The position numbers and the translations under genes were made by a program. This document shows, one piece after another, positions 1 through 64,000 of a DNA stretch of 64,000 bases. Origin of the DNA: Nemertoderma westbladi (taxonomy: Eukaryota; Animalia; Xenacoelomorpha); assembly GCA_032718475.1 (NCBI GenBank), contig JAUCBJ010008014.1, positions 14,318 to 78,317 of the forward strand. The letters are read 5' to 3'. Numbering within the stretch: position 1 is the first letter of the stretch; the number at the start of each line of letters is the position of its first letter. Under the pieces are notes generated by a model. That model did not search any database. It was given only the letters and a program-made list of their open reading frames with translations, and had not been told where the DNA came from.

Positions 1-2802
1 CTACCGATACAGTAAGTATATCGTGGTAGAGTAGAGTAGACACGACGGGACACCGCCTACCGATACAGTAAGTATATCGTGGTAGAGTAGAGTAGACACG
101 ACGAGACACCGCCTACCGATACAGTAAGTATATCGTGGTAGAGTAGAGTAGACACGACGGGACACCGCCTACCGATACAGTAAGTATATCGTGGTAGAGT
201 AGAGTAGACACGACGGGACACCGCCTACCGATACAGTAAGTATATCGTGGTAGAGTAGAGTAGACACGACAAGACACCGCCTACCGATACAGTACGTATA
301 TCGTGGTAGAGTAGAGTAGACACGACGGGACACCGCCTACCGATACAGTAAGTATATCGTGGTAGAGTAGAGTAGACACGACGGGACACCACCTACCGAT
401 ACAGTTAGTATATCGTGGTAGAGTAGAGTAGACACGACGAGACACCGCCTACCGGTACAGTAAGTATATCGTGGTAGAGTAGACACGACGGGACACCGCC
501 TACCGATACAGTAAGTATATCGTGGTAGAGTAGAGTAGACACGACGGGACACCGCCTACCGATACAGTAAGTATATCTTGGTAGAGTAGAGTAGACACGA
601 CGGGACACCGCCTACCGATACAGTAAGTATATCGTGGTAGAGTAGAGTAGACACGACGAGACACCGCCTACCTATACAGTAAGTATATCGTGGTAGAGTA
701 GAGTAGACACGACGGGACACCGCCTACCGATACAGTAAGTATATCGTGGTAGAGTAGAGTAGACACGACGGGACACCGCCTACCGATACAGTAAGTATAT
801 CGTGGTAGAGTAGAGTAGACACGACGAGACACCGCCTACCGATACAGTAAGTATATCGTGGTAGAGTAGAGTAGACACGACGGGACACCGCCTACCGATA
901 CAGTAAGTATATCGTGGTAGAGTAGAGTAGACACGACGGGACACCGCCTACCGATACAGTAAGTATATCGTGGTAGAGTAGAGTAGACACGACGGGGCAC
1001 CGCCTACCGATACAGTAAGTATATCGTGGTAGAGTAGAGTAGTCACGACGGGACACCGCCTACCGATACAGTAAGTATATCGTGGTAGAGTAGAGTAGAC
1101 ACGACGAGACACCGCCTACCGATACAGTAAGTATATCGTGGTAGAGTAGAGTAGACACGACGGGACACCGCCTACCGATACAGTAAGTATATCGTGGTAG
1201 AGTAGAGTAGACACGACGGGACACCGCCTACCGATACAGTAAGTATATCGTGGTAGAGTAGAGTAGACACGACGGGGCACCGCCTACCGATACAGTAAGT
1301 ATATCGTGGTAGAGTAGAGTAGACACGACGGGACACCGCCTACCGATACAGTAAGTATATCGTGGTAGAGTAGAGTAGACACGACGAGACGCCGCCTACC
1401 GATACAGTAAGTATATCGTGGTAGAGTAGAGTAGACACGACGGGACACCGCCTACCGATACAGTAAGTATATCGTGGTAGAGTAGACACGACGGGACACC
1501 GCCTACCGATACAGTAAGTATATCGTGGTAGAGTAGAGTAGACACGACGAGACACCGCCTACCGATACAGTAAGTATATCGTGGTAGAGTAGAGTAGACA
1601 CGACGGGACACCGCCTACCGATACAGTAAGTATATCGTGGTAGAGTAGAGTAGACACGACGAGACACCGCCTACCGATACAGTAAGTATATCGTGGTAGA
1701 GTAGAGTAGACACGACGGGACACCGCCTACCGATACAGTAAGTATATCGTGGTAGAGTAGAGTAGACACGACGAGACACCGCCTACCGATACAGTAAGTA
1801 TATCGTGGTAGAGTAGAGTAGACACGACGAGACACCGCCTACCGATACAGTAAGTATATCGTGGTAGAGTAGAGTAGACACGACGAGACGCCGCCTACCG
1901 ATACAGTAAGTATATAGTGGTAGAGTAGAGTAGAGTAGACACGACGAGACACCGCCTACCGATACGGTAAGTATATCGTGGTAGAGTAGACACGACGAGA
2001 CACCGCCTACCGATACAGTAAGTATATCGTGGTAGAGTAGAGTAGACATGACGGGACACCGCCTACCGATACAGTAAGTATATCGTGGTAGAGTAGAGTA
2101 GACACGACGAGACACCGCCTACCGATACAGTAAGTATATCGTGGTAGAGTAGACACAACGGGACACCGCCTACCGATACAGTAAGTATATCGTGGTAGAG
2201 TAGAGTAGACACGACGAGACACCGCCTACCGATACAGTAAGTATATCGTGGTAGAGTAGAGTAGACACGACGGGACACCGCCTACCGATACAGTAAGTAT
2301 ATCGTGGTAGAGTAGAGTAGACACGACGAGACACCGCCTACCGATACAGTAGGTATATCGTGGTAGAGTAGACACAACGGGACACCGCCTACCGATACAG
2401 TAAGTATATCGTGGTAGAGTAGAGTAGACACGACGGGACACAGCCTACCGATACAGTTAGTATATCCTGGTAGAGTAGAGTAGACACGACGAGACACCGC
2501 CTACCGATACAGTAAGTATATCGTGGTAGAGTAGACACGATGAGACACCGCCTACCGATACAGTAAGTATATCGTGGTAGAGTAGACACGATGAGACACC
2601 GCCTACCGATACAGTAAGTATACCGTGGTAGAGTAGAGTAGACACGACGAGACGCCGCCTACCGATACAGTAAGTATATCGTGGTAGAGTAGAGTAGACA
2701 CGACGAGACACCGCCTACCGATACAGTAAGTATATCGTGGTAGAGTAGAGTAGACACGACGAGACACCGCCTACCGATACAGTAAGTATATCGTGGTAGA
2801 GT
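1..2802 (+). repeat. 56-bp minisatellite (51-bp variants), about 50 copies, truncated by the window start; each unit contains a donor-like ACA|gtaagt
   Basis: Unit ctaccgatacagtaagtatatcgtggtagagtagagtagacacgacgggacaccgc recurs at 1, 57, 113 and onward; units differ in the number of gagta pentamers. Confidence 0.97.
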
Positions 2803-3115
2803 TTGTGTTTAGTAGCTCGCAAGTAACGCTGTGGGGTGTCGTTAATCAAACCTGCGCCTTTTATAGTCAACGCAGTTAGCAAGCAAACAGTCGGCCGAAG
2901 CCGGAGGCGACCCGATGGCTCCTCTTTCGATAGCTGCTACCCGAGGGTAGGGGTGGGCGCTACTCCTATCCCAAGATTTGCTCCCAGTTATTTAACTGGT
3001 ACTCATTTCATCGACCCCAGTGGATGAAAGGCTGAGTGGACCCTGGCGGCGCTGAACCTACCGGTACAACCAATAGATAGAAGGTCCTGCGCTCAACCAA
3101 CCTTTGTCAACGCAG
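2803..3115 (-). mobile_element. tRNA-derived SINE, MetaSINE-like
   Basis: The minus strand has a degenerate A/B-box head, then gggtccactcagcctttcatccactggggtcgatgaaatgagtacc, which resembles the Meta-domain core as I recall it (not searched). Confidence 0.55.
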
Positions 3116-3135
3116 TACTCGTCTCTATATCTAAT

Positions 3136-5665
3136 AACGCTGGTAGGCTTACTCACACATTTATTTAACAAGGCTGGTAGGCTTACTCATACATTTATTT
3201 ACCAAAGGCTGGTAGGCTTTCTCACACATGTATTTAATAAGGCTGGTAGGCTTACTCACATTTATTTAACAAGGCTGGTAGACTTACTCACACATTTATT
3301 TAATAAGGCTGGTAGGCTTACTCACACATTTATTTAATAAGGCTGGTAGGCTTACTCGCACATTTATTTAACAAGGCTGGTAGGCTTACTCACACATTTA
3401 TTTAATAAGACTGGTAGGTAGGCTTACTCACACATTTATTTAATAAGGCTGGTAGGCTTACTCACACATTTATTTAATAACGCTGGTAGGCTTACTCACA
3501 CATTTATTTAATAAGGCTGGTAGGCTTACTCGCACATTTATTTAACAAGGCTGGTAGGCTTACTCACACATTTATTTAATAAGACTGGTAGGTAGGCTTA
3601 CTCACACATTTATTTAATAAGGCTGGTAGGCTTACTCACACATTTATTTAATAACGCTGGTAGGCTTACTCACACATTTATTTAACAAGGCTGGAAGGCT
3701 TACTCATACATTTATTTACCAAAGGCTGGTAGGCTTACTCACACATTTATTTAACAAGGCTGGTAGGCTTACTCACACATTTATTTAATAAGGCTGGTAG
3801 GCTTACTCACACATTTATTTAATAAGACTGGTTGGTAGGCTTACTCACACATTTATTTAACAAGGCTGGTAGGCTTACTCACACATTTATTTAACAAAGG
3901 CTGGTAGGCTTTCTCACACATTTATTTAATAAGGCTGGTAGGCTTACTCACATTTATTTAACAAGGCTGGTAGACTTACTCACACATTTATTTAATAAGG
4001 CTGGTAGGCTTACTCACATTTATTTAACAAGGCAGGTAGACTTACTCACACATTTATTTAATAAGGCTGGTAGGCTTACTAACACATTTATTTAACAAGG
4101 CTGGTAGGCTTACTCACACATTTATTTAATAAGGCTGGTAGACTTACTCACACATTTATTTAATAAGGCTGGTAGGCTTACTAACACATTTATTTAACAA
4201 GACTGGTAGGCTTACTCACACATTTATTTAATAAGGCTGGTAGACTTACTCACACATTTATTTAACAAGATTGGTAGGCTTACTCACACATTTATTTAAT
4301 AAGGCTGGTAGACTTACTCACACATTTATTTAATAAGGCTGGTAGACTTACTCACACATTTATTTAATAAAGCTGGTAGGCTTACTCACACATTTATTTA
4401 ATAAGGCTGGTAGACTTACTCACACATTTATTTAACAAGGTTGGTAGGCTTACTCACACATTTATTTAATAAGGCTGGTAGGCTTACTCACACATTTATT
4501 TAATAAGGCTGGTAGACTTACTCACACATTTATTTAACAAGGTTGGTAGGCTTACTCACACATTTATTTAATAAGGCTGGTAGGCTTACTCACACATTTA
4601 TTTAATAAGGCTGGTAGACTTACTCACACATTTATTTAATAAGGCTGGTAGACTTACTCACACATTTATTTAATAAAGCTGGTAGGCTTACTCACACATT
4701 TATTTAATAAGGCTGGTAGGCTTACTAACACATTTATTTAACAAGGCTGGTAGGCTTACTCACACATTTATTTAATAAGGCTGGTAGACTTACTCACACA
4801 TTTATTTAATAAGGCTGGTAGGCTTACTCACACATTTATTTAATAAGGCTGGTAGGCTTACTAACACATTTATTTAATAAGGCTGGTAGGCTTACTCACA
4901 CATTTATTTAATAAGGCTGGTAGACTTACTCACACATTTATTTAATAAGGCTGGTAGACTTACTCACACATTTATTTAATAAAGCTGGTAGGCTTACTCA
5001 CACATTTATTTAATAAGGCTGGTAGGCTTACTAACACATTTATTTAACAAGGCTGGTAGGCTTACTCACACATTTATTTAATAAGGCTGGTAGACTTACT
5101 CACACATTTATTTAATAAGGCTGGTAGGCTTACTCACACATTTATTTAATAACGCTGGTAGGCTTACTAACACATTTATTTAATAAGGCTGGTAGGCTTA
5201 CTCACACATTTATTTAATAATGCTTGTAGGCTTACTCACACATTTATTTAATAAGGCTGGTAGGCTTACTCACACATTTATTTAATAAGGTTGGTAGGCT
5301 TACTCACACATTTATTTAATAAGGCTGGTAGACTTACTCACACATTTATTTAATAAGGGTGGTAGGCTTACTAACACATTTATTTAATAAGGCTGGTAGG
5401 CTTACTCACACATTTATTTAATAAGACTGGTAGGCTTACTCACACATTTATTTAATAAGGCTGGTAGGCTTACTCACACATTTATTTAATAAGGCTGGTA
5501 GGCTTACTCACACATTTATTTAATAAGGCTGGTAGGCTTACTCACACATTTATTTAATAAGGCTGGTAGGCTTACTCACACATTTATTTAATAAGGCTGG
5601 TAGGCTTACTCACACATTTATTTAATAAGGCTGGTAGGCTTACTCACACATTTATTTAATAAGGC
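3136..5665. repeat. 34-bp minisatellite, about 70 copies
   Basis: Unit ggctggtaggcttactcacacatttatttaataa; period 34 (for example 5527 to 5561). Confidence 0.97.
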
Positions 5666-8600
5666 TTTGGTGGAGCAACTGGGGGTCTTTTGGCGGTAGG
5701 TCGGCTTACTCACACATTTATTTAACAAGGCTTTAGTGGAACAAGTGGGGATCTTTTAGCGGTAGGTAGGCTTACTCACACATTTATTTAACAAGGCTTT
5801 AGTGGAACAAGTGAGGATATTTTAGCGGTAGGTCGGCTTACTCACACATTTATTTAACAAGGCTTTAGTGGAACATGTGGGGATCTTTTAGCGGTAGGTC
5901 GGCTTACTCACACATTTATTTAACAAGGCTTTAGTGGAACAAGTGGGGATCTTTTAGCGGTAGGTAGGCTTACTCACACATTTATTTAACAAAGGCTTTT
6001 GTGGAGCAAGTGGGGTTCTTTTAGCGGTAGGTAGGCTTACTCACACATTTATTTAACAAGGCTTTGGTGGAGCAAGTGGGGGTTTTTTGGCGGTAGGTAG
6101 GCTTACTCACACATTTATTTAACAAAGGCTTTGGTGGAGCAAGTGGGGTTCTTTTAGCGGTAGGTAGGCTTACTCACACATTTATTTAACAAGGCTTTAG
6201 TGGAACAAGTGGGGATCTTTTAGCGGTAGGTAGGCTTACTCACACATTTATTTAACAAGGCTTTGGTGGAGCAAGTGGGGGTTTTTTGGCGGTAGGTAGG
6301 CTTACTCACACATTTATTTAACAAAGGCTTTGGTGGAGCAAGTGGGGTTCTTTTAGCGGTAGGTAGGCTTACTCACACATTTATTTAACAAGGCTTTAGT
6401 GGAACAAGTGAGGATATTTTAGCGGTAGGTCGGCTTACTCACACATTTATTTAACAAGGCTTTAGTTGAACAAGTGGGGATCTTTTAGCGGTAGGTAGGC
6501 TTACTCACACATTTATTTAACAAGGCTTTGGTGGAGCAAGTGGGGGTCTTTTGGCGGTAGGTAGGCTTACTCACACATTTATTTAACAAAGGCTTTGGTG
6601 GAGCAAATGGGGTTCTTTTAGCGGTAGGTAGGCTTACTCACACATTTATTTAACAAGGCTTTAGTGGAACAAGTGAGGATATTTTAGCGGTAGGTCGGCT
6701 TACTCACACATTTATTTAACAAGGCTTTAGTGGAACAAGTGGGGATCTTTTAGCGGTAGGTCGGCTTACTCACACATTTATTTAACAAGGCTTTAGTGGA
6801 ACAAGTGAGGATATTTTAGCGGTAGGTAGGCTTACTCACACATTTATTTAACAAGGCTTTAGTGGAACAAGTGAGGATATTTTAGCGGTAGGTCGGCTTA
6901 CTCACACATTTATTTAACAAGGCTTTAGTGGAACAAGTGAGGATATTTTAGCGGTAGGTCGGCTTACTCACACATTTATTTAACAAGGCTTTAGTGGAAC
7001 AAGTGAGGATATTTTAGCGGTAGGTAGGCTTACTCACACATTTATTTAACAAAGGCTTTGGTGGAGCAAGTGGGGTTCTTTTAGCGGTAGGTAGGCTTAC
7101 TCACACATTTATTTAACAAGGCTTTGGTGGAGCAAGTGGGGGTTTTTTGGCGGTAGGTAGGCTTACTCACACATTTATTTAACAAAGGCTTTGGTGGAGC
7201 AAGTGGGGTTCTTTTAGCGGTAGGTAGGCTTACTCACACATTTATTTAACAAGGCTTTGGTGGAGCAAGTGGGGGTTTTTTGGCGGTAGGTAGGCTTACT
7301 CACACATTTATTTAACAAAGGCTTTGGTGGAGCAAGTGGGGTTCTTTTAGCGGTAGGTAGGCTTACTCACACATTTATTTAACAAGGCTTTGGTGGAGCA
7401 AGTGGGGGTTTTTTGGCGGTAGGTAGGCTTACTCACACATTTATTTAACAAGGCTTTAGTGGAACAAGTGAGGATATTTTAGCGGTAGGTCGGCTTACTC
7501 ACACATTTATTTAACAAGGCTTTAGTGGAACAAGTGAGGATATTTTAGCGGTAGGTAGGCTTACTCACACATTTATTTAACAAGGCTTTAGTGGAACAAG
7601 TGAGGATATTTTAGCGGTAGGTCGGCTTACTCACACATTTATTTAACAAGGCTTTGGTGGAACAAGTGGGGATCTTTTAGCGGTAGGTAGGCTTACTCAC
7701 ACATTTATTTAACAAGGCTTTGGTGGAGCAAGTGGGGATCTTTTTGTGGTAGGTCGGCTTACTCACACATTTATTTAACAAGGCTTTAGTGGAACAAGTG
7801 GGGATCTTTTAGCGGTAGGTAGGCTTACTCACACATTTATTTAACAAGGCTTTAGTGGAACAAGTGAGGATATTTTAGCGGTAGGTCGGCTTACTCACAC
7901 ATTTATTTAACAAGGCTTTGGTGGAACAAGTGGGGGTCTTTTAGCGGTAGGTAGGCTTACTCACACATTTATTTAACAAGGCTTTGGTGGAGCAAGTGGG
8001 GATCTTTTTGTGGTAGGTCGGCTTACTCACACATTTATTTAACAAGGCTTTAGTGGAACAAGTGGGGATCTTTTAGCGGTAGGTAGGCTTACTCACACAT
8101 TTATTTAACAAGGCTTTAGTGGAACAAGTGGGGATCTTTTAGCGGTAGGTAGGCTTACTCACACATTTATTTAACAAGGCTTTGGTGGAGCAAGTGGGGA
8201 TCTTTTTGTGGTAGGTCGGCTTACTCACACATTTATTTAACAAGGCTTTAGTGGAACAAGTGGGGATCTTTTAGCGGTAGGTCGGCTTACTCACACATTT
8301 ATTTAACAAGGCTTTGGTGGAGCAAGTGGGGATCTTTTTGTGGTAGGTCGGCTTACTCACACATTTATTTAACAAGGCTTTAGTGGAACAAGTGGGGATC
8401 TTTTAGCGGTAGGTAGGCTTACTCACACATTTATTTAACAAGGCTTTAGTGGAACAAGTGAGGATATTTTAGCGGTAGGTCGGCTTACTCACACATTTAT
8501 TTAACAAGGCTTTGGTGGAACAAGTGGGGGTCTTTTAGCGGTAGGTAGATTTACAGTACATATACATTTCTTTAGTGGAACAAGTGGGGATCTTTTAGCG

Positions 8601-10175
8601 GTAGGTCGGCTTACTCACACATTTATTTAACAAGGCTTTGGTGGAACAAGTGAGGATATTTTAGCGGTAGGTAGGCTTACTCACACATTTATTTAACAAG
8701 GCTTTAGTGGAACAAGTGAGGATATTTTAGCGGTAGGTCGGCTTACTCACACATTTATTTAACAAGGCTTTGGTGGAGCAAGTGGGGATCTTTTTGTGGT
8801 AGGTCGGCTTACTCACACATTTATTTAACAAGGCTTTAGTGGAACAAGTGGGGATCTTTTAGCGGTAGGTAGGCTTACTCACACATTTATTTAACAAGGC
8901 TTTAGTGGAACAAGTGAGGATATTTTAGCGGTAGGTCGGCTTACTCACACATTTATTTAATAAGGCTGGTAGGCTTACTCACACATTTATTTAATAAGGC
9001 TGGTAGGCTTACTCACACATTTATTTAATAAGGCTTTGGTGGAGCAACTGGGGGTCTTTTAGCGGTAGGTCGGCTTACTCACACATTTATTTAACAAGGC
9101 TTTAGTGGAACAAGTGAGGATATTTTAGCGGTAGGTCGGCTTACTCACACATTTATTTAATAAGGCTGGTAGGCTTACTCACACATTTATTTAATAAGGC
9201 TGGTAGGCTTACTCACACATTTATTTAATAAGGCTTTGGTGGAGCAACTGGGGGTCTTTTAGCGGTAGGTCGGCTTACTCACACATTTATTTAACAAGGC
9301 TTTAGTGGAACAAGTGAGGATATTTTAGCGGTAGGTAGGCTTACTCACACATTTATTTAACAAGGCTTTAGTGGAACAAGTGAGGATATTTTAGCGGTAG
9401 GTCGGCTTACTCACACATTTATTTAACAAGGCTTTGGTGGAACAAGTGGGGATCTTTTAGCGGTAGGTCGGCTTACTCACACATTTATTTAACAAGGCTT
9501 TGGTGGAGCAAGTGGGGATCTTTTTGTGGTAGGTCGGCTTACTCACACATTTATTTAACAAGGCTTTAGTGGAACAAGTGGGGATCTTTTAGCGGTAGGT
9601 AGGCTTACTCACACATTTATTTAACAAGGCTTTAGTGGAACAAGTGAGGATATTTTAGCGGTAGGTCGGCTTACTCACACATTTATTTAACAAGGCTTTG
9701 GTGGAACAAGTGGGGGTCTTTTAGCGGTAGGTAGATTTACAGTACATATACATTTCTTTAGTGGAACAAGTGGGGATCTTTTAGCGGTAGGTCGGCTTAC
9801 TCACACATTTATTTAACAAGGCTTTGGTGGAACAAGTGGGGGTCTTTTAGCGGTAGGTAGATTTACAGTACATATACATTTCTTTAGTGGAACAAGTGGG
9901 GATCTTTTAGCGGTAGGTCGGCTTACTCACACATTTATTTAACAAGGCTTTAGTGGAACAAGTGGGGATCTTTTAGCGGTAGGTAGGCTTACTCACACAT
10001 TTATTTAACAAGGCTTTGGTGGAACAAGTGGGGGTCTTTTAGCGGTAGGTAGATTTACAGTACATATACATTTCTTTAGTGGAACAAGTGGGGATCTTTT
10101 AGCGGTAGGTCGGCTTACTCACACATTTATTTAACAAGGCTTTAGTGGAACAAGTGGGGGTCTTTTTGTGGTAGG
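5666..10175. repeat. 66-bp minisatellite containing the 34-bp unit, about 65-70 copies
   Basis: Unit ggctttagtggaacaagtggggatcttttagcggtaggtaggcttactcacacatttatttaacaa; period 66 (8046 to 8112); interspersed 34-bp units near 8960-9230 and an agatttacagtacatatacatttc variant. Confidence 0.97.
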
Positions 10176-10556
10176 TATGTCTGTATGTAGGTCTACATAC
10201 ATATTTATCTTGGGTGGAATAAATGGAATGCCTTCGGCGGGGGAAACTAATTTGTTTGGAAAAAGTAACTTCTATATTATTATTATTATTAATGAATAAT
10301 TTGATGAACTCTGTAGTTTTAACAATGTAACTTGGCAGAGGATACGGATGTCAGAGAGGAGTTGAGACGCAGAGAGGTTACAGCAGTAAATTTTGCAAAC
10401 AGTCAAACAGAATCTTGAATGGCACCAATCATACTTACAGTAGAACGCAATTATCAGGTTTTGGTAAAACTTTAACAGCAAAAGTTAATTGTAAGTGTAG
10501 TTAGAACTTCAGTGGCTCTACAAACACATTGATTCTACATTAAATAACAAACTTAC

Positions 10557-10661
10557 ATTGTCTCTTTCAACCAATTCGGTTGAGTTCCCAGGGCTCTCTC
10601 CCAAACACTCCACAGCAGCAAGAGCTGCAAGAGTTAAAAGTAGAAGAGTTTCCTTGAACAT
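10557..10661 (-). CDS. Candidate signal-peptide first exon of an antisense nested gene
   Basis: Reads MFKETLLLLTLAALAAVECLGESPGNSTELVERDN, followed by a gtaagt donor; downstream exons not convincingly found. Confidence 0.3.
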
Positions 10662-11293
10662 AGTGACCGTCACTAGTTTTTTAGTTAGTAGTCTGTTATT
10701 TTTAGTTTTTTAGTTTACAAAATACTTCAAGCACTAAAATACAATATTCTGCGAATGAATATAACGACACTAACACGCCATACTTAAACTGTATAAAACG
10801 CAACCTAATAAACATTAAATACCAGCTGCTGCTTAGTGGAAGCAAAGTAGCGCAATGTTAGTAAATGGAGCGGCTTATATGAATAAATAATTGGTGTGTT
10901 TTATGAAATAAAGTAACGGACTGATAGACCAACACAAACTCTCCTAATAAAAAGGTGCCTTAGAGACAAGCCGTTACATCTACGGATATTGGTTTCGGTG
11001 AACAGGAAAGAGCAAATAATTTATATGAAAAAATAGTTGGAATTCCTACTTGGTGAGGTACAGTACCCATGCACAGCTACAGTACTGCAGTATACAGTTG
11101 ATGTATAGCCGCATAATAGAAGGCAATATACAGTATGACTAATACATTGCATTGGAGATTATACGGTATGAATCCATCTGGATAGGATTAATCAACCCGA
11201 TTTTAGCCAATTTGCTGATTGTATATTTGTTACGGTAGCGGAGTTGTGCGCTTGCGCGCGCACCGTAAGCGTAGGATTGCGCAACTATCGTAC

Positions 11294-12188
11294 TACGTGT
11301 GGCTAAGTCACACGAATAGTTCCCAAAAGGCACTTTGGCATTTTTTCCAGGTACCTAAATAATTGCAACCAGCGTAAATGCCAAAATGCCAGAGTGCTTT
11401 TTGGGAACTGTAGTATAAATCCTTAAGATATTCTTTCGCCCACGTCACCGGGGGTATCATATTGATTGTTAAGAAGATATTGTTAAGAACGACCAAACTC
11501 GCGGTGACAAATTAATAATATTAATAACAAATTAATTAATTAAATTAAACTGTGTGCAAATTTTCGACCAACAGGTCTTTTACGAGCACAAAATAAATAA
11601 ATAAATGGTGTATGATTACTGGTATAAAGGATAAACCGTATTACGAGAAACTAGCGGGAATTTTGAAATATTTGAAATATTGCCAGAAACTGGCGGGAAT
11701 TTTGAAATATGAAATGTGAAATATTACCGGTATTTTATTTTTGATAGTAATCAGCTGTTATTTGCGTCGAATTTCCCCTGGAGAGGGATTAATTTTTATT
11801 GCGTTGAAAGTCCCCCCTATCTGCAGTCAATACTGCGAATTAATATTAATACTATGTTGAACTACAATAACTAAGTAATACTTTATCAATTAAATATTAC
11901 TGTATGTTATGGAGTACATTATATGGCCTACACACTTTACACTTATACAGCCAACGGTTCTTAAAAAGGATAAAGTTCTTTAGGCCAACCCAACCCGGAT
12001 CTCAGCGAATAATGAATTTCAACTAAATGCCATAATGTCTTTGGGGAACTGTTATAATCATTCTACAGTTCCCCAAAAGCACTCTGGCATTTTGGCATTT
12101 ACGCTGGTTGCAATTATTTAGGTACCTGGAAAATGCCAAAATGCCAAAGTGCCTTTTGGGAACTATTCGTGTGACTTAGCCACACGTA
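11294..12188. mobile_element. Non-autonomous DNA transposon with about 120-bp TIRs and a 6-bp TSD (IS3EU-like ends)
   Basis: TIR tacgtgtggctaagtcacacgaatagttcccaaaagg... at 11294 and its reverse complement ending at 12188; tcgtac is duplicated at 11288-11293 and 12189-12194. Confidence 0.85.
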
Positions 12189-12371
12189 TCGTACTCGGGC
12201 AGCTAGTATGGATTGTTCATAGAGTTATTGAGGTTAAAAGAGTTCGATGTTTCTGTAGACTATAGTACTGTAGTATGTATTTTGTTTGTTGAAAGTGAAT
12301 AATAGATAACTTAACTGATTATTGTGATCAATGATTTTTAACTTTACTAATAGATATTACACCATACTTAG

Positions 12372-12497
12372 CTGACTTGGTACCGTATTGACCTGACCAT
12401 CTTGACCGGTACAAAACGTCCTATAGAAGACATTTTAGAGAAAATGAGCAAAGAAAATATGGCGACAGTGTCAAGTAAAACTGAACGGACACAGACG
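12372..12497 (+). CDS. Possible adhesion GPCR GAIN-region exon
   Basis: ag|LTWYRIDLTILTGTKRPIEDILEKMSKENMATVSSKTERTQT|gtgact; phase 0 matches the 12857 exon; 5' boundary uncertain. Confidence 0.4.
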
Positions 12498-12614
12498 GTG
12501 ACTCAATTTAACTTATATTCGATATACAGTAGTACATGATTAAAATGTATAAATGAGTATCCATAAAATCCTTTCTTAACAAACCGAACGCTGATAAGTT
12601 GAGATAATGTAACA

Positions 12615-12772
12615 AAATTACATACAACATTGCTTGCAAAGGTCACTTTTCAGCGTTAAAGACCCTTGTTTATTTATGTAAACCTCCCACGCTGCGCTCG
12701 CTCGGTACATAAATAAACTCGGGTCATAACGCTGCAAAGCGCTACTTTGCACACAATTATGTGAATAGTTAT
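12615..12772. mobile_element. Short palindromic MITE-like foldback
   Basis: Imperfect inverted arms tgcaaag..cagcgtta.gaccc..gtttatttatgta and tacataaataaac.cgggtc.taacgctg..ctttgca. Confidence 0.6.
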
Positions 12773-12856
12773 ATTTACCGGAGTTTTTTTACTTTTATGC
12801 TACTCCAGTACCAGCAAACAGATGTGTAAGGTTCCATTGGATTTATTTCTATATAG

Positions 12857-13041
12857 GTTATTATAGTTTACAAACTGCGACCACAGGATGTTACCGAGCC
12901 CGTTGTAATTCCTCCTAAAGGCCTAGTTACCGAGAGAGACGGAGTCAACATTCCCGCTTCTGTTATATCAACTATTTCCGCTCAGTATGTCACTGTCGTT
13001 GGTTCGTTCTTCCCGACATTGGAAGCGGCGGATCACAAAAG
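12857..13041 (+). CDS. aGPCR exon, GAIN domain
   Basis: tatag|VIIVYKLRPQDVTEPVVIPPKGLVTERDGVNIPASVISTISAQYVTVVGSFFPTLEAADHK|gttata; phase 2 joins 13608. Confidence 0.75.
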
Positions 13042-16000
13042 GTTATATTAGTGCAGAATTAGTTTCAGTTTCAGTTTAATTTGAGATATTAATTAAATTG
13101 GTTCGCACATTTTTATCCCATATTTTGTGTATTTCGTTTTTGTACCGTTATAGGGCTTATTTCTGTCAAAAAAACGTATGTTTGTTTGTCTTTCTGTATG
13201 TTTGTTGCACATCGATATTGGCTTGACATATTTTTGGTAAAGTCTGATTTCAGCGTACCCTGTCATCCGACATATGGATTATGTTATATCGTTCAATCGT
13301 TGTATGCAGTTCACCAAACTGTACAATCATATTAAAACAAACTCCAAGATCGGTTCTCGAGATATCATAAAATTATATTCAATTATAGAAGACCGTTAGG
13401 GCTTACTTGTTAAGATGTGTGCCGCTATAACTCTGTCAAACTGTATCAAACTTATCGACAACAGTTACGTAATCGATAATTTCTTGTTCTTTTGATAAAA
13501 TTGTTTGGATTTAGAAGATTTGAAGTTTGGATAAATTTGTATTCAGAATAAGTTTTATGAGAATAAGTTTTTAGAATTTTGAGTAAAAATTAAATTATTT
13601 AATTTAGCAATGAAACCGTGGCTACTAAAGTAATCTCTTTAACGATAGATCCACCACCCAACACCCCGTTAGAAGACCCAATATCGTATCGGCTGGAACT
13701 TCTAACTCCAAAAGGTAAGTAATTAGCACAAACCTTAACAAATCGGTAATTGGACTCAATCAGAACCAAAAAGGAAGGCAAAATCGGTACGTTATGTTTA
13801 AAGATATCAAAGAAATTTAAGAAAATATATGATATGGGTTTAATCTCAGAAACTTTCGGTTGTACTCATAGACTACTCAGCGGTATAGAACAGACGTGAT
13901 CCAATTACAATGTCTGTATGTTAATGTTTGTGTAAATACTACAAGTACGAAAATCCTAACTGTAAACTTAGATAACTGTAAACTTTCCTTTATTTGCTTT
14001 GTGTTCATTTGTTGGGTGGCCTTGTTTGTCACGCAGAAAACAACTGGCATCTAAAATAACTACTCTAATATACTAAATATTTTACCAAGGCTACGAAAAT
14101 CCATTGGAATCAAAGCTCTGACTATCAGATGATATATTTCCAGAGCCTCTGTTAAATATCAGCCCCTGTCGGTATGCTACAACAATACACACACAGATGT
14201 TTCATATAGCATAATATATATTGTTCACTTAGCAAACAAGGCATTGTACAACCTCTAGAACAAAATCTAATTACCAAAACCCAGCACCACCCTGCAGCTA
14301 CTACGGATGTGACCTCCCGACCACTCCCACCGTTGAACTGATGTATCCTATTGGTAGTGGCCGATATATTCGGACCTCCCGACCACTCCCACCGTTGAAC
14401 TGATGTATCCTATTGGTAGTGGCCGATATATTCGGACCTCCCGACCACTCCCACCGTTGAACTGATGTATCCTATTGGTAGTGGCCGATATATTCGGACC
14501 TCCCGACCACTCCCACCGTTGAACTGATGTATCCTATTGGTAGTGGCCGATATATTCGGACCTCCCGACCACTCCCACCGTTGAACTGATGTATCCTATT
14601 GGTAGTGGCCGATATATTCGGACCTCCCGACCACTCCCACCGTTGAACTGATGTATCCTATTGGTAGTGGCCGATATATTCGGACCTCCCGACCACTCCC
14701 ACCGTTGAACTGATGTATCCTATTGGTAGTGGCCGATATATTCGGACCTCCCGACCACTCCCACCGTTGAACTGATGTATCCTATTGGTAGTGGCCGATA
14801 TATTCGGACCTCCCGACCACTCCCACCGTTGAACTGATGTATCCTATTGGTAGTGGCCGATATATTCGGACCTCCCGACCACTCCCACCGTTGAACTGAT
14901 GTATCCTATTGGTAGTGGCCGATATATTCGGACCTCCCGACCACTCCCACCGTTGAACTGATGTATCCTATTGGTAGTGGCCGATATATTCGGACCTCCC
15001 GACCACTCCCACCGTTGAACTGATGTATCCTATTGGTAGTGGCCGATATATTCGGACCTCCCGACCACTCCCACCGTTGAACTGATGTATCCTATTGGTA
15101 GTGGCCGATATATTCGGACCTCCCGACCACTCCCACCGTTGAACTGATGTATCCTATTGGTAGTGGCCGATATATTCGGACCTCCCGACCACTCCCACCG
15201 TTGAACTGATGTATCCTATTGGTAGTGGCCGATATATTCGGACCTCCCGACCACTCCCACCGTTGAACTGATGTATCCTATTGGTAGTGGCCGATATATT
15301 CGGACCTCCCGACCACTCCCACCGTTGAACTGATGTATCCTATTGGTAGTGGCCGATATATTCGGACCTCCCGACCACTCCCACCGTTGAACTGATGTAT
15401 CCTATTGGTAGTGGCCGATATATTCGGACCTCCCGACCACTCCCACCGTTGAACTGATGTATCCTATTGGTAGTGGCCGATATATTCGGACCTCCCGACC
15501 ACTCCCACCGTTGAACTGATGTATCCTATTGGTAGTGGCCGATATATTCGGACCTCCCGACCACTCCCACCGTTGAACTGATGTATCCTATTGGTAGTGG
15601 CCGATATATTCGGACCTCCCGACCACTCCCACCGTTGAACTGATGTATCCTATTGGTAGTGGCCGATATATTCGGACCTCCCGACCACTCCCACCGTTGA
15701 ACTGATGTATCCTATTGGTAGTGGCCGATATATTCGGACCTCCCGACCACTCCCACCGTTGAACTGATGTATCCTATTGGTAGTGGCCGATATATTCGGA
15801 CCTCCCGACCACTCCCACCGTTGAACTGATGTATCCTATTGGTAGTGGCCGATATATTCGGACCTCCCGACCACTCCCACCGTTGAACTGATGTATCCTA
15901 TTGGTAGTGGCCGATATATTCGGACCTCCCGACCACTCCCACCGTTGAACTGATGTATCCTATTGGTAGTGGCCGATATATTCGGACCTCCCGACCACTC

Positions 16001-19000
16001 CCACCGTTGAACTGATGTATCCTATTGGTAGTGGCCGATATATTCGGACCTCCCGACCACTCCCACCGTTGAACTGATGTATCCTATTGGTAGTGGCCGA
16101 TATATTCGGACCTCCCGACCACTCCCACCGTTGAACTGATGTATCCTATTGGTAGTGGCCGATATATTCGGACCTCCCGACCACTCCCACCGTTGAACTG
16201 ATGTATCCTATTGGTAGTGGCCGATATATTCGGACCTCCCGACCACTCCCACCGTTGAACTGATGTATCCTATTGGTAGTGGCCGATATATTCGGACCTC
16301 CCGACCACTCCCACCGTTGAACTGATGTATCCTATTGGTAGTGGCCGATATATTCGGACCTCCCGACCACTCCCACCGTTGAACTGATGTATCCTATTGG
16401 TAGTGGCCGATATATTCGGACCTCCCGACCACTCCCACCGTTGAACTGATGTATCCTATTGGTAGTGGCCGATATATTCGGACCTCCCGACCACTCCCAC
16501 CGTTGAACTGATGTATCCTATTGGTAGTGGCCGATATATTCGGACCTCCCGACCACTCCCACCGTTGAACTGATGTATCCTATTGGTAGTGGCCGATATA
16601 TTCGGACCTCCCGACCACTCCCACCGTTGAACTGATGTATCCTATTGGTAGTGGCCGATATATTCGGACCTCCCGACCACTCCCACCGTTGAACTGATGT
16701 ATCCTATTGGTAGTGGCCGATATATTCGGACCTCCCGACCACTCCCACCGTTGAACTGATGTATCCTATTGGTAGTGGCCGATATATTCGGACCTCCCGA
16801 CCACTCCCACCGTTGAACTGATGTATCCTATTGGTAGTGGCCGATATATTCGGACCTCCCGACCACTCCCACCGTTGAACTGATGTATCCTATTGGTAGT
16901 GGCCGATATATTCGGACCTCCCGACCACTCCCACCGTTGAACTGATGTATCCTATTGGTAGTGGCCGATATATTCGGACCTCCCGACCACTCCCACCGTT
17001 GAACTGATGTATCCTATTGGTAGTGGCCGATATATTCGGACCTCCCGACCACTCCCACCGTTGAACTGATGTATCCTATTGGTAGTGGCCGATATATTCG
17101 GACCTCCCGACCACTCCCACCGTTGAACTGATGTATCCTATTGGTAGTGGCCGATATATTCGGACCTCCCGACCACTCCCACCGTTGAACTGATGTATCC
17201 TATTGGTAGTGGCCGATATATTCGGACCTCCCGACCACTCCCACCGTTGAACTGATGTATCCTATTGGTAGTGGCCGATATATTCGGACCTCCCGACCAC
17301 TCCCACCGTTGAACTGATGTATCCTATTGGTAGTGGCCGATATATTCGGACCTCCCGACCACTCCCACCGTTGAACTGATGTATCCTATTGGTAGTGGCC
17401 GATATATTCGGACCTCCCGACCACTCCCACCGTTGAACTGATGTATCCTATTGGTAGTGGCCGATATATTCGGACCTCCCGACCACTCCCACCGTTGAAC
17501 TGATGTATCCTATTGGTAGTGGCCGATATATTCGGACCTCCCGACCACTCCCACCGTTGAACTGATGTATCCTATTGGTAGTGGCCGATATATTCGGACC
17601 TCCCGACCACTCCCACCGTTGAACTGATGTATCCTATTGGTAGTGGCCGATATATTCGGACCTCCCGACCACTCCCACCGTTGAACTGATGTATCCTATT
17701 GGTAGTGGCCGATATATTCGGACCTCCCGACCACTCCCACCGTTGAACTGATGTATCCTATTGGTAGTGGCCGATATATTCGGACCTCCCGACCACTCCC
17801 ACCGTTGAACTGATGTATCCTATTGGTAGTGGCCGATATATTCGGACCTCCCGACCACTCCCACCGTTGAACTGATGTATCCTATTGGTAGTGGCCGATA
17901 TATTCGGACCTCCCGACCACTCCCACCGTTGAACTGATGTATCCTATTGGTAGTGGCCGATATATTCGGACCTCCCGACCACTCCCACCGTTGAACTGAT
18001 GTATCCTATTGGTAGTGGCCGATATATTCGGACCTCCCGACCACTCCCACCGTTGAACTGATGTATCCTATTGGTAGTGGCCGATATATTCGGACCTCCC
18101 GACCACTCCCACCGTTGAACTGATGTATCCTATTGGTAGTGGCCGATATATTCGGACCTCCCGACCACTCCCACCGTTGAACTGATGTATCCTATTGGTA
18201 GTGGCCGATATATTCGGACCTCCCGACCACTCCCACCGTTGAACTGATGTATCCTATTGGTAGTGGCCGATATATTCGGACCTCCCGACCACTCCCACCG
18301 TTGAACTGATGTATCCTATTGGTAGTGGCCGATATATTCGGACCTCCCGACCACTCCCACCGTTGAACTGATGTATCCTATTGGTAGTGGCCGATATATT
18401 CGGACCTCCCGACCACTCCCACCGTTGAACTGATGTATCCTATTGGTAGTGGCCGATATATTCGGACCTCCCGACCACTCCCACCGTTGAACTGATGTAT
18501 CCTATTGGTAGTGGCCGATATATTCGGACCTCCCGACCACTCCCACCGTTGAACTGATGTATCCTATTGGTAGTGGCCGATATATTCGGACCTCCCGACC
18601 ACTCCCACCGTTGAACTGATGTATCCTATTGGTAGTGGCCGATATATTCGGACCTCCCGACCACTCCCACCGTTGAACTGATGTATCCTATTGGTAGTGG
18701 CCGATATATTCGGACCTCCCGACCACTCCCACCGTTGAACTGATGTATCCTATTGGTAGTGGCCGATATATTCGGACCTCCCGACCACTCCCACCGTTGA
18801 ACTGATGTATCCTATTGGTAGTGGCCGATATATTCGGACCTCCCGACCACTCCCACCGTTGAACTGATGTATCCTATTGGTAGTGGCCGATATATTCGGA
18901 CCTCCCGACCACTCCCACCGTTGAACTGATGTATCCTATTGGTAGTGGCCGATATATTCGGACCTCCCGACCACTCCCACCGTTGAACTGATGTATCCTA

Positions 19001-22000
19001 TTGGTAGTGGCCGATATATTCGGACCTCCCGACCACTCCCACCGTTGAACTGATGTATCCTATTGGTAGTGGCCGATATATTCGGACCTCCCGACCACTC
19101 CCACCGTTGAACTGATGTATCCTATTGGTAGTGGCCGATATATTCGGACCTCCCGACCACTCCCACCGTTGAACTGATGTATCCTATTGGTAGTGGCCGA
19201 TATATTCGGACCTCCCGACCACTCCCACCGTTGAACTGATGTATCCTATTGGTAGTGGCCGATATATTCGGACCTCCCGACCACTCCCACCGTTGAACTG
19301 ATGTATCCTATTGGTAGTGGCCGATATATTCGGACCTCCCGACCACTCCCACCGTTGAACTGATGTATCCTATTGGTAGTGGCCGATATATTCGGACCTC
19401 CCGACCACTCCCACCGTTGAACTGATGTATCCTATTGGTAGTGGCCGATATATTCGGACCTCCCGACCACTCCCACCGTTGAACTGATGTATCCTATTGG
19501 TAGTGGCCGATATATTCGGACCTCCCGACCACTCCCACCGTTGAACTGATGTATCCTATTGGTAGTGGCCGATATATTCGGACCTCCCGACCACTCCCAC
19601 CGTTGAACTGATGTATCCTATTGGTAGTGGCCGATATATTCGGACCTCCCGACCACTCCCACCGTTGAACTGATGTATCCTATTGGTAGTGGCCGATATA
19701 TTCGGACCTCCCGACCACTCCCACCGTTGAACTGATGTATCCTATTGGTAGTGGCCGATATATTCGGACCTCCCGACCACTCCCACCGTTGAACTGATGT
19801 ATCCTATTGGTAGTGGCCGATATATTCGGACCTCCCGACCACTCCCACCGTTGAACTGATGTATCCTATTGGTAGTGGCCGATATATTCGGACCTCCCGA
19901 CCACTCCCACCGTTGAACTGATGTATCCTATTGGTAGTGGCCGATATATTCGGACCTCCCGACCACTCCCACCGTTGAACTGATGTATCCTATTGGTAGT
20001 GGCCGATATATTCGGACCTCCCGACCACTCCCACCGTTGAACTGATGTATCCTATTGGTAGTGGCCGATATATTCGGACCTCCCGACCACTCCCACCGTT
20101 GAACTGATGTATCCTATTGGTAGTGGCCGATATATTCGGACCTCCCGACCACTCCCACCGTTGAACTGATGTATCCTATTGGTAGTGGCCGATATATTCG
20201 GACCTCCCGACCACTCCCACCGTTGAACTGATGTATCCTATTGGTAGTGGCCGATATATTCGGACCTCCCGACCACTCCCACCGTTGAACTGATGTATCC
20301 TATTGGTAGTGGCCGATATATTCGGACCTCCCGACCACTCCCACCGTTGAACTGATGTATCCTATTGGTAGTGGCCGATATATTCGGACCTCCCGACCAC
20401 TCCCACCGTTGAACTGATGTATCCTATTGGTAGTGGCCGATATATTCGGACCTCCCGACCACTCCCACCGTTGAACTGATGTATCCTATTGGTAGTGGCC
20501 GATATATTCGGACCTCCCGACCACTCCCACCGTTGAACTGATGTATCCTATTGGTAGTGGCCGATATATTCGGACCTCCCGACCACTCCCACCGTTGAAC
20601 TGATGTATCCTATTGGTAGTGGCCGATATATTCGGACCTCCCGACCACTCCCACCGTTGAACTGATGTATCCTATTGGTAGTGGCCGATATATTCGGACC
20701 TCCCGACCACTCCCACCGTTGAACTGATGTATCCTATTGGTAGTGGCCGATATATTCGGACCTCCCGACCACTCCCACCGTTGAACTGATGTATCCTATT
20801 GGTAGTGGCCGATATATTCGGACCTCCCGACCACTCCCACCGTTGAACTGATGTATCCTATTGGTAGTGGCCGATATATTCGGACCTCCCGACCACTCCC
20901 ACCGTTGAACTGATGTATCCTATTGGTAGTGGCCGATATATTCGGACCTCCCGACCACTCCCACCGTTGAACTGATGTATCCTATTGGTAGTGGCCGATA
21001 TATTCGGACCTCCCGACCACTCCCACCGTTGAACTGATGTATCCTATTGGTAGTGGCCGATATATTCGGACCTCCCGACCACTCCCACCGTTGAACTGAT
21101 GTATCCTATTGGTAGTGGCCGATATATTCGGACCTCCCGACCACTCCCACCGTTGAACTGATGTATCCTATTGGTAGTGGCCGATATATTCGGACCTCCC
21201 GACCACTCCCACCGTTGAACTGATGTATCCATGTTAAATTTCGACCAAAACATCTTATTAAATTGAATTTGTAATATTTTAGAACAATAAATTAATTGTT
21301 TTAGAGAGCGACCAGACACCAATGTGTGTCTACTGGGACCCCAGTAACTCCTCTTGGTCACCCAAAGGTCTCCAGTTGCTAAGCAACACCACGGAATTAG
21401 TAGACTGCCAGTCCGACCATTTAACTAACTTCGCTGTTCTTATGGTACCAGTTGCTTATGAGGTAAGTTGATTGTTATTTTTAATAAACCTTTATTTATA
21501 TTTATATATATTATACTTATATATTATATATAACTTTATATATTGTACCCTCAGGGTAGAGAGACTTATAATTAACTAAATTATATAAGATATAAGTGCC
21601 TACTACAGTAATTAAGCATTAAACCAACAGAGTATTATTTGAGTACAACACTGCCCACAACACATAACCGCTAAATAATTAAAATAAAAACAAATCACAT
21701 AAAACCGGTAAATAATTAAAATAAAAACAAATCACATAAAACCGCTAAATAATTAAAATAAAACATTACCATTTTGTATGTATTTTATTGTCTTAATATA
21801 AATATTATTCTTTAAGAAAATATAAATTTAATAGTAATTTGCAAATGTTAACATGTAACATAAACTAACGTTAAAAGGGTAAATTGGTTTGCTGAATAGA
21901 ACGGAAGTTGTTAAACTATCTGGTTGTTTAACTACAATAAACTATGGAGTATTATTATTGACTAACAATTAAGAGTCTCTATAACTTATACATCAATTGT

Positions 22001-23902
22001 GTTATAATTTTCTTTAATTCTATTCTTTGCAAGCCTTTCCTTGGATATGTTACGATCTCGGTTTTTTGAATAAATATTAAAAAAAGTTCCCATACAGATA
22101 ATTATCATACCTACACCACTAACAGACATAGTACCGATACCCATAGGGAATAAATAATTATTTGTAGTATCATACACAGAACCTATTATAAACCCGACAG
22201 ATGACATTAAATGGATAATAAAAATGATTACCATAATTGTTAATACTGTCCTCTGCTTAGGAGTCAACTTTGTGCCAATGGTTGTAACACCCGCGTTTTC
22301 AACGGCCTCTGCGAACCCGAGACATGTAGCGACCTCCATGACCCATTCCTGGCAATTCCGGTTTATGAGTCTGTATAATCTTCCGTTCACATCGTTATTC
22401 ATAACAGCATCCCGCACTTGGTCGAGAGTAACCTTTATTTCCACGATCTTTATAGCATCGTCAGGGATTTTATCTGTTCCTTGACCGAGTTCATTCCAGA
22501 ATGCTTTTATTCTGAAGCCGGATTTCCCCAGTTCCGCACGGATAACTTCCTTAGAATCGTGGCAGTAGATAATGAGGGCCCAATGGGTGAGTGGTGTTGG
22601 TTCCTTCATTAGTTGTGCGTTCAATTGGTCTGCAGGTTTAGATGGCCTGGAGCTTCTAGTTGATTTGATGGTGGCGTCCAGGACTTTTCCGGTAATGTAA
22701 AACGACTTGATCTGCATTTGATCAGATAGTTTTTCCACCACTATCTGTGTTTCCACCTCAGCATTAGCCATAGTGCATTACTTGCATAAGACGTATGAGT
22801 TTTACAGTATTAAGGTCCCCACAAATGCTGTAAGCATGGGAGCTCTTCCCATCTTATTAAACAAATACTTGGTGTGTTACAGATTAGATGGTGTATTTAT
22901 ATTATACTATACCATGCAGTACATTAAATTTTATTATTTCATAGAAATTAATGTTTTTTTTCTTCAATCAATCTACAATATGCAAAAATCTTGATAATTA
23001 TCATATTTATATAGAAATAGTACGAAGTACACTTCCGTTTTTAAATAAACAAAGCCAAACTTACACTACCTACTACCGCAATGCAGCATTATTACATCAT
23101 AATCTATTTTTATTGATTAATAATATCCATTTAATAATATAGCCGGCATAGCATTCTTAATGCACGACGCTGCATCACAGCAAACCAATTTATTGTAGAT
23201 TGTATGGTGGTAGCACAACCTACCAACATCTACCAACACAATTATTTGTTAGCCTACTCCAGTAAGCATGTGCAGCGGCAATGCAGCAGGCCTATTATAG
23301 TAGTATTAGTAATATAGATAGATAGATATATATATAGAAGATATATAGGAAAAGTATTTTATGCTCCCGAAACATAATTTAACGTCTTATGGTAGATCTA
23401 TCTATTAATATTTGATTCCTAGAGGTGAAATTTTGAGATTTATTTTTAATGAAATCATATATTTTTGGCTCTAAAGGCACATTGGAAAACAATCTTTTGT
23501 CGCCCATAAAAGCCACCTGTGGTCTATTAGTGCCACCTGTGTGGTCCATAAACGCCACCTGTGGTCCATAACGCCCCATAAACGCCATCTATAGTCCATA
23601 AACGCCACCTGTGGTCCAAAATCGTGCTACCTATGGTCCATAAACGCCACCTGTAGTCCATAAACGCCACATGTGGTCGATAAACGCCACCTGTGGTCCA
23701 TTAACGACACCTATTGTCCATAAACGCCACATGTTATATTATTATTATATTATTATATTTATTATATTATTATATTTCATTCTCCTACTGCATAGTACAT
23801 AGATACTTTAACAAACAAGAACCATAATAAAAATAAATCAACATAAAGCCCCACCCTTGCTGATAGCAGAGCTAGTGCTGCGACGGTGGACACTTTTTAC
23901 AG

Positions 23903-23933
<31 letters not shown>

Positions 23934-26900
23934 GTGCTATTTGCTTATAATTTTGAATAATTTAGAAATATATTGTAAAACTTAAATCTTAAGTAACCAT
24001 ATATTTTTCACCTCGGGTAATAAAGAGCAAGAGACAATATTAAAGAAAGAAAATAAAAATTGTTGAAACAAACAGAGAATAACCATTACAAGAGAAGAAA
24101 GTGGTGGAAGATCGAAATATAAGAACGAACAGTTAGTAGGTATAAAAAATGTGACTAAGAGGATATTCAAATGTTTATTAGGAAAATATTTTAGACCGAG
24201 CTGTTATCATTGTAATAAATTGGAAAAAATTGACCTTTTTAGAGCAGATGAAAATTTGTTTTTTGATTTTTTTGAACGAATGTCGAGTGGCACCGAGTTC
24301 CAAATGACAGGACCTCGAAAACTCAGGGATCGTTGGGAAGAGCTAAGATTAAAAAGAGGAGTTGTGAAGTCGCCACGAACAGAAGATGTGGTCCATAAAC
24401 GCCACACGTCATCCATAAACGCCACACGTGGTCCATAAACGCCACACGTGGTCCATATACGCCACACGTGGTCCATAAACTCCAGAAAGACCAAAATGTT
24501 GACAGTTAACTTTGAAAGTCCTCAGCAAGTCTCTGATCGGATGAGCATAAGCTCAAAGGATGGTATGCTTGAGCATGTGGATGACTTCTGTTACCTGGGA
24601 TCATGGATCCGGAAGTCAGGTGAGGACCTCCGAATACGTAAGGGAAAGGCATGGGCAGCCTTGAATAGGCTTTCCAGGATTTGGAAGTCACCGAGAATTA
24701 ATCGGAAACTTAAGGTCCGATTATTTAGAGCAGCAGTAGTTCCAGTACTCCTCTATGGGAGTCCATGCTGGGCTCTAACTGCTGAGGACACCAAATCTCT
24801 GGCCGGCACATTCACAAGAAAGCTAGGCCGGGTTCATTGTGTCAAGTACAATGCACACATCTCCAACCAGACACTATATAACAATGGAGGTGTCTCATTG
24901 GTTCCCCCAAGCTTGACACTAGAACAAAATCGCCTCCGCTTTGCAGGACATTGCTTTCGCCGTGAGGACCCGCCAGTGCATAATCTTGTACTTTGGCAGC
25001 CTCATGGAGTGAATAAGCATGGTGGACAGCCCATGACTTTCTTGAGACGCATCTTAAAGGACACTGGCCTTGAAGATGCGGATGATGTAGCAAATGTCAT
25101 GGGTGATAGGGAGTTGTGGCGGCGCAATTTTGTCGACAAGCCGGCACAGCATTCTTAAAAATGCAGCTGCAATGCAGCATGCCGATACTAGTAGTAGTGG
25201 TCCATAAACGCCACCTCTGGTCCATAAATTTTCAATTTAGGGAAAGGAGCAGGTTACAGTGGCATGTTAATTTAACCAAAACAATAAACTAAACACAATA
25301 GAACAGGTTACAGTTTTATATTTGAGTATAATCAGCTGTTATTTGCGTCTAATTTCCCTGGAGAGGATGAATTATTCTTATAATTAATTATTTATTGCGT
25401 CCAGTCAGTCCCCCCCCCCCCCCCCCCCTCCTATCTGGGTAAATAACAACAACAACATGAACTAAAAAAAGTAAAAGTAAATCCTATGAAAGTAGATCCG
25501 GAAAAGTAAATCCTATGAAAGTAGATCCGGAAAAGTAAATCCTATGAAAGTAGATCCGGAAAAGTAAATCCTATGAATTTCTATGGGAGTATTTTTCTTC
25601 CGCCAGGAAAAAAGTGTTGTCTTACAATACACCTAAAGACTTTGTTTGATAGAAGGCAATTCTCAGAATAAATGCTTTCATTCATTAAACTTCGATCAGC
25701 CAGCCCCATTAGCTTACAGTTCCTTATGAACTACTGCATTATTATATAATCTATTTTTTATACTTTTACAGCTGTCTAACCCGCACGAATTTATCCTTCG
25801 AGTCCTTGGTTTAATTGGAGGAAGTCTGTCGCTGATTGGGCTGGTGCTCACAATTATTACGTATTTACTAGTATGGAGGTTTGTTACCAATACAACTACT
25901 ACTAAGGAACTAGTGGTGCAGCATACGTTGAGGTGTGTCTGATACCTTCTGATACTAACTACTCTACTGTTGTCGTTGGTATTGCGATTACGTTTAAAAA
26001 TTGCGAATCTATACAATTTTCCCTATCTGTATTTCCTTTATATTGTGTGTGTGGCGGAAGGTGGAAGGTGGAAGGTGGAAGGTTTCCATTGCCTAAAGAT
26101 ATTTCTACAGTAGTATTTCTTACAGCACAATATTCCGTATATATAATAACTTATAACTCTTAGGAGGAATTCTTACATTGGGATCCGAGAACCTCTTTCT
26201 ATTGTTCTCCTACATCTTGTAGACTCCAACTTCACTAGCATCGCTTGTTACATCTGACTCCCTCACCTCACTCATCATGTTGTTCTACTATTGTCTGTTT
26301 ATTTTAGATTACTATCGTTTGAACGTAGCTTTGTTCTACTATTGTCTGTTTATTTTAGATTACTATCGTTTGAACGTAGCTTTGTTCTACTATTGTCTGT
26401 TTATTTTAGATTACTATCGTTTGAACGTAGCTTTGTTCTACTATTGTCTGTTTATTTTAGATTACTATCGTTTGAACGTAGCTTTGTTCTACTATTGTCT
26501 GTTTATTTTAGATTACTATCGTTTGAACGTAGCTTTGTTCTACTATTGTCTGTTTATTTTAGATTACTATCGTTTGAACGTAGCTTTGTTCTACTATTGT
26601 CTGTTTATTTTAGATTACTATCGTTTGAACGTAGCTTTGTTCTACTATTGTCTGTTTATTTTAGATTACTATCGTTTGAACGTAGCTTTGTTCTAATATT
26701 GTCTGTTTATTTTAGATTACTATCGTTTGAACGTAGCTTTGTTCTACTATTGTCTGTTTATTTTAGATTACTATCGTTTGAACGTAGCTTTGTTCTAATA
26801 TTGTCTGTTATTTTAGATTACTATTGTTTGAACGTAGCTTTGTTCTACTATTGTCTGTTTATTTTAGATTACTATCGTTTGAACGTAGCTTTGTTCTACT

Positions 26901-29900
26901 ATTGTCTGTTTATTTTAGATTACTATCGTTTGAACGTAGCTTTGTTCTAATATTGTCTGTTATTTTAGATTACTATTGTTTGAACGTAGCTTTGTTCTAC
27001 TATTGTCTGTTTATTTTAGATTACTATCGTTTGAACGTAGCTTTGTTCTACTATTGTCTGTTTATTTTAGATTACTATCGTTTGAACGTAGCTTTGTTCT
27101 ACTATTGTCTGTTTATTTTAGATTACTATCGTTTGAACGTAGCTTTGTTCTACTATTGTCTGTTTATTTTAGATTACTATCGTTTGAACGTAGCTTTGTT
27201 CTACTATTGTCTGTTTATTTTAGATTACTATCGTTTGAACGTAGCTTTGTTCTACTATTGTCTGTTTATTTTATATTACTATCGTTTGAACGTAGCTTTG
27301 TTCTACTATTGTCTGTTTATTTTAGATTACTATCGTTTGAACGTAGCTTTGTTCTACTATTGTCTGTTTATTTTAGATTACTATCGTTTGAACGTAGCTT
27401 TGGTCTACTATTGTCTGTTTATTTTAGATTACTATCGTTTGAACGTAGCTTTGTTCTACTATTGTCTGTTTATTTTAGATTACTATCGTTTGAACGTAGC
27501 TTTGTTCTACTATTGTCTGTTTATTTTAGATTACTATCGTTTGAACGTAGCTTTGTTCTACTATTGTCTGTTTATTTTAGATTACTATCGTTTGAACGTA
27601 GCTTTGTTCTACTATTGTCTGTTTATTTTAGATTACTATCGTTTGAACGTAGCTTTGTTCTAATATTGTCTGTTTATTTTAGATTACTATCGTTTGAACG
27701 TAGCTTTGTTCTACTATTGTCTATTTATTTTAGATTACTATCGTTTGAACGTAGCTTTGTTCTACTATTGTCTGTTTATTTTAGATTACTATCGTTTGAA
27801 CGTAGCTTTGTTCTACTATTGTCTGTTTATTTTAGATTACTATCGTTTGAACGTAGCTTTGTTCTACTATTGTCTGTTTATTTTAGATTACTATCGTTTG
27901 AACGTAGCTTTGTTCTACTATTGTCTGTTTATTTTAGATTACTATCGTTTGAACGTAGCTTTGTTCTACTATTTTCTGTTTATTTTAGATTACTATCGTT
28001 TGAACGCAGCTTTGTTCTAATATTGTCTATTTATTTTAGATTACTATCGTTTGAACGTAGCTTTGTTCTAATATTGTCTGTTTATTTTAGATTACTATTG
28101 TTTGAACGTAGCTTTGTTCTACTATTGTCTGTTATTTTAGATTACTATCGTTTGAACGTAGCTTTGTTCTACTATTGTCTGTTTATTTTAGATTACTATC
28201 GTTTGAACGTAGCTTTGTTCTACTATTGTCTGTTATTTTAGATTACTATTGTTTGAACGTAGCTTTGTTCTACTATTGTCTGTTTATTTTAGATTACTAT
28301 CGTTTGAACGTAGCTTTGTTCTACTATTGTCTATTTATTTTAGATTACTATCGTTTGAACGTAGCTTTGTTCTACTATTGTCTGTTTATTTTAGATTACT
28401 ATCGTTTGAACGTAGCTTTGTTCTACTCTTGTCTATTTATTTTAGATTACTATCGTTTGAACGTAGCTTTGTTCTACTATTGTCTATTTATTTTAGATTA
28501 CTATCGTTTGAACGTAGCTTTGTTCTACTATTGTCTGTTTATTTTAGATTACTATCGTTTGAACGTAGCTTTGTTCTACTATTGTCTATTTATTTTAGAT
28601 TACTATCGTTTGAACGTAGCTTTGTTCTACTATTGTCTATTTATTTTAGATTACTCCGTTTGAACGTAGCTTTGTTCTACTATTGTCTGTTTATTTTAGA
28701 TTACTATCGTTTGAACGTAGCTTTGTTCTACTATTGTCTGTTTATTTTAGATTACTATCGTTTGAACGTAGCTTTGTTCTAATATTGTCTGTTTATTTTA
28801 GATTACTATCGTTTGAACGTAGCTTTGTTCTACTATTGTCTATTTATTTTAGATTACTATCGTTTGAACGTAGCTTTGTTCTACTATTGTCTGTTTATTT
28901 TAGATTACTATCGTTTGAACGTAGCTTTGTTCTACTATTGTCTGTTTATTTTAGATTACTATCGTTTGAACGTAGCTTTGTTCTACTATTGTCTGTTTAT
29001 TTTAGATTACTATCGTTTGAACGTAGCTTTGTTCTACTATTGTCTGTTTATTTTAGATTACTATTGTTTGAACGTAGCTTTGTTCTACTATTGTCTGTTT
29101 ATTTTAGATTACTATCGTTTGAACGTAGCTTTGTTCTACTATTGTCTGTTTATTTTAGATTACTATCGTTTGAACGTAGCTTTGTTCTACTATTGTCTGT
29201 TTATTTTAGATTACTATCGTTTGAACGCAGCTTTGTTCTAATATTGTCTATTTATTTTAGATTACTATCGTTTGAACGTAGCTTTGTTCTACTATTGTCT
29301 GTTTATTTTAGATTACTATCGTTTGAACGTAGCTTTGTTCTACTATTGTCTGTTTATTTTAGATTACTATCGTTTGAACGTAGCTTTGTTCTAATATTGT
29401 CTGTTTATTTTAGATTACTATCGTTTGAACGTAGCTTTGTTCTACTATTGTCTATTTATTTTAGATTACTATCGTTTGAACGTAGCTTTGTTCTACTATT
29501 GTCTGTTTATTTTAGATTACTATCGTTTGAACGTAGCTTTGTTCTAATATTGTCTATTTATTTTAGATTACTATCGTTTGAACGTAGCTTTGTTCTACTA
29601 TTGTCTATTTATTTTAGATTACTCCGTTTGAACGTAGCTTTGTTCTACTATTGTCTGTTTATTTTAGATTACTATCGTTTGAACGTAGCTTTGTTCTACT
29701 ATTGTCTATTTATTTTAGATTACTATCGTTTGAACGTAGCTTTGTTCTACTATTGTCTATTTATTTTAGATTACTATCGTTTGAACGTAGCTTTGTTCTA
29801 CTATTGTCTATTTATTTTAGATTACTATCGTTTGAACGTAGCTTTGTTCTACTATTGTCTGTTTATTTTAGATTACTATCGTTTGAACGTAGCTTTGTTC

Positions 29901-32900
29901 TACTATTGTCTATTTATTTTAGATTACTATCGTTCGAACGTAGCTTTGTTCTACTATTGTCTGTTTATTTTAGATTACTATCGTTTGAACGTAGCTTTGT
30001 TCTACTATTGTCTGTTTATTTTAGATTACTATCGTTTGAACGTAGCTTTGTTCTACTATTGTCTGTTTATTTTAGATTACTATCGTTTGAACGTAGCTTT
30101 GTTCTACTATTGTCTGTTTATTTTAGATTACTATCGTTTGAACGTAGCTTTGTTCTACTATTGTCTGTTTATTTTAGATTACTATCGTTTGAACGTAGCT
30201 TTGTTCTACTATTGTCTGTTTATTTTAGATTACTATCGTTTGAACGTAGCTTTGTTCTACTATTGTCTGTTTATTTTAGATTACTATCGTATGAACGTAG
30301 CTTTGTTCTACTATTGTCTATTTATTTTAGATTACTATCGTTTGAACGTAGCTTTGTTCTACTATTGTCTGTTTATTTTAGATTACTATCGTTTGAACGT
30401 AGCTTTGTTCTACTATTGTCTATTTATTTTAGATTACTATCGTTTGAACGTAGCTTTGTTCTACTATTGTCTATTTATTTTAGATTACTATCGTTTGAAC
30501 GTAGCTTTGTTCTACTATTGTCTGTTTATTTTAGATTACTATCGTTTGAACGTAGCTTTGTTCTACTATTGTCTGTTTATTTTAGAATACTATCGTTTGA
30601 ACGTAGCTTTGTTCTACTATTGTCTGTTTATTTTAGATTACTATCGTTTGAACGTAGCTTTGTTCTACTATTGTCTATTTATTTTAGATTACTATCGTTT
30701 GAACGTAGCTTTGTTCTACTATTGTCTGTTTATTTTAGATTACTATCGTTTGAACGTAGCTTTGTTCTACTATTGTCTGTTTATTTTAGATTACTATCGT
30801 TTGAACGTAGCTTTGTTCTACTATTGTCTGTTTATTTTAGATTACTATCGTTTGAACGTAGCTTTGTTCTCATCAATCTTTGCTTTGCGTTGTTTGTTGC
30901 GATTCTGCTGTTCCTAATTGGAGTGGAAGGTCACGGGTTTCTAAATGTTAGTAGACATGTCTCTATATAACATTCTGGTTGTACTTCTGTAACAGTTCTA
31001 CTTTATTCCTTACAGGATTCTGGTTGTACTTCTTTAACAGTTCTACTTTATTCCTTACAGGATTCTGGTTGTACTTCTTTAACAGTTCTACTTTATTCCT
31101 TACAGGATTCTGGTTGTACTTCTTTAACAGTTCTACTTTATTCCTTACAGGATTCTGGTTGCCCTTCTGTAACAGTTCTACTTTATTCCTTACACAGGAT
31201 TCTGGTTGTACTGCTGTAACAGTTCTACTTTATTCCTTACAGGATTCTGGTTGTACTGCTGTAGCAGTTCTACTTTATTCCTTACAGGATTCTGGTTGCC
31301 CTTATGTAACAGTTCTACTTTATTCCTTACACAGGATTCTGGTTGTACTGCTGTAACAGTTCTACTTTATTCCTTACAGGATTCTGGTTGTACTTCTGTA
31401 ACAGTTCTACTTTATTCCTTACAGGATTCTGGTTGTACTTCTTTAACAGTTCTACTTTATTCCTTACAGGATTCTGGTTGCCCTTCTGTAACAGTTCTAC
31501 TTTATTCCTTACACAGGATTCTGGTTGTACTGCTGTAACAGTTCTACTTTATTCCTTACAGGATTCTGGTTGTACTGCTGTAGCAGTTCTACTTTATTCC
31601 TTACAGGATTCTGGTTGCCCTTATGTAACAGTTCTACTTTATTCCTTACACAGGATTCTGGTTGTACTGCTGTAACAGTCCTACTTTATTCCTTACAGGA
31701 TTCTGGTTGCCCTTCTGTAACAATTCTACTCTATTCCTTACAGGATTCTGGTTGCCCTTCTGTAACAGTTCTACTTTATTCCTTACACAGGATTCTGGTT
31801 GCACTGCTGTAACAGTTCTACTTTATTCCTTACAGGATTCTGGTTGCCCTTCTGTAACAGTTCTACTTTATTCCTTACAGGATTCTGGTTGTACTTCTGT
31901 AACAGTTCTACTTTATTCCTTACACAGGATTCTGGTTGCACTGCTGTAACAGTTCTACTTTATTCCTTACAGGATTCTTGTTGTACTGCTGTAACAGTTC
32001 TACTTTATTCCTTACAGGATTCTGGTTGTACTGCTGTAACAGTTCTACTTTATTCCTTACAGGATTCTGGTTGTACTTCTGTAACAGTTCTACTTTATTC
32101 CTTACAGGATTCTGGTTGCCCTTCTGTAATAGTTCTACTTTATTCCTTACAGGATTCTGGTTGCCCTTCTGTAACAGTTCTACTTTATTCCTTACAGGAT
32201 TCTGGTTGTACTTCTGTAACAGTTCTACTTTATTCCTTACAGGATTCTGGTTGCCCTTCTGTAACAGTTCTACTTTATTCCTTACACAGGATTCTGGTTG
32301 CACTGCTGTAACAGTTCTACTTTATTCCTTACAGGATTCTGGTTGCACTGCTGTAACAGTTCTACTTTATTCCTTACAGGATTCTGGTTGTACTGCTGTA
32401 ACAGTTCTACTTTATTCCTTACAGGATTCTGGTTGTACTTCTGTAACAGTTCTACTTTATTCCTTACAGGATTCTGGTTGCCCTTATGTAACAGTTCTAC
32501 TTTATTCCTTACACAGGATTCTGGTTGTACTGCTGTAACAGTCCTACTTTATTCCTTACAGGATTCTGGTTGCCCTTCTGTAACAATTCTACTCTATTCC
32601 TTACAGGATTCTGGTTGCCCTTCTGTAACAGTTCTACTTTATTCCTTACAGGATTCTGGTTGCCCTTCTGTAACAGTTCTACTTTATTCCTTACACAGGA
32701 TTCTGGTTGTACTGCTGTAACAGTTCTACTTTAATCCTTACAGGATTCTGGTTGTACTTCTGTTGCAGTTCTACTTTATTCCTTACAGGATTCTTGTTGT
32801 ACTTCTGTAACAGTTCTACTTTATTCCTTACAGGATTCTGGTTGCCCTTCTGTAACAGTTCTACTTTATTCCTTACAGGATTCTGGTTGCCCTTCTGTAA

Positions 32901-35900
32901 CAATTCTACTCTATTCCTTACAGGATTCTGGTTGCCCTTCTGTAACAGTTCTACTTTATTCCTTACACAGGATTCTGGTTGTACTGCTGTAACAGTTCTA
33001 CTTTAATCCTTACAGGATTCTGGTTGTACTTCTGTAACAGTTCTACTTTATTCCTTACAGGATTCTGGTTGCCCTTCTGTAACAGTTCTACTTTATTCCT
33101 TACACAGGATTCTGGTTGTACTGCTGTAACAGTTCTACTTTAATCCTTACAGGATTCTGGTTGTACTTCTGTTGCAGTTCTACTTTATTCCTTACAGGAT
33201 TCTGGTTGTACTGCTGTAACAGTCCTACTTTATTCCTTACAGGATTCTGGTTGCCCTTCTGTAACAATTATACTCTATTCCTTACAGGATTCTGGTTGCC
33301 CTTCTGTAACAGTTCTACTTTATTCCTTACAGGATTCTGGTTGCCCTTCTGTAACAGTTCTACTTTATTCCTTACAGGATTCTGGTTGCCCTTCTGTAAC
33401 AGTTCTACTCTATTCCTTACAGGATTCTGGTTGCCCTTCTGTAACAGTTCTACTTTATTCCTTACAGGATTCTGGTTGCCCTTCTGTAACAGTTCTACTT
33501 TATTCCTTACAGGATTCTGGTTGCCCTTCTGTAACAGTTCTACTCTATTCCTTACAGGATTCTGGTTGCCCTTCTGTAACAGTTCTACTTTATTCCTTAC
33601 ACAGGATTCTGGTTGCCCTTCTGTAACAGTTCTACTTTATTCCTTACAGGATTCTGGTTGCCCTTCTCTAACAGTTCTACTTTATTCCTTACAGGATTCT
33701 GGTTGCCCTTCTGTAACAGTTCTACTTTATTCCTTACAGGATTCTGGTTGCCCTTCTGTAACAGTTCTACTTTATTCCTTACAGGATTCTGGTTGCCCTT
33801 CTGTAACAGTTCTACTCTATTCCTTACAGGATTCTGGTTGCCCTTCTGTAACAGTTCTACTCTATTCCTTACAGGATTCTGGTTGCCCTTCTGTAACAGT
33901 TCTACTTTATTCCTTACACAGGATTCTGGTTGCCCTTCTGTAACAGTTCTACTTTATTCCTTACAGGATTCTGGTTGCCCTTCTCTAACAGTTCTACTTT
34001 ATTCCTTACAGGATTCTGGTTGCCCTTCTGTAACAGTTCTACTTTATTCCTTACAGGATTCTGGTTGCCCTTCTGTAACAGTTCTACTTTATTCCTTACA
34101 GGATTCTGGTTGCCCTTCTGTAACAGTTCTACTCTATTCCTTACAGGATTCTGGTTGCCCTTCTGTAACAGTTCTACTTTATTCCTTACAGGATTCTGGT
34201 TGCCCTTCTGTAACAGTTATACTTTATTCCTTACAGGATTCTGGTTGCCCTTCTGTAACAGTTCTACTTTATTCCTTACAGGATTCTGGTTGCCCTTCTG
34301 TAACAGTTCTACTTTATTCCTTGCAGGATTCTGGTTGCCCTTCTCTAACAGTTCTACTTTATTCCTTACAGGATTCTGGTTGCACTGCTGTAGCAGTTCT
34401 ACTTTATTCCTTACAGGATTCTGGTTGCCCTTCTGTAACAGTTCTACTTTATTCCTTACAGGATTCTGGTTGCCCTTCTGTAACAATTCTACTCTATTCC
34501 TTACAGGATTCTGGTTGCCCTTCTGTAACAGTTCTACTTTATTCCTTATAGGATTCTGGTTGCCCTTCTGTAACAGTTCTACTTTATTCCTTACAGGATT
34601 CTGGTTGCCCTTCTGTAACAGTTCTACTTTATTCCTTACAGGATTCTGGTTGCCCTTCTGTAACAGTTCTACTGTATTCCTTACAGGATTCTAGTTGCCC
34701 TTCTGTAACAGTTATACTTTATTCCTTACAGGATTCTGGTTGCCCTTCTGTGACAGTTCTACTTTATTCCTTACAGGATTCTGGTTGTACTGCTGTTACA
34801 GTTCTACTTTATTCCTTACAGGATTCTGGTTGCACTGCTGTAACAGTTCTACTTTATTCCTTACAGTATTCTGGTTGTACTGCTGTAACAGTTCTACTTT
34901 ATTCCTTACAGGATTCTGGTTGCCCTTCTGTAACAGTTATACTTTATTCCTTACAGGATTCTGGTTGCCCTTCTGTAACAGTTCTACTTTATTCCTTACA
35001 GGATTCTGGTTGCCCTTCTGTAACAGTTCTACTTTATTCCTTACAGGATTCTGGTTGCCCTTCTGTAACAGTTATACTTTATTCCTTACAGGATTCTGGT
35101 TGCCCTTCTGTAACAGTTCTACTTTATTCCTTACAGGATTCTGGTTGCCCTTCTGTAACAGTTCTACTTTATTCCTTGCAGGATTCTGGTTGCCCTTCTC
35201 TAACAGTTCTACTTTATTCCTTACAGGATTCTGGTTGCACTGCTGTAGCAGTTCTACTTTATTCCTTACAGGATTCTGGTTGCCCTTCTGTAACAGTTCT
35301 ACTTTATTCCTTACAGGATTCTGGTTGCCCTTCTGTAACAGTTCTACTTTATTCCTTACAGGATTCTGGTTGCACTTCTGTAGCAGTTCTACTTTATTCC
35401 TTACAGGATTCTGGTTGCCCTTCTGTAACAATTCTATTTTATTCCTTACAGGATTCTGGTTGCCCTTCTGTAACAGTTCTACTTTATTCCTTACAGGATT
35501 CTGGTTGCCCTTCTGTAACAGTTCTACTTTATTCCTTACAGGATTCTGGTTGTACTGCTGTAACAGTTCTACTTTATTCCTTACAGTATTCTGGTTGCAC
35601 TGCTGTAACAGTTCTAATTTATTCCTTACATGATTCTGGTTGTACTGCTGTAGCAGTTCTACTTTATTCCTTACGGGATTCTGGTTGTACTGCTGTAACA
35701 GTTCTAATTTATTCCTTACAGGATTCTGGTTGCCCTTCTGTAACAGTTCTACTGTATTCCTTACAGGATTCTGGTTGCCCTTCTCTAACAGTTCTACTTT
35801 ATTCCTTACAGGATTCTGGTTGTACTGCTGTAGCAGTTCTACTTTATTCCTTACGGGATTCTGGTTGTACTGCTGTAACAGTTCTACTTTATTCCTTGCA

Positions 35901-38900
35901 GGATTCTGGTTGCCCTTCTCTAACAGTTCTACTTTATTCCTTACAGGATTCTGGTTGCACTGCTGTAGCAGTTCTACTTTATTCCTTACAGGATTCTGGT
36001 TGCCCTTCTGTAACAGTTCTACTTTATTCCTTACATGATTCTGGTTGCCCTGCTGTAACAGTTCTACTTTATTCCTCACAGGATTCTGGTTGCCCTTCTG
36101 TAACAGTTCTACTTTATTCCTTACAGGATTCTGGTTGCCCTTCTGTAACAGTTCTACTTTATTCCTTACAGGATTCTGGTTGCACTTCTGTAGCAGTTCT
36201 ACTTTATTCCTTACAGGATTCTGGTTGCCCTTCTGTAACAATTCTATTTTATTCCTTACAGGATTCTGGTTGCCCTTCTGTAACAGTTCTACTTTATTCC
36301 TTACAGGATTCTGGTTGCCCTTCTGTAACAGTTCTACTTTATTCCTTACAGTATTCTGGTTGCACTGCTGTAACAGTTCTAATTTATTCCTTACATGATT
36401 CTGGTTGTACTGCTGTAGCAGTTCTACTTTATTCCTTACAGGATTCTGGTTGCCCTTCTGTAACAGTTATACTTTATTCCTTACAGGATTCTGGTTGCCC
36501 TTCTGTAACAGTTCTACTTTATTCCTCACAGGATTCTGGTTGCCCTTCTGTAACAGTTCTACTTTATTCCTCACAGGATTCTGGTTGCCCTTCTGTAACA
36601 GTTCTACTTTATTCCTTACAGGATTCTGGTTGCACTTCTGTAGCAGTTCTACTTTATTCCTTACAGGATTCTGGTTGTACTTCTACTTTATTCCTTACAG
36701 GATTCTGGTTGCCCTTCTGTAACAGTTCTACTTTATTCCTTACAGGATTCTGGTTGCCCTTCTGTAACAATTCTATTTTATTCCTTACAGGATTCTGGTT
36801 GCCCTTCTGTAACAGTTCTACTTTATTCCTTACAGGATTCTGGTTGCCCTTCTGTAACAGTTCTACTTTATTCCTTACAGTATTCTGGTTGCACTGCTGT
36901 AACAGTTCTAATTTATTCCTTACATGATTCTGGTTGTACTGCTGTAGCAGTTCTACTTTATTCCTTACAGGATTCTGGTTGTACTGCTGTAACAATTCTA
37001 TTTTATTCCTTACAGGATTCTGGTTGCCCTTCTGTAACAGTTCTACTTTATTCCATACAGGTTTCTGGTTGCCCTTCTGTAACAGTTCTACTTTATTCCT
37101 TACAGGATTCTGGTTGCCCTTCTGTAACAGTTCTAATTTATTCCTTACAGGATTCTGGTTGTACTTCTGTAGCAGTTCTACTTTATTCCTTACAGGATTC
37201 TGGTTGTACTGCTGTAGCAGTTATACTTTATTCCTTACAGGATTCTGGTTGCCCTTCTGTAACAGTTCTACTTTATTCCTTACAGGATTCTGGTTGCCCT
37301 TCTGTAACAGTTCTACTTTATTCCTTACAGGATTCTGGTTGTACTGCTGTAACAGTTCTACTTTATTCCTTACAGGATTCTGGTTGCCCTTCTGTAGCAG
37401 TTCTACTTTATTCCTTACAGGATTCTGGTTGCCCTTCTGTAACAGTTCTACTTTATTCCTTACAGGATTCTGGTTGCACTGCTGTAACGGTTCTACTTTA
37501 TTCCTTACAGGATTCTGGGTGCCCTTCTGTAACAGTTCTACTTTATTCCTTACAGGATTCTGGTTGCACTGCTGTAGCAGTTCTACTTTATTCCTTACAG
37601 GATTCTGGTTGTACTGCTGTAACAGTTCTACTTTATTCCTCACAGGATTCTGGTTGCCCTTCTGTAACAGTTCTACTTTATTCCTCACAGGATTCTGGTT
37701 GCCCTTCTGTAACAGTTCTACTTTATTCCTTACAGGATTCTGGTTGTACTGCTGTAGCAGTTATACTTTATTCCTTACAGGATTCTGGTTGCCCTTCTGT
37801 AACAGTTCTACTTTATTCCTTACAGGATTCTGGTTGTACTGCTGTAGCAGTTATACTTTATTCCTTACAGGATTCTGGTTGCCCTTCTGTAACAGTTCTA
37901 CTTTATTCCTTACAGGATTCTGGTTGCCCTTCTGTAACAGTTCTACTTTATTCCTTACAGGATTCTGGTTGTACTGCTGTAACAGTTCTACTTTATTCCT
38001 TACAGGATTCTGGTTGCCCTTCTGTAGCAGTTCTACTTTATTCCTTACAGGATTCTGGTTGCCCTTCTGTAACAGTTCTACTTTATTCCTTACAGGATTC
38101 TGGTTGCACTGCTGTAACGGTTCTACTTTATTCCTTACAGGATTCTGGGTGCCCTTCTGTAACAGTTCTACTTTATTCCTTACAGGATTCTGGTTGCACT
38201 GCTGTAGCAGTTCTACTTTATTCCTTACAGGATTCTGGTTGTACTGCTGTAACAGTTCTACTTTATTCCTCACAGGATTCTGGTTGCCCTTCTGTAACAG
38301 TTCTACTTTATTCCTCACAGGATTCTGGTTGCCCTTCTGTAACAGTTCTACTTTATTCCTTACAGGATTCTGGTTGCCCTTCTGTAACAGTTCTAGTTTA
38401 TTCCTTACAGGATTCTGGTTGCCCTTCTGTAACAGTTCTACTTTATTCCTTACAGGATTCTGGTTGTACTGCTGTAACAGTTCTACTTTATTCCTTACAG
38501 GATTCTGGTTGCCCTTCTGTAACAGTTCTACTTTATTCCTTACAGGATTCTGGTTGCCCTTCTGTAACAGTTCTACTGTATTCCTTACAGGATTCTGGTT
38601 GCCCTTCTGTGACAGTTCTACTTTATTCCTTACAGGATTCTGGTTGTACTTCTGTAACAGTTATATTTTATTCCTTACAGGATTCTGGTTGTACTGCTGT
38701 AACAGTTCTACTTTATTCCTTACATGATTCTGGTTGTACTGCTGTAACAGTTCTACTTTATTCCTTACAGGATTCTGGTTGCCCTTCTGTAACAGTTCTA
38801 CTTTATTCCTTACAGGATTCTGGTTGTACTGCTGTAACAGTTCTACTTTATTCCTCACAGGATTCTGGTTGCCCTTCTGTAACAGTTCTAGTTTATTCCT

Positions 38901-41900
38901 TACAGGATTCTGGTTGCCCTTCTGTAACAATTATATTTTATTCCTTACAGGATTCTTGTTGTACTTCTGTAGCAGTTCTACTTTATTCCTTACAGGATTC
39001 TGGTTGCCCTTCTGTAACAGTTCTACTTTATTCCTTACAGGATTCTGGTTGCACTTCTGTAGCAGTTCTACTTTATTCCTTACAGGATTCTGGTTGCCCT
39101 TCTGTAACAATTCTATTTTATTCCTTACAGGATTCTGGTTGCCCTTCTGTAACAGTTCTACTTTATTCCTTACAGGATTCTGGTTGCCCTTCTGTAACAG
39201 TTCTACTTTATTCCTTACAGGATTCTGGTTGTACTGCTGTAACAGTTCTACTTTATTCCTTACAGGATTCTGGTTGCCCTTCTGTAACAGTTCTACTTTA
39301 TTCCTTACAGGATTCTGGTTGCCCTTCTGTAACAGTTCTACTTTATTCTTTACAGGATTCTGGTTGCACTGCTGTAGCAGTCCTTCTACATTATTTCTTC
39401 CTCTCCGTGTTCACTTGGATGTTGAACGAAGGAATTCTCTATTATCTCAACGTAGTCGTTATATTTGAACGGGAGGTTTCCTGGAAATGGATTTATTTAG
39501 GTATCGGTTGGGGTGCGCCGTTATTGGTAGTTGGTATTTCGGCTGGTGCCAGCCAACTCAATGGATACTCGTACGAACGGCCAGGGGGAGATGTTATGTA
39601 AGTATTTATCTTTGGGATATAATAAAGTATTATTTTAATATTTGTTTAACTAAAATAGATATGCCGACTATGTTTATTTTAGTTTATTTTCTACTTTATA
39701 TACCTCAACAGTAGGTTCAGTTTAGTTTATTTTCTACTTTATATACCTCAACATTAGGTTTAGTTTATTTTATACTTTATATACCTCAACATTAGGTTTA
39801 GTTTAGTTTATTTTATACTTTATATACCTCATCAGTAGGTTTAGTTTAGTTTATTTTCTACTTTATATACCTCAACAGTAGGTTTAGTTTAGTTTATTTT
39901 CTACTTTATATACCTCAACATTAGGTTTAGTTTAGTTTATTTTCTACTTTATATACCGCAACATTAGGTTTAGTTTAGTTAATTTTTACTTTATATACCT
40001 CAACAGTAGGTTTAGTTTAGTTTATGTTCTACTTTATATAGCTCAACATTAGGTTTAGTTTATTTTCTACTTTATATACCTCAACATTAGGTTTAGTTTA
40101 GTTTATTTTCTACTTTATATACCGCAACATTAGGTTTAGTTTAGTTAATTTTTACTTTATATACCTCAACAGTAGGTTTAGTTTAGTTTATGTTCTACTT
40201 TATATAGCTCAACATTAGGTTTAGTTTAGTTTATTTTCTACTTTATATACATCAACAGTAGGTTTAGTTTAGTTTATTTTCTACTTTATATACCTCAACA
40301 TTAGGTTTAGTTTAGTTTATTTTCTACTTTATATACCTCAACATTAGGTTTAGTTTAGTTTATTTTCTACTTTATATACCTCAACATTAGGTTTAGTTTA
40401 GTTTATTTTCTACTTTATATACCTCAACAGTAGGTTCAGTTTAGTTTATTTTCTACTTTATATACCTCAACATTAGGTTTAGTTTATTTTATACTTTATA
40501 TACCTCAACATTAGGTTTAGTTTAGTTTATTTTCTACTTTATATACCTCAACAGTAGGTTTAGTTTAGTTTATTTTCTACTTTATATACCTCAACATTAG
40601 GTTTAGTTTAGTTTATTTTCTACTTTATATACCTCAACATTAGGTTTAGTTTAGTTTATTTTCTACTTTATATACCTCAACAGTAGGTTCAGTTTAGTTT
40701 ATTTTCTACTTTATATACCTCAACATTAGGTTTAGTTTAGTTTATTTTCTACTTTATATACCTCAACATTAGGTTTAGTTTAGTTTATTTTCTACTTTAT
40801 ATACCTCAACAGTAGGTTCAGTTTAGTTTATTTTCTACTTTATATACCTCAACATTAGGTTTAGTTTAGTTTATTTTCTACTTTATATACCTCAACAGTA
40901 GGTTCAGTTTAGTTTATTTTCTACTTTATATACCTCAACATTAGGTTTAGTTTATTTTATACTTTATATACCTCAACATTAGGTTTAGTTTAGTTTATTT
41001 TCTACTTTATATACCTCAACAGTAGGTTTAGTTTAGTTTATTTTCTACTTTATATACCTCAACATTAGGTTTAGTTTAGTTTATTTTCTATTTTATATAC
41101 CTCAACAGTAGGTTCAGTTTAGTTTATTTTCTACTTTATAACCTCAACATTAGGTTTAGTTTAGTTTATTTTCTACTTTATATACCTCAACATTAGGTTT
41201 AGTTTTGTTTATTTTCTACTTTATATACCTCAACAGTAGGTTTAGTTTAGTTCATTTTCTACTTTATATACCTCAACAGTAGGTTTAGTTTAGTTTATTT
41301 TCTACTTTATATACCTCAACAGTAGGTTTAGTTTATTTTCTACTTTATATACCTCAACATTAGGTTTAGTTTAGTTTATTTTCTACTTTATATACCTCAA
41401 CATTAGGTTTAGTTTAGTTTATTTTCTACTTTATATACCTCAACATTAGGTTTAGTTTAGTTTATTTTCTACTTTATATACCTCAACAGTAGGTTTAGTT
41501 TAGTTTATTTTCTACTTTATATACCTCAACATTAGGTTTAGTTTAGTTTATTTTCTACTTTATATACCTCAACAGTAGGTTTAGTTTAGTTTATTTTCTA
41601 CTTTATATACCTCAACAGTTAAGAAAAAATTTAGTGTATTGTATACTTTATGTAACTCGACAGTTGGTTTTATTTAGTGTTTTGTATACTTTATGATTCC
41701 TTTCCAGATGCTGGTTAGATCCTTCCGTTGGTGTTTTGTATGCCTTCATAGGCCCCGCAGTAGCTATAGCCGTGGCTAACATGGTGGTTATTGTTATTGT
41801 ACTCAGAACGATGTTTAAAAGCTCGGCTTTTAATAAAAAATCGGAGATAGAACAGATCAAGTGAGTTACATTGAACAGATCAAGTGAGTTACATTGAATT

Positions 41901-44900
41901 ATCTCCTGGATAGAACAGATCAAGTGAGTTACATTGAATTATCTCCTGGATAGAACAGATCAAGTGAGTTACATTGAACAGATCAAGTGAGTTACATTGA
42001 ATTATCTCCTGGATAGAACAGATCAAGTGAGTTACATTGAATTATCTCCTGGATAGAACAGATCAAGTGAGTTACATTGAATTATCTCCTGGATAGAACA
42101 GATCAAGTGAGTTACATTGAATTATCTCCTGGATAGAACAGATAAAGTGAGTTACATTGAATTATCTCCTGGATAGAACAGATCAAGTGAGTTACATTGA
42201 ATTATCTCCTGGATAGAACAGATCAAGTGAGTTACATTGAATTATCTCCTGGATAGAACAGATCAAGTGAGTTACATTGAATTATCTCCTGGATAGAACA
42301 GATCAAGTGAGTTACATTGAACAGATCAAGTGAGTTACATTGAATTATCTCCTGGATAGAACAGATCAAGTGAGTTACATTGAACAGATCAAGTGAGTTA
42401 CATTGAATTATCTCCTGGATAGAACAGATCAAGTGAGTTACATTGAATTATCTCCTGGATAGAACAGATCAAGTGAGTTACATTGAATTATCTCCTGGAT
42501 AGAACAGATCAAGTGAGTTACATTGAATTATCTCCTGGATAGAACAGATCAAGTGAGTTACATTGAACAGATCAAGTGAGTTACATTGAATTATCTCCTG
42601 GATAGAACAGATCAAATGAGTTACATTGAATTATCTCCTGGATAGAACAGATCAAGTGAGTTACATTGAATTATCTCCTGGATAGAACAGATCAAGTGAG
42701 TTACATTGAATTATCTCCTGGATAGAACAGATCAAGTGAGTTACATTGAATTATCTCCTGGATAGAACAGATCAAGTGAGTTACATTGAATTATCTCCTG
42801 GATAGAACAGATCAAGTGAGTTACATTGAATTATCTCCTGGAATGTTTTAATTCAGGTACATATCGCCAAATATGTAAAAACAAGACAATATAAACATAA
42901 CAATTTCGTGTAGAAATAGCTGAGATATCGTCGTTGGGAAGCTGCATGATTTAGACTGCGAGGCTATTTAATTGCTAAACCACATCGTAATAAACCCCCG
43001 CAACTCATCATGGGTTGATATTCTGAGGATTTGTAAATATTGTCTCTCACTAGCATCGCGTTGTATTTATTGTCTTGGAAATCATTTTTTCAATATTCAC
43101 CATTTCGTTAGTAATACAGTACAATAAACCCAATAACATTCAACGCTATTGCTGCTGGAAAAATATTCTTTTTGTGATTTCAACCACACCTACAAACACC
43201 TACACAATTTAATTATAAATAGAGATGTTTATGATATTAATATTAATATTATTGCATTTGTGTTTAACATCCATAGATTGTATAAATCATTAAGTAATTA
43301 AACAGGACTAAGGATGAACCAACTCCGTGGTGTAGGTGTTAGCATACCTGAACGTTTATCGGGAGACGCGGGTTCGATCCCCGCTGGTGGCGAATTCATT
43401 TTTTCCGCTCCATTTGCTATAGAGTTGGATCATCCTTAGTCCTGTTTAATTACTTAATAAAATATTAATATTAATATTATATTATAATATTATTTTATGC
43501 ATTTTATTTTATTTATTTTATTTTATTTTTCATATTTTATGTCTGCACTTTTAGCTTTAGGTGCGTTTTTCGATATTAACTTTTCTGTTTTTGTGTTGTA
43601 GGGGAGGCGTTTGGAGTTTATGCGTTATTGTTCCAGTTTTCGGAGTCTCTTGGGTGATCGGTGTTTTTGCTGTAACTGAAGAGGCAGTCGTGTTACAATA
43701 TTTATTCAATATATTAATCTCGACTCAGGTTAGTGAAATTATATATTTGGGTTTCTTATTGCACCATCAGCTCGGGTTAGCCGACCTCTAATCCGAATGT
43801 CTCTAATTATTATCATTTTCGCTCGGTTCAGTTTAGTAAATTAAGCAATGACGTCCAGGTGGGATCGAACTGGTGACCTCCGGGTTGCTCTAACCATTCA
43901 GCTAACGGCTCAGGTAAAAGATAGACCCGGAAATACTATCTGATACCTTGTATGTCCGCAATTGACCTCCTCATTGCCTCCCATCTGCCAATGCCATCAT
44001 ATGCTGCCACTGTGCTCAACCCTACAGTACTTGGCCGTCTTTAACCAACCGTCTACAATGAAAGGATAGTGTGTATATTAACCATGAACCATCTCGGTCA
44101 TTTGATTCATTCTACCCTTTCATTGTAGCGAGTGGTTAAAGGCGGCCAAGTACTGTAGGATTGAGCCCAGTGGCAGCATATGATGGTATTGACAGATAGG
44201 AGGCCATGAGGAGGTAAATTGCGGACATACAAGGTATCAGATAGTATTTCCGGGTCTATCTTTTACCTGAGCCGTTAGCTGAATGGTTATACCAACCCGG
44301 ACCAGTTCGATCCCACCTGGACGTCATTGTCGAATTCGCTAAACTGCGCCCAACGAATATTATAGTAATATCTAATATAAAACCACTAATTTTGCCTTAA
44401 ATACCTCTAATATCCCATTTCCTGTAAACAACATAACAAGAAAATGGTATTTTAAGTTTCGCCATTTTGTTTAACACAATGAAATATTAGAGTAAAATCA
44501 CTAGTAACTACTTATGAAACGCGACCATTTCGTACATGTTCAGTATGTTACGGATTAACGTTAGGTTATTAACTGTTCATTCACTCTGGTTGAATTCAAC
44601 TACTCCAATGATACGATTACAAATTGATTTAAGTCTCAAACATTTTGTTTTATTAAATTGTCTGTCAATAGTATTATTAAATCATGAAAAAAAAACAATA
44701 AATAGTTGCGTTACCTGCAATGATGTTATTATTCTGTGGCGCGGATTACCATAATGCGGCTATTATTATTATGTAACACATATAATGTGGCAACGAATAT
44801 CGCTACATCAACATTTACAATAAATAATATACATAAATACAGAAAACAAATTTTGTAGATCTTTATGGACCAGTTTTCTGGGAATTTATCAGACTCGTAG

Positions 44901-47900
44901 TTATTGTCGGACAGACTAACTCGACTATTCTCGAACTAACACACGTCACCAACTCGACTATTCTCGAACTAACTCACGTCACCAACTCGACTATTCTCGA
45001 ACTAACTCACGTCACTAACTCGACTATTCTCGACCTAACTCACGTCACTAACTCGACTATTCTCGATCTAACTCACGTCACTAACTCGAATATTGTTCAA
45101 TAAACTACAATTAGTTAACTATTTTCTTAAACAATAATTTACTATGTTCTCTTTTTGTATTTCAGGGAGTTTTTATATTTATTTTTCATTGTCTCATGGC
45201 GAAACCTGTGCGAGACGCGTTGCGGAGGAAAGGATACTTAGCGAAAGGGATTAGAGGACCTCGATCTGGTACAAGTAGTGCGGTAAGTAATAGAAAGGAT
45301 TAGAAGCAACAGATCTGGTACAAGCGGTGCGGTAAGTAATAGAAAGGATTAGAGGCAACAGATCTGGTACAAGCAGTGCGGTAAGTAATAGAAAGGATTA
45401 GAGGCAACAGATCTGGTACAAGCAGTGCGGTAAGTAATAGAAAGGATTAGAGGCAACAGATCTGGTACAAGCAGTGCGGTAAGTAATAGAAAGGATTAGA
45501 GGCAACAGATCTGGTACAAGCAGTGCGGTAAGTAATAGAAAGGATTAGAGGCAACAGATCTGGTACAAGTAGTGCGGTAAGTAATAGAAAGGATTAGAAG
45601 CAACAGATCTGGTACAAGCGGTGCGGTAAGTAATAGAAAGGATTAGAGGCAACAGATCTGGTACAAGCAGTGCGGTAAGTAATAGAAAGGATTAGAGGCA
45701 ACAGATCTGGTACAAGCAGTGCGGTGAGTAATAGAGAGGATTAGAGGCAACAGATCTGGTACAAGCAGTGCGGTAAGTAATAGAAAGGATTAGATGCAAC
45801 AGATCTGGTACAAGCAGTGCGGTAAGTAATAGAAAGGATTAGAGGCAACAGATCTGGTACAAGCGGTGCGGTAAGTAATAGAAAGGATTAGAGGCAACAG
45901 ATCAGTGCGGTAAGTAATAGAAAGGATTAGAGGCAACAGATCTGGTACAAGCAGTGCGGTAACTAATAGAAAGGATTAGAGGCAACAGATCTGGTACAAG
46001 CAGTGCGGTAAGTAATAGAAAGGATTAGAGGCAACAGATCTGGTACAAGCAGTGCGGTAAGTAATAGAAAGGATTAGAGGCCCTCGATCTGGTACAAGTA
46101 GTGCGGTAAGTAATAGAAAGGATTAGAGGCAACAGATCTGGTACGAGCAGTGCGGTAAGTAATAGAAAGGATTAGAGGCAACAGATCTGGTACAAGCAGT
46201 GCGGTAAGTAATAGAGAGGATTAGATGCAACAGATCTGGTGCAAGCAGTGTGGTAAGTAATAGAAAGGATTAGAGGCTACAGATCTGGTACAAGCAGTGC
46301 GGTAAGTAATAGAAAGGATTAGAGGCAACAGATCTGGTACAAGCAGTGCGGTAAGTAATAGAAAGGATTAGAGGCAACAGATCTGGTACAAGCAGTGCGG
46401 TAAGTAATAGAAAGGATTAGAGGCAACAGATCTGGTACAAGTAGTGCAGTAAGTAATAGAAAGGATTAGAGGCAACAGATCTGGTACAAGTAGTGCAGTA
46501 AGTAATAGAAAGGATTAGAGGCAACAGATCTGGTACAAGCAGTGCGGTAAGTAATAGAAAGGATTAGAGGCAACAGATCTGGTACAAGCAGTGCGGTAAG
46601 TAATAGAAAGGATTAGAGGCAACAGATCTGGTACAAACAGGGCGGTAAGTAATAGAAAGGATTAGAGGCAACAGATCTGGTACAAGCAGTGCTGTAAGCT
46701 GATTAGAAATATGGAACAAATTATAATTTTGAATGGGAGAGTCTTTAATGCTCATCAATCCAACGAATACCTGTTCGCATCATAAACAGAAAGGAGACAC
46801 AGCAAGACTCGCCTCAGTCTGCTGGAATCAATTACTGGGCTGATTTACATGCTAATAAACTCCTCCCTGCTTACTGTATAGTTGTCACATAGGAGTAGGC
46901 CAGAACCAAAGTTCGGCTAACAGATACACTTTGCTGTGTGACAATACCGCATGGCAGCTTTGTGAGAGCGCAATGGTGACCTATTACATAGGGTTTGGGT
47001 TACAGCGCTCCGAAAACACGGAGGGCGCTGTTAAAGAGAAGTCAAAACGTGACGAAAATCCGCCGTGCTGTCACTGCGAATGTAAATATGTGAACCGGGA
47101 TTAAGATAAAAGTTTATTTCATTAGATTTTTTAAATGTTTTTAATTTAATTAAAGTTTAATTGATTCGAATAGGCCGATCCCCCGACGTTGTCTACCACG
47201 GCTCGGAAGAGTTCGGCATTCCCGTCGTCTTCATCCAATCCCGATTCGATGACGAAGAAATACAGTAAAAGTAATTGGTCCAATCACAAGATCGAGTTGA
47301 ATACGAGATCCCCGACTCCTCCAATGAACGCTGCCGGTGATTCGAACTCAATCAAGCCGTTGATAGAGATCCAACCAGCTGTTATCGCAACCACTGGGGT
47401 CAAACAGCAGTTAGATATTGACGAATTAGCTGATAGTTCAGGTAGAAATAAACATGATCTACTACTGGAAACAACTAATACTTAATTGTTTACTTTTTGT
47501 GTTTTGTTAGTAAATTTGTAGTTGCTTAACATTAATCTTTAAGATTTATTACTAATTGGTTTTGTTGAAAACGGCTTAGCGAAAGTCGCCAGTTTTTATT
47601 TGGAGGTTTTTTTGAGACGTTTTTTCTTCTTTTTTTCAGACGGGTAAACTGACCCAAATAACGTCCCACATATTACCTGAGCCAATTAATACCGATTGAA
47701 TATTAACATTTATCTCTTCAAAATAAAAAGTTTGTGGAACAAAATACAATTTCAAACTGTTAAATATCGAAGTTACGATTTCTTCTGGAATCCATTTTTT
47801 TCATACAGATAACGTTATGTCATTCAATTATTTTTACTCCGTTTTTATTGAACGTTTTTTTGGGACAGTTTCTTGTCTGAAAAAAGTGGAAAATCGATCC

Positions 47901-50900
47901 GTTATTGTTTGAGTTATAAAATGTTACATCGTATTTTTTTTTGTTAATATTTTAATTATAATTTATTCGTTAAACTAATTTTGACGTAATTATTTATACA
48001 ACTTAATGCCGGTATATATAATATTAACTATATAATATGCAATCAGTTCAAAACATCTCGTTTTATTATGTTACTCCATTGTATTATAGCAGTTCCCGTT
48101 ACTCACAATAAACCTTGCTGAACGTTTTAGGTAAATCTTTCTCATTTCGTGGTCCGGATAAATATAATATAAATTGTGCATTAACAGCTCGAAGTGCCTT
48201 CGCGAGGCACGTGAAATAAATTAATGTTAATTGTCAACTCGAAAAAGTTATAAGCAAAATATAAGCAGATTTCTCCTAATCACTTTTACTCCCTAGCGGC
48301 AGACTGAGTAACTGCAGACGGTTTAATAAAACCTCAGTCTGAGCTCAGTTGAGGGGCGGAACAAATATCAGCTGATATAAAGGTAAAGGTAAAAGGTGTA
48401 CGGACAAATTTAAATGCGTACGGTCAATTCCGACCGGGGCAATTCCGACCCACACAATTCCGAATTACAAATATAAAACTGTATCTTTCGTTTATTGTTT
48501 TGGTTAGAATTACGTGTCTACACTGAAAAAACACAACCGCGGTTCTAAATTAAACCAACGGTTGTACATTTTAACTTGTGGTTATAAATTGTGAACCAGT
48601 GGTTATTTTTAAAAACCGTGGTTTGAAAATAGAAGAAATGATATGATTTTTAAACCGCCGGTTTTCGATTAAAAACCGGGGGTTATAAAATACTGTCACT
48701 CGAAATTAAATGTGCAGTCGGAGTATGGATTTAAACCGCTGGTTTTCTAAACACAAACCGGAGGTTATAAAATACTGTCATTCGAAATTAAGTATAATAG
48801 TATTAAGTCTATATAGAACGCCATGATGTCATACCACATTCCCCTCGAGCCAGTATTTTGAAAATTCAATATCCCGCCACCTCAGCCATGCCATAATGAC
48901 CAGCTTGTGTGCATACCAGCATAGCGCAGTAGGACAGCAGCACAGTCCTTATTGTTCTGCTGTACAGGCCGCAGGTCGGGCCTACACAGTACTGCAGTAC
49001 CAATTGCGTTTCCGGTTTGTGTTTAGCCAGTGCTGCGCGGCAGTACAGCAGTAGGCCTAACTGGTCTGGCATGGTACTAGTAGGTTAGGTCTATATTTAT
49101 TATTGAGGCGTTTTTTGTGTTTTTGGAACCACCATTCCGTTGCCATGTTTGTTAACCCATTTTGACAGAATGCTGTACCTGTACGCGGTACCGGTACTGT
49201 AAATGTCATACCTTAACTGTTATTACTATCGCATACCGGTATGCTCCTAGGGTGGAGTGAAAAAAACTCTTTTTTTCAAATGAAGTTGGAAATGAAGAAA
49301 GTACGTGAAACGGAAAATATGGAAACAAACCTTCTTGAGAAAGCGGTCAGTTTGGGCGAGGAGGGTGCCACTACCACTACTAAGAAACGAAATATAACGA
49401 CAAATAAAAACACAAATAAACGCGCCCGACACCATGCCTTTGTTATAGACGAAGCTGTCAGGCTGTCGAAGTTCTCGAAAGTGACGAAAGTGAGGAGATG
49501 TCCGGTGATGAGGGTGAATCATCTGGAATTGATACCGGTAGTTTAATCGAAGCGAAAAAAGTAGGAGAATGTGTGTGGGCCAAACTATCCAAGAAGGATA
49601 TATTTTGGCCCAGCAAAGTGTGCGAACCCTATGGTAAACCGAGAAGCATTCATCGTCCCCACTGGGTATATTTTTTCGGAACCCATAATTATGGTTGGGT
49701 CAGCAGTGGCCTCATAATAGCGTATGAAGCAGACAATAACCCCGACAAAGAGCGGAAGAATAAGGGGAAGAAGTTTGAGCAAGGAGTACTGGAACTGGAA
49801 TTGGAGAGGGTTGGGCCACAGGAGTCATAGGGTATCGCCTATGTAAATGTTTATACCTGTTATGTTTACCTGATAATATAATTAATGATATTATTAATTA
49901 GTTGAATATTGAGAATGGAGACGCTTGAATAAGAATTAATAATATGCTGAATTATATAAACTTTTATTATCTGATTTGGGGGTGGGGGGGGGGGGGGGGT
50001 TAATAAACCACGGTTACCTTCGGAAAACCACTGGTAATATTGTGAATAAACCACGGTTATAATTGGAGAATCGGCGTTTGTGTTTTAAGAAATCACGGTT
50101 ATTTTTAGAAAACGGCCGTCGGTTACGGTGAATAAACCGCGGTTTTTTTTTTGACAACCCTTAATTTATAACCCTGGTTATTTATATGAAAAAACCGCCG
50201 GTTCCCCGAAAAAACCCCGGTTAAAATGCAACAAAAACCACCGGCGGTTTTTTCGGGAAACTGGCGGTTTTTTAAGGTAAAACAGGGGTTATGTTTTTTC
50301 AGTGTATGTAACGTGGTTCTTTCCCGTAATTGGTAATTAACATTGATATTTCGACGAGACGAGATATAATAAATACAAAAACAATCTGTTTCGCATCGAT
50401 TTGAAAACACATCCAAACACGGTCGCATTAAATAAACTATCACGGGTATGTAAATCACTGGGAATCAAGCAGCCATTTACTACATCGTTTCTGGGTCAAG
50501 CAACCAACCCCCACCTACAACAGGTAGGTAGCATGGGTGCATCACTGGTGGTGGGAGTGGGAGAGATCAAAAATCATAGAAACAATGTTATCAAATGAAA
50601 ATGGTGTTTCGTATTTGTGTTTCGTTTCTGTTTTGTTTTATTTCGTATTTGTGCGGATGTTAGTTGCGGGGCGGGTGGGGTATGGTGTTGCCTTCCTTGT
50701 TGTGTTTCTTATTTTTGTCGGTCTACCAGAAAACCGGTTGAATACAATATGCATAAAGTACCACTTCGCTAAGACTCTATCTGTATGTCCACTTTCTTTA
50801 AAATAGAGAGTAACTACTGTTGTAACCCACCAACACTTGCAGTGATTAAATCTCCCAGAACTACCACTTTTTTTAACACCTGCATCACTGGGTATGATAA

Positions 50901-52774
50901 GTTCTAATCAGAAAACTTTAGATGAAGTTGTCATGATTTCATAATTTGAATATTTACTGGTGGATAAATATTTATCTTCAAATTTCCATATTTATAACAA
51001 AGCTAGGGTATTTTTTAATTGCCCATCTAATGTGGTAGCCATGGAAACACGTATTGCGAGCGTTCTAGAATTATTGCTGTTTCACGCCTGCTTTTAGTTC
51101 CACCTTTCGCACTCTCCGCCTTAATATTCATGCAATCTGCGTCTCTAGTCTCACCCCTTCCTTAAATCTCCTCACTTTTACGATAAATATCGTAATCCTC
51201 ACTGTTCGGCTACAGTAGAGAGTAAACTAAAGTTATCAACGGATGTGACAGGAGAGGGAGGAAGTGTTCCTTATCTGGGGCTCGAACTCACGGCATTCCG
51301 ATTGGAAGACAGGCGCTCTAACCAACATGGCAACTTGTACAGTAGGATTACTACATTAAGGTCTTATTTACTGAATTGTTTTTTCTATTGTTTTTGGCGA
51401 TTTGAAACATTTAGTTTAATTATAAATATATTGTAAATGTTTGATACTAAATTTAAAGACTAACTGAGCATTTAGGGTTCGGGCTTAATGGTAGGCCTCC
51501 TCATAGCTTAACTGCCATTTTCTATTTAAACTAACTTATCTTGAATAATTTTCGCTAAATTATTATCATTATATGGACTTCACTGAAACAATAAACGGTG
51601 TTACACTGTCTAATAGAATCCGCATCTAAACTCGAAAAACTACTCTGCCGTCGTTATATTCCCCACGGTGTTTGTATTCTTGGAAAACAATTAATCTTTT
51701 AGATGAGTTACTAAGAGCCCACCGAAAGAATTCGAAATCTGGCGATAAAGTTATCGATATAGAAATCATTGAGCCAATTAAAGTAGAAGAACCTCGGAGA
51801 AATCACTCGGATAGGGTTGTGGAAAATATAGATGATTCTGTATTCGGTATGTCGCGTGACCTACCTGTATGTAGGCCAACATTACTGAACCGATATTAGG
51901 TGAACACAGTAATAGGTGTAGGAAGTTAACCTACAAATTGACCCTGGAATTAGTGTAAGATACTATTATTTGGTTGGTTGGTTAGTTGTACATACATATA
52001 TTGTGGTAGAAACAACATTTATACAGTCTGCGATATTGTGTACACTAAACAGATTGTTATTTTTGTATTGTCTTGTTATTTTCAGTTGCTGAGCAACAAC
52101 CACCGTCACAAATTCCCGAGAACATAGTTATTCCCGTGTCTGAGAATCCGGTATTGAAAGAAACTGAGAAACAAAACGTTGAACCATCCCGAGAAGTGGA
52201 CCAAGCAAGTCAATCTGTCGACCAATCAGATGTGGATGACAAGCCTCTAGTCTCTGATAACCAATCAGAGAACGGACCACAACCTAGTGTATCTGATAAC
52301 CAATCAGAGAACGGACCGCAACCTAGTGTATCTGACAACCAATCAGAGAACGGACCACAACCTAGTGTATCTGATAACCAATCAGAGAACGGACCGCAAC
52401 CTAGTGTATCTGACAACCAATCAGAGAACGGACCACAACCTAGTGTATCTGATAACCAATCAGAGAACGGACCACAACCTAGTGTATCTGATAACCAATC
52501 AGAGAACGGACCACAACCTAGTGTATCTGATAACCAATCAGAGAACGGACAACCGCCGAGAATGTCTTCAGACCAATCAGATACACGACACTCACCAACA
52601 CCGCCTGTGACTGATCATACTGAACCAACAGTGCAGTCAGCAGACGAAGTAGCCAAACCTTCGCAGAAACCGCCTGCAGACTATATGAGATCGGATAGCG
52701 TCGGAGGCGAATTGCGTCGGAAATTAGCTCCGATTCGGAAGTACGTCGATGGCTTTATTGTTGATAATAAATGA
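12857..52774 (+). CDS. Adhesion GPCR (GAIN/GPS + secretin-family 7TM; ADGRD1/GPR133-like), 5'-partial, multi-exon
   Basis: Phase-consistent AG/GT exon chain: 12857-13041, 13608-13714, 21305-21462, 25772-25878, 30841-30946, 39356-39597, 41708-41860, 43602-43728, 45166-45282, 47174-47441, 51703-51846, 52086-52774. Motifs: HLTNFAVLM, CTAVAVLLHYFFLSVFTWMLNEG, IGWGAP, CWL, QGVFIFIFHC. Confidence 0.92.
13608..13714 (+). CDS. aGPCR exon, GAIN subdomain B
   Basis: tttag|(S)NETVATKVISLTIDPPPNTPLEDPISYRLELLTPK|gtaagt; typical VIS..L..PI GAIN pattern. Confidence 0.85.
14310..21230. repeat. 62-bp minisatellite, about 111 apparently identical copies
   Basis: Unit gacctcccgaccactcccaccgttgaactgatgtatcctattggtagtggccgatatattcg; no variants seen by eye. 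Confidence 0.98.
21305..21462 (+). CDS. aGPCR exon, GPS motif and Stachel
   Basis: ttttag|(E)SDQTPMCVYWDPSNSSWSPKGLQLLSNTTELVDCQSDHLTNFAVLMVPVAYE|gtaagt. Confidence 0.95.
21986..22771 (-). CDS. Intronless permuted NlpC/P60 (LRAT/PLAAT- or PPPDE-like) protein with two C-terminal TM segments, nested antisense in an aGPCR intron
   Basis: 261-aa ORF; THWALII (catalytic His strand) lies N-terminal to YRLINRNCQEWV (NC nucleophile motif); two hydrophobic stretches near the C-terminus. Confidence 0.8.
   Translation of the reverse strand: MANAEVETQIVVEKLSDQMQIKSFYITGKVLDATIKSTRSSRPSKPADQLNAQLMKEPTPLTHWALIIYCHDSKEVIRAELGKSGFRIKAFWNELGQGTDKIPDDAIKIVEIKVTLDQVRDAVMNNDVNGRLYRLINRNCQEWVMEVATCLGFAEAVENAGVTTIGTKLTPKQRTVLTIMVIIFIIHLMSSVGFIIGSVYDTTNNYLFPMGIGTMSVSGVGMIIICMGTFFNIYSKNRDRNISKERLAKNRIKENYNTIDV
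23734..24385 (-). mobile_element. 3' fragment of a CR1/L2-group LINE
   Basis: FTTPLFNLSSSQRSLSFRGPVIWNSVPLDIRSKKSKNKFSSALK resembles a CR1/L2 ORF2 C-terminus; followed by a 3'UTR and an (AAT)-rich tail at about 23734-23775. Confidence 0.65.
24481..25196 (+). mobile_element. 5'-truncated RTE-clade LINE (RT C-terminus)
   Basis: LEHVDDFCYLGSWI...KAWAALNRLSRIWKS...KVRLFRAAVVPVLLYGSPCWALT...RLRFAGHC...RELWR; (TAG)n tail; gtggtccataaac flanks both sides. Confidence 0.92.
25239..25360 (+). repeat. Dispersed repeat also found at about 59750-59862 (minus) and partly at about 11735-11830
   Basis: Shared agggaaaggagcaggttacagtggca...aatcagctgttatttgcgtc sequence. Confidence 0.7.
25473..25578. repeat. 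29-bp tandem repeat, about 3.5 copies
   Basis: Unit aaaagtaaatcctatgaaagtagatccgg. Confidence 0.85.
25772..25878 (+). CDS. aGPCR exon, TM1
   Basis: ttttacag|LSNPHEFILRVLGLIGGSLSLIGLVLTIITYLLVW(R)|gtttgt; phase 0 in, phase 2 out. Confidence 0.92.
26279..30870 (+). repeat. 51-bp array of splice acceptor + TM2 exon start, about 90 copies
   Basis: Unit actattgtctgtttattttag|ATTACTATCGTTTGAACGTAGCTTTGTTCT; the last unit runs directly into exon 30841. Confidence 0.97.
30841..30946 (+). CDS. aGPCR exon, ICL1/TM2
   Basis: (R)LLSFERSFVLINLCFALFVAILLFLIGVEGHGFLN|gttagt. Confidence 0.92.
30973..39381 (+). repeat. 45-bp array of splice acceptor + TM3 exon start, about 185 copies
   Basis: Unit gttctactttattccttacag|GATTCTGGTTGCCCTTCTGTAACA with 47-bp variants; the last unit is the start of exon 39356. 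Confidence 0.97.
39356..39597 (+). CDS. aGPCR exon, TM3-TM4
   Basis: DSGCTAVAVLLHYFFLSVFTWMLNEGILYYLNVVVIFEREVSWKWIYLGIGWGAPLLVVGISAGASQLNGYSYERPGGDV|gtaagt. Confidence 0.96.
39676..41619 (+). repeat. 43-bp minisatellite, about 45 copies, with a pyrimidine tract and TAG|GT
   Basis: Unit gtttagtttagtttattttctactttatatacctcaaca(g/t)tag. Confidence 0.95.
41708..41860 (+). CDS. aGPCR exon, ECL2/TM5
   Basis: tttccag|(I)CWLDPSVGVLYAFIGPAVAIAVANMVVIVIVLRTMFKSSAFNKKSEIEQI(K)|gtgagt. Confidence 0.95.
41846..42842 (+). repeat. 40-bp array of TM5 exon end + splice donor (23-bp variants), about 25 copies
   Basis: Unit GATAGAACAGATCAA|gtgagttacattgaattatctcctg; the first unit begins inside the exon. 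Confidence 0.96.
43289..43458 (+). mobile_element. TIR-bounded element enclosing a tRNA-like (A/B-box) sequence
   Basis: About 37-bp inverted repeats attaagtaattaaacaggactaaggatgaaccaactc around tccgtggtgtaggtgttagca...gcgggttcgatccccgc. Confidence 0.75.
43602..43728 (+). CDS. aGPCR exon, TM6-TM7 start
   Basis: tgtag|(K)GGVWSLCVIVPVFGVSWVIGVFAVTEEAVVLQYLFNILISTQ|gttagt. Confidence 0.95.
43846..44329. mobile_element. About 480-bp palindromic foldback with an outward-facing tRNA-like module in each arm
   Basis: Arms about 43846-44070 and 44110-44329 are near reverse complements; each contains gagccgttagctgaatggtta...gttcgatcccacctggacgtca. Confidence 0.85.
44916..45090. repeat. 33-bp tandem repeat, about 5 copies
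   Basis: Unit actaactcgactattctcgaactaactcacgtc. Confidence 0.85.
45166..45282 (+). CDS. aGPCR exon, TM7/helix 8
   Basis: tttcag|GVFIFIFHCLMAKPVRDALRRKGYLAKGIRGPRSGTSSA|gtaagt. Confidence 0.95.
45248..46700 (+). repeat. 49-bp array of TM7 exon end + splice donor, about 30 copies
   Basis: Unit GGATTAGAGGCAACAGATCTGGTACAAGCAGTGCG|gtaagtaatagaaa; the first unit is the true exon end. Confidence 0.96.
47174..47441 (+). CDS. aGPCR C-tail exon
   Basis: aatag|ADPPTLSTTARKSSAF...IDELADSS then CAG|gtagaa (phase 1); alternatively it reads through to a stop at 47485. Confidence 0.7.
48521..50304. mobile_element. Non-autonomous CACTA/CMC-like DNA transposon
   Basis: TIRs cactgaaaaaacacaacc and ggttatgttttttcagtg, TA on both flanks, many aaaccgcggtt-like subterminal repeats at both ends; no transposase seen. 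Confidence 0.8.
49498..49830 (+). CDS. PWWP-domain protein (HDGF/LEDGF-like) inside the transposon
   Basis: VGECVWAKLSKKDIFWPSKV...WVYFFGTHNYGWV...IIAY...KGKKFEQGVLEL fits the PWWP pattern. Confidence 0.75.
   Translation: MSGDEGESSGIDTGSLIEAKKVGECVWAKLSKKDIFWPSKVCEPYGKPRSIHRPHWVYFFGTHNYGWVSSGLIIAYEADNNPDKERKNKGKKFEQGVLELELERVGPQES
51192..51351 (-). mobile_element. tRNA-like sequence within short inverted repeats
   Basis: Minus strand ttggttagagcgcctg...gtgagttcgagcccc; flanked by gtaatcctcactgt and acagtaggattac. Confidence 0.55.
51703..51846 (+). CDS. Probable aGPCR C-tail exon
   Basis: ttttag|(D)ELLRAHRKNSKSGDKVIDIEIIEPIKVEEPRRNHSDRVVENIDDSVF|gtatgt; phase 1 at both ends. Confidence 0.6.
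52086..52774 (+). CDS. Probable terminal aGPCR exon with a 13-aa (39-bp) coding repeat
   Basis: ttttcag| phase 1; (PSVSDNQSENGPQ) about 8 times at about 52245-52555; possible extra donor gtacgt at 52741. Confidence 0.6.
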
Positions 52775-53734
52775 ACCGCACAAGTTTAATTACTTCACTT
52801 TTGCTTGCTTAATCTTGTATTTATTCCAGAATTTAATTATCATATCTCCAGCTATAAAGGTGCCATATTAATTATATATTAATTAAAATTGTTTAATAAT
52901 TTGTTGAGTGAAAGATTTATATATATTATATAAATTCCGATAGTTATTTTTCTGAAATTTATGTTGCTAATTTAATTATTCGGCATTTATTGTAGACGGA
53001 TAATTTCATTAATTATTCTTAAAGTTGCATAATATTCGGTTAATATGTTTCTGCTTTTTTCACTAATAATTCTGTCTCCGTGGCATTATGACGGATTCTC
53101 ACATAACATTTTATTTAAATTGAGTTACTTTTAGTATGAAGGTCAACAGTGGTTATTAAAGTGCGGCATTTATTAAATTTATTAAATTTTGTGTAAATAA
53201 TGTTACAGAAGATCATATCGTTGTATATACATAATTTTTTCACATTTTTATTATTATTGAGTACAATATGATATAAATTTGGTCCGATCACATTTATGTC
53301 TCAAATTCACTAGTCAATCCTTTATTATTATTTCCTTTTCACCTTTTACTATGTCAGTATGTTGTTCTCTCTGTATATTATGTTTAATTTAAACAATATA
53401 GGACGACATTCGCGTTTCCATTGTAATGTTGAAATGTTATTTTTTCGCTGAAATAATTGTGACTTCGTACTTGTAAGATTAAGAAGAAACAGAAAAACGC
53501 TAAGAATGTATTTTTATGTATGACGATATTGCACTGAGACATATAATAAATATATATTAAAAGGTATTCAAATATATTTAAATCGCAAGCCAATAATTAA
53601 TTTTAATGCCTTTTATTTAATTTTCAGTTATTATATAATGTTTCCAAATCTTCCTGGCGCAATTATATTTATCATGAAATAGTTGAGAAATAAAAACTGG
53701 AAAATTAAAAGAGCCCTCAAATCCATGGAAACAA

Positions 53735-53975
53735 CTACTACGATCGGCATGCTGCATTGCAGCTGCATTTTTAAGAATGCTGTGCCGGCTTATCGACAAA
53801 ATTGCACCGCCACAACTCCCTATCACCCATGACATTTGCTAGATCATCCGCATCTTCAAGGCCAGTGTCCTTTAAGATGCGTCTCAAGAAAGTCATGGGC
53901 TGTCCACCATGCTTATTCACTCCATGAGGCTACCAAAGTACAAGATTATGCACTGGCTGGTCCTCACGGCAACCT
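53735..53975 (-). mobile_element. Short 3' fragment of the same RTE family, with an 11-bp TSD
   Basis: Near-identical to 24960-25190 in reverse; catggaaacaa at 53724-53734 and 53976-53986. Confidence 0.9.
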
Positions 53976-54454
53976 CATGGAAACAAGGTCGATCACTAAA
54001 CAATTTTTACCCAAATTCTATTTACACAATCACAGTCTTTAATACTGGGGGTCTAACAGACTGTTTAGTAGGAAACCACGGAGGGTGAGAAGTCTTCACG
54101 AGCGGTATAGATAGTTTCTTAAATTACAATTCTCACTGACGATATCATGCTCATCAGATTTGTCGTTTTGAAAAACTTTTTTTCATAACAAAATTACCCC
54201 CTTCATATCTACAACTTTACTGATAGTTTTAAATAGAAAATAAATAAAAAATTCCAAATTTAGTCTATAATGTGAAAACTATAACCAAACATAAATGTTT
54301 TATATAATATTTGTACCTTCCATACCTTGTAACAATTGGGCATCCGACCTGCAGGGACATACATATTATACCTTATACGTTATGGAACCTTGCCTACTAC
54401 GGATGGGTCAATCTTCGCCAGCGTCCAACCTTTGCCCGATTGGGGGAAAGGAGC

Positions 54455-54540
54455 AGGTTACAGACACGATGGGTTACAGACACGATGGGTTACAGACACG
54501 ATGGGTTACAGACACGATGCCGCGATGGGTTACAGAGACG
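54455..54540. repeat. 16-bp tandem repeat, about 5 copies
   Basis: Unit ggttacagacacgatg, following gggaaaggagca. Confidence 0.8.
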
Positions 54541-54784
54541 AATTTTTCTAACCAAAATAATAAACGAGGTTGTTAAACACTCATTTTGAGGGCGAAGTTT
54601 GCTGCGTCCCCCAATTTTGTTATGATTTTCTTGGTCTTTGAGAGGCTTCGAAGATTTGAAGTCATTGGTGATAGGGAGTTGTGTTACGTAATTTGTTCGG
54701 TACAGTAAGCCAGCATAGCATTCCTAATGCAGCTACAATGCAGCATGCCGATTATATATTTTTTTTGGAAAGTTGTCATGGTAT

Positions 54785-56432
54785 GTGTTGCGCCACCTTG
54801 CTACCACAACCGAATTTCATTATTACTCATATCACTAACTATAACTATTGCATTACCTTATATCAGTAAGTCAATAATTCTTGGCAATAACTCCCACTTA
54901 GTAAATACCCTTCATAGCTATACGAGTAGATAACATCATTAATCTATTCGGCTCTGTTTAACTCACGTCCCCCACACTGTCGTATCGTGCCCTCAACCTA
55001 TAACCCGGATATTGTTTGTATTATGAGATTTAGTTCAGCTATTTATGTCTCGCTAACTTCCGCGTTTAAGATAGCAATAACGCCGAGATCATACCATGAA
55101 GAAGTTTTAAGGATTAGGGGGACTATCGACGCACTCAAAATGGAATCCTCTTTAGGTAAATAGTGATGCTCAAATGGCTGTTTGAGTTATTACGAAGAAA
55201 AATTAGGCGTACCACTGTGCCACTGTGCCATGCCAGTGTAAGCTGCTCCTTCCTCTTAATGACATTTGTAACATTGTTTCTTATTATATTATTATATTAT
55301 ACTGTAATTCATAAATTCCCCCCCCCCTTCCCCCCCCCCCCCCCCCCCCCAATATGTCTCGTTATATTTTGTATTCTGGACCAAAGGTTTGAATTTCTAT
55401 TTTCACCTAAATGAGAAACTCTCTCTACGTGGGCAGGTCTTGTGGGGTCTCAGGAATTCTTAGCCCTCGAGTATTCTTAGCCCGTGGGTATTCTTAGCCC
55501 GCAAAACAATAACGTTTATTGTTTTGGTTCCCCCAATACGCCAAACCCGCTCCTTTGCTAACTCGCGGGCTAAGAATACCCCGGGCTAAGAATTCACCCA
55601 ACCCACGGGACTCAAGCAGAAATGATAGTAAACATCCAAACGGCCTCACACTGATAAACTGGTCGTTGGGAAAACAGCTTGTTTTGGATTTTATCTGCGT
55701 ACATTGACGGTTTGCCTCTTAGTAGTGTGGCACAGACCGAAGGGTCTCCAGTTGCCGAATTGGCTGAAACAAAGAAGTTTGAGCGAAGTCCTTGTTCATA
55801 GTGCCGCAGTACAAAACTTATGAGGACGCGGTCCAGTTCATGTTAAATGTATACGGGACCTTGGCCTTGGCGGCCTATATAATACTGCAGTTAAGGGTCA
55901 CACTAGGGCGACCTCTTGAGACAAATAATCTGTCTCGGGGATTTTGGCCTAATCCATGAGTCAATAAACTTTGTTCCACTAGAGCCCTACAAAGATCTGA
56001 ATTATTTGCCCGCCCCCGGCCGTTAATCCAGACATCTTATCCTTAGGGCATAGTAATCGCTCAAACATCGGTTTATGGGTTACGATTTTCGTATTAAAAT
56101 TCGTAGTTTGATATTACAATATTGGATTAATTGTTTTACATTATGGATAGTGTTGCGCCACCTTGCTACCACAACCGAATTTCATTATTACTCATATCAC
56201 TAACTATAACTATTGCATTACCTTTTATCAGTAAGTCAATACTTGGCAATAACTCCAACTTGGTAAATACCCTTCATAGCTATATGAGTAGATAACATCA
56301 TTAATCTATTCGGCTCTGTTTAACTCACGTCCCCCACACTGTCGTATCGTACCGTCAACCTATAACCCGGATATTGTTTGTATTATGAGATTTACTTCAG
56401 CCATTTTTGTATCTCTATAACTTCCGCGTTTA
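54785..56432 (+). repeat. About 285-bp direct duplication (54785-55070 and 56150-56432)
   Basis: Both copies start tgttgcgccaccttgctaccacaaccgaatttc and end ttccgcgttta. Confidence 0.9.
55442..55606. mobile_element. Small MITE-like inverted-repeat element
   Basis: attcttagccc x3 on the left versus gggctaagaat x2 on the right. Confidence 0.6.
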
Positions 56433-59400
56433 ATTCTTGGCATTATTACCTCAGTAATTTATTACTATGAAGTCAAGTTTACATTGATAGTCACGAAAGA
56501 TAAATAAGTGGTGTGTTTGTGATGTAATTACTAAGAAACCGGCTTGGTGTGTGGAGGTAATGTTGGCAGATACAAGGGGAATTTGTTCGCAATATGTACG
56601 CGAGCGTTGCGTGTTGGTAAAGTACCCGAGCCCTAACCTATGTTATAGGCCAGATATTATGATCCAACACTTTGGAGAGGAGCATGAACAAAAAAACGCC
56701 ATCATGAACACATGAATAGGCAGTACGCGGTCAACATAAACTGAAATATTCAATGGTCGGGCAGGTGGACGAAATTCATGCGTCAGACACTGTAGAAGCA
56801 GGAAATCAGCTTGTAAGATATACTGAAGCTATTTAGAACCTTAGGATTATTTACAGCGTAAATAAAAGTAACATCAGGGATCCTGTAGAGACTGAACATA
56901 AGAACTATCTGTAATGGAAGTCGGGTAATTGACAGTCATTTTTGTAGGCGTCATCATTACGGCGTTCGAATCTTTGTCCATCATATTACAAGCCTATATA
57001 AAATTCATTTGTTTCTTTTAACTATATTAATTATCTTAATCATCGTTTTTAATTAATTTCCTCTTCATGATGTATATTGATAATTAATGGAATCTCATGA
57101 CTGTCATCATCACAATCACCTTACTTATCGTCATCATCATTTGCCGTAGCAACTTGATTGAAACAAACTAGTTATACCTGAGTGACAGCGCAGGAACAAC
57201 CACCACAAACACCACACTACGCGATGCAATAGTAACAACAATCCATACTGATCGTTATGTAGACTGTAGAGTATCAGTAATCAGAATCACGAGTTTTATT
57301 TTTTTTACCAAAAAAAGCAACACTAGGTATTATACCTAGGCTTATATTTTAAATTGTAGACTTAGACCGAATTAAATTAAAGGAATTAATAAATGATGCC
57401 TCAAAATCACAGGGAACCTTGTTTCTTAGAAGAAGCTTCCTGAATGTTGGAGTTGGTGCGTTAATTTTTTAATAATAAAAAGACCGATCTCCTGCAGGGA
57501 ACACTTATTCCGATCAGCATATGATTGATAGAAATAATACTAATATGGTCGTTTATACCGTCCGGGGTATAGAGCCCCCAGCCAACCAGCCAACCAGCCA
57601 ACATGGCTTATCGGACGCTTCTAGATATAAACAAAGTTGTACATAATAACGGATTTTACAAATAACATGGATTTTCATGTATTTGTGGGACATGTTTATT
57701 AAATAATTGGTTGTGGTCATGGATAGGAGTTCGGCGGAAGCTATCCGCAAAGAGAAATCATTGTCTGCAACTGCCACGATCTGGCTGTCTATGATGAATG
57801 ATTCAGCCCAATTGAATAGTTTCTTAAAGGTTGAACTTATCCGTGCACCAATGCTACTATATACTGCTATATGGCATGCCTTCCTGGGCTCTTACTGTCG
57901 AGGTGTCCAGACCTCTGGATTTTAATTGTACGAGAATGTTACGCATGGTGCACAATGTTTGATGGCACGCACATAAGCCATGATGTTCTATATAATTTTG
58001 ATGCGACATCATTGTACCCACCAGCTCAATACCCCGAATCCCGCAGTCGCTTAAATCTGACCGTCCATAGCTATCGCCGGCAGCCTGTTTGCGACCTTTT
58101 CTCTGTTATCCAACTGTTCTAAACAAACATGGCGATCAGTCAATAAATTTACTTCGCCTACATTATTTTGTTAATCAACAAAATAATACACACTGTCCAA
58201 CGCCGAACTGAGAAGGTACATGACTGACCGAGTGTTTCGGGGGCATCTTTGATTCTGAGTTTCTGCACTGCACCATAGTGCACGATTAAGGTAATCGGCT
58301 TGCACTAAGGTGTACTGCTGGCAGACCCAGCAACAAGAGCACTCAGCCGATATATATACTTTCCTAGTTCATCCCTATATGCAAGCATTTCCATCTTTCC
58401 GCTCTGGCCACAGTATTATTTGTCTTCAAATCATTATGTAATCGTTATTTGTTTGTTATCTGTAACTCATAAATATAATTATTTTAATGGAAAATAAGAA
58501 TTGAATTGAATCGGATCGGATCTAATTTGAGGAGCAGGCTGTCCATCGCGTTTCTTCCCACCAGCAGCAGGCTGTTACACCAGAGCACAGCACAAGCGTC
58601 TAGCAACATAGTGCATACCGATCATGTATGTATACCTGTATATTCAACCTGGTTTTATTTCCGAACAATATGTCCGAACAACTTGAAGTTCAGGTAAAGA
58701 ATTTAGAAAAATGCCTGACTTTACTGTATTATATGTCACTTTTTGATAATAGATAGTTTTTATGTAATTCATATTCATATGCGATTCAGTGAGATTAATC
58801 TATTATTGTTATTAGGTCTGATTGCACGTTGCAAACATTTTATGTGCCACCTAGCGTCCAAATATGTTGAGTAATATCGTTGTAACCAGGAACTAATATT
58901 ATGATTGCCAAAATTCTTAATTGACATGTGATAAAAAAAATGTTGTTTGAATAATTGCGATGTACAAACCCTTTTCTGAGACGAATACATTGTTTAATAA
59001 CGCAAAGACTCTGTAATCAGCGTTCATGGTACTTACGATTGACTTGCTTGCACTCATCTCAATATTTACCCAGGGGTATTTGCCAACTTTATGTGGCCTT
59101 TCTTTGTACTTTACCCCTGAGTGTTATGACAGCGGTAAGATATCTTGTATTGTGTCTGTGGTTAATGTTAGGCCCGAAGTAGTCCACATCCTAATTGCCA
59201 ATATATTATTAATACAAACGCGGAAATAAATTATATTGGTTTCACGTTTTGGGTTGGATTTTTGTCGATTTGGTTACTGAATATGAATAAGGCATTATTG
59301 TGCGAATTAATATAAAAAAAGCGTCAAAAAGTTCTGTAAGTCAATTAATTATGATACATAAATTAAATAATTAACTTAATAAACAGTCGACCATCGATTG

Positions 59401-59720
59401 TCAAACATAAACTATTAATACATACTGATAATACATAACAGATAACAGGGAATGGTAATAACAAAAAAAACAAATCAACAATTAATTAATAACCGATAAT
59501 TATAGCAGTTCAGCAAAAACGTACCGGCAGCTTACAAATTATTACAATATTACTCACCCACAGACTGTCCCTTAAAAATTCAAAACAACCAAAAACTAAA
59601 TTAGAATAATTTATATTACATTATATAACAATACGATTGATTTCCGAATAAATAATAATATGCGTATTAAATGCAATAATAATGATTAGTAATGAACAAT
59701 ATACATTGATACACAATAAG

Positions 59721-59957
59721 GAGACAGGGGGGGGGGGGGGGGGGGGACTCGACGCAAATAACAGCTAATTACTCTCAAAAATAAAACTGTAACCTGTTCT
59801 ATTGTGTTTAGTTTATTGTTTTGGTTAAAATAACGTGCCACTGTAACCTGCTCCTTTCCCTAATTTTAGAAGTTAACATTGAGGCGGGATATTAATTCGC
59901 CAAGTTGGGATTAGTGTCCAGTTTCCCCCCCCCCCCCCCCCCCCCCCCCCCTGTCTC
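59721..59957. mobile_element. Element with GAGACAG-polyG / polyC-CTGTCTC termini, flanked by 18-bp direct repeats
   Basis: acattgatacacaataag at 59703-59720 and 59958-59975. Confidence 0.75.
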
Positions 59958-60769
59958 ACATTGATACACAATAAGACATTGTGTGACACCTTGCCTTCGT
60001 ATACTTAGTGTACTTATAATACTTGAGTTTCTAACTTATAAAAATAATATACTTGTTGAATATTATGATACTGTTACCCAATCTGAATACGCAATGTAAA
60101 TATCCCTTACAACAATAATATTACAAAACATAATGTTGGTATTTTATTTCAAAATTGCAACATTCTTTTCTAGAAGGACGAAATTTTATTATTTATTATA
60201 TCATAAGGAATACATGATTTTATCATCTACTCACAGATTTCCATCGTACAGTACTATCTGTTTATTTTCAGCGATACTGAAACATATCGAGAAATTGCGA
60301 TTTGGATATTTGATGGGAGTACCTCTTGGTGAAATTCTAAAGGAATTGATTGACATTTTACTAAATTTTATTAAGCCAATTTGCCGTTTACCCGAGGTGG
60401 AATACCCGAGGGTCGTTATTATCTATGAATTAAAAGGCGAGCCTGGAGCAGTAAAGTTACTTCAGATATTTAGAATAAAGTAATTCATTACTTTTTACAC
60501 CTGTAATACTAGAAACTGAAAGAAGTGTTCTAATTATGGAAAATTCTGGCTATCAATAATATGCCGTAAAAAAAAACAGAAAAATAATAAAATTAACATG
60601 TAAGACGTTAAAACCGAATACAAAATTAAAATTAATATTTGGGATTACAATGGCGTCTGCTTCAAAATAACAGGAAAATAATAATATTGTATAAAAGAAA
60701 TAAATACCTTAAAAATAAAACCATGATAAGGTATGAAGCTAAAATGATAATCTGTTTATAAAACGTTTA

Positions 60770-62599
60770 CTATGTGAAGGTTAAGTTTTCTGCGTCAATG
60801 TTCTCGTAAACTCTCTCGGGAACGACATCTCGGGTAGCCTCGTCCTCCTCCATGTCTTTGTTGTACTGCGCTGTGCGTTCTGGATCTATCGTGCCGTACT
60901 CAACCACATCGTCACCACTAGCTGCAGCCGCAGCTCCCATATCCTCCGGGTTAACATCAGCAGCTACATTGATTGCCCCGCCTCGCACCAAATTAACGTC
61001 GTCAAGATCGGCATATTCCAATTCCTGAAATTATTTTAAAGAAATTTACAACTTTTTCTTCGCGGCACAGCAAGTCAACCATTTAGGAAAACTACAGTAC
61101 GGTACATTAGGTGAATAAGTTTACCGACCGGTATGGTATTAGGTAAACTACTAATCTATTTATAAATTGTTAATTATAATTTTCTTTTTAATTATTTTAT
61201 ATTGTATTCCTGTATAATATATCACTGCCAGTATGATTAGTAATTACGCTGCTACGAACAATCTGGCTAACAACCGGGTAAAGCGTTCGGTAAACATAAA
61301 TAAAGAAATATCGGAAGGACCATGAAGGCCCCACTCTCTTGGCTGTTACCTTTAGAGATAAACTTTTACACAAGAGTTCAAATAATCGAACGATTAAACG
61401 AACACTTTCTTTTACTCAAGTAGATTCTTGGTAGAACACAACTAGATAAGCAAACCAGTTGAAAAAAATATCAATTTCGCAGTCCGATATTGGAACGCGC
61501 GAAACTATTCGAGGTGGAAAGGCTAATGACTTTCATAAAGTTCCAGTGGTGCAGTATCTACTACTGTAGTGTCTCCAACTCCCTATTCACTTACCGGTTT
61601 GGCCCCAGGTATGTTCTCGGGATTCTCTTCCGTGATGTTACAAAATTGTTTGAAATATGCAAAGGGGTCGTCTTCTAAAAACAAGTAAATATATATCTAT
61701 TTGGTAAAATGTATTAAAAATAATCTACCATAAGGACGTTTTTCATTTAAACAATTTAGAAGTATTTACTACATAAGAGTCAACCTGTCTCACACTCCTA
61801 TTACTTTAGACCTACCGTTTGGAAGTTGTTTCCTGACATTAAAGTAATGTTCCGGCATATTCCCTTTTATAGACAGCGGTCGTCGCACAACGCTGTTCTG
61901 GAACTTAGTTTCCTCGCCAGAAGGGGGTTTACTCCGCCGCGGTTTCGGTCTGACTGGCGGAGCTGGTGGCGGTGTGGTACGCGGTACAATCCGTGGCCTT
62001 TCGGAGTACGGCCCTGGACTCCCCGTTCCATCGTTGGGGTTCAATATACCTGAATGAATGATTTGTAATAGGTTTTACTTTGAGATCATTAAGTAGCTTT
62101 GCGCAGAATTATACATTATGGTTTCCAATATTTTGCTATCGTTTATGAAAGTAAGAAATCTTCCACAAATAATACAGACAGAGCCCATCGAAAAACATTA
62201 TCAATACATAATTTTGTATTTTTCAGTAAGGGCAAAATATGTGTGGGGTGTTAAATAATACAGCATTTATTTCGAGATGATATTCTTCACATATTAAGGC
62301 CATTCGCGTTAAAATTATAATTTGGATTTTATTCGTCTGTAACATAAACAATACAATTAAAATGTATATTTATTACCATCAATAAACCGTTATTTACTTA
62401 CATTTCAATTTGTTATTGTTACTTGATTGTCGTGACTACTGACTACTGATTCACCAACCTGTAGTATCAGAATCTGATGTTTTCTTTCTTATGATTATTA
62501 TGACAATAACAGCTGCTAACACAATTACGAATGTTCCACCTCCAACCACCCCACCTATCAGCGGTATAGTAGGATCATAATTGTCTACAATTTGTTGAC
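60770..62599 (-). CDS. Single-pass membrane receptor, last four exons (TM plus cytoplasmic tail with a Pro-rich segment and ITIM-like Tyr motifs), 5'-partial
   Basis: Phase-consistent exons 62599-62459 (TM LIGGVVGGGTFVIVLAAVIVIIIRKK), 62049-61816, 61674-61595 and 61024-60770 (LEYADL, VEYGTI, VYENI, stop). Confidence 0.85.
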
Positions 62600-62704
62600 C
62601 TGGAAGATTGAATAAGAAATTTTATATATTTATATCAGACAAACGTCCACAACCGGCAAATTAAAACTGAATTAACAAGCGCAGTATTTCTCAAGTTTCT
62701 CAAG

Positions 62705-62842
62705 AACGTAATGGGCAGGGGCTGTCCACCCTGCTTATTTTCTCCATGGGAATGCCAAAGCACAAGATTGTGCACAGGCTGGTCTGGTTCTCATATCGAA
62801 AACAATCTCCTGCAAGGAGGAGGCGGCTTTGTTCTAGTGTCT
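62705..62842 (-). mobile_element. Older diverged RTE fragment adjacent to the young copy
   Basis: Diverged match to 63001-63122. Confidence 0.65.
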
Positions 62843-63518
62843 ACTAGGATCGGCATGCTGCATTGCAGCTGCATTTTTAAGAATGCTGTGCCGGCTTTTC
62901 GACAAAATTGCACCGCCACAACTCCCTATCACCCATGACATTTGCTAGATCATCCGCATCTTCAAGGCCAGTGTCTTTTAAGATGCGTCTTAAGAAAGTC
63001 ATGGGCTGTCCACCATATGCTTATTCACCCCATGAGGCTGCCAAAGTACAAGATTATGCACTGGCTGGTCCTCACGGCGAAAGCAATGTCTTGCAAAGCG
63101 GAGGCGATTTTGTTCTAGTGTCAAGCTTTGGGGAACCAATGAGACACCTCCAATGTTATATAGTGTCTGGTTGGAGATGTGTGCAATGTACTTGACACAA
63201 TAAACCCGGCGTAGCATTCTTGTGAATGTGCCATCCAGAGACTTGGTGTCCTCAGCAGTTAGAGCCCAGCATGGACTCCCATAGAGGAGTACTGGAACTA
63301 CTGCTGCTCTAAATAATCGGACCTTAAGTTTCCGATTAATTCTCGGTGACTTCCAAATCATAGAAAGCCTATTTAAGGCTGCCCATGCCTTTCCCTTACG
63401 TATTCGAAGGTCCTCATCTGACTTCCGGACCCATGATCCCAGGTAACAGAAGTCATCCACATGCTCAAGCATACCATCTTTTGAGCTTATGCTCATCCGA
63501 TCAGAGAGTTGCTGAGGA
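62843..63518 (-). mobile_element. RTE LINE 3' segment (RT C-terminus)
   Basis: PQQLSDRMSISSKDGMLEHVDDFCYLGSWV...; highly similar to 24519-25190, with a frameshift near 63015. Confidence 0.92.
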
Positions 63519-64000
63519 AATACAGGAGCTCTATACAAGACTGTAATGCATTTACACTTCGACCCTTCTCCAGTGATCACCGCCTTATTGTGGCCAAGGT
63601 AAGACTTAGTCTGCGTGCTAGCAGAACAACGAAATCTGCCTTGCCACGGCATGACTGGTCCTCTCTGTTGCAACAGCCAAGTGTGAGATCCAGCTTCACA
63701 CTACAGCTGAGCAACAGGTATGAGGCTCTTGCCTCTGAGGCGGCAGATCACTGTGAGGGCTATACTGCCTTTACAGAAGCAGTTAAGTTAGCAGCTGCAG
63801 AAACAGTTCCTGTATACCCTCGAAACAGGAAAAGGGCCCCCTGGACTGACAACAAAATTCAGAAGTGCCGAAATGACCTTCATAAGGCGCAGAAAGAGTC
63901 CCGACTCAAACAGACTACAGCGGCCAAGAATGCAGTTAAAGCTGCATCTAGGTCCCTGAACAGGCAGTACTCTGTTAATCTACAGGAGCTAATAAATCAA
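63518..64000 (+). mobile_element. Inverted 5' segment of the RTE (end of APE endonuclease + linker), open to the window end
   Basis: Stop-free frame KYRSSIQDCNAFTLRPFSSDHRLIVAKVRLSL...FTLQLSNRYEAL...RKRAPWTD; SDH is the APE C-terminal motif. Confidence 0.8.

What the first reader, a model, noticed from the sequence alone, without database searches (positions are those of the whole stretch)
26279..46700. Introns built from tandem amplifications of the gene's own splice junctions
Seen: four unrelated minisatellites each have a unit that spans a real exon-intron boundary of the aGPCR. The 51-bp and 45-bp units are acceptor + exon start, and the true exon is the LAST unit. The 40-bp and 49-bp units are exon end + donor, and the true exon end is the FIRST unit. 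The pre-mRNA therefore carries over 300 near-perfect duplicate splice sites. Three further arrays (1-2802, 3136-10175, 39676-41619) also contain donor- or acceptor-like motifs. Inference: repeated origin exactly at junctions suggests a process tied to splice sites, such as splicing- or R-loop-linked breakage with microhomology slippage, or retention of junction arrays. Correct mRNA would need strict exon definition or stepwise splicing. I know of no named system like this, but cannot search the literature.
Basis: partly seen in the sequence, partly recalled or inferred. Interest (0 to 1): 0.9.

Follow-up and report, generated by a model that had tools for sequence, protein, structure and literature searches.

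The report
Giant splice-junction "mirage" minisatellites
Several introns of an animal cell-surface receptor gene are filled with 27 to about 186 head-to-tail copies of their own exon edge plus splice signal; this repeat type is already known from lancelets ("mirages") and human genes, and the cell likely still splices at the genuine site, so this is a very large and dense example rather than a new system.

Summary
An adhesion GPCR gene (14 exons seen, all GT-AG, open 835-aa frame, GPS + 7tm_2) carries two acceptor arrays (51 bp x90, 45 bp x~186) and two donor arrays (40/23 bp x27, 49 bp x30). Together they hold 315 intact decoy sites. Short-read contigs from two studies hold both acceptor arrays, so these are not an assembly artefact; the donor arrays and all array lengths were not checked in reads. 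The claim of no named system is wrong: these are 'mirage' minisatellites (amphioxus) and F7/CBS-type VNTRs (human), and this scan has found them before in annelid, urchin, shark and other invertebrate genomes. That the true exon is first or last follows from the geometry of a tandem duplication. Junction enrichment is P=0.003 under uniform placement but 0.10-0.36 if ancestral introns were 200-400 nt or shorter, so a junction-targeted mutational process is not shown. No RNA run was listed, so site choice is untested. What is unusual: the size (one 8.4-kb intron is 99.7% array), both acceptor units being in-frame and stop-free, and a further array of about 64 whole copies of a predicted 36-nt exon.

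The parts
1..2802 (+). 56-bp array, donor-like (ACA|GTAAGT), about 50 copies; its true exon would lie before the window
   Evidence: 46 donors at or above the median true-site score; junction not verifiable
3128..10177 (+). 34/66-bp two-tier array: 34-bp unit = acceptor + 3 exon bases; 66-bp unit = acceptor + whole predicted 36-nt exon + donor bases, about 64 extra exon copies
10139..10174 (+). predicted 36-nt phase 1-1 exon of the GAIN region, last unit of the 66-bp array; a decayed extra copy follows at about 10187-10240
   Evidence: frame, loose match to the helix in homologues, decayed copy; no RNA
12427..13714 (+). three GAIN-region exons (12427-12497, 12857-13041, 13608-13714), no arrays at their junctions
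   Evidence: no Pfam hit for the two tested
14311..21230 (+). 62-bp array, 111 identical units, wholly intronic, ends 74 nt before an acceptor; no splice signal
21305..21462 (+). GPS exon
   Evidence: Pfam GPS E=5e-14
25772..25878 (+). TM1 exon
26280..30870 (+). A51: 51-bp acceptor mirage (28 intron + 23 exon bases), 90 units, 7-nt microhomology, unit in-frame and stop-free
   Evidence: present in runs X1-X3
30841..30946 (+). TM2 exon, begins in the last A51 unit
   Evidence: one X1 contig spans 30831-30991
30972..39381 (+). A45: 45-bp acceptor mirage (20 intron + 25 exon bases), about 186 units; 8384 of 8409 intron bases; unit in-frame and stop-free
   Evidence: present in runs X1-X3
39356..39597 (+). 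TM3-TM4 exon, begins in the last A45 unit
   Evidence: Pfam 7tm_2 E=2e-19
39672..41707 (+). 43-bp array of the intron's last 43 bases; the true acceptor is its diverged end unit; 45 units read TAG|GT
41708..41860 (+). TM5 exon, ends in the first D40 unit
   Evidence: Pfam 7tm_2 E=6e-6
41846..42842 (+). D40: 40/23-bp donor mirage, 27 units; later donors would bring in a stop
43602..43728 (+). TM6-TM7 exon, no array at its junctions
   Evidence: Pfam 7tm_2 E=8e-6
45166..45282 (+). TM7/helix 8 exon, ends in the first D49 unit
45243..46698 (+). D49: 49-bp donor mirage, 30 units; array copies diverged from the exon copy; later donors would bring in a stop
47174..52774 (+). three predicted cytoplasmic-tail exons (47174-47441, 51703-51846, 52086-52774 with stop), no junction arrays
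   Evidence: open frame, GT-AG; no homology support

Best explanation
These are real 'mirage' minisatellites: short pieces spanning an exon-intron boundary of an adhesion GPCR gene were duplicated in tandem, likely by microhomology-guided slippage, likely grew to tens or hundreds of copies by unequal exchange, and are predicted to be skipped because only the copy next to the full exon pairs with a strong partner site across a short exon. Shown: the units, their match to the junctions, a 7-nt microhomology at A51, homogenised variants that spare the exon copy, and the lack of strong partner sites inside the arrays. Inferred: the slippage origin, the growth mechanism and the splice choice. The clustering at junctions is most likely a mix of short ancestral introns, loss of duplications that fall wholly inside exons, and a locus very prone to minisatellite growth (74% of 1-46698 is array). 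A mild true bias toward intron ends is not excluded.
For:: A51 begins and ends on a shared 7-nt word, exactly as one slippage event predicts; only 25, 87 and 401 non-array bases remain in three introns; repeated blocks of unit variants (for example 0-27-28-7-21-14 twice in A45) typical of unequal exchange; only 5 of 184 A45 copies and 0 of 29 D49 copies equal the exon copy, the boundary exclusion described for mirages (PMC3087553, passages); with a matrix from the gene's own 13 donors and 14 acceptors, A51 and A45 hold 0 donors, and D40 and D49 hold 0 acceptors, at or above the median true score; tandem joints of both acceptor arrays in DNA runs of two studies; enrichment not significant if introns are capped at 400 nt (P>=4 of 10 = 0.10) or 200 nt (0.36). 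Literature: first-site use shown by mutation in human F7 (PMC1557585); normal mRNA reported across amphioxus mirages.
Against: Under uniform placement over the collapsed gene the excess is real (P=0.003 for 4 of 10, 2e-4 for 5, 2e-5 for 6), and with the 400-nt cap 5 or 6 of 10 still give 0.026 and 0.004. Two arrays with no junction also end 71-74 nt from an acceptor. The nearest A51 decoys would give exons of 157-259 nt, well within normal size, with an identical acceptor and no stop, so exon definition alone does not clearly exclude them. The best branch-point-like words of that intron lie before the first decoy, not before the true site (weak, since 3 other true acceptors also lack such words). 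The 66-bp array holds both strong acceptors (123) and strong donors (63). Clean microhomology was shown only for A51; for A45, D40 and D49 the ends are diverged.
Confidence: 0.72

Rival explanations
1. Arrays are nucleated preferentially at splice junctions by a transcription- or splicing-linked lesion (polymerase pausing, R-loop, or aborted strand invasion by spliced cDNA whose homology ends at the exon edge) and are then repaired by microhomology slippage.
For: 6 of 10 arrays inside the gene span or abut a junction and 2 more end within 74 nt of an acceptor; P=0.003 to 2e-5 under uniform placement. Mirages recur across taxa.
Against: Significance depends on the intron-length null. The gene was chosen for the pattern. 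No array of 5 or more copies lies in 52775-64000, which holds about four exons of a neighbouring gene. An unchecked note from this scan reports no excess over random placement genome-wide in another invertebrate (e1-7908399).
Confidence: 0.15
2. Some arrays are used: in-frame decoy acceptors would add 17 or 15 residues per step to loop regions of the receptor, and the about 64 in-frame copies of the 36-nt exon would act as alternative cassettes.
For: 24 of 89 A51 and 56 of 174 A45 acceptors give an open, in-frame exon. 60 of 61 parsed extra micro-exon copies are stop-free, all are 36 nt, and they encode more than ten peptide variants; spacers of 30 nt are likely too short to splice. Human 6-16 and CBS use the nearest decoys (PMC1557585 introduction).
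Against: Two units being 3n and stop-free is not rare by chance (about 0.06 by rough estimate, my inference). The inserts are hydrophobic and would likely disturb TM2/TM3. Micro-exon copies have weaker donors (GTAGGC, GTCGGC) than the end copy (GTATGT) and a competing frameshifting donor. The micro-exon itself is only predicted.
Confidence: 0.08
3. The long introns are removed stepwise through regenerated splice sites.
For: The 43-bp array has TAG|GT in 45 units.
Against: A51 and A45 read AG|AT and AG|GA, so no donor is regenerated. The 43-bp AG|GT sites score low as both acceptor (-3.7, -5.1) and donor (1.5, -0.9) against medians of 5.3 and 7.6.
Confidence: 0.03
4. The arrays are assembly artefacts or have been greatly inflated by the assembler.
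For: The 62-bp array has 111 identical units. Lengths were not checked with long reads, and the donor arrays were not checked in reads.
Against: A51 and A45 joints and many unit variants are in short-read contigs of runs X1-X3, with single unit contigs at depth 1002 and 450 against 58.5 for the unique exon in X1. The arrays hold 15-53 unit types (D40: 4) in ordered blocks.
Confidence: 0.02

Closest known systems
Amphioxus 'mirage' minisatellites (Adh3, globins BflGb6/BflGb9, troponin C, PGBD5); PMC3087553 passages, PMC3902484 passage. The original Adh3 paper (Canestro 2002) was not held and is known here only through those citations
   Same: The unit spans an exon-intron boundary, on either the 5' or the 3' side, and copies the AG/GT signal. 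Unit length lies within the 10-72 bp quoted for Adh3. Inner copies are homogenised and boundary copies are excluded.
   Different: Far larger: up to about 186 copies and 8.4 kb, against 3-6 units in the BflGb6 example. At least four, probably six or seven, sit in one gene. One array copies a whole predicted exon. The closest protein found is 58% identical, so the lineage is not established.
Human donor-spanning VNTRs: F7 intron 7 (37 bp x5-9), CBS intron 13, interferon-inducible 6-16 intron 2, lamin B2, PDGF intron 4; PMC1557585 abstract, introduction and discussion read
   Same: D40 and D49 have the same build: the first unit holds the authentic donor and identical pseudo-donors follow (26-29 here, 25 in 6-16).
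   Different: Those examples are one per gene and on the donor side. The acceptor-side arrays here are several times longer, and no splicing data exist for this gene.
Intron gain by tandem duplication of an AG/GT proto-splice site (Rogers model, as summarised in PMC3087553)
   Same: An intron made almost wholly of tandem copies that contain exon sequence (A45 intron, 99.7%).
   Different: Half of each unit is intron-derived pyrimidine tract with no counterpart in homologous proteins, so the intron existed first and was inflated, not created.

Membership tests
Mirage minisatellite | Tandem repeat whose unit spans an exon-intron boundary | tested here: met
   for A51, A45, D40, D49; boundaries rest on frame and homology
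Mirage minisatellite | Copies keep AG/GT splice signals | tested here: met
   89 of 90, 174 of 185, 26 of 27, 30 of 30
Mirage minisatellite | Concerted evolution inside the array, boundary unit excluded | tested here: met
   A45: 5 of 184 copies equal the exon copy; D49: 0 of 29. Younger-looking A51: 77 of 89; D40: 25 of 26
Mirage minisatellite | Normal mRNA made from the genuine site | not testable with these tools
   No RNA holder listed
Mirage minisatellite | Length instability between alleles or cells | not testable with these tools
   Short-read contigs show the arrays but not their length
F7/CBS-type donor VNTR | First unit holds the authentic donor, identical pseudo-donors follow in the intron | tested here: met
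   D40 and D49
Recursive-splicing array | Acceptor directly followed by a regenerated strong donor (AG|GT) | tested here: not met
   A51 AG|AT, A45 AG|GA; the 43-bp array has AG|GT but weak scores
Intron gain by tandem duplication (Rogers) | Unit wholly exon-derived, new intron position | tested here: not met
   Intronic half of the unit has no counterpart in homologues; intron positions in relatives were not compared
Adhesion GPCR (host gene) | GPS motif followed by a secretin-family 7TM | tested here: met
   Pfam GPS E=5e-14 and 7tm_2 on four exons; best named hits ADGRD1 and ADGRL-like at 51-56%

The most novel reading that the evidence does not exclude
In this lineage minisatellites are seeded at splice junctions by a splicing-linked process and grow until they are the intron. 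Some of the copies are used: in-frame decoy acceptors and about 64 variant copies of a 36-nt GAIN-domain exon give a repeat-encoded, NMD-invisible source of receptor isoforms.
Probability: 0.1. Interest if true: 0.75.

Novelty: new member of a known kind. Interest (0 to 1): 0.32.

Why it matters
As it stands this is an extreme natural test case for splice-site choice. One gene has 88 and 173 intact decoy acceptors in front of two exons, and the nearest are in-frame, so mis-splicing there would not be hidden by nonsense-mediated decay. One RNA data set would measure acceptor fidelity directly; the experimental work I read covers only the donor side, with 5-9 copies (F7). It also shows that an intron can grow to 8.4 kb, all but 25 nt of it from its own junction, with no transposon. 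It is not a new kind of element.

Tried and rejected
No whole genome is held, so no genome-wide enrichment test; the scan has no other notes on this genome. No RNA holder listed: no evidence either way on expression or site use. Run X4 laid nothing on 30790-31030, which proves nothing. The donor arrays could not be checked in reads and remain unconfirmed outside the assembly. Lineage: exon 39356-39595 found nothing closer than 58% among the 150 best of 1614 hits and 4 named hits at 51-56%; the nested gene found no homologue; the atlas did not answer. Literature: six answered searches listed no genome-wide test of junction enrichment and no acceptor-side array of this size; that is limited to the open library, and supplements were not read. 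Canestro 2002 and Zhuo 2007 were not held. The passages shown from PMC10078293 held no junction-spanning example. Rejected: inserted satellite (units contain conserved TM2/TM3 coding motifs), intron gain, recursive splicing, and 'first/last copy' as independent evidence. Local alignments seeking end microhomology for A45, D40 and D49 were inconclusive. The splice-site matrix is trained on 13-14 sites and includes the true sites when scoring their own copies, so only the absence of partner sites is taken from it.
Full report
Observation. Tandem Repeats Finder and unit parsing confirm four arrays at the stated places: 51 bp x90 (26280-30870), 45 bp x about 186 (30972-39381), 40/23 bp x27 (41846-42842) and 49 bp x30 (45243-46698). 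Intact AG or GT copies number 89, 174, 26 and 30, true sites included, so 315 decoys.

Host gene. Fourteen exons between 10139 and 52774, all with GT-AG introns, join into an 835-aa frame with one terminal stop. Separate exons match Pfam GPS (E=5e-14) and 7tm_2; 4 of the 9 exons scanned had no hit. Best named relatives are ADGRD1 and ADGRL-like proteins at 51-56%, and nothing closer than 58% was among the 150 best representatives, so the lineage is not established. The end-copy assignment is supported by homology: the penultimate acceptors add 9-17 gap positions against 4 of 4 homologues, and both junction regions align without insertion in the 21 homologues displayed of 45 aligned. The three tail exons and the 36-nt exon rest mainly on frame.

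Are the arrays real? Contigs of four DNA-type runs were laid on 30790-31030. In X1 one 161-nt contig spans the exon at depth 58.5, while single unit contigs reach 1002 (A51) and 450 (A45). Loose ends show the exon-to-intron tandem joint of A51 in X1 and X2 and of A45 in X1, X2 and X3. An X3 loose end matches the unique 5' flank of A51 in 28 of 30 letters shown. X4 laid nothing. X1 and X2/X3 are two studies, one of which may be the assembly's own sample. Array lengths and the donor arrays are unchecked. No RNA run was listed.

Anatomy. The A51 unit is 28 intron + 23 exon bases, and the two ends share a 7-nt word, as a single slippage event predicts. The A45 unit is 20 intron + 25 exon bases and leaves 25 unique intron bases of 8409. 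D40 and D49 start in the exon end and run into the intron. In any such duplication only the last acceptor copy is followed by the whole exon and only the first donor copy is preceded by it, so that pattern is geometry. Variant blocks recur in order. The arrays have drifted from the exon copy to different degrees: 77 of 89 (A51), 25 of 26 (D40), 5 of 184 (A45) and 0 of 29 (D49) copies equal it. That points to separate origins at different times, with the coding copy likely held by selection.

Beyond the four. The 43-bp array ends at the acceptor of 41708, whose last 44 nt are a diverged unit (score 49; 0 of 2000 shuffles; next best of the other 13 acceptors 34). The 3128-10177 array has a 34-bp tier (acceptor + 3 exon bases) and a 66-bp tier that copies the acceptor plus a whole predicted 36-nt exon about 64 times with 30-nt spacers. 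Of 61 parsed extra copies 60 are stop-free, and a decayed further copy lies just downstream. The 56-bp array is donor-like but its exon is outside the window. The 62-bp and 33-bp arrays span no junction but end 74 and 71 nt before acceptors.

More than chance? I collapsed each array to one unit (18,307 nt, 27 junctions) and placed the 10 arrays with period of 20 or more and 5 or more copies at random, leaving out the 56-bp array, whose junction is unseen. P is 0.003 for 4 or more hits, 2e-4 for 5 and 2e-5 for 6. If introns are capped at 400, 200 or 100 nt, to allow for later insertions, P for 4 becomes 0.10, 0.36 and 0.78, and for 6 it becomes 0.004, 0.047 and 0.28. Three array-bearing introns collapse to 44, 117 and 422 nt, so the short-intron null is realistic, though others are long. 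The gene was also selected for the pattern. A junction bias is possible but not shown. The last 11 kb, with about four exons of a neighbouring gene, has no such array.

How is it spliced? Inferred, not shown. With a matrix from the gene's own sites, the two acceptor arrays hold no donor and the two donor arrays no acceptor at or above the median true score, so decoys define no short exon of their own. Later donors would bring in a stop within a few codons. Two points strain this model. Both acceptor units are multiples of three and stop-free, so the nearest decoys give normal-sized in-frame exons (24 of 89 and 56 of 174 are open). The 66-bp array holds strong sites of both kinds. Recursive splicing is not supported: A51 and A45 regenerate no GT, and the AG|GT sites of the 43-bp array score low.

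What is known. Repeats spanning exon-intron boundaries were named mirages in amphioxus Adh3 and are described for globins, with both boundaries affected, concerted evolution that spares the boundary unit, and apparently normal splicing (PMC3087553, passages; PMC3902484, one passage). Human F7 intron 7 has the donor form, where mutation shows the first site is chosen; 6-16 and CBS also use the nearest decoys (PMC1557585, abstract, introduction and discussion). The Adh3 and Zhuo papers were not held. Earlier notes of this scan list the same thing in annelid, urchin, shark and other invertebrate genomes (unchecked). Six answered searches listed no genome-wide enrichment test and no acceptor array of this size.

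Verdict. A real, very large and dense set of mirage minisatellites: a new member of a known kind. Interest 0.32, for its scale and its value as a test of acceptor fidelity. The novel reading (junction-seeded arrays, partly used as isoform sources) has about 10% probability.

Noticed in passing
window 5665-10240: About 64 tandem copies of a whole predicted 36-nt exon with acceptor and donor, nearly all in-frame, 30-nt spacers, more than ten peptide variants; a decayed copy follows the end exon. The case that exon definition explains least well.
   Followed up: partly
window 14311-21230: 62-bp array of 111 perfectly identical units (6.9 kb), intronic, ending 74 nt before an acceptor; very recent growth or assembly consensus.
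   Followed up: no
window 21986-22771, minus strand: Intronless 261-aa ORF nested in an intron of the receptor; weak PPPDE/DUF6540 hits below cut-off, hydrophobic C-terminal part; no homologue found.
   Followed up: partly
window 44915-45094: 33-bp array rich in the branch-point-like word CTAAC, ending 71 nt before the acceptor at 45166.
   Followed up: no
window 26255-26279: Four branch-point-like words lie just before the first decoy acceptor of the 51-bp array, 4.5 kb from the true one.
   Followed up: partly
window 49420-49827: PWWP-domain ORF (E=6e-13) inside an intron of the receptor, probably carried by a mobile element.
   Followed up: no
window 24448-25158, 53700-53970, 62800-63500: Related fragments that look like a non-LTR retroelement 3' end (DUF6451 hit); the 20-bp repeat at 23504-23734 recurs beside the first of them.
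   Followed up: no
window 52253-52550: 39-bp coding repeat (13 residues x7.6) in the predicted cytoplasmic tail.
   Followed up: no
window 60770-62620, minus strand: About four exons of a single-pass membrane protein with a tyrosine-motif tail; no junction arrays; no Pfam hit for the membrane exon.
   Followed up: partly

Follow-up and report, generated by a model that had tools for sequence, protein, structure and literature searches.

The 51-bp minisatellite in an adhesion GPCR gene of Nemertoderma westbladi is a head-to-tail amplification of one of the intron-exon boundaries of its host gene, that is, a minisatellite of the 'mirage' type. The overhang shared by its two ends suggests that the array likely began as a microhomology-mediated duplication; in the transcript contig seen it was spliced out, and the protein probably gains nothing from it. 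Taken jointly, amplification of the boundary, origin by microhomology and removal by splicing form a reading in which we place high confidence. The analysis covered a window of 64,000 nt, the whole stretch of contig JAUCBJ010008014.1 that was examined.

The host gene is an adhesion GPCR

Domain matches identify the host gene as an adhesion GPCR (GPS plus 7tm_2): a GPS motif (PF01825, 52.9 bits against a cut-off of 22.5, E=5e-14 in the Pfam scan) is followed by a secretin-family 7TM region, for which PF00002 matched four of the nine exons scanned, three of them at or above the cut-off. The gene model consists of nine exons with a single open frame of 434 codons and AG/GT at all nine; the start of the gene probably falls outside the window, on its upstream side.

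12857..13041, + strand: exon of the gene model, ahead of the GPS exon and likely part of the GAIN region; AG/GT, open frame, no Pfam match
13608..13714, + strand: exon of the gene model, ahead of the GPS exon and likely part of the GAIN region; no Pfam match
21305..21462, + strand: GPS exon (Pfam GPS, E=5e-14), which the spliced contig links to the TM1 exon
25772..25878, + strand: TM1 exon, 107 nt, with a GT donor at 25879
30841..30946, + strand: TM2 exon (106 nt), entered in the spliced contig through the last of the 90 acceptor positions
39356..39597, + strand: TM3-TM4 exon (Pfam 7tm_2, E=6e-19)
41708..41860, + strand: TM5 exon (Pfam 7tm_2, E=3e-4)
43602..43728, + strand: exon for TM6 and the start of TM7 (Pfam 7tm_2, E=8e-6)
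45166..45282, + strand: exon in which TM7 ends and the tail begins; from the gene model, no Pfam match alone

A homolog search with the TM3-TM4 exon (80-aa query) gave three matches among 165 candidates, all of them mammalian ADGRD1/GPR133 proteins with 53-56% identity over the exon; neither an ortholog nor a full-length product of this gene was found among the 165.

The 51-bp array repeats the boundary of the TM2 exon

The array (period 51, 98% matches in the tandem-repeat analysis of the window) occupies the span given in the original prediction, 26279..30870, except that it starts one base later.

26280..30870, + strand: 51-bp minisatellite, 90.1 copies, spanning the end of the TM1-TM2 intron and the start of the TM2 exon
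26280..26286, + strand: left microhomology arm TTGTTCT, intronic
30864..30870, + strand: right microhomology arm TTGTTCT, exonic, at the start of TM2
29668..30840, + strand: 23 stop-free units in the exon frame, following the final 50-nt unit; part of the intron in the transcript seen

The unit joins the last 21 nt of the TM1-TM2 intron, AG included, to the first 30 nt of the TM2 exon, and the intron, now 4962 nt long, measures 429 nt with the array collapsed. Acceptor-like positions number 90, from 26308 to 30841, and AG is present at 89 of them, the exception being 27275 (AT); they are spaced by 51 nt in 83 of the 89 units and by 50 nt in six. The array thus shows three features of mirage repeats, namely a unit that crosses a real boundary, as seen in the spliced contig, AG in nearly every copy, and preservation of normal splicing, which was the dominant form in the one transcript-like run (1/1), rare forms being invisible in contigs.

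The word TGTTCT, previously noted at both ends of the unit, is present and is in fact one nucleotide longer, TTGTTCT. This 7-nt overhang exceeds chance (P about 0.001): overhangs of at least 7 nt occurred in 0.13% of 124,520 random 30-69-nt duplications within this gene (P=0.0013). A short repeated arm at both array ends is what microhomology-mediated tandem duplication requires, and the origin proposed in the original prediction is supported, though not proven, by the overhang. The 51-nt segment between the two TTGTTCT words, one 28 nt ahead of the acceptor and the other 24-30 nt past it, would have been duplicated by slippage or repair; later growth may have proceeded by local slippage or unequal exchange, spreading frameshifted units too. 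The Haber-Louis model of microhomology-mediated tandem duplication (MTD) likewise has a short repeated arm, here 7 nt, on either side of a unit that later expands; the word 'splice' has 0 occurrences in the passages of that source that were searched (PMC13167724).

The last acceptor is used in the transcript contig seen

Six public runs were listed for this DNA, none of them recorded as RNA; X1 to X4 were used, X5 and X6 having a share of 0.00. Transcript evidence comes from one contig of the public run X4, which is labelled 'DNA?' and represents a single sample of unspecified tissue; it is taken to be RNA because it shows two exact exon joins and lacks intron cover. The contig (2027 nt, depth 72) skips the intron at GT..AG, with contiguous blocks at record positions 984-1015 and 1016-1122 and loose ends that match the end of the GPS exon and 30871-30900. 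It reads from the TM1 exon through one exon-part into unique TM2 exon sequence and, since a single exon-part precedes the unique sequence, the acceptor used is the last one, at 30841. The donor after 25878 had been placed correctly, and the sole spliced contig joins it to the last acceptor. In X4 neither the intron part nor the unit-to-unit junction had any depth (8 of 30 bins covered). The joins supported by RNA are GPS-TM1 and TM1-TM2, and the remaining junctions rest on the gene model. The expected insertion of hydrophobic 17-mers into ICL1 is therefore not supported, as the contig carries no insert and the unit junction has no cover in X4; nor were repeat units seen in mature mRNA of this one run, at the level of contigs, as a coding VNTR or an acceptor ladder requires.

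The choice of this acceptor was made among close equals: 52 upstream acceptors are identical to it over -28..+30 (58 nt), and predicted RNA pairing does not set it apart among the last three acceptors (unpaired 0.49, 0.59 and 0.49). Masking of the decoys by RNA structure was accordingly not indicated by the pairing prediction, which covered these three. Decay of aberrant messages would not explain the missing use of the 23 nearest decoys, because these are stop-free. In recursive splicing, a GT donor is regenerated directly after each acceptor AG; here AT (or AA) follows each AG, and a recursive splicing array was rejected. The spliceosome would instead pick the last acceptor by pairing it with the downstream donor across the 106-nt exon (exon definition), perhaps aided by enhancers within the 76 nt that are unique to the exon; this acceptor would be selected neither for greater strength nor for coming first.

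The reading frame of the units is within chance

In agreement with the original prediction, the interval from 29668 to 30841 is exactly 23 x 51 nt (1173 nt), open and in the exon frame, and the predicted 17-mer translation, RLLSFERSFVLLLSVYF, was recovered in 14 of the 23 units, with V>I in seven and other changes in two. Every one of the remaining 66 upstream acceptor positions runs into a stop. With six frameshifted (50-nt) units in the array, a 23-unit run free of them is within chance (P=0.16), and a stop is created by 8 of the 153 possible single changes in the unit. Six of the nine acceptors of this gene read open over 21 nt, five of these six with a mean hydropathy of at least 1.4. In-frame length, openness and hydrophobicity of the units are thus no more than chance, T-rich acceptor tracts yielding open and hydrophobic sequence anyway, and the in-frame hydrophobic 17-mer would be a by-product of a unit length divisible by three (3n) and a T-rich tract. 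The suggestion that the repeats might change the topology did not find support either: the best 19-residue hydropathy of the repeat is 1.49, below all seven real helices (1.59-3.08), a weak statement on topology in that it was judged by hydropathy alone.

Comparison with known repeats and rare use of upstream acceptors

The lancelet 'mirage' minisatellites (globin BflGb6/BflGb9, Adh3, troponin C and PGBD5) are described as head-to-tail copies of intron-exon boundaries with normal splicing reported intact (PMC3087553, PMC3902484). BflGb6 is of the matching type, its units joining the 3' end of an intron to the 5' part of an exon and carrying AG, but it has 3-6 copies where the 51-bp array has 90 (PMC3087553); unlike the lancelet mirages as described there, the 51-bp units are 98% alike, 3n and open, and at least four such arrays lie in one gene. 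In the 37-bp VNTR of human F7 IVS7, identical pseudo-sites beside the real site are silent, including those in frame (PMC1557585). The copy adjoining the true exon wins in both cases; in F7, however, the donor is repeated (5-9 sites) and the first wins, whereas the 51-bp array repeats acceptors (89 with AG) and it is the last that wins, an outcome not predicted by simple scanning for the first AG. The 25-bp VNTR in intron 18 of human ABCA7 likewise contains the splice site of the adjoining exon, but it is of the donor type and retention of one unit, out of frame, was detected (PMC5954066), while retention in the 51-bp array would be in frame and none was seen in X4. The literature searched yielded no genome-wide study of splice-site-spanning arrays and, by title or abstract start, no splice-site array in an adhesion GPCR.

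Upstream acceptors may be in rare use. Incidental leakage, in which a few percent of transcripts would use the closest upstream acceptors (one to three of them), is possible, though we consider it distinctly less probable than its absence; it would yield stop-free messages with 17, 34 or 51 extra ICL1 residues, likely misfolding or neutral, and is compatible with the mirage reading, from which it differs in amount only. The 23 nearest decoys are in frame and identical or near-identical to the real acceptor, exons extended by units would be of ordinary size (157, 208 nt), ABCA7 shows that a single unit can be retained, and contigs lose rare splice forms. Weighing against leakage are the absence of any trace in X4, the single transcript-like run, the silence of the F7 pseudo-sites and the undisturbed splicing reported for lancelet mirages.

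Other arrays lie on modelled splice sites of the same gene

Three further minisatellites span splice sites that were placed by the gene model.

30972..39381, + strand: 45-bp minisatellite, ~187 copies, spanning the TM3-TM4 exon acceptor; modelled acceptor is the last copy
41846..42842, + strand: 40/23-bp minisatellite, with 26 GT-bearing copies within 1 mismatch, spanning the TM5 donor; modelled donor is the first
45243..46698, + strand: 49-bp minisatellite, ~30 copies, spanning the donor of the 45166..45282 exon; modelled donor is the first

Of the seven large arrays in the gene, four lie across a splice site, against 0.5 expected; each of the remaining three has an edge 71-74 nt away from one. 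Both modelled acceptor arrays (51 and 45 bp) are 3n and open beside the exon, whereas both donor arrays are not 3n and run into stops. The final 55 of the acceptors detected in the 45-bp array are open in frame (P=0.004 under random order), and a 2-nt insertion is the most polarised variant of this array. The random-order test on its frameshifted units was set aside as invalid, because ordinary substitutions are clustered by region as well (in the 45-bp array 8 of 14 variants reach P<0.05, in the 51-bp array 2 of 3).

The 3n, open acceptor arrays and the stretches free of frameshifted units beside the exon (the last 23 positions in the 51-bp and the last 55 in the 45-bp array) are what would be expected of a functional ladder, in which upstream acceptors are used in a regulated manner and selection holds the exon-proximal units in frame, giving variable numbers of hydrophobic 17-mers that change ICL1 or topology. 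We regard this as improbable: the spliced contig has no insert, the 23-unit run lies within chance, substitutions are regionally clustered too, the repeat is less hydrophobic than any real helix, and open hydrophobic read-through is common at the acceptors of this gene. It is equally improbable that both acceptor arrays work as ladders in some tissue or stage, adding variable numbers of inserts of 17 residues ahead of TM2 and of 15 residues ahead of TM3. If a ladder were nevertheless real, GPCR loops would be varied by a new means, a minisatellite-encoded length dial.

The points that run against the mirage reading include the 3n open acceptor arrays, the polarity of the 45-bp array, the one-unit retention at ABCA7 and the fact that the transcript evidence is one contig from one run.

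The array is present in DNA-like runs

The 51-bp array is genuine and was not produced by the assembly. All three DNA-like runs (two samples, one perhaps the source sample) contain the unit-to-unit junction at high depth, with junction contigs at 11,475 against ~42 for the flanks in X1 and 326 against 6-8 in X3. Expansion of a single-copy boundary by long-read sequencing or assembly, to which the repeat-rich window and the lack of a contig piece spanning the whole array might point, is very improbable given the far deeper junction contigs in these two samples and the 17 distinct unit sequences, which are clustered by region. Mirage repeats vary in copy number between haplotypes or cells. The array/flank ratios of the 51-bp array vary among runs, and X2 and X3 disagree although they represent one sample; as contig depth gives no copy number, the ratios were discarded as estimates of it, and the exact copy number of the array could still be off.

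Discussion

Though large, the 51-bp array is probably an ordinary case of a kind of repeat known from lancelet and human genes, and its consequence for the receptor is small, the protein seen being the ordinary one. As a natural test of how a 3' splice site is chosen it is unusually clean: with 52 upstream decoys identical over 58 nt, the nearest 23 stop-free, the last acceptor was still used, which favours exon definition, as proposed here, over first-AG scanning in this animal. How mirage repeats are generated is left open in the account of the lancelet genes (PMC3087553), and the concentration of large arrays in this gene, four of seven on a splice site and three with an edge 71-74 nt from one, adds to that question.

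The 51-bp array spans the TM2 acceptor of an adhesion GPCR gene

The array lies in a gene modelled as nine exons (12857–45282), all of which carry AG and GT and which together form a single open frame of 434 codons. Judged from its sequence, the host is an adhesion GPCR, with no ortholog assignment implied, since Pfam matched one exon to GPS and four to 7tm_2 (three of these four reaching or exceeding the cut-off), and the best-matching named proteins for the TM3-4 exon were ADGRD1/GPR133 (53–56% identity, three matches among 165 candidates). The 51-bp acceptor array noted earlier was recovered at 26280–30870 (90.1 copies, 98% matches, Tandem Repeats Finder), with exact 51-nt periodicity from the first of these positions to the last. 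Each unit consists of the final 21 nt of the intron and the initial 30 nt of the TM2 exon; 89 of the 90 acceptor-like positions carry AG, and 17 distinct unit sequences occur, with lengths of 51 nt (83/89) or 50 nt (6/89). The array fills the TM1–TM2 intron, which measures 4962 nt and would measure 429 nt with the array collapsed. The open stretch noted at 29668–30841 is indeed 23 x 51 nt and stop-free in the exon frame, and 14 of its 23 units translate exactly as the 17-mer RLLSFERSFVLLLSVYF; from all of the remaining 66 upstream acceptor positions the reading runs into a stop.

A transcript contig uses the last acceptor

Contigs of four public runs (X1–X4) were compared with 25700–26358. In the DNA-like runs X1, X2 and X3 (two samples) the intron was covered and the unit-to-unit junction was far deeper than the flanks (11,475 versus about 42 in X1, 326 versus 6–8 in X3), and the array edges were bridged by contigs (left in X3, right in X1). 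These runs demonstrate the presence of the array only, because copy number cannot be read from contig depth, and one of the two samples may be that from which the sequence derives.

Run X4, labelled 'DNA?' yet transcript-like (a single run, tissue unknown), gave one contig of 2027 nt (depth 72) containing exon sequence only (8/30 bins covered). This contig runs from the GPS exon through the TM1 exon, lacks the intron (spliced at GT..AG), and continues through one 30-nt exon-part into a match to 30871–30900, the unique portion of the TM2 exon. Record positions 984–1015 and 1016–1122 are contiguous, and therefore no additional unit lies in between. The exon-part aligned to the first unit merely because the comparison stopped at 26358. 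What follows it in the contig occurs nowhere but behind the last copy, which places the junction at 25878 to 30841. Thus the last acceptor, 30841, is used in the one transcript contig, rare forms being lost from contigs; the junction check from 25878 found 30841 alone and no upstream acceptor use in the X4 contig. The intron part and the unit-to-unit junction had zero depth in the contigs of this run, and were extra units present in most transcripts, their words would match the flanks in abundance. The original prediction that upstream acceptors insert hydrophobic repeats is accordingly not supported for the 51-bp array.

No sign that the in-frame 17-mer is special

A unit length that is a multiple of three is expected for one third of lengths. 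Among the nine acceptors of this gene, the two array-bearing ones included, in-frame read-through over the last 21 nt was stop-free at six, and five of these six had a mean hydropathy of at least 1.4. Only 8 of the 153 single changes in the 51-bp unit create a stop, and a frameshift-free terminal run of 23, given six frameshifted units among 89, has P = 0.16. As to the suggested change in topology, by a crude test on hydropathy alone the best 19-residue value of the repeat (1.49) fell below those of all seven real helices (1.59–3.08).

We consider it very improbable that upstream acceptors give the receptor variable numbers of repeat-encoded inserts (17-mers before TM2, 15-mers before TM3). 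Speaking in favour of such inserts, the neighbouring 45-bp acceptor array is also 3n, its frame is shifted in 14 of 173 intervals but never within the final 55 (P = 0.004 for a random order), and a 2-nt insertion is its most polarised variant; however, 8 of 14 substitution variants of that array are likewise confined toward one end (P < 0.05). Local amplification accounts for the polarity without selection, although selection may still contribute. Units of the 51-bp repeat are absent from the X4 transcript contig.

Site choice, origin and relation to known repeats

Fifty-two upstream acceptors match the functional acceptor exactly over positions −28 to +30, and predicted folding did not single out the last, so the choice is explained neither by strength nor by 5' order; because the nearest 23 decoys (upstream acceptor copies) are stop-free, decay would not remove their products. 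Splice sites can be paired across an exon, as in exon definition. The simplest cause of the observed outcome would be such pairing of the last acceptor with the downstream donor across the 106-nt exon; exon definition is discussed in the excerpted part of PMC1557585.

The microhomology noted between the array ends was confirmed as the 7-nt word TTGTTCT, an overhang of a length found in 0.13% of random 30–69-nt duplications (n = 124,520; collapsed gene). Microhomology-mediated duplication, proposed with it as the origin, is plausible: a 51-nt duplication between the two 7-nt arms would follow the model in the excerpt of PMC13167724, and slippage or unequal exchange may later have enlarged the array, in keeping with the clustering of variants.

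Tandem copies of intron–exon boundaries are called 'mirages' in lancelets, where splicing is intact and the generating mechanism is described as unknown (PMC3087553, PMC3902484, in part); the BflGb6 mirage is of the acceptor type, like the 51-bp array (PMC3087553, same part). Excerpts on human genes describe identical, silent donor copies in F7 (PMC1557585) and retention of one unit in ABCA7 (PMC5954066). With a boundary-spanning unit, a kept splice signal and kept regular splicing, the 51-bp array belongs to the mirage type and is large in copy number. As regards variation in length, a further mirage feature, contig depth ratios differed from run to run, but X2 and X3 disagreed although they come from one sample. 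A coding VNTR is not supported, as no units occur in mRNA (X4 contig), and a recursive splicing array was rejected as AG|GT is absent from the 51-bp units.

Other arrays of the gene

Besides the 51-bp array, six large arrays occur in the modelled span:
45-bp array, spanning the acceptor of the TM3-4 exon (modelled splice site)
40-bp array, spanning the TM5 donor (modelled splice site)
49-bp array, spanning the last modelled donor (modelled splice site)
14311–21230, 62-bp intronic array without modelled splice site (111.6 copies, 100% matches)
39672–41619, 43-bp intronic array without modelled splice site (AG|GT word 45 times, recursive-site-like by sequence)
44915–45094, 33-bp intronic array without modelled splice site

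The seven make up 72% of the modelled span. Four contain a splice site (0.54 expected, P = 0.0009; 4/11 with all arrays counted, P = 0.003), P values that are optimistic because they come from a single gene selected via one of its arrays; each of these four has its modelled site in the copy that borders the unique exon. The three arrays without a site each have one boundary 71–74 nt away from a modelled splice site. Downstream of the TM2 exon, all but 25 nt of the 8.4-kb intron (30947–39355) is array, and the original left edge of its 45-bp array seems lost, since the array opens with exon-like letters.

Further features of the window

1–2802, 56-bp array, donor-like CA|GTAAG 46 times; likely a donor mirage whose exon precedes the window
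3128–5666, 34-bp array
5633–10177, 66-bp array
~24500–25160 (+), 53720–53980 (−) and 62700–63530 (−), dispersed copies of one repeat with an ORF-like part that, by eye, presumably resembles the terminal portion of a LINE reverse-transcriptase element
~49270–49830 (+), short ORF-like stretch with what we take, by eye, to be a PWWP-like pattern
~52087–52770 (+), exon-like open stretch that follows an acceptor and includes 7.6 copies of a 39-bp (13-codon) repeat, possibly the receptor's C-terminal tail or another gene
~60780–62580 (−), neighbouring-gene exons that include a transmembrane-like segment as well as a tail with several tyrosine motifs (by eye)

The 34-bp array contains 54 exact AG-GCTG-GT copies, has its intron part in common with the 66-bp unit and overlaps the first 32-nt block of the latter by 3 nt; it is possibly one more array that spans an acceptor. 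The 66-bp array comprises 63 blocks of AG, 32 nt and GT, mostly 34 nt apart, and resembles a whole micro-exon in tandem copies; the first block, the last and the eight most frequent ones contain no stop in the frame required for joining exon 12857. If any of these blocks is a real exon, this could be an exon-choice array.

What the first reader, a model, noticed from the sequence alone, without database searches (positions are those of the whole stretch)
30947..39381. An 8.4-kb intron that is almost wholly about 185 copies of its own acceptor, the last 59 decoys in frame
Seen: the array starts about 26 nt after the donor at 30947, so the ancestral intron may have been under 100 nt. From 36701 to 39356 the spacing is exactly 59x45 nt, and I saw no stop in the exon frame (DSGC[P/T][S/A]V[T/A]VLLYSLQ). 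Any of these acceptors would add whole 15-aa Cys-containing units before TM3. Variants are mosaic (CP/CT, S/A, T/A), with higher-order structure: a 630-bp duplication (37221 vs 37851) and periodic 47-bp units at about 31150-33920. Inference: this is either a graded isoform ladder or a strong test of acceptor choice.
Basis: partly seen in the sequence, partly recalled or inferred. Interest (0 to 1): 0.8.

Follow-up and report, generated by a model that had tools for sequence, protein, structure and literature searches.

The report
Giant splice-acceptor "mirage" repeat in GPCR
An intron of an animal adhesion-receptor gene is 99.7% filled by 186 tandem copies of a 45-base piece spanning its own end and the start of the next exon; this kind of repeat is known from lancelets, and the spare splice signals are likely mostly ignored rather than used as a ladder of receptor forms.

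Summary
Intron 30947-39355 of an adhesion GPCR (GPS + 7tm_2; 11 modelled exons, 752 codons, open) holds 186 units of exon head plus intron end. Of 185 decoy positions 178 keep AG; the last 59 units are in frame and stop-free, 57 with AG. The in-frame run shows no sign of coding selection: an out-of-frame run is as long (61 units), two of three frames of the unit are open, and the synonymous share (6 of 20 alleles) equals both the neutral expectation and the out-of-frame control. The same gene has three more junction-spanning arrays (51-bp acceptor, 40- and 49-bp donors), about 16-fold more than random placement predicts. This is the 'mirage' minisatellite class of amphioxus, whose described members do not disturb the mRNA; human donor-side cases use at most the two nearest spare sites. 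Best reading: a neutral, tolerated expansion in which exon definition favours the last acceptor, with perhaps minor +15/+30-residue leak. No RNA, genome or second allele could be examined, so splicing is inferred. Copy number is far above the published cases I read. A clean test substrate, not a new system.

The parts
30947..39355 (+). Phase-0 intron between the TM2 and TM3-4 exons of an adhesion GPCR, 8409 nt
   Evidence: GT..AG ends, open spliced frame; spacing matches relatives
30947..30970 (+). Unique 5' part of the intron with the donor (7 of 11 matches to the recalled U1 consensus)
30971..39381 (+). 45-bp minisatellite, 186 units plus the exon head; unit = exon head + intron end with a branch-point-like GTAAC at -24 (147 of 186 units)
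31016..31016 (+). First decoy acceptor; would define a 69-nt intron and hit a stop 67 codons later
31151..33921 (+). Zone holding the 13 frame-shifting 47-nt units and three TAA-bearing units
33922..36666 (+). 61 consecutive 45-nt units out of frame with the exon (internal control)
36667..36700 (+). Single 34-nt unit that sets the frame boundary
36701..39355 (+). 59 in-frame, stop-free units (57 with AG), including a 574-bp exact duplication 37173/37803
39356..39597 (+). Authentic 242-nt exon, TM3-TM4 of the 7TM domain; its acceptor carries a C-to-T change found in no decoy
   Evidence: PF00002 E 2.3e-19
30841..30946 (+). 106-nt TM2 exon, flanked by the 51-bp and the 45-bp arrays
26280..30870 (+). 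Second acceptor mirage: 51-bp unit, 90 starts (88 of 89 decoys with AG; last 23 in frame and open); TTGTTCT microhomology at both ends
41846..42842 (+). Donor mirage: 40-bp unit (five of 23 nt), 27 donor positions counting the authentic one at 41861
45243..46698 (+). Donor mirage: 49-bp unit, 29 donor-like positions counting the authentic one at 45283
21305..21462 (+). GPS exon of the host gene
   Evidence: PF01825 E 5.4e-14
12857..52774 (+). Modelled span of the host adhesion GPCR: 11 exons, 752 codons without an internal stop; 5' part not modelled
   Evidence: BLASTP to ADGRD1- and ADGRL-named proteins, 29-37% identity, E 3e-60 to 2e-49

Best explanation
The intron is filled by a minisatellite whose 45-bp unit is the gene's own intron end plus exon start, and the spliceosome likely uses mainly the last, authentic acceptor, so the array is likely a tolerated, selectively neutral expansion (a 'mirage'). 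Shown: unit anatomy, 186 copies, higher-order duplications, intact host frame, neutral variant spectrum, three sister arrays on other junctions. Inferred: a short duplication across the junction seeded the unit (microhomology is visible at the ends of the 51-bp sister array); slippage or unequal exchange expanded and mixed it; the first acceptor copy was lost from the 5' edge. Inferred: with a multi-kb intron the 242-nt exon is defined across itself, from its strong donor at 39598 to the nearest acceptor; each decoy further upstream adds 45 nt (287, 332, 377 nt ...) and is less competitive. The same rule leaves the first donor as winner in the donor arrays, so the real site is always the exon-side copy. 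Minor use of the nearest one or two decoys (+15, +30 residues in extracellular loop 1) and of the first decoy (premature stop) is expected as leak, not as a programme.
For: Unit anatomy and counts. No coding constraint: 6 synonymous of 20 alleles in the last 59 units, 6 of 20 in the out-of-frame units 66-126, 0.27-0.33 expected. Indel-free run out of frame is 61 units, longer than the in-frame 59. Two of three frames are open in both acceptor units; simulated 3n units from the gene's nine other acceptors are open in 647 of 1323 cases. Zero-decoy splice gives TM2-Asn to TM3-Cys spacing 27; 96 of 102 relatives with both anchors lie at 24-28, 81 at 25. 65% of the first 52.8 kb is minisatellite, including arrays with no splice site. 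Amphioxus mirages do not disturb the mRNA (PMC3087553, PMC3902484). In human genes with long flanking introns the sites closest across the exon are preferred (PMC9225289).
Against: No transcript was seen, so acceptor use is inferred from other species. The first decoy sits 69 nt from the donor, a size at which PMC9225289 reports intron definition and a strong preference for the upstream 3' site. Both acceptor arrays are 3n and open while both donor arrays are not 3n; chance is about 0.16 per array, about 0.03 for both (two cases, post hoc). No stop allele occurs in the last 59 units (chance about 0.22 for four independent frame-breaking events). Human 6-16 and CBS use the two nearest pseudo-donors (PMC1557585 introduction), so some leak has precedent.
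Confidence: 0.72

Rival explanations
1. Dosage drain: the first decoy (31016) is often chosen by intron definition across 69 nt, making an 8.6-kb exon with a stop 67 codons in that would be destroyed by nonsense-mediated decay; the array lowers receptor output.
For: 69-nt GT..AG interval with a decoy nearly identical to the real acceptor; stop position computed; short-intron rule in PMC9225289; AG-to-GA junctions cannot regenerate a donor, so the error could not be repaired by re-splicing.
Against: The donor is modest (7 of 11 U1 matches). The host frame is intact over 752 codons. Only 7 of 185 decoys have lost AG, with no clustering at the 5' end, so nothing suggests selection against proximal decoys.
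Confidence: 0.12
2. Graded isoform ladder: many of the 57 in-frame acceptors are used and give receptors with 15-residue Cys-bearing units in extracellular loop 1.
For: 57 AG decoys are in frame and open; the 51-bp array also ends in 23 open in-frame decoys.
Against: Neutral variant spectrum and a longer out-of-frame run. The unit is hydrophobic (mean hydropathy 0.59) and repeats the Cys that aligns with the conserved TM3 Cys, so long inserts would likely misfold (inference). No repeated insert in the three relatives with the longest spacing. Even where human pseudo-donors are used, only the two nearest are.
Confidence: 0.06
3. This haplotype is an extreme or defective allele, or the copy number is inflated by assembly; typical alleles are much shorter.
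For: Mirages are length-unstable and one was mis-assembled in the amphioxus draft (PMC3087553). The window holds a 62-bp array of 111 identical units.
Against: 55 distinct unit types in nested haplotypes with non-identical higher-order blocks are hard to produce by assembly error; no N in the window; host frame intact.
Confidence: 0.1

Closest known systems
Amphioxus 'mirage' minisatellites (Adh3, globins BflGb6/BflGb9, troponin C, PGBD5). Seen: passages of PMC3087553 and PMC3902484; the original Adh3 paper (Canestro 2002) was not held and is known to me only through those passages
   Same: Tandem unit spanning an intron-exon boundary; BflGb6 is acceptor-type like this one; unit length within the reported 10-160 bp; many but not all units keep AG; homogenised interior with distinct boundary units.
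   Different: 186 units against 3-6 (BflGb6) and 2-7 (PGBD5); Adh3 copy numbers not seen. The array fills 99.7% of the intron; four such arrays lie in one gene; the terminal 59 units are in frame. Host species not identified here.
Human donor-spanning VNTRs: F7 IVS7 (37 bp, 5-9 units), 6-16, CBS IVS13, LAMIN B2, PDGF. Seen: abstract, introduction and discussion of PMC1557585
   Same: Identical spare splice sites in tandem; the exon-side site wins; in F7, in-frame pseudo-sites are not used either. The 40- and 49-bp arrays of this gene are direct parallels.
   Different: Those are donors; the finding is an acceptor array, where the first spare site is the one nearest the donor. At most 25 pseudo-sites. 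6-16 and CBS use two spare sites.
Variable internal tandem repeats at exon-intron boundaries in human segmental duplications (PMC2812944, passages) and spl-TRs (PMC10078293, passages)
   Same: Minisatellites at boundaries can yield alternative transcripts that retain repeats.
   Different: About 4 units on average; spl-TRs act as regulators near splice sites rather than as copies of the site.
Adhesion GPCRs, ADGRD1/latrophilin-like
   Same: GPS motif followed by a secretin-family 7TM; conserved TM3 Cys and LLHYF motif.
   Different: No close relative found (listed identities up to 58% on the exon); subfamily and species not assigned.

Membership tests
Mirage minisatellite (as described in PMC3087553) | Tandem repeat whose unit spans an exon-intron boundary of the host gene | tested here: met
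   Exon head matches the unit at 23 of 26 positions, then diverges (9 of 19); unit ends in the acceptor
Mirage minisatellite (as described in PMC3087553) | Unit length of minisatellite size (10-160 bp reported) | tested here: met
   45 bp
Mirage minisatellite (as described in PMC3087553) | Many but not all units keep the AG/GT signal | tested here: met
   178 of 185
Mirage minisatellite (as described in PMC3087553) | Concerted evolution inside, boundary units excluded | tested here: met
   Mean 1.8 mismatches to consensus; 50 identical units; first and last units each unique; block duplications
Mirage minisatellite (as described in PMC3087553) | Regular splicing of the mRNA is undisturbed | not testable with these tools
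   No reads could be laid on the locus; only indirect support from the intact frame and loop length
Mirage minisatellite (as described in PMC3087553) | Length differs between alleles or somatic cells | not testable with these tools
   One haplotype only; no genome held
Functional alternative-acceptor ladder | Coding constraint on the in-frame units | tested here: not met
   6 of 20 synonymous in frame, 6 of 20 out of frame, 0.27-0.33 expected; small counts, low power
Recursive (ratchet) splicing | AG directly followed by GT so that a donor is regenerated | tested here: not met
   AG is followed by GA or TA; only 1 of 185 positions (37061) has AG-GT
Adhesion GPCR | GPS motif ahead of a secretin-family 7TM domain | tested here: met
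   PF01825 E 5.4e-14; PF00002 E 2.3e-19

The most novel reading that the evidence does not exclude
The array is a splicing dial: the nearest in-frame decoys yield receptors with 15-residue steps added to extracellular loop 1, the first decoy feeds nonsense-mediated decay, and allele length tunes both; acceptor arrays can grow this large only when the unit is 3n and open (true of both here), and splice junctions are preferred seeds of minisatellites in this genome (4 of 7 arrays in the modelled span, 0.25 expected).
Probability: 0.1. Interest if true: 0.65.

Novelty: new member of a known kind. Interest (0 to 1): 0.27.

Why it matters
If the best reading holds, it is an extreme natural demonstration that position, not sequence, picks the acceptor: one real site among 178 near-identical ones, with a rival 69 nt from the donor. 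The 106-nt TM2 exon between two arrays is a ready substrate for testing exon against intron definition in an invertebrate. The excess of arrays on splice junctions in one gene asks why minisatellites are seeded there; PMC3087553 calls the mechanism unclear. Such arrays can also mislead gene prediction: the last 59 units and the exon read as one 965-residue open frame. It would matter much more if RNA showed a ladder.

Tried and rejected
RNA evidence: one search of sequencing runs with 39356-48100 gave 'no RNA holder listed'; this is no evidence either way, and no reads were laid. Whole genome: none held. Exact 38-nt unit pattern in metagenome contigs: 0 matches. Species identification by protein searches failed: hits are mammals, fish, echinoderms, a sponge, a cnidarian, a snail and a nemertean at 58% identity or less. 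Multi-stretch hits (P0005, P0006, P0008, P0009 and others) are several 7TM domains in one model or an unrelated repeat, not mirage inserts. RNA structure as the discriminator: a hairpin can pair the branch-like site with the AG, but it is the same in the true and the last decoy acceptor and no better than shuffles (z -0.02, -0.73, -0.90); rejected. Recursive splicing: rejected. Internal donor in the unit: two GT positions score 5 of 11 against 6-9 for the ten real donors; micro-exon use is unlikely but not excluded. The first open-frame simulation (0.238) used wrong exon phases and was discarded; one search is the corrected one. The weak Pfam hits of the 965-residue read-through (DPPIV_N, FN3_DSCAM, DUF6878) have no stretch passing on its own and are taken as repeat artefacts. 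'Ancestral intron under 100 nt': possible (the next intron has only 87 nt outside its array) but not shown. No structure was predicted, since it would not bear on acceptor use.
Full report
Observation. The interval 30947-39355 begins GTTAGT and ends CAG. Tandem Repeats Finder gives one 45-bp array at 30972-39381, 186.6 copies. Parsing gives 186 units from 30971: 172 of 45 nt, 13 of 47 nt and one of 34 nt, 55 distinct sequences, the commonest 50 times. The array is 99.7% of the intron. Of 185 decoy positions 178 keep AG; 85 are in phase with the exon, and 57 are in phase and open up to it, all within the last 59 units. The lag-630 duplication is 574 bp of exact identity, 12 whole units against a maximum of 7 in 200 shuffles of unit order.

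Host gene. Eleven exons from 12857 to 52774 with GT-AG ends join into 752 codons without an internal stop. Single exons hit GPS (E 5e-14) and 7tm_2; a nine-exon model aligns to four proteins named ADGRD1/GPR133 or ADGRL2-like at 29-37% identity. Splicing to 39356 gives a spacing of 27 residues between the TM2 Asn and the TM3 Cys. Of 154 relatives, 153 aligned and 102 had both anchors; 81 have 25 and 96 lie at 24-28. The three longest (29, 31, 56) show no repeated insert. So the last acceptor is the authentic one. The species was not identified.

Anatomy and origin. The exon head matches the unit consensus at 23 of 26 positions and then diverges. The remaining 20 nt are the intron end; a branch-point-like GTAAC lies at -24 in 147 of 186 units, and 172 of 185 full-length units carry a second, out-of-frame AG 20 nt upstream. 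Three diagnostic sites form nested haplotypes from exon-like to majority type in 174 of 185 units, which fits stepwise change with little back-mixing. The real acceptor has one private change toward T, but the real acceptor of the 51-bp array equals its consensus, so a private change is not required. The array starts with the exon-derived half and no acceptor, unlike the 51-bp array, which starts with its intron half and has a 7-nt microhomology at both ends. I infer that the 5' edge lost its first acceptor copy; the ancestral intron length is therefore unknown.

The preceding intron holds a 51-bp acceptor array (90 starts, 88 of 89 decoys with AG, last 23 open in frame). Two later introns hold donor arrays of 40 and 49 bp (27 and 29 donor positions). 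A 56-bp array at 1-2802 repeats a GTAAGT and is probably a further donor array whose exon lies outside the window. Other arrays (34, 62, 43 bp) overlap no modelled junction. Nine large arrays make up 65% of the first 52.8 kb. Within the modelled span 4 of 7 arrays span a junction against 0.25 expected (P about 5e-5 under uniform placement; one gene, chosen for this feature, so the figure is inflated).

Is the open frame meaningful? Units 66-126 form an indel-free run of 61, out of frame, longer than the in-frame 59. Synonymous alleles are 6 of 20 in both runs, against 0.27-0.33 expected. Two of three frames of the consensus are open. Simulated 3n units cut from the nine other acceptors are open in 647 of 1323 cases, and 3n-and-open in 647 of 3969. 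Against this, both acceptor arrays are 3n and open (about 0.03 jointly, two cases, post hoc) and the four frame-breaking events all lie outside the last 59 units (about 0.22). The evidence does not show selection for a ladder; its power is low.

Mechanism. Under exon definition the 242-nt exon is recognised between its donor (9 of 11 U1 matches) and the nearest acceptor; decoys give 287, 332, 377 nt and so on. PMC9225289 (passages) reports for human genes that sites closest across the exon are preferred when introns are long, and sites closest across the intron when introns are under about 250 nt. The second rule names the real rival: the first decoy, 69 nt from the donor, whose product stops after 67 codons. 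Which rule wins in this animal is untested. Re-splicing cannot rescue a wrong choice, as only 1 of 185 positions has AG-GT. Local RNA structure does not separate true from decoy sites.

Comparison. [quoted passage not shown] PMC1557585 (abstract, introduction, discussion) covers human donor VNTRs: only the authentic site is used in F7, LAMIN B2 and PDGF, two extra sites in 6-16 and CBS. Four sequence features of mirages were met; RNA behaviour and length polymorphism could not be tested. In eight literature searches I saw no published acceptor array of this copy number, but most results were seen as listings only and the Adh3 paper was not available. Earlier notes of this scan list 16 findings with the same words in at least 4 genomes, one with about 105 units, most saying that RNA used only the last copy; these are unchecked AI notes and I use them only as a sign that the class recurs outside amphioxus.

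Verdict. Real, extreme in size, and a member of a described class. Most likely neutral and mostly silent (0.72). Interest 0.27; 0.65 if RNA showed regulated decoy use (probability 0.1).

Noticed in passing
window 26280-30870: 51-bp acceptor array ahead of the TM2 exon, 90 starts, also 3n and open in the exon frame for the last 23 decoys; the two-unit stretch folds better than shuffles (z -3.0).
   Followed up: partly
window 41846-42842 and 45243-46698: Two donor-spanning arrays (40 and 49 bp) behind the TM5 and TM7/tail exons of the same gene.
   Followed up: partly
window 1-2802: 56-bp array repeating GTAAGT; probably a donor array of an exon upstream of the window.
   Followed up: no
window 39672-41694: 43-bp array fills 96% of the next intron; its unit has AG-GT and shares an 11-mer with the 45-bp unit (3 of 1500 shuffles, post hoc).
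   Followed up: partly
window 3128-10177: A 34-bp array runs into a 66-bp array whose unit embeds the 34-bp unit plus a 25-nt piece bounded by AG and GT in 37 of 67 units: possibly a repeated micro-exon.
   Followed up: no
window 14311-21230: 62-bp array of 111 identical units with no variant: very recent expansion or assembly smoothing.
   Followed up: no
window 21986-22771, minus strand: Intronless 261-codon ORF nested in the GPS/TM1 intron; weak, sub-threshold hits to DUF6540 and PPPDE peptidase, hydrophobic C-terminal part.
   Followed up: partly
window 10557-10661, minus strand: ATG-led 35-codon stretch resembling a signal peptide, followed by GTAAGT: possibly the first exon of a nested gene; no Pfam hit.
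   Followed up: partly
window 52253-52550: Exonic 39-bp repeat, 7.6 copies, adding 13-residue units to the receptor's C-terminal tail.
   Followed up: no
window 47640-47652: Possible short alternative last exon (acceptor, then a stop after two codons, AATAAA downstream) competing with the 52086 exon.
   Followed up: no
window 24496-25158 (+) and 62999-63652 (-): Two near-identical ORF fragments resembling the 3' end of a LINE reverse transcriptase (label recalled; DUF6451 below cut-off).
   Followed up: no
window about 60770-62610, minus strand: Exon-like pieces of a second gene with a hydrophobic segment and tyrosine motifs, read by eye.
   Followed up: no

Follow-up and report, generated by a model that had tools for sequence, protein, structure and literature searches.

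The DNA analysed here, called the window, is a stretch of 64,000 nt from Nemertoderma westbladi (GCA_032718475.1, contig JAUCBJ010008014.1, positions 14,318-78,317 of the forward strand), in which a DNA transposon lies within an intron of a secretin-family GPCR gene. The window was compared with contigs from four runs, X1 to X4, which represent at most three samples and three studies, X1 and X4 being one sample; the X4 contigs lack 48566-48992, and those of X3 lack both 48566-48992 and 50030-50322. The insertion is made up of the following features:

47442-51702, plus strand: host intron, GT..AG, 4,261 nt, containing the element, in the GPCR gene on the same strand (X3 joint)
48206-48520, no strand: another dispersed repeat, the copy that received the element (many contigs here; paralogous piece at 59807-59837)
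48519-48520, no strand: left TA target-site duplication (sequence and X2 empty-site joint)
48521-50304: whole element, 1,784 bp, beginning CACTG and finishing CAGTG, with TA on either side
48521-48554, plus strand: left terminal inverted repeat (TIR), CACTG end (arm comparison)
48535-48791, no strand: left subterminal region with an array of palindromic AACC..GGTT motifs; CpG observed/expected 1.68
50002-50286, no strand: repeat array of the right subterminal region; CpG observed/expected 1.73
50271-50304, minus strand: right TIR, CAGTG end (arm comparison)
50305-50306, no strand: right TA target-site duplication (sequence; contigs with different right flanks match through TA too)

The first-pass annotation had described this copy as intronic, which is borne out by an X3 contig that joins across the intron 47442-51702 and by the two flanking exons (47174-47441 and 51703-51848), which join in frame and stop-free over 138 codons. 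A 7tm_2 match (E = 2.4e-14) is found in the upstream exon 39389-39595, which we infer to be part of the gene holding the element, and past exon 51703-51848 lies an open frame with a coding 39-bp tandem repeat (52253-52550, 7.6 copies), probably the final exon of the GPCR gene.

The surroundings are rich in other repeats. For the dispersed repeat at 48206-48520 and 59770-59870, each of the four runs has numerous divergent contigs, and very long tandem arrays are found at 14311-21230, 26280-30870, 30972-39381, 39672-41694 and 45243-46698, several of them in introns of the GPCR gene; the 62-bp array has 111.6 copies with an identity of 100%, possibly an effect of consensus building in the assembly. 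Elsewhere in the window, the minus strand holds an open frame of 263 codons with hydrophobic C-terminal segments (21986-22777; DUF6540, E = 0.0086, under the cutoff), and two similar open frames with DUF6451 matches below the cutoff (24439-25158 on the plus strand and 62999-63700 on the minus strand) are presumably 3' fragments of an RTE-type non-LTR retrotransposon.

The description of the element as a 1.8-kb TIR transposon with subterminal repeats, TA flanks and no transposase held in each of these points. The two arms agree at 28 of the 34 terminal bases, a level at which random flank stretches of equal length (n = 100,000) never arrived, none exceeding 20, and with the TA counted in (48519-48554 against 50271-50306) the agreement is 83% over 36 nt. 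The motif AAACC-N2-3-GG occurs 18 times in the 1,784 nt of the element, whereas 15,516 nt of flank contain it 3 times; the subterminal palindromes are likely to be transposase binding sites.

The site without the element is also represented among the contigs: one from X2 joins 48518 to 50305, with two letters that fit either side and a single TA left, and one from X1 bridges both flanks with a one-letter difference. As two bases also occupy the target position in the paralogous repeat copy elsewhere in the window, the TA on either side of the element is a duplication of the target.

Among the listed loose ends, all five contigs at the right end (two from X1, two from X2 and one from X4) and all three at the left end (X1, X4 and X3) match through the TA and then diverge, and the target duplication is TA at every flank listed; on these loose ends, the element belongs to a family and is not a single accident. 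With regard to further copies and an autonomous partner, for which a TIR search had been proposed at the outset, the contigs supply other insertion flanks; the 17 loci found by a TIR pattern scan were dismissed as chance, given that none had blastn similarity, a PWWP match or a fitting right end. No second copy is present within the 64-kb window. The summed contig depth over the PWWP-coding part (described below) is 47 in X1, 54 in X2, 25 in X3 and 76 in X4, depth being no copy number; it is close to the depth of the flanks and far under that of the flanking repeat, and our guess is that the element is low copy.

With regard to its class, the element carries subterminal repeat arrays, which are typical of CACTA elements. 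The Tc1/mariner group, which a TA duplication would suggest, was set aside, as Tc1 ends run reverse to CACTG..CAGTG. A profile scan of the five open reading frames (ORFs) of the element returned no transposase domain, so that the class has to be read from the ends: these have 5'-CA..TG-3' termini inside the TIRs and a TA duplication, and the CMCT clade (EnSpm/CACTA, ESTA) is characterised by CA..TG ends and duplications of 2-5 bp, TA for ESTA (Kojima 2025, PMC12730594). The element is therefore described as a non-autonomous DNA transposon with a TA duplication and a likely place in the CMCT (EnSpm/ESTA-like) clade, a placement drawn from the ends alone.

The closest known arrangements differ in what they carry. 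ESTA (EnSpm-like, CMCT) shares both the CA..TG ends and the TA duplication with the element here, but its description is from fungi and its definition is by the transposase (PMC12730594), the main text of which source has no mention of PWWP; the hallmark of the CMCT clade is a DDE transposase bearing the motifs C(2)C and H(3-4)H. The zebrafish EnSpm-N49/N49B elements, which are non-autonomous CMC-EnSpm, are similar in having CACT(C/G)AAAAAA ends (CACTCAAAAAAATGA in EnSpm-N49B) and a 2-bp duplication, a size of about 2 kb, no transposase and an insertion within a gene; they differ in the duplicated bases, CA in place of TA, and, as far as their description in that source goes, in the PWWP-coding DNA that the element here carries (PMC13189230).

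The coding part of the element is composed of the following features, all on the plus strand:

49002-49954: stretch to which an X3 contig is identical, with a 22-A tail at 49954; the 5' limit is the end of the contig
49241-49546: upstream ORF, 101 codons, with a junction-derived start, the shared linker and an out-of-frame tail past 49454
49247-49294: junction zone, in which about 43 nt with a different continuation elsewhere (loose end behind 49289) are followed by a join before 49295
49295-49830: coding segment common to a longer sibling, a Lys/Thr-rich and then acidic linker, the PWWP and the stop
49368-49373: 6 nt, in frame, missing in the X1, X2 and X4 contigs (contig comparison)
49454-49461: frame-shifting 8-nt insertion, a 6-nt duplication plus 2 nt, absent from X1, X2 and X4 and present in X3
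49564-49794: PWWP domain with the motif IFWP; cage Trp and Phe retained, first cage aromatic absent

The frame 49420-49830 matches the PWWP profile PF00855 with E = 5.9e-13 and 49.6 bits against a curated cutoff of 25.6, and is the only one of the five ORFs scanned to do so, and an AlphaFold2 model (20-row alignment, pLDDT 85) has the five strands and C-terminal helices of the beta-barrel fold. The profile check that had been suggested for the domain was thereby passed. The ORF had been called intact-looking as well, and here only the domain stood: the 8-nt insertion at 49454 severs the PWWP frame from the codons before it. For the Lys-rich ORF at 49241-49546, a joining to the PWWP frame by frameshift or splicing had been considered, which does not hold, since the interruption is a mutation of this copy.

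Read from 49295, the frame is open over 173 codons, up to the PWWP stop, when the indels of X1, X2 and X4 are applied, and in the window version it stops at codon 84. Given that the contigs of X1, X2 and X4 are without the 8-nt insertion, the two ORFs are one broken ORF; a programmed frameshift or splicing was rejected both for this reason and because the X3 contig is unspliced, and an assembly error as the source of the 8 nt was rejected because X3 holds the identical 8 nt. Contigs drop rare variants, and the 8 nt need not be shared by every short copy. Both of the other indels observed between 49295 and the stop preserve the frame, namely the 6 nt mentioned above and a 9-nt deletion in X4, which also has 49503 C>T; with n = 2, they are too few to show selection. 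In an X1 contig, an 8-nt insertion behind 48811 creates a 14-nt palindrome. The 8-nt insertions at 48811 and 49454 resemble what we take to be hairpin-type excision footprints of an 8-bp-duplicating transposon.

The sequence upstream of this segment points to a longer form. In X1, X2 and X4 the match ends at 49295 and a different sequence lies upstream, for example in X4 record 24, where 346 nt of other sequence are joined to 49295-49484 without the 6 and the 8 nt; the 30 loose letters listed upstream of 49295 are stop-free in the PWWP frame, a weak indication of 10 codons that were read by eye. Towards the right, the X4 contigs tile 49295-50306 (with one 1-nt gap, at 49608) up to the right TIR, the TA and a different flank, a tiling that does not amount to a single molecule. 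Given this linkage in X4, the open frame and the tiling, the PWWP forms the C-terminal part of an ORF that extends further upstream, in a longer CACTG element whose right end it occupies.

The left TIR also continues into different sequence in X1, X2 and X4, with a loose end behind 48556. Together with the one behind 49289, it suggests a mosaic make-up of the short form, which a simple deletion from the longer one would not give. Relatives of the longer form did not appear in the searches made for them: protein searches gave no candidate at near lengths and none of 70 at greater lengths, and a linker query gave none of 12 among longer proteins, all of which are weak negatives; scans of metagenome (0 of 191) and viral (0 of 8) records were equally empty, and the X3 contigs have none of the long form within the X3 coverage.

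The PWWP itself is a distant member of its group. A search of 1.84 billion representatives returned 27 matches of 30-46% identity, the best at 43.6 bits, which by Pfam comprise 9 of GLYR1 type, 8 labelled NSD-type and 10 others, and a transposase domain is absent from all 27. The element PWWP is C-terminal, the GLYR1-type matches are N-terminal and the NSD-type matches follow PHD fingers. Foldseek ranks HRP3 (E = 1.7e-5), NSD3 (2.1e-5) and PSIP1 (2.4e-5) nearly equal, NSD3 ranks above HDGF among the PDB sequence matches, and in the ESM Atlas the PWWP clusters reach 0.88-0.91 and the unnamed clusters at most 0.82. A 28-row tree without any row labelled HDGF gives the element PWWP no supported placement. 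The earlier label of an HDGF/LEDGF-type domain does not single out one group, given that GLYR1-type and NSD-type domains score equally well.

The columns that are invariant among 19 relatives (V, W, W, P, F and W) are all retained in the element, together with the fold, but the best identity in the tree is 41% and the end branch measures 1.28 against a median of 0.6, so that the domain is long diverged yet conserved. Compared with the PWWPs of LEDGF/PSIP1, the HDGF family, GLYR1 and NSD, it has the same fold, the cage Trp and Phe and, to judge from the aligned lysines, probably the basic patches, but it differs in the missing first cage aromatic, in a one-residue loop insertion, and in being C-terminal and transposon-borne where the others are host-encoded.

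These observations bear on the possibility that the PWWP is passive Pack-TIR cargo, i.e., an exon and 3' UTR taken from a host chromatin gene and without a role in transposition, which we regard as unlikely, if worth keeping in view. Pack-TIRs are known from animals, where transcription of them is common (PMC8277862), and cargo of this kind would fit the mosaic-like short form with its junction at 49289/49295, the fact that the form seen with a poly(A) tail is the broken one, and the failure to find a transposase. It accords poorly with the open-frame longer form, the sole other form observed, which tiles to the CACTG right end and the TA, so that the apparent parent itself sits at a transposon end, with the want of any close host-like relative among the 1.84 billion representatives, and with a C-terminal position and long branch unlike those of GLYR1, HDGF and NSD.

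Since the longer CACTG form has the PWWP at its right end and keeps the frame open, a transposon-encoded protein is favoured over a recently captured host scrap. Of the two origins first proposed, a captured host fragment or an accessory protein, it is thus the side of a transposon-encoded product that gains, and the recent host capture that loses ground. A further idea is that the long form is a domesticated, fixed host gene derived from a transposon, of which the short derivatives alone are still mobile. This would agree with the open frame kept in both samples that show the long form and with the left flank shared by X1 and X4, as of one locus, but X1 and X4 are one sample, neither the terminal repeats nor the TA flanks are damaged, there is more than one right flank, and the extra X4 variants (the 9-nt deletion and 49503 C>T) suggest more than one copy or allele; we consider it improbable.

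The transcript evidence concerns the broken form. X3 is read as RNA, given its spliced host joint and an A tail, and the polyadenylated form comes from one contig of one study; this contig crosses the two-ORF region unspliced and gap-free and carries the 8 nt, and the genome past 49954 has no A run (7 A in 20 nt). The poly(A) site at 49954 is on the strand of the host gene and inside its intron, where it could, as a prediction, provoke the early ending of host GPCR transcripts.

Within 49002-49497, nine ATGs precede 49498, which is the sole in-frame ATG of the polyadenylated stretch, and the window copy therefore probably makes no PWWP protein; to judge from the sequence, such a product is unlikely. 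A stand-alone PWWP protein of 110 aa that starts at the ATG at 49498 and serves as an accessory or competitor would have in its favour the polyadenylation of a contig identical to the window copy and an in-frame ATG with a purine at -3, but these nine upstream ATGs, the 101-codon ORF that overlaps the ATG out of frame and the unspliced state of the polyadenylated contig make it very improbable indeed.

What a PWWP of this kind might bind can be considered from its cage. In HDGF2/PSIP1 the cage is made up of Y18, W21 and F44 (PMC3119473, PMC3663649), and in PSIP1 the change Y18A strongly lowers the specificity for H3K36me3 and affects the affinity less (PMC3663649). The element PWWP has the equivalents of W and F, i.e., two of the three aromatics of an H3K36me3-reading PWWP of the PSIP1/HDGF2 type; the Y18 position is occupied by Asp or Lys, depending on the gap, and this first aromatic, missing here, is Tyr or Phe in 22 of the 27 matches. 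Lysines are present in both regions aligned to the PSIP1 basic patches (K14/K16 and K70-K75), and the net charge is +3 over 97 aa. With two of the three aromatics of the cage kept, and the basic patches probably so, general nucleosome or DNA binding would be the likelier activity of the domain than the specific reading of H3K36me3.

The steering of insertions to H3K36me3 gene bodies is weakened by the same substitution, as the Y18 equivalent is Asp or Lys and PSIP1 Y18A loses much of its specificity. One intronic insertion site says nothing about targeting, and the stronger proposal, that an animal CMCT transposase with its own C-terminal PWWP would dock the transpososome on gene-body nucleosomes of transcribed genes and so produce intron insertions, is a prediction that we hold to be doubtful.

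The reading that we prefer, and think fairly probable, is that the protein of the long element, a transposase or its partner, ends in the linker and a chromatin-holding PWWP, and that the window copy is a non-autonomous passenger which has lost the product. According to this reading, the gene of the longer sibling would end in the diverged PWWP and would code for the transposase or a partner protein; the window copy would carry the frameshifted 3' end of that gene, and the short form would be moved by transposase supplied in trans, which would bind the subterminal palindromes. The PWWP may contact chromatin chiefly via its basic surfaces, with a weak or no preference for H3K36me3. The combined observations suggest that the family probably supplies a tether to chromatin of its own making, although one residue of the usual methyl-histone pocket is absent from the domain.

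Reader-carrying transposons are already known, mainly with Chromo and PHD domains. A survey of 172 genomes names fusions with Chromo, PHD, SNF2_N, SET and Bromo, and its hAT-Chromo reader fusions in sponge link a reader to a mobile element, as here; PWWP fusions are not named in the survey text, and its Supplementary Table 6, with 823 candidates, may list some (Grau-Bove et al., bioRxiv 10.1101/2021.11.30.470311). Plant Spm TnpA comes from a CACTA-clade element with CpG-rich subterminal motifs and is a possible chromatin-acting product, like that proposed here, but it has tandem HTH motifs and is reported to be restricted to flowering plants, and PWWP has no mention in the main text of that source (bioRxiv 10.64898/2026.08.24.746577). 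No natural PWWP-bearing DNA transposon was found in print, in a search that ran mostly over titles and abstract openings, with Repbase and Dfam outside it.

The tethering of integration by a PWWP is known from the host factor LEDGF. Should the PWWP prove to be passive cargo, the element would be one more Pack-TIR, of modest interest. If a DNA transposon does encode its own PWWP, the family would provide a natural test of a cut-and-paste element that sets its own target chromatin, for which the short and long forms, with their broken and open frames, offer a ready comparison, and a PWWP borne by the transposase itself would do from within what lentiviruses achieve with LEDGF, a tether taken from the host.
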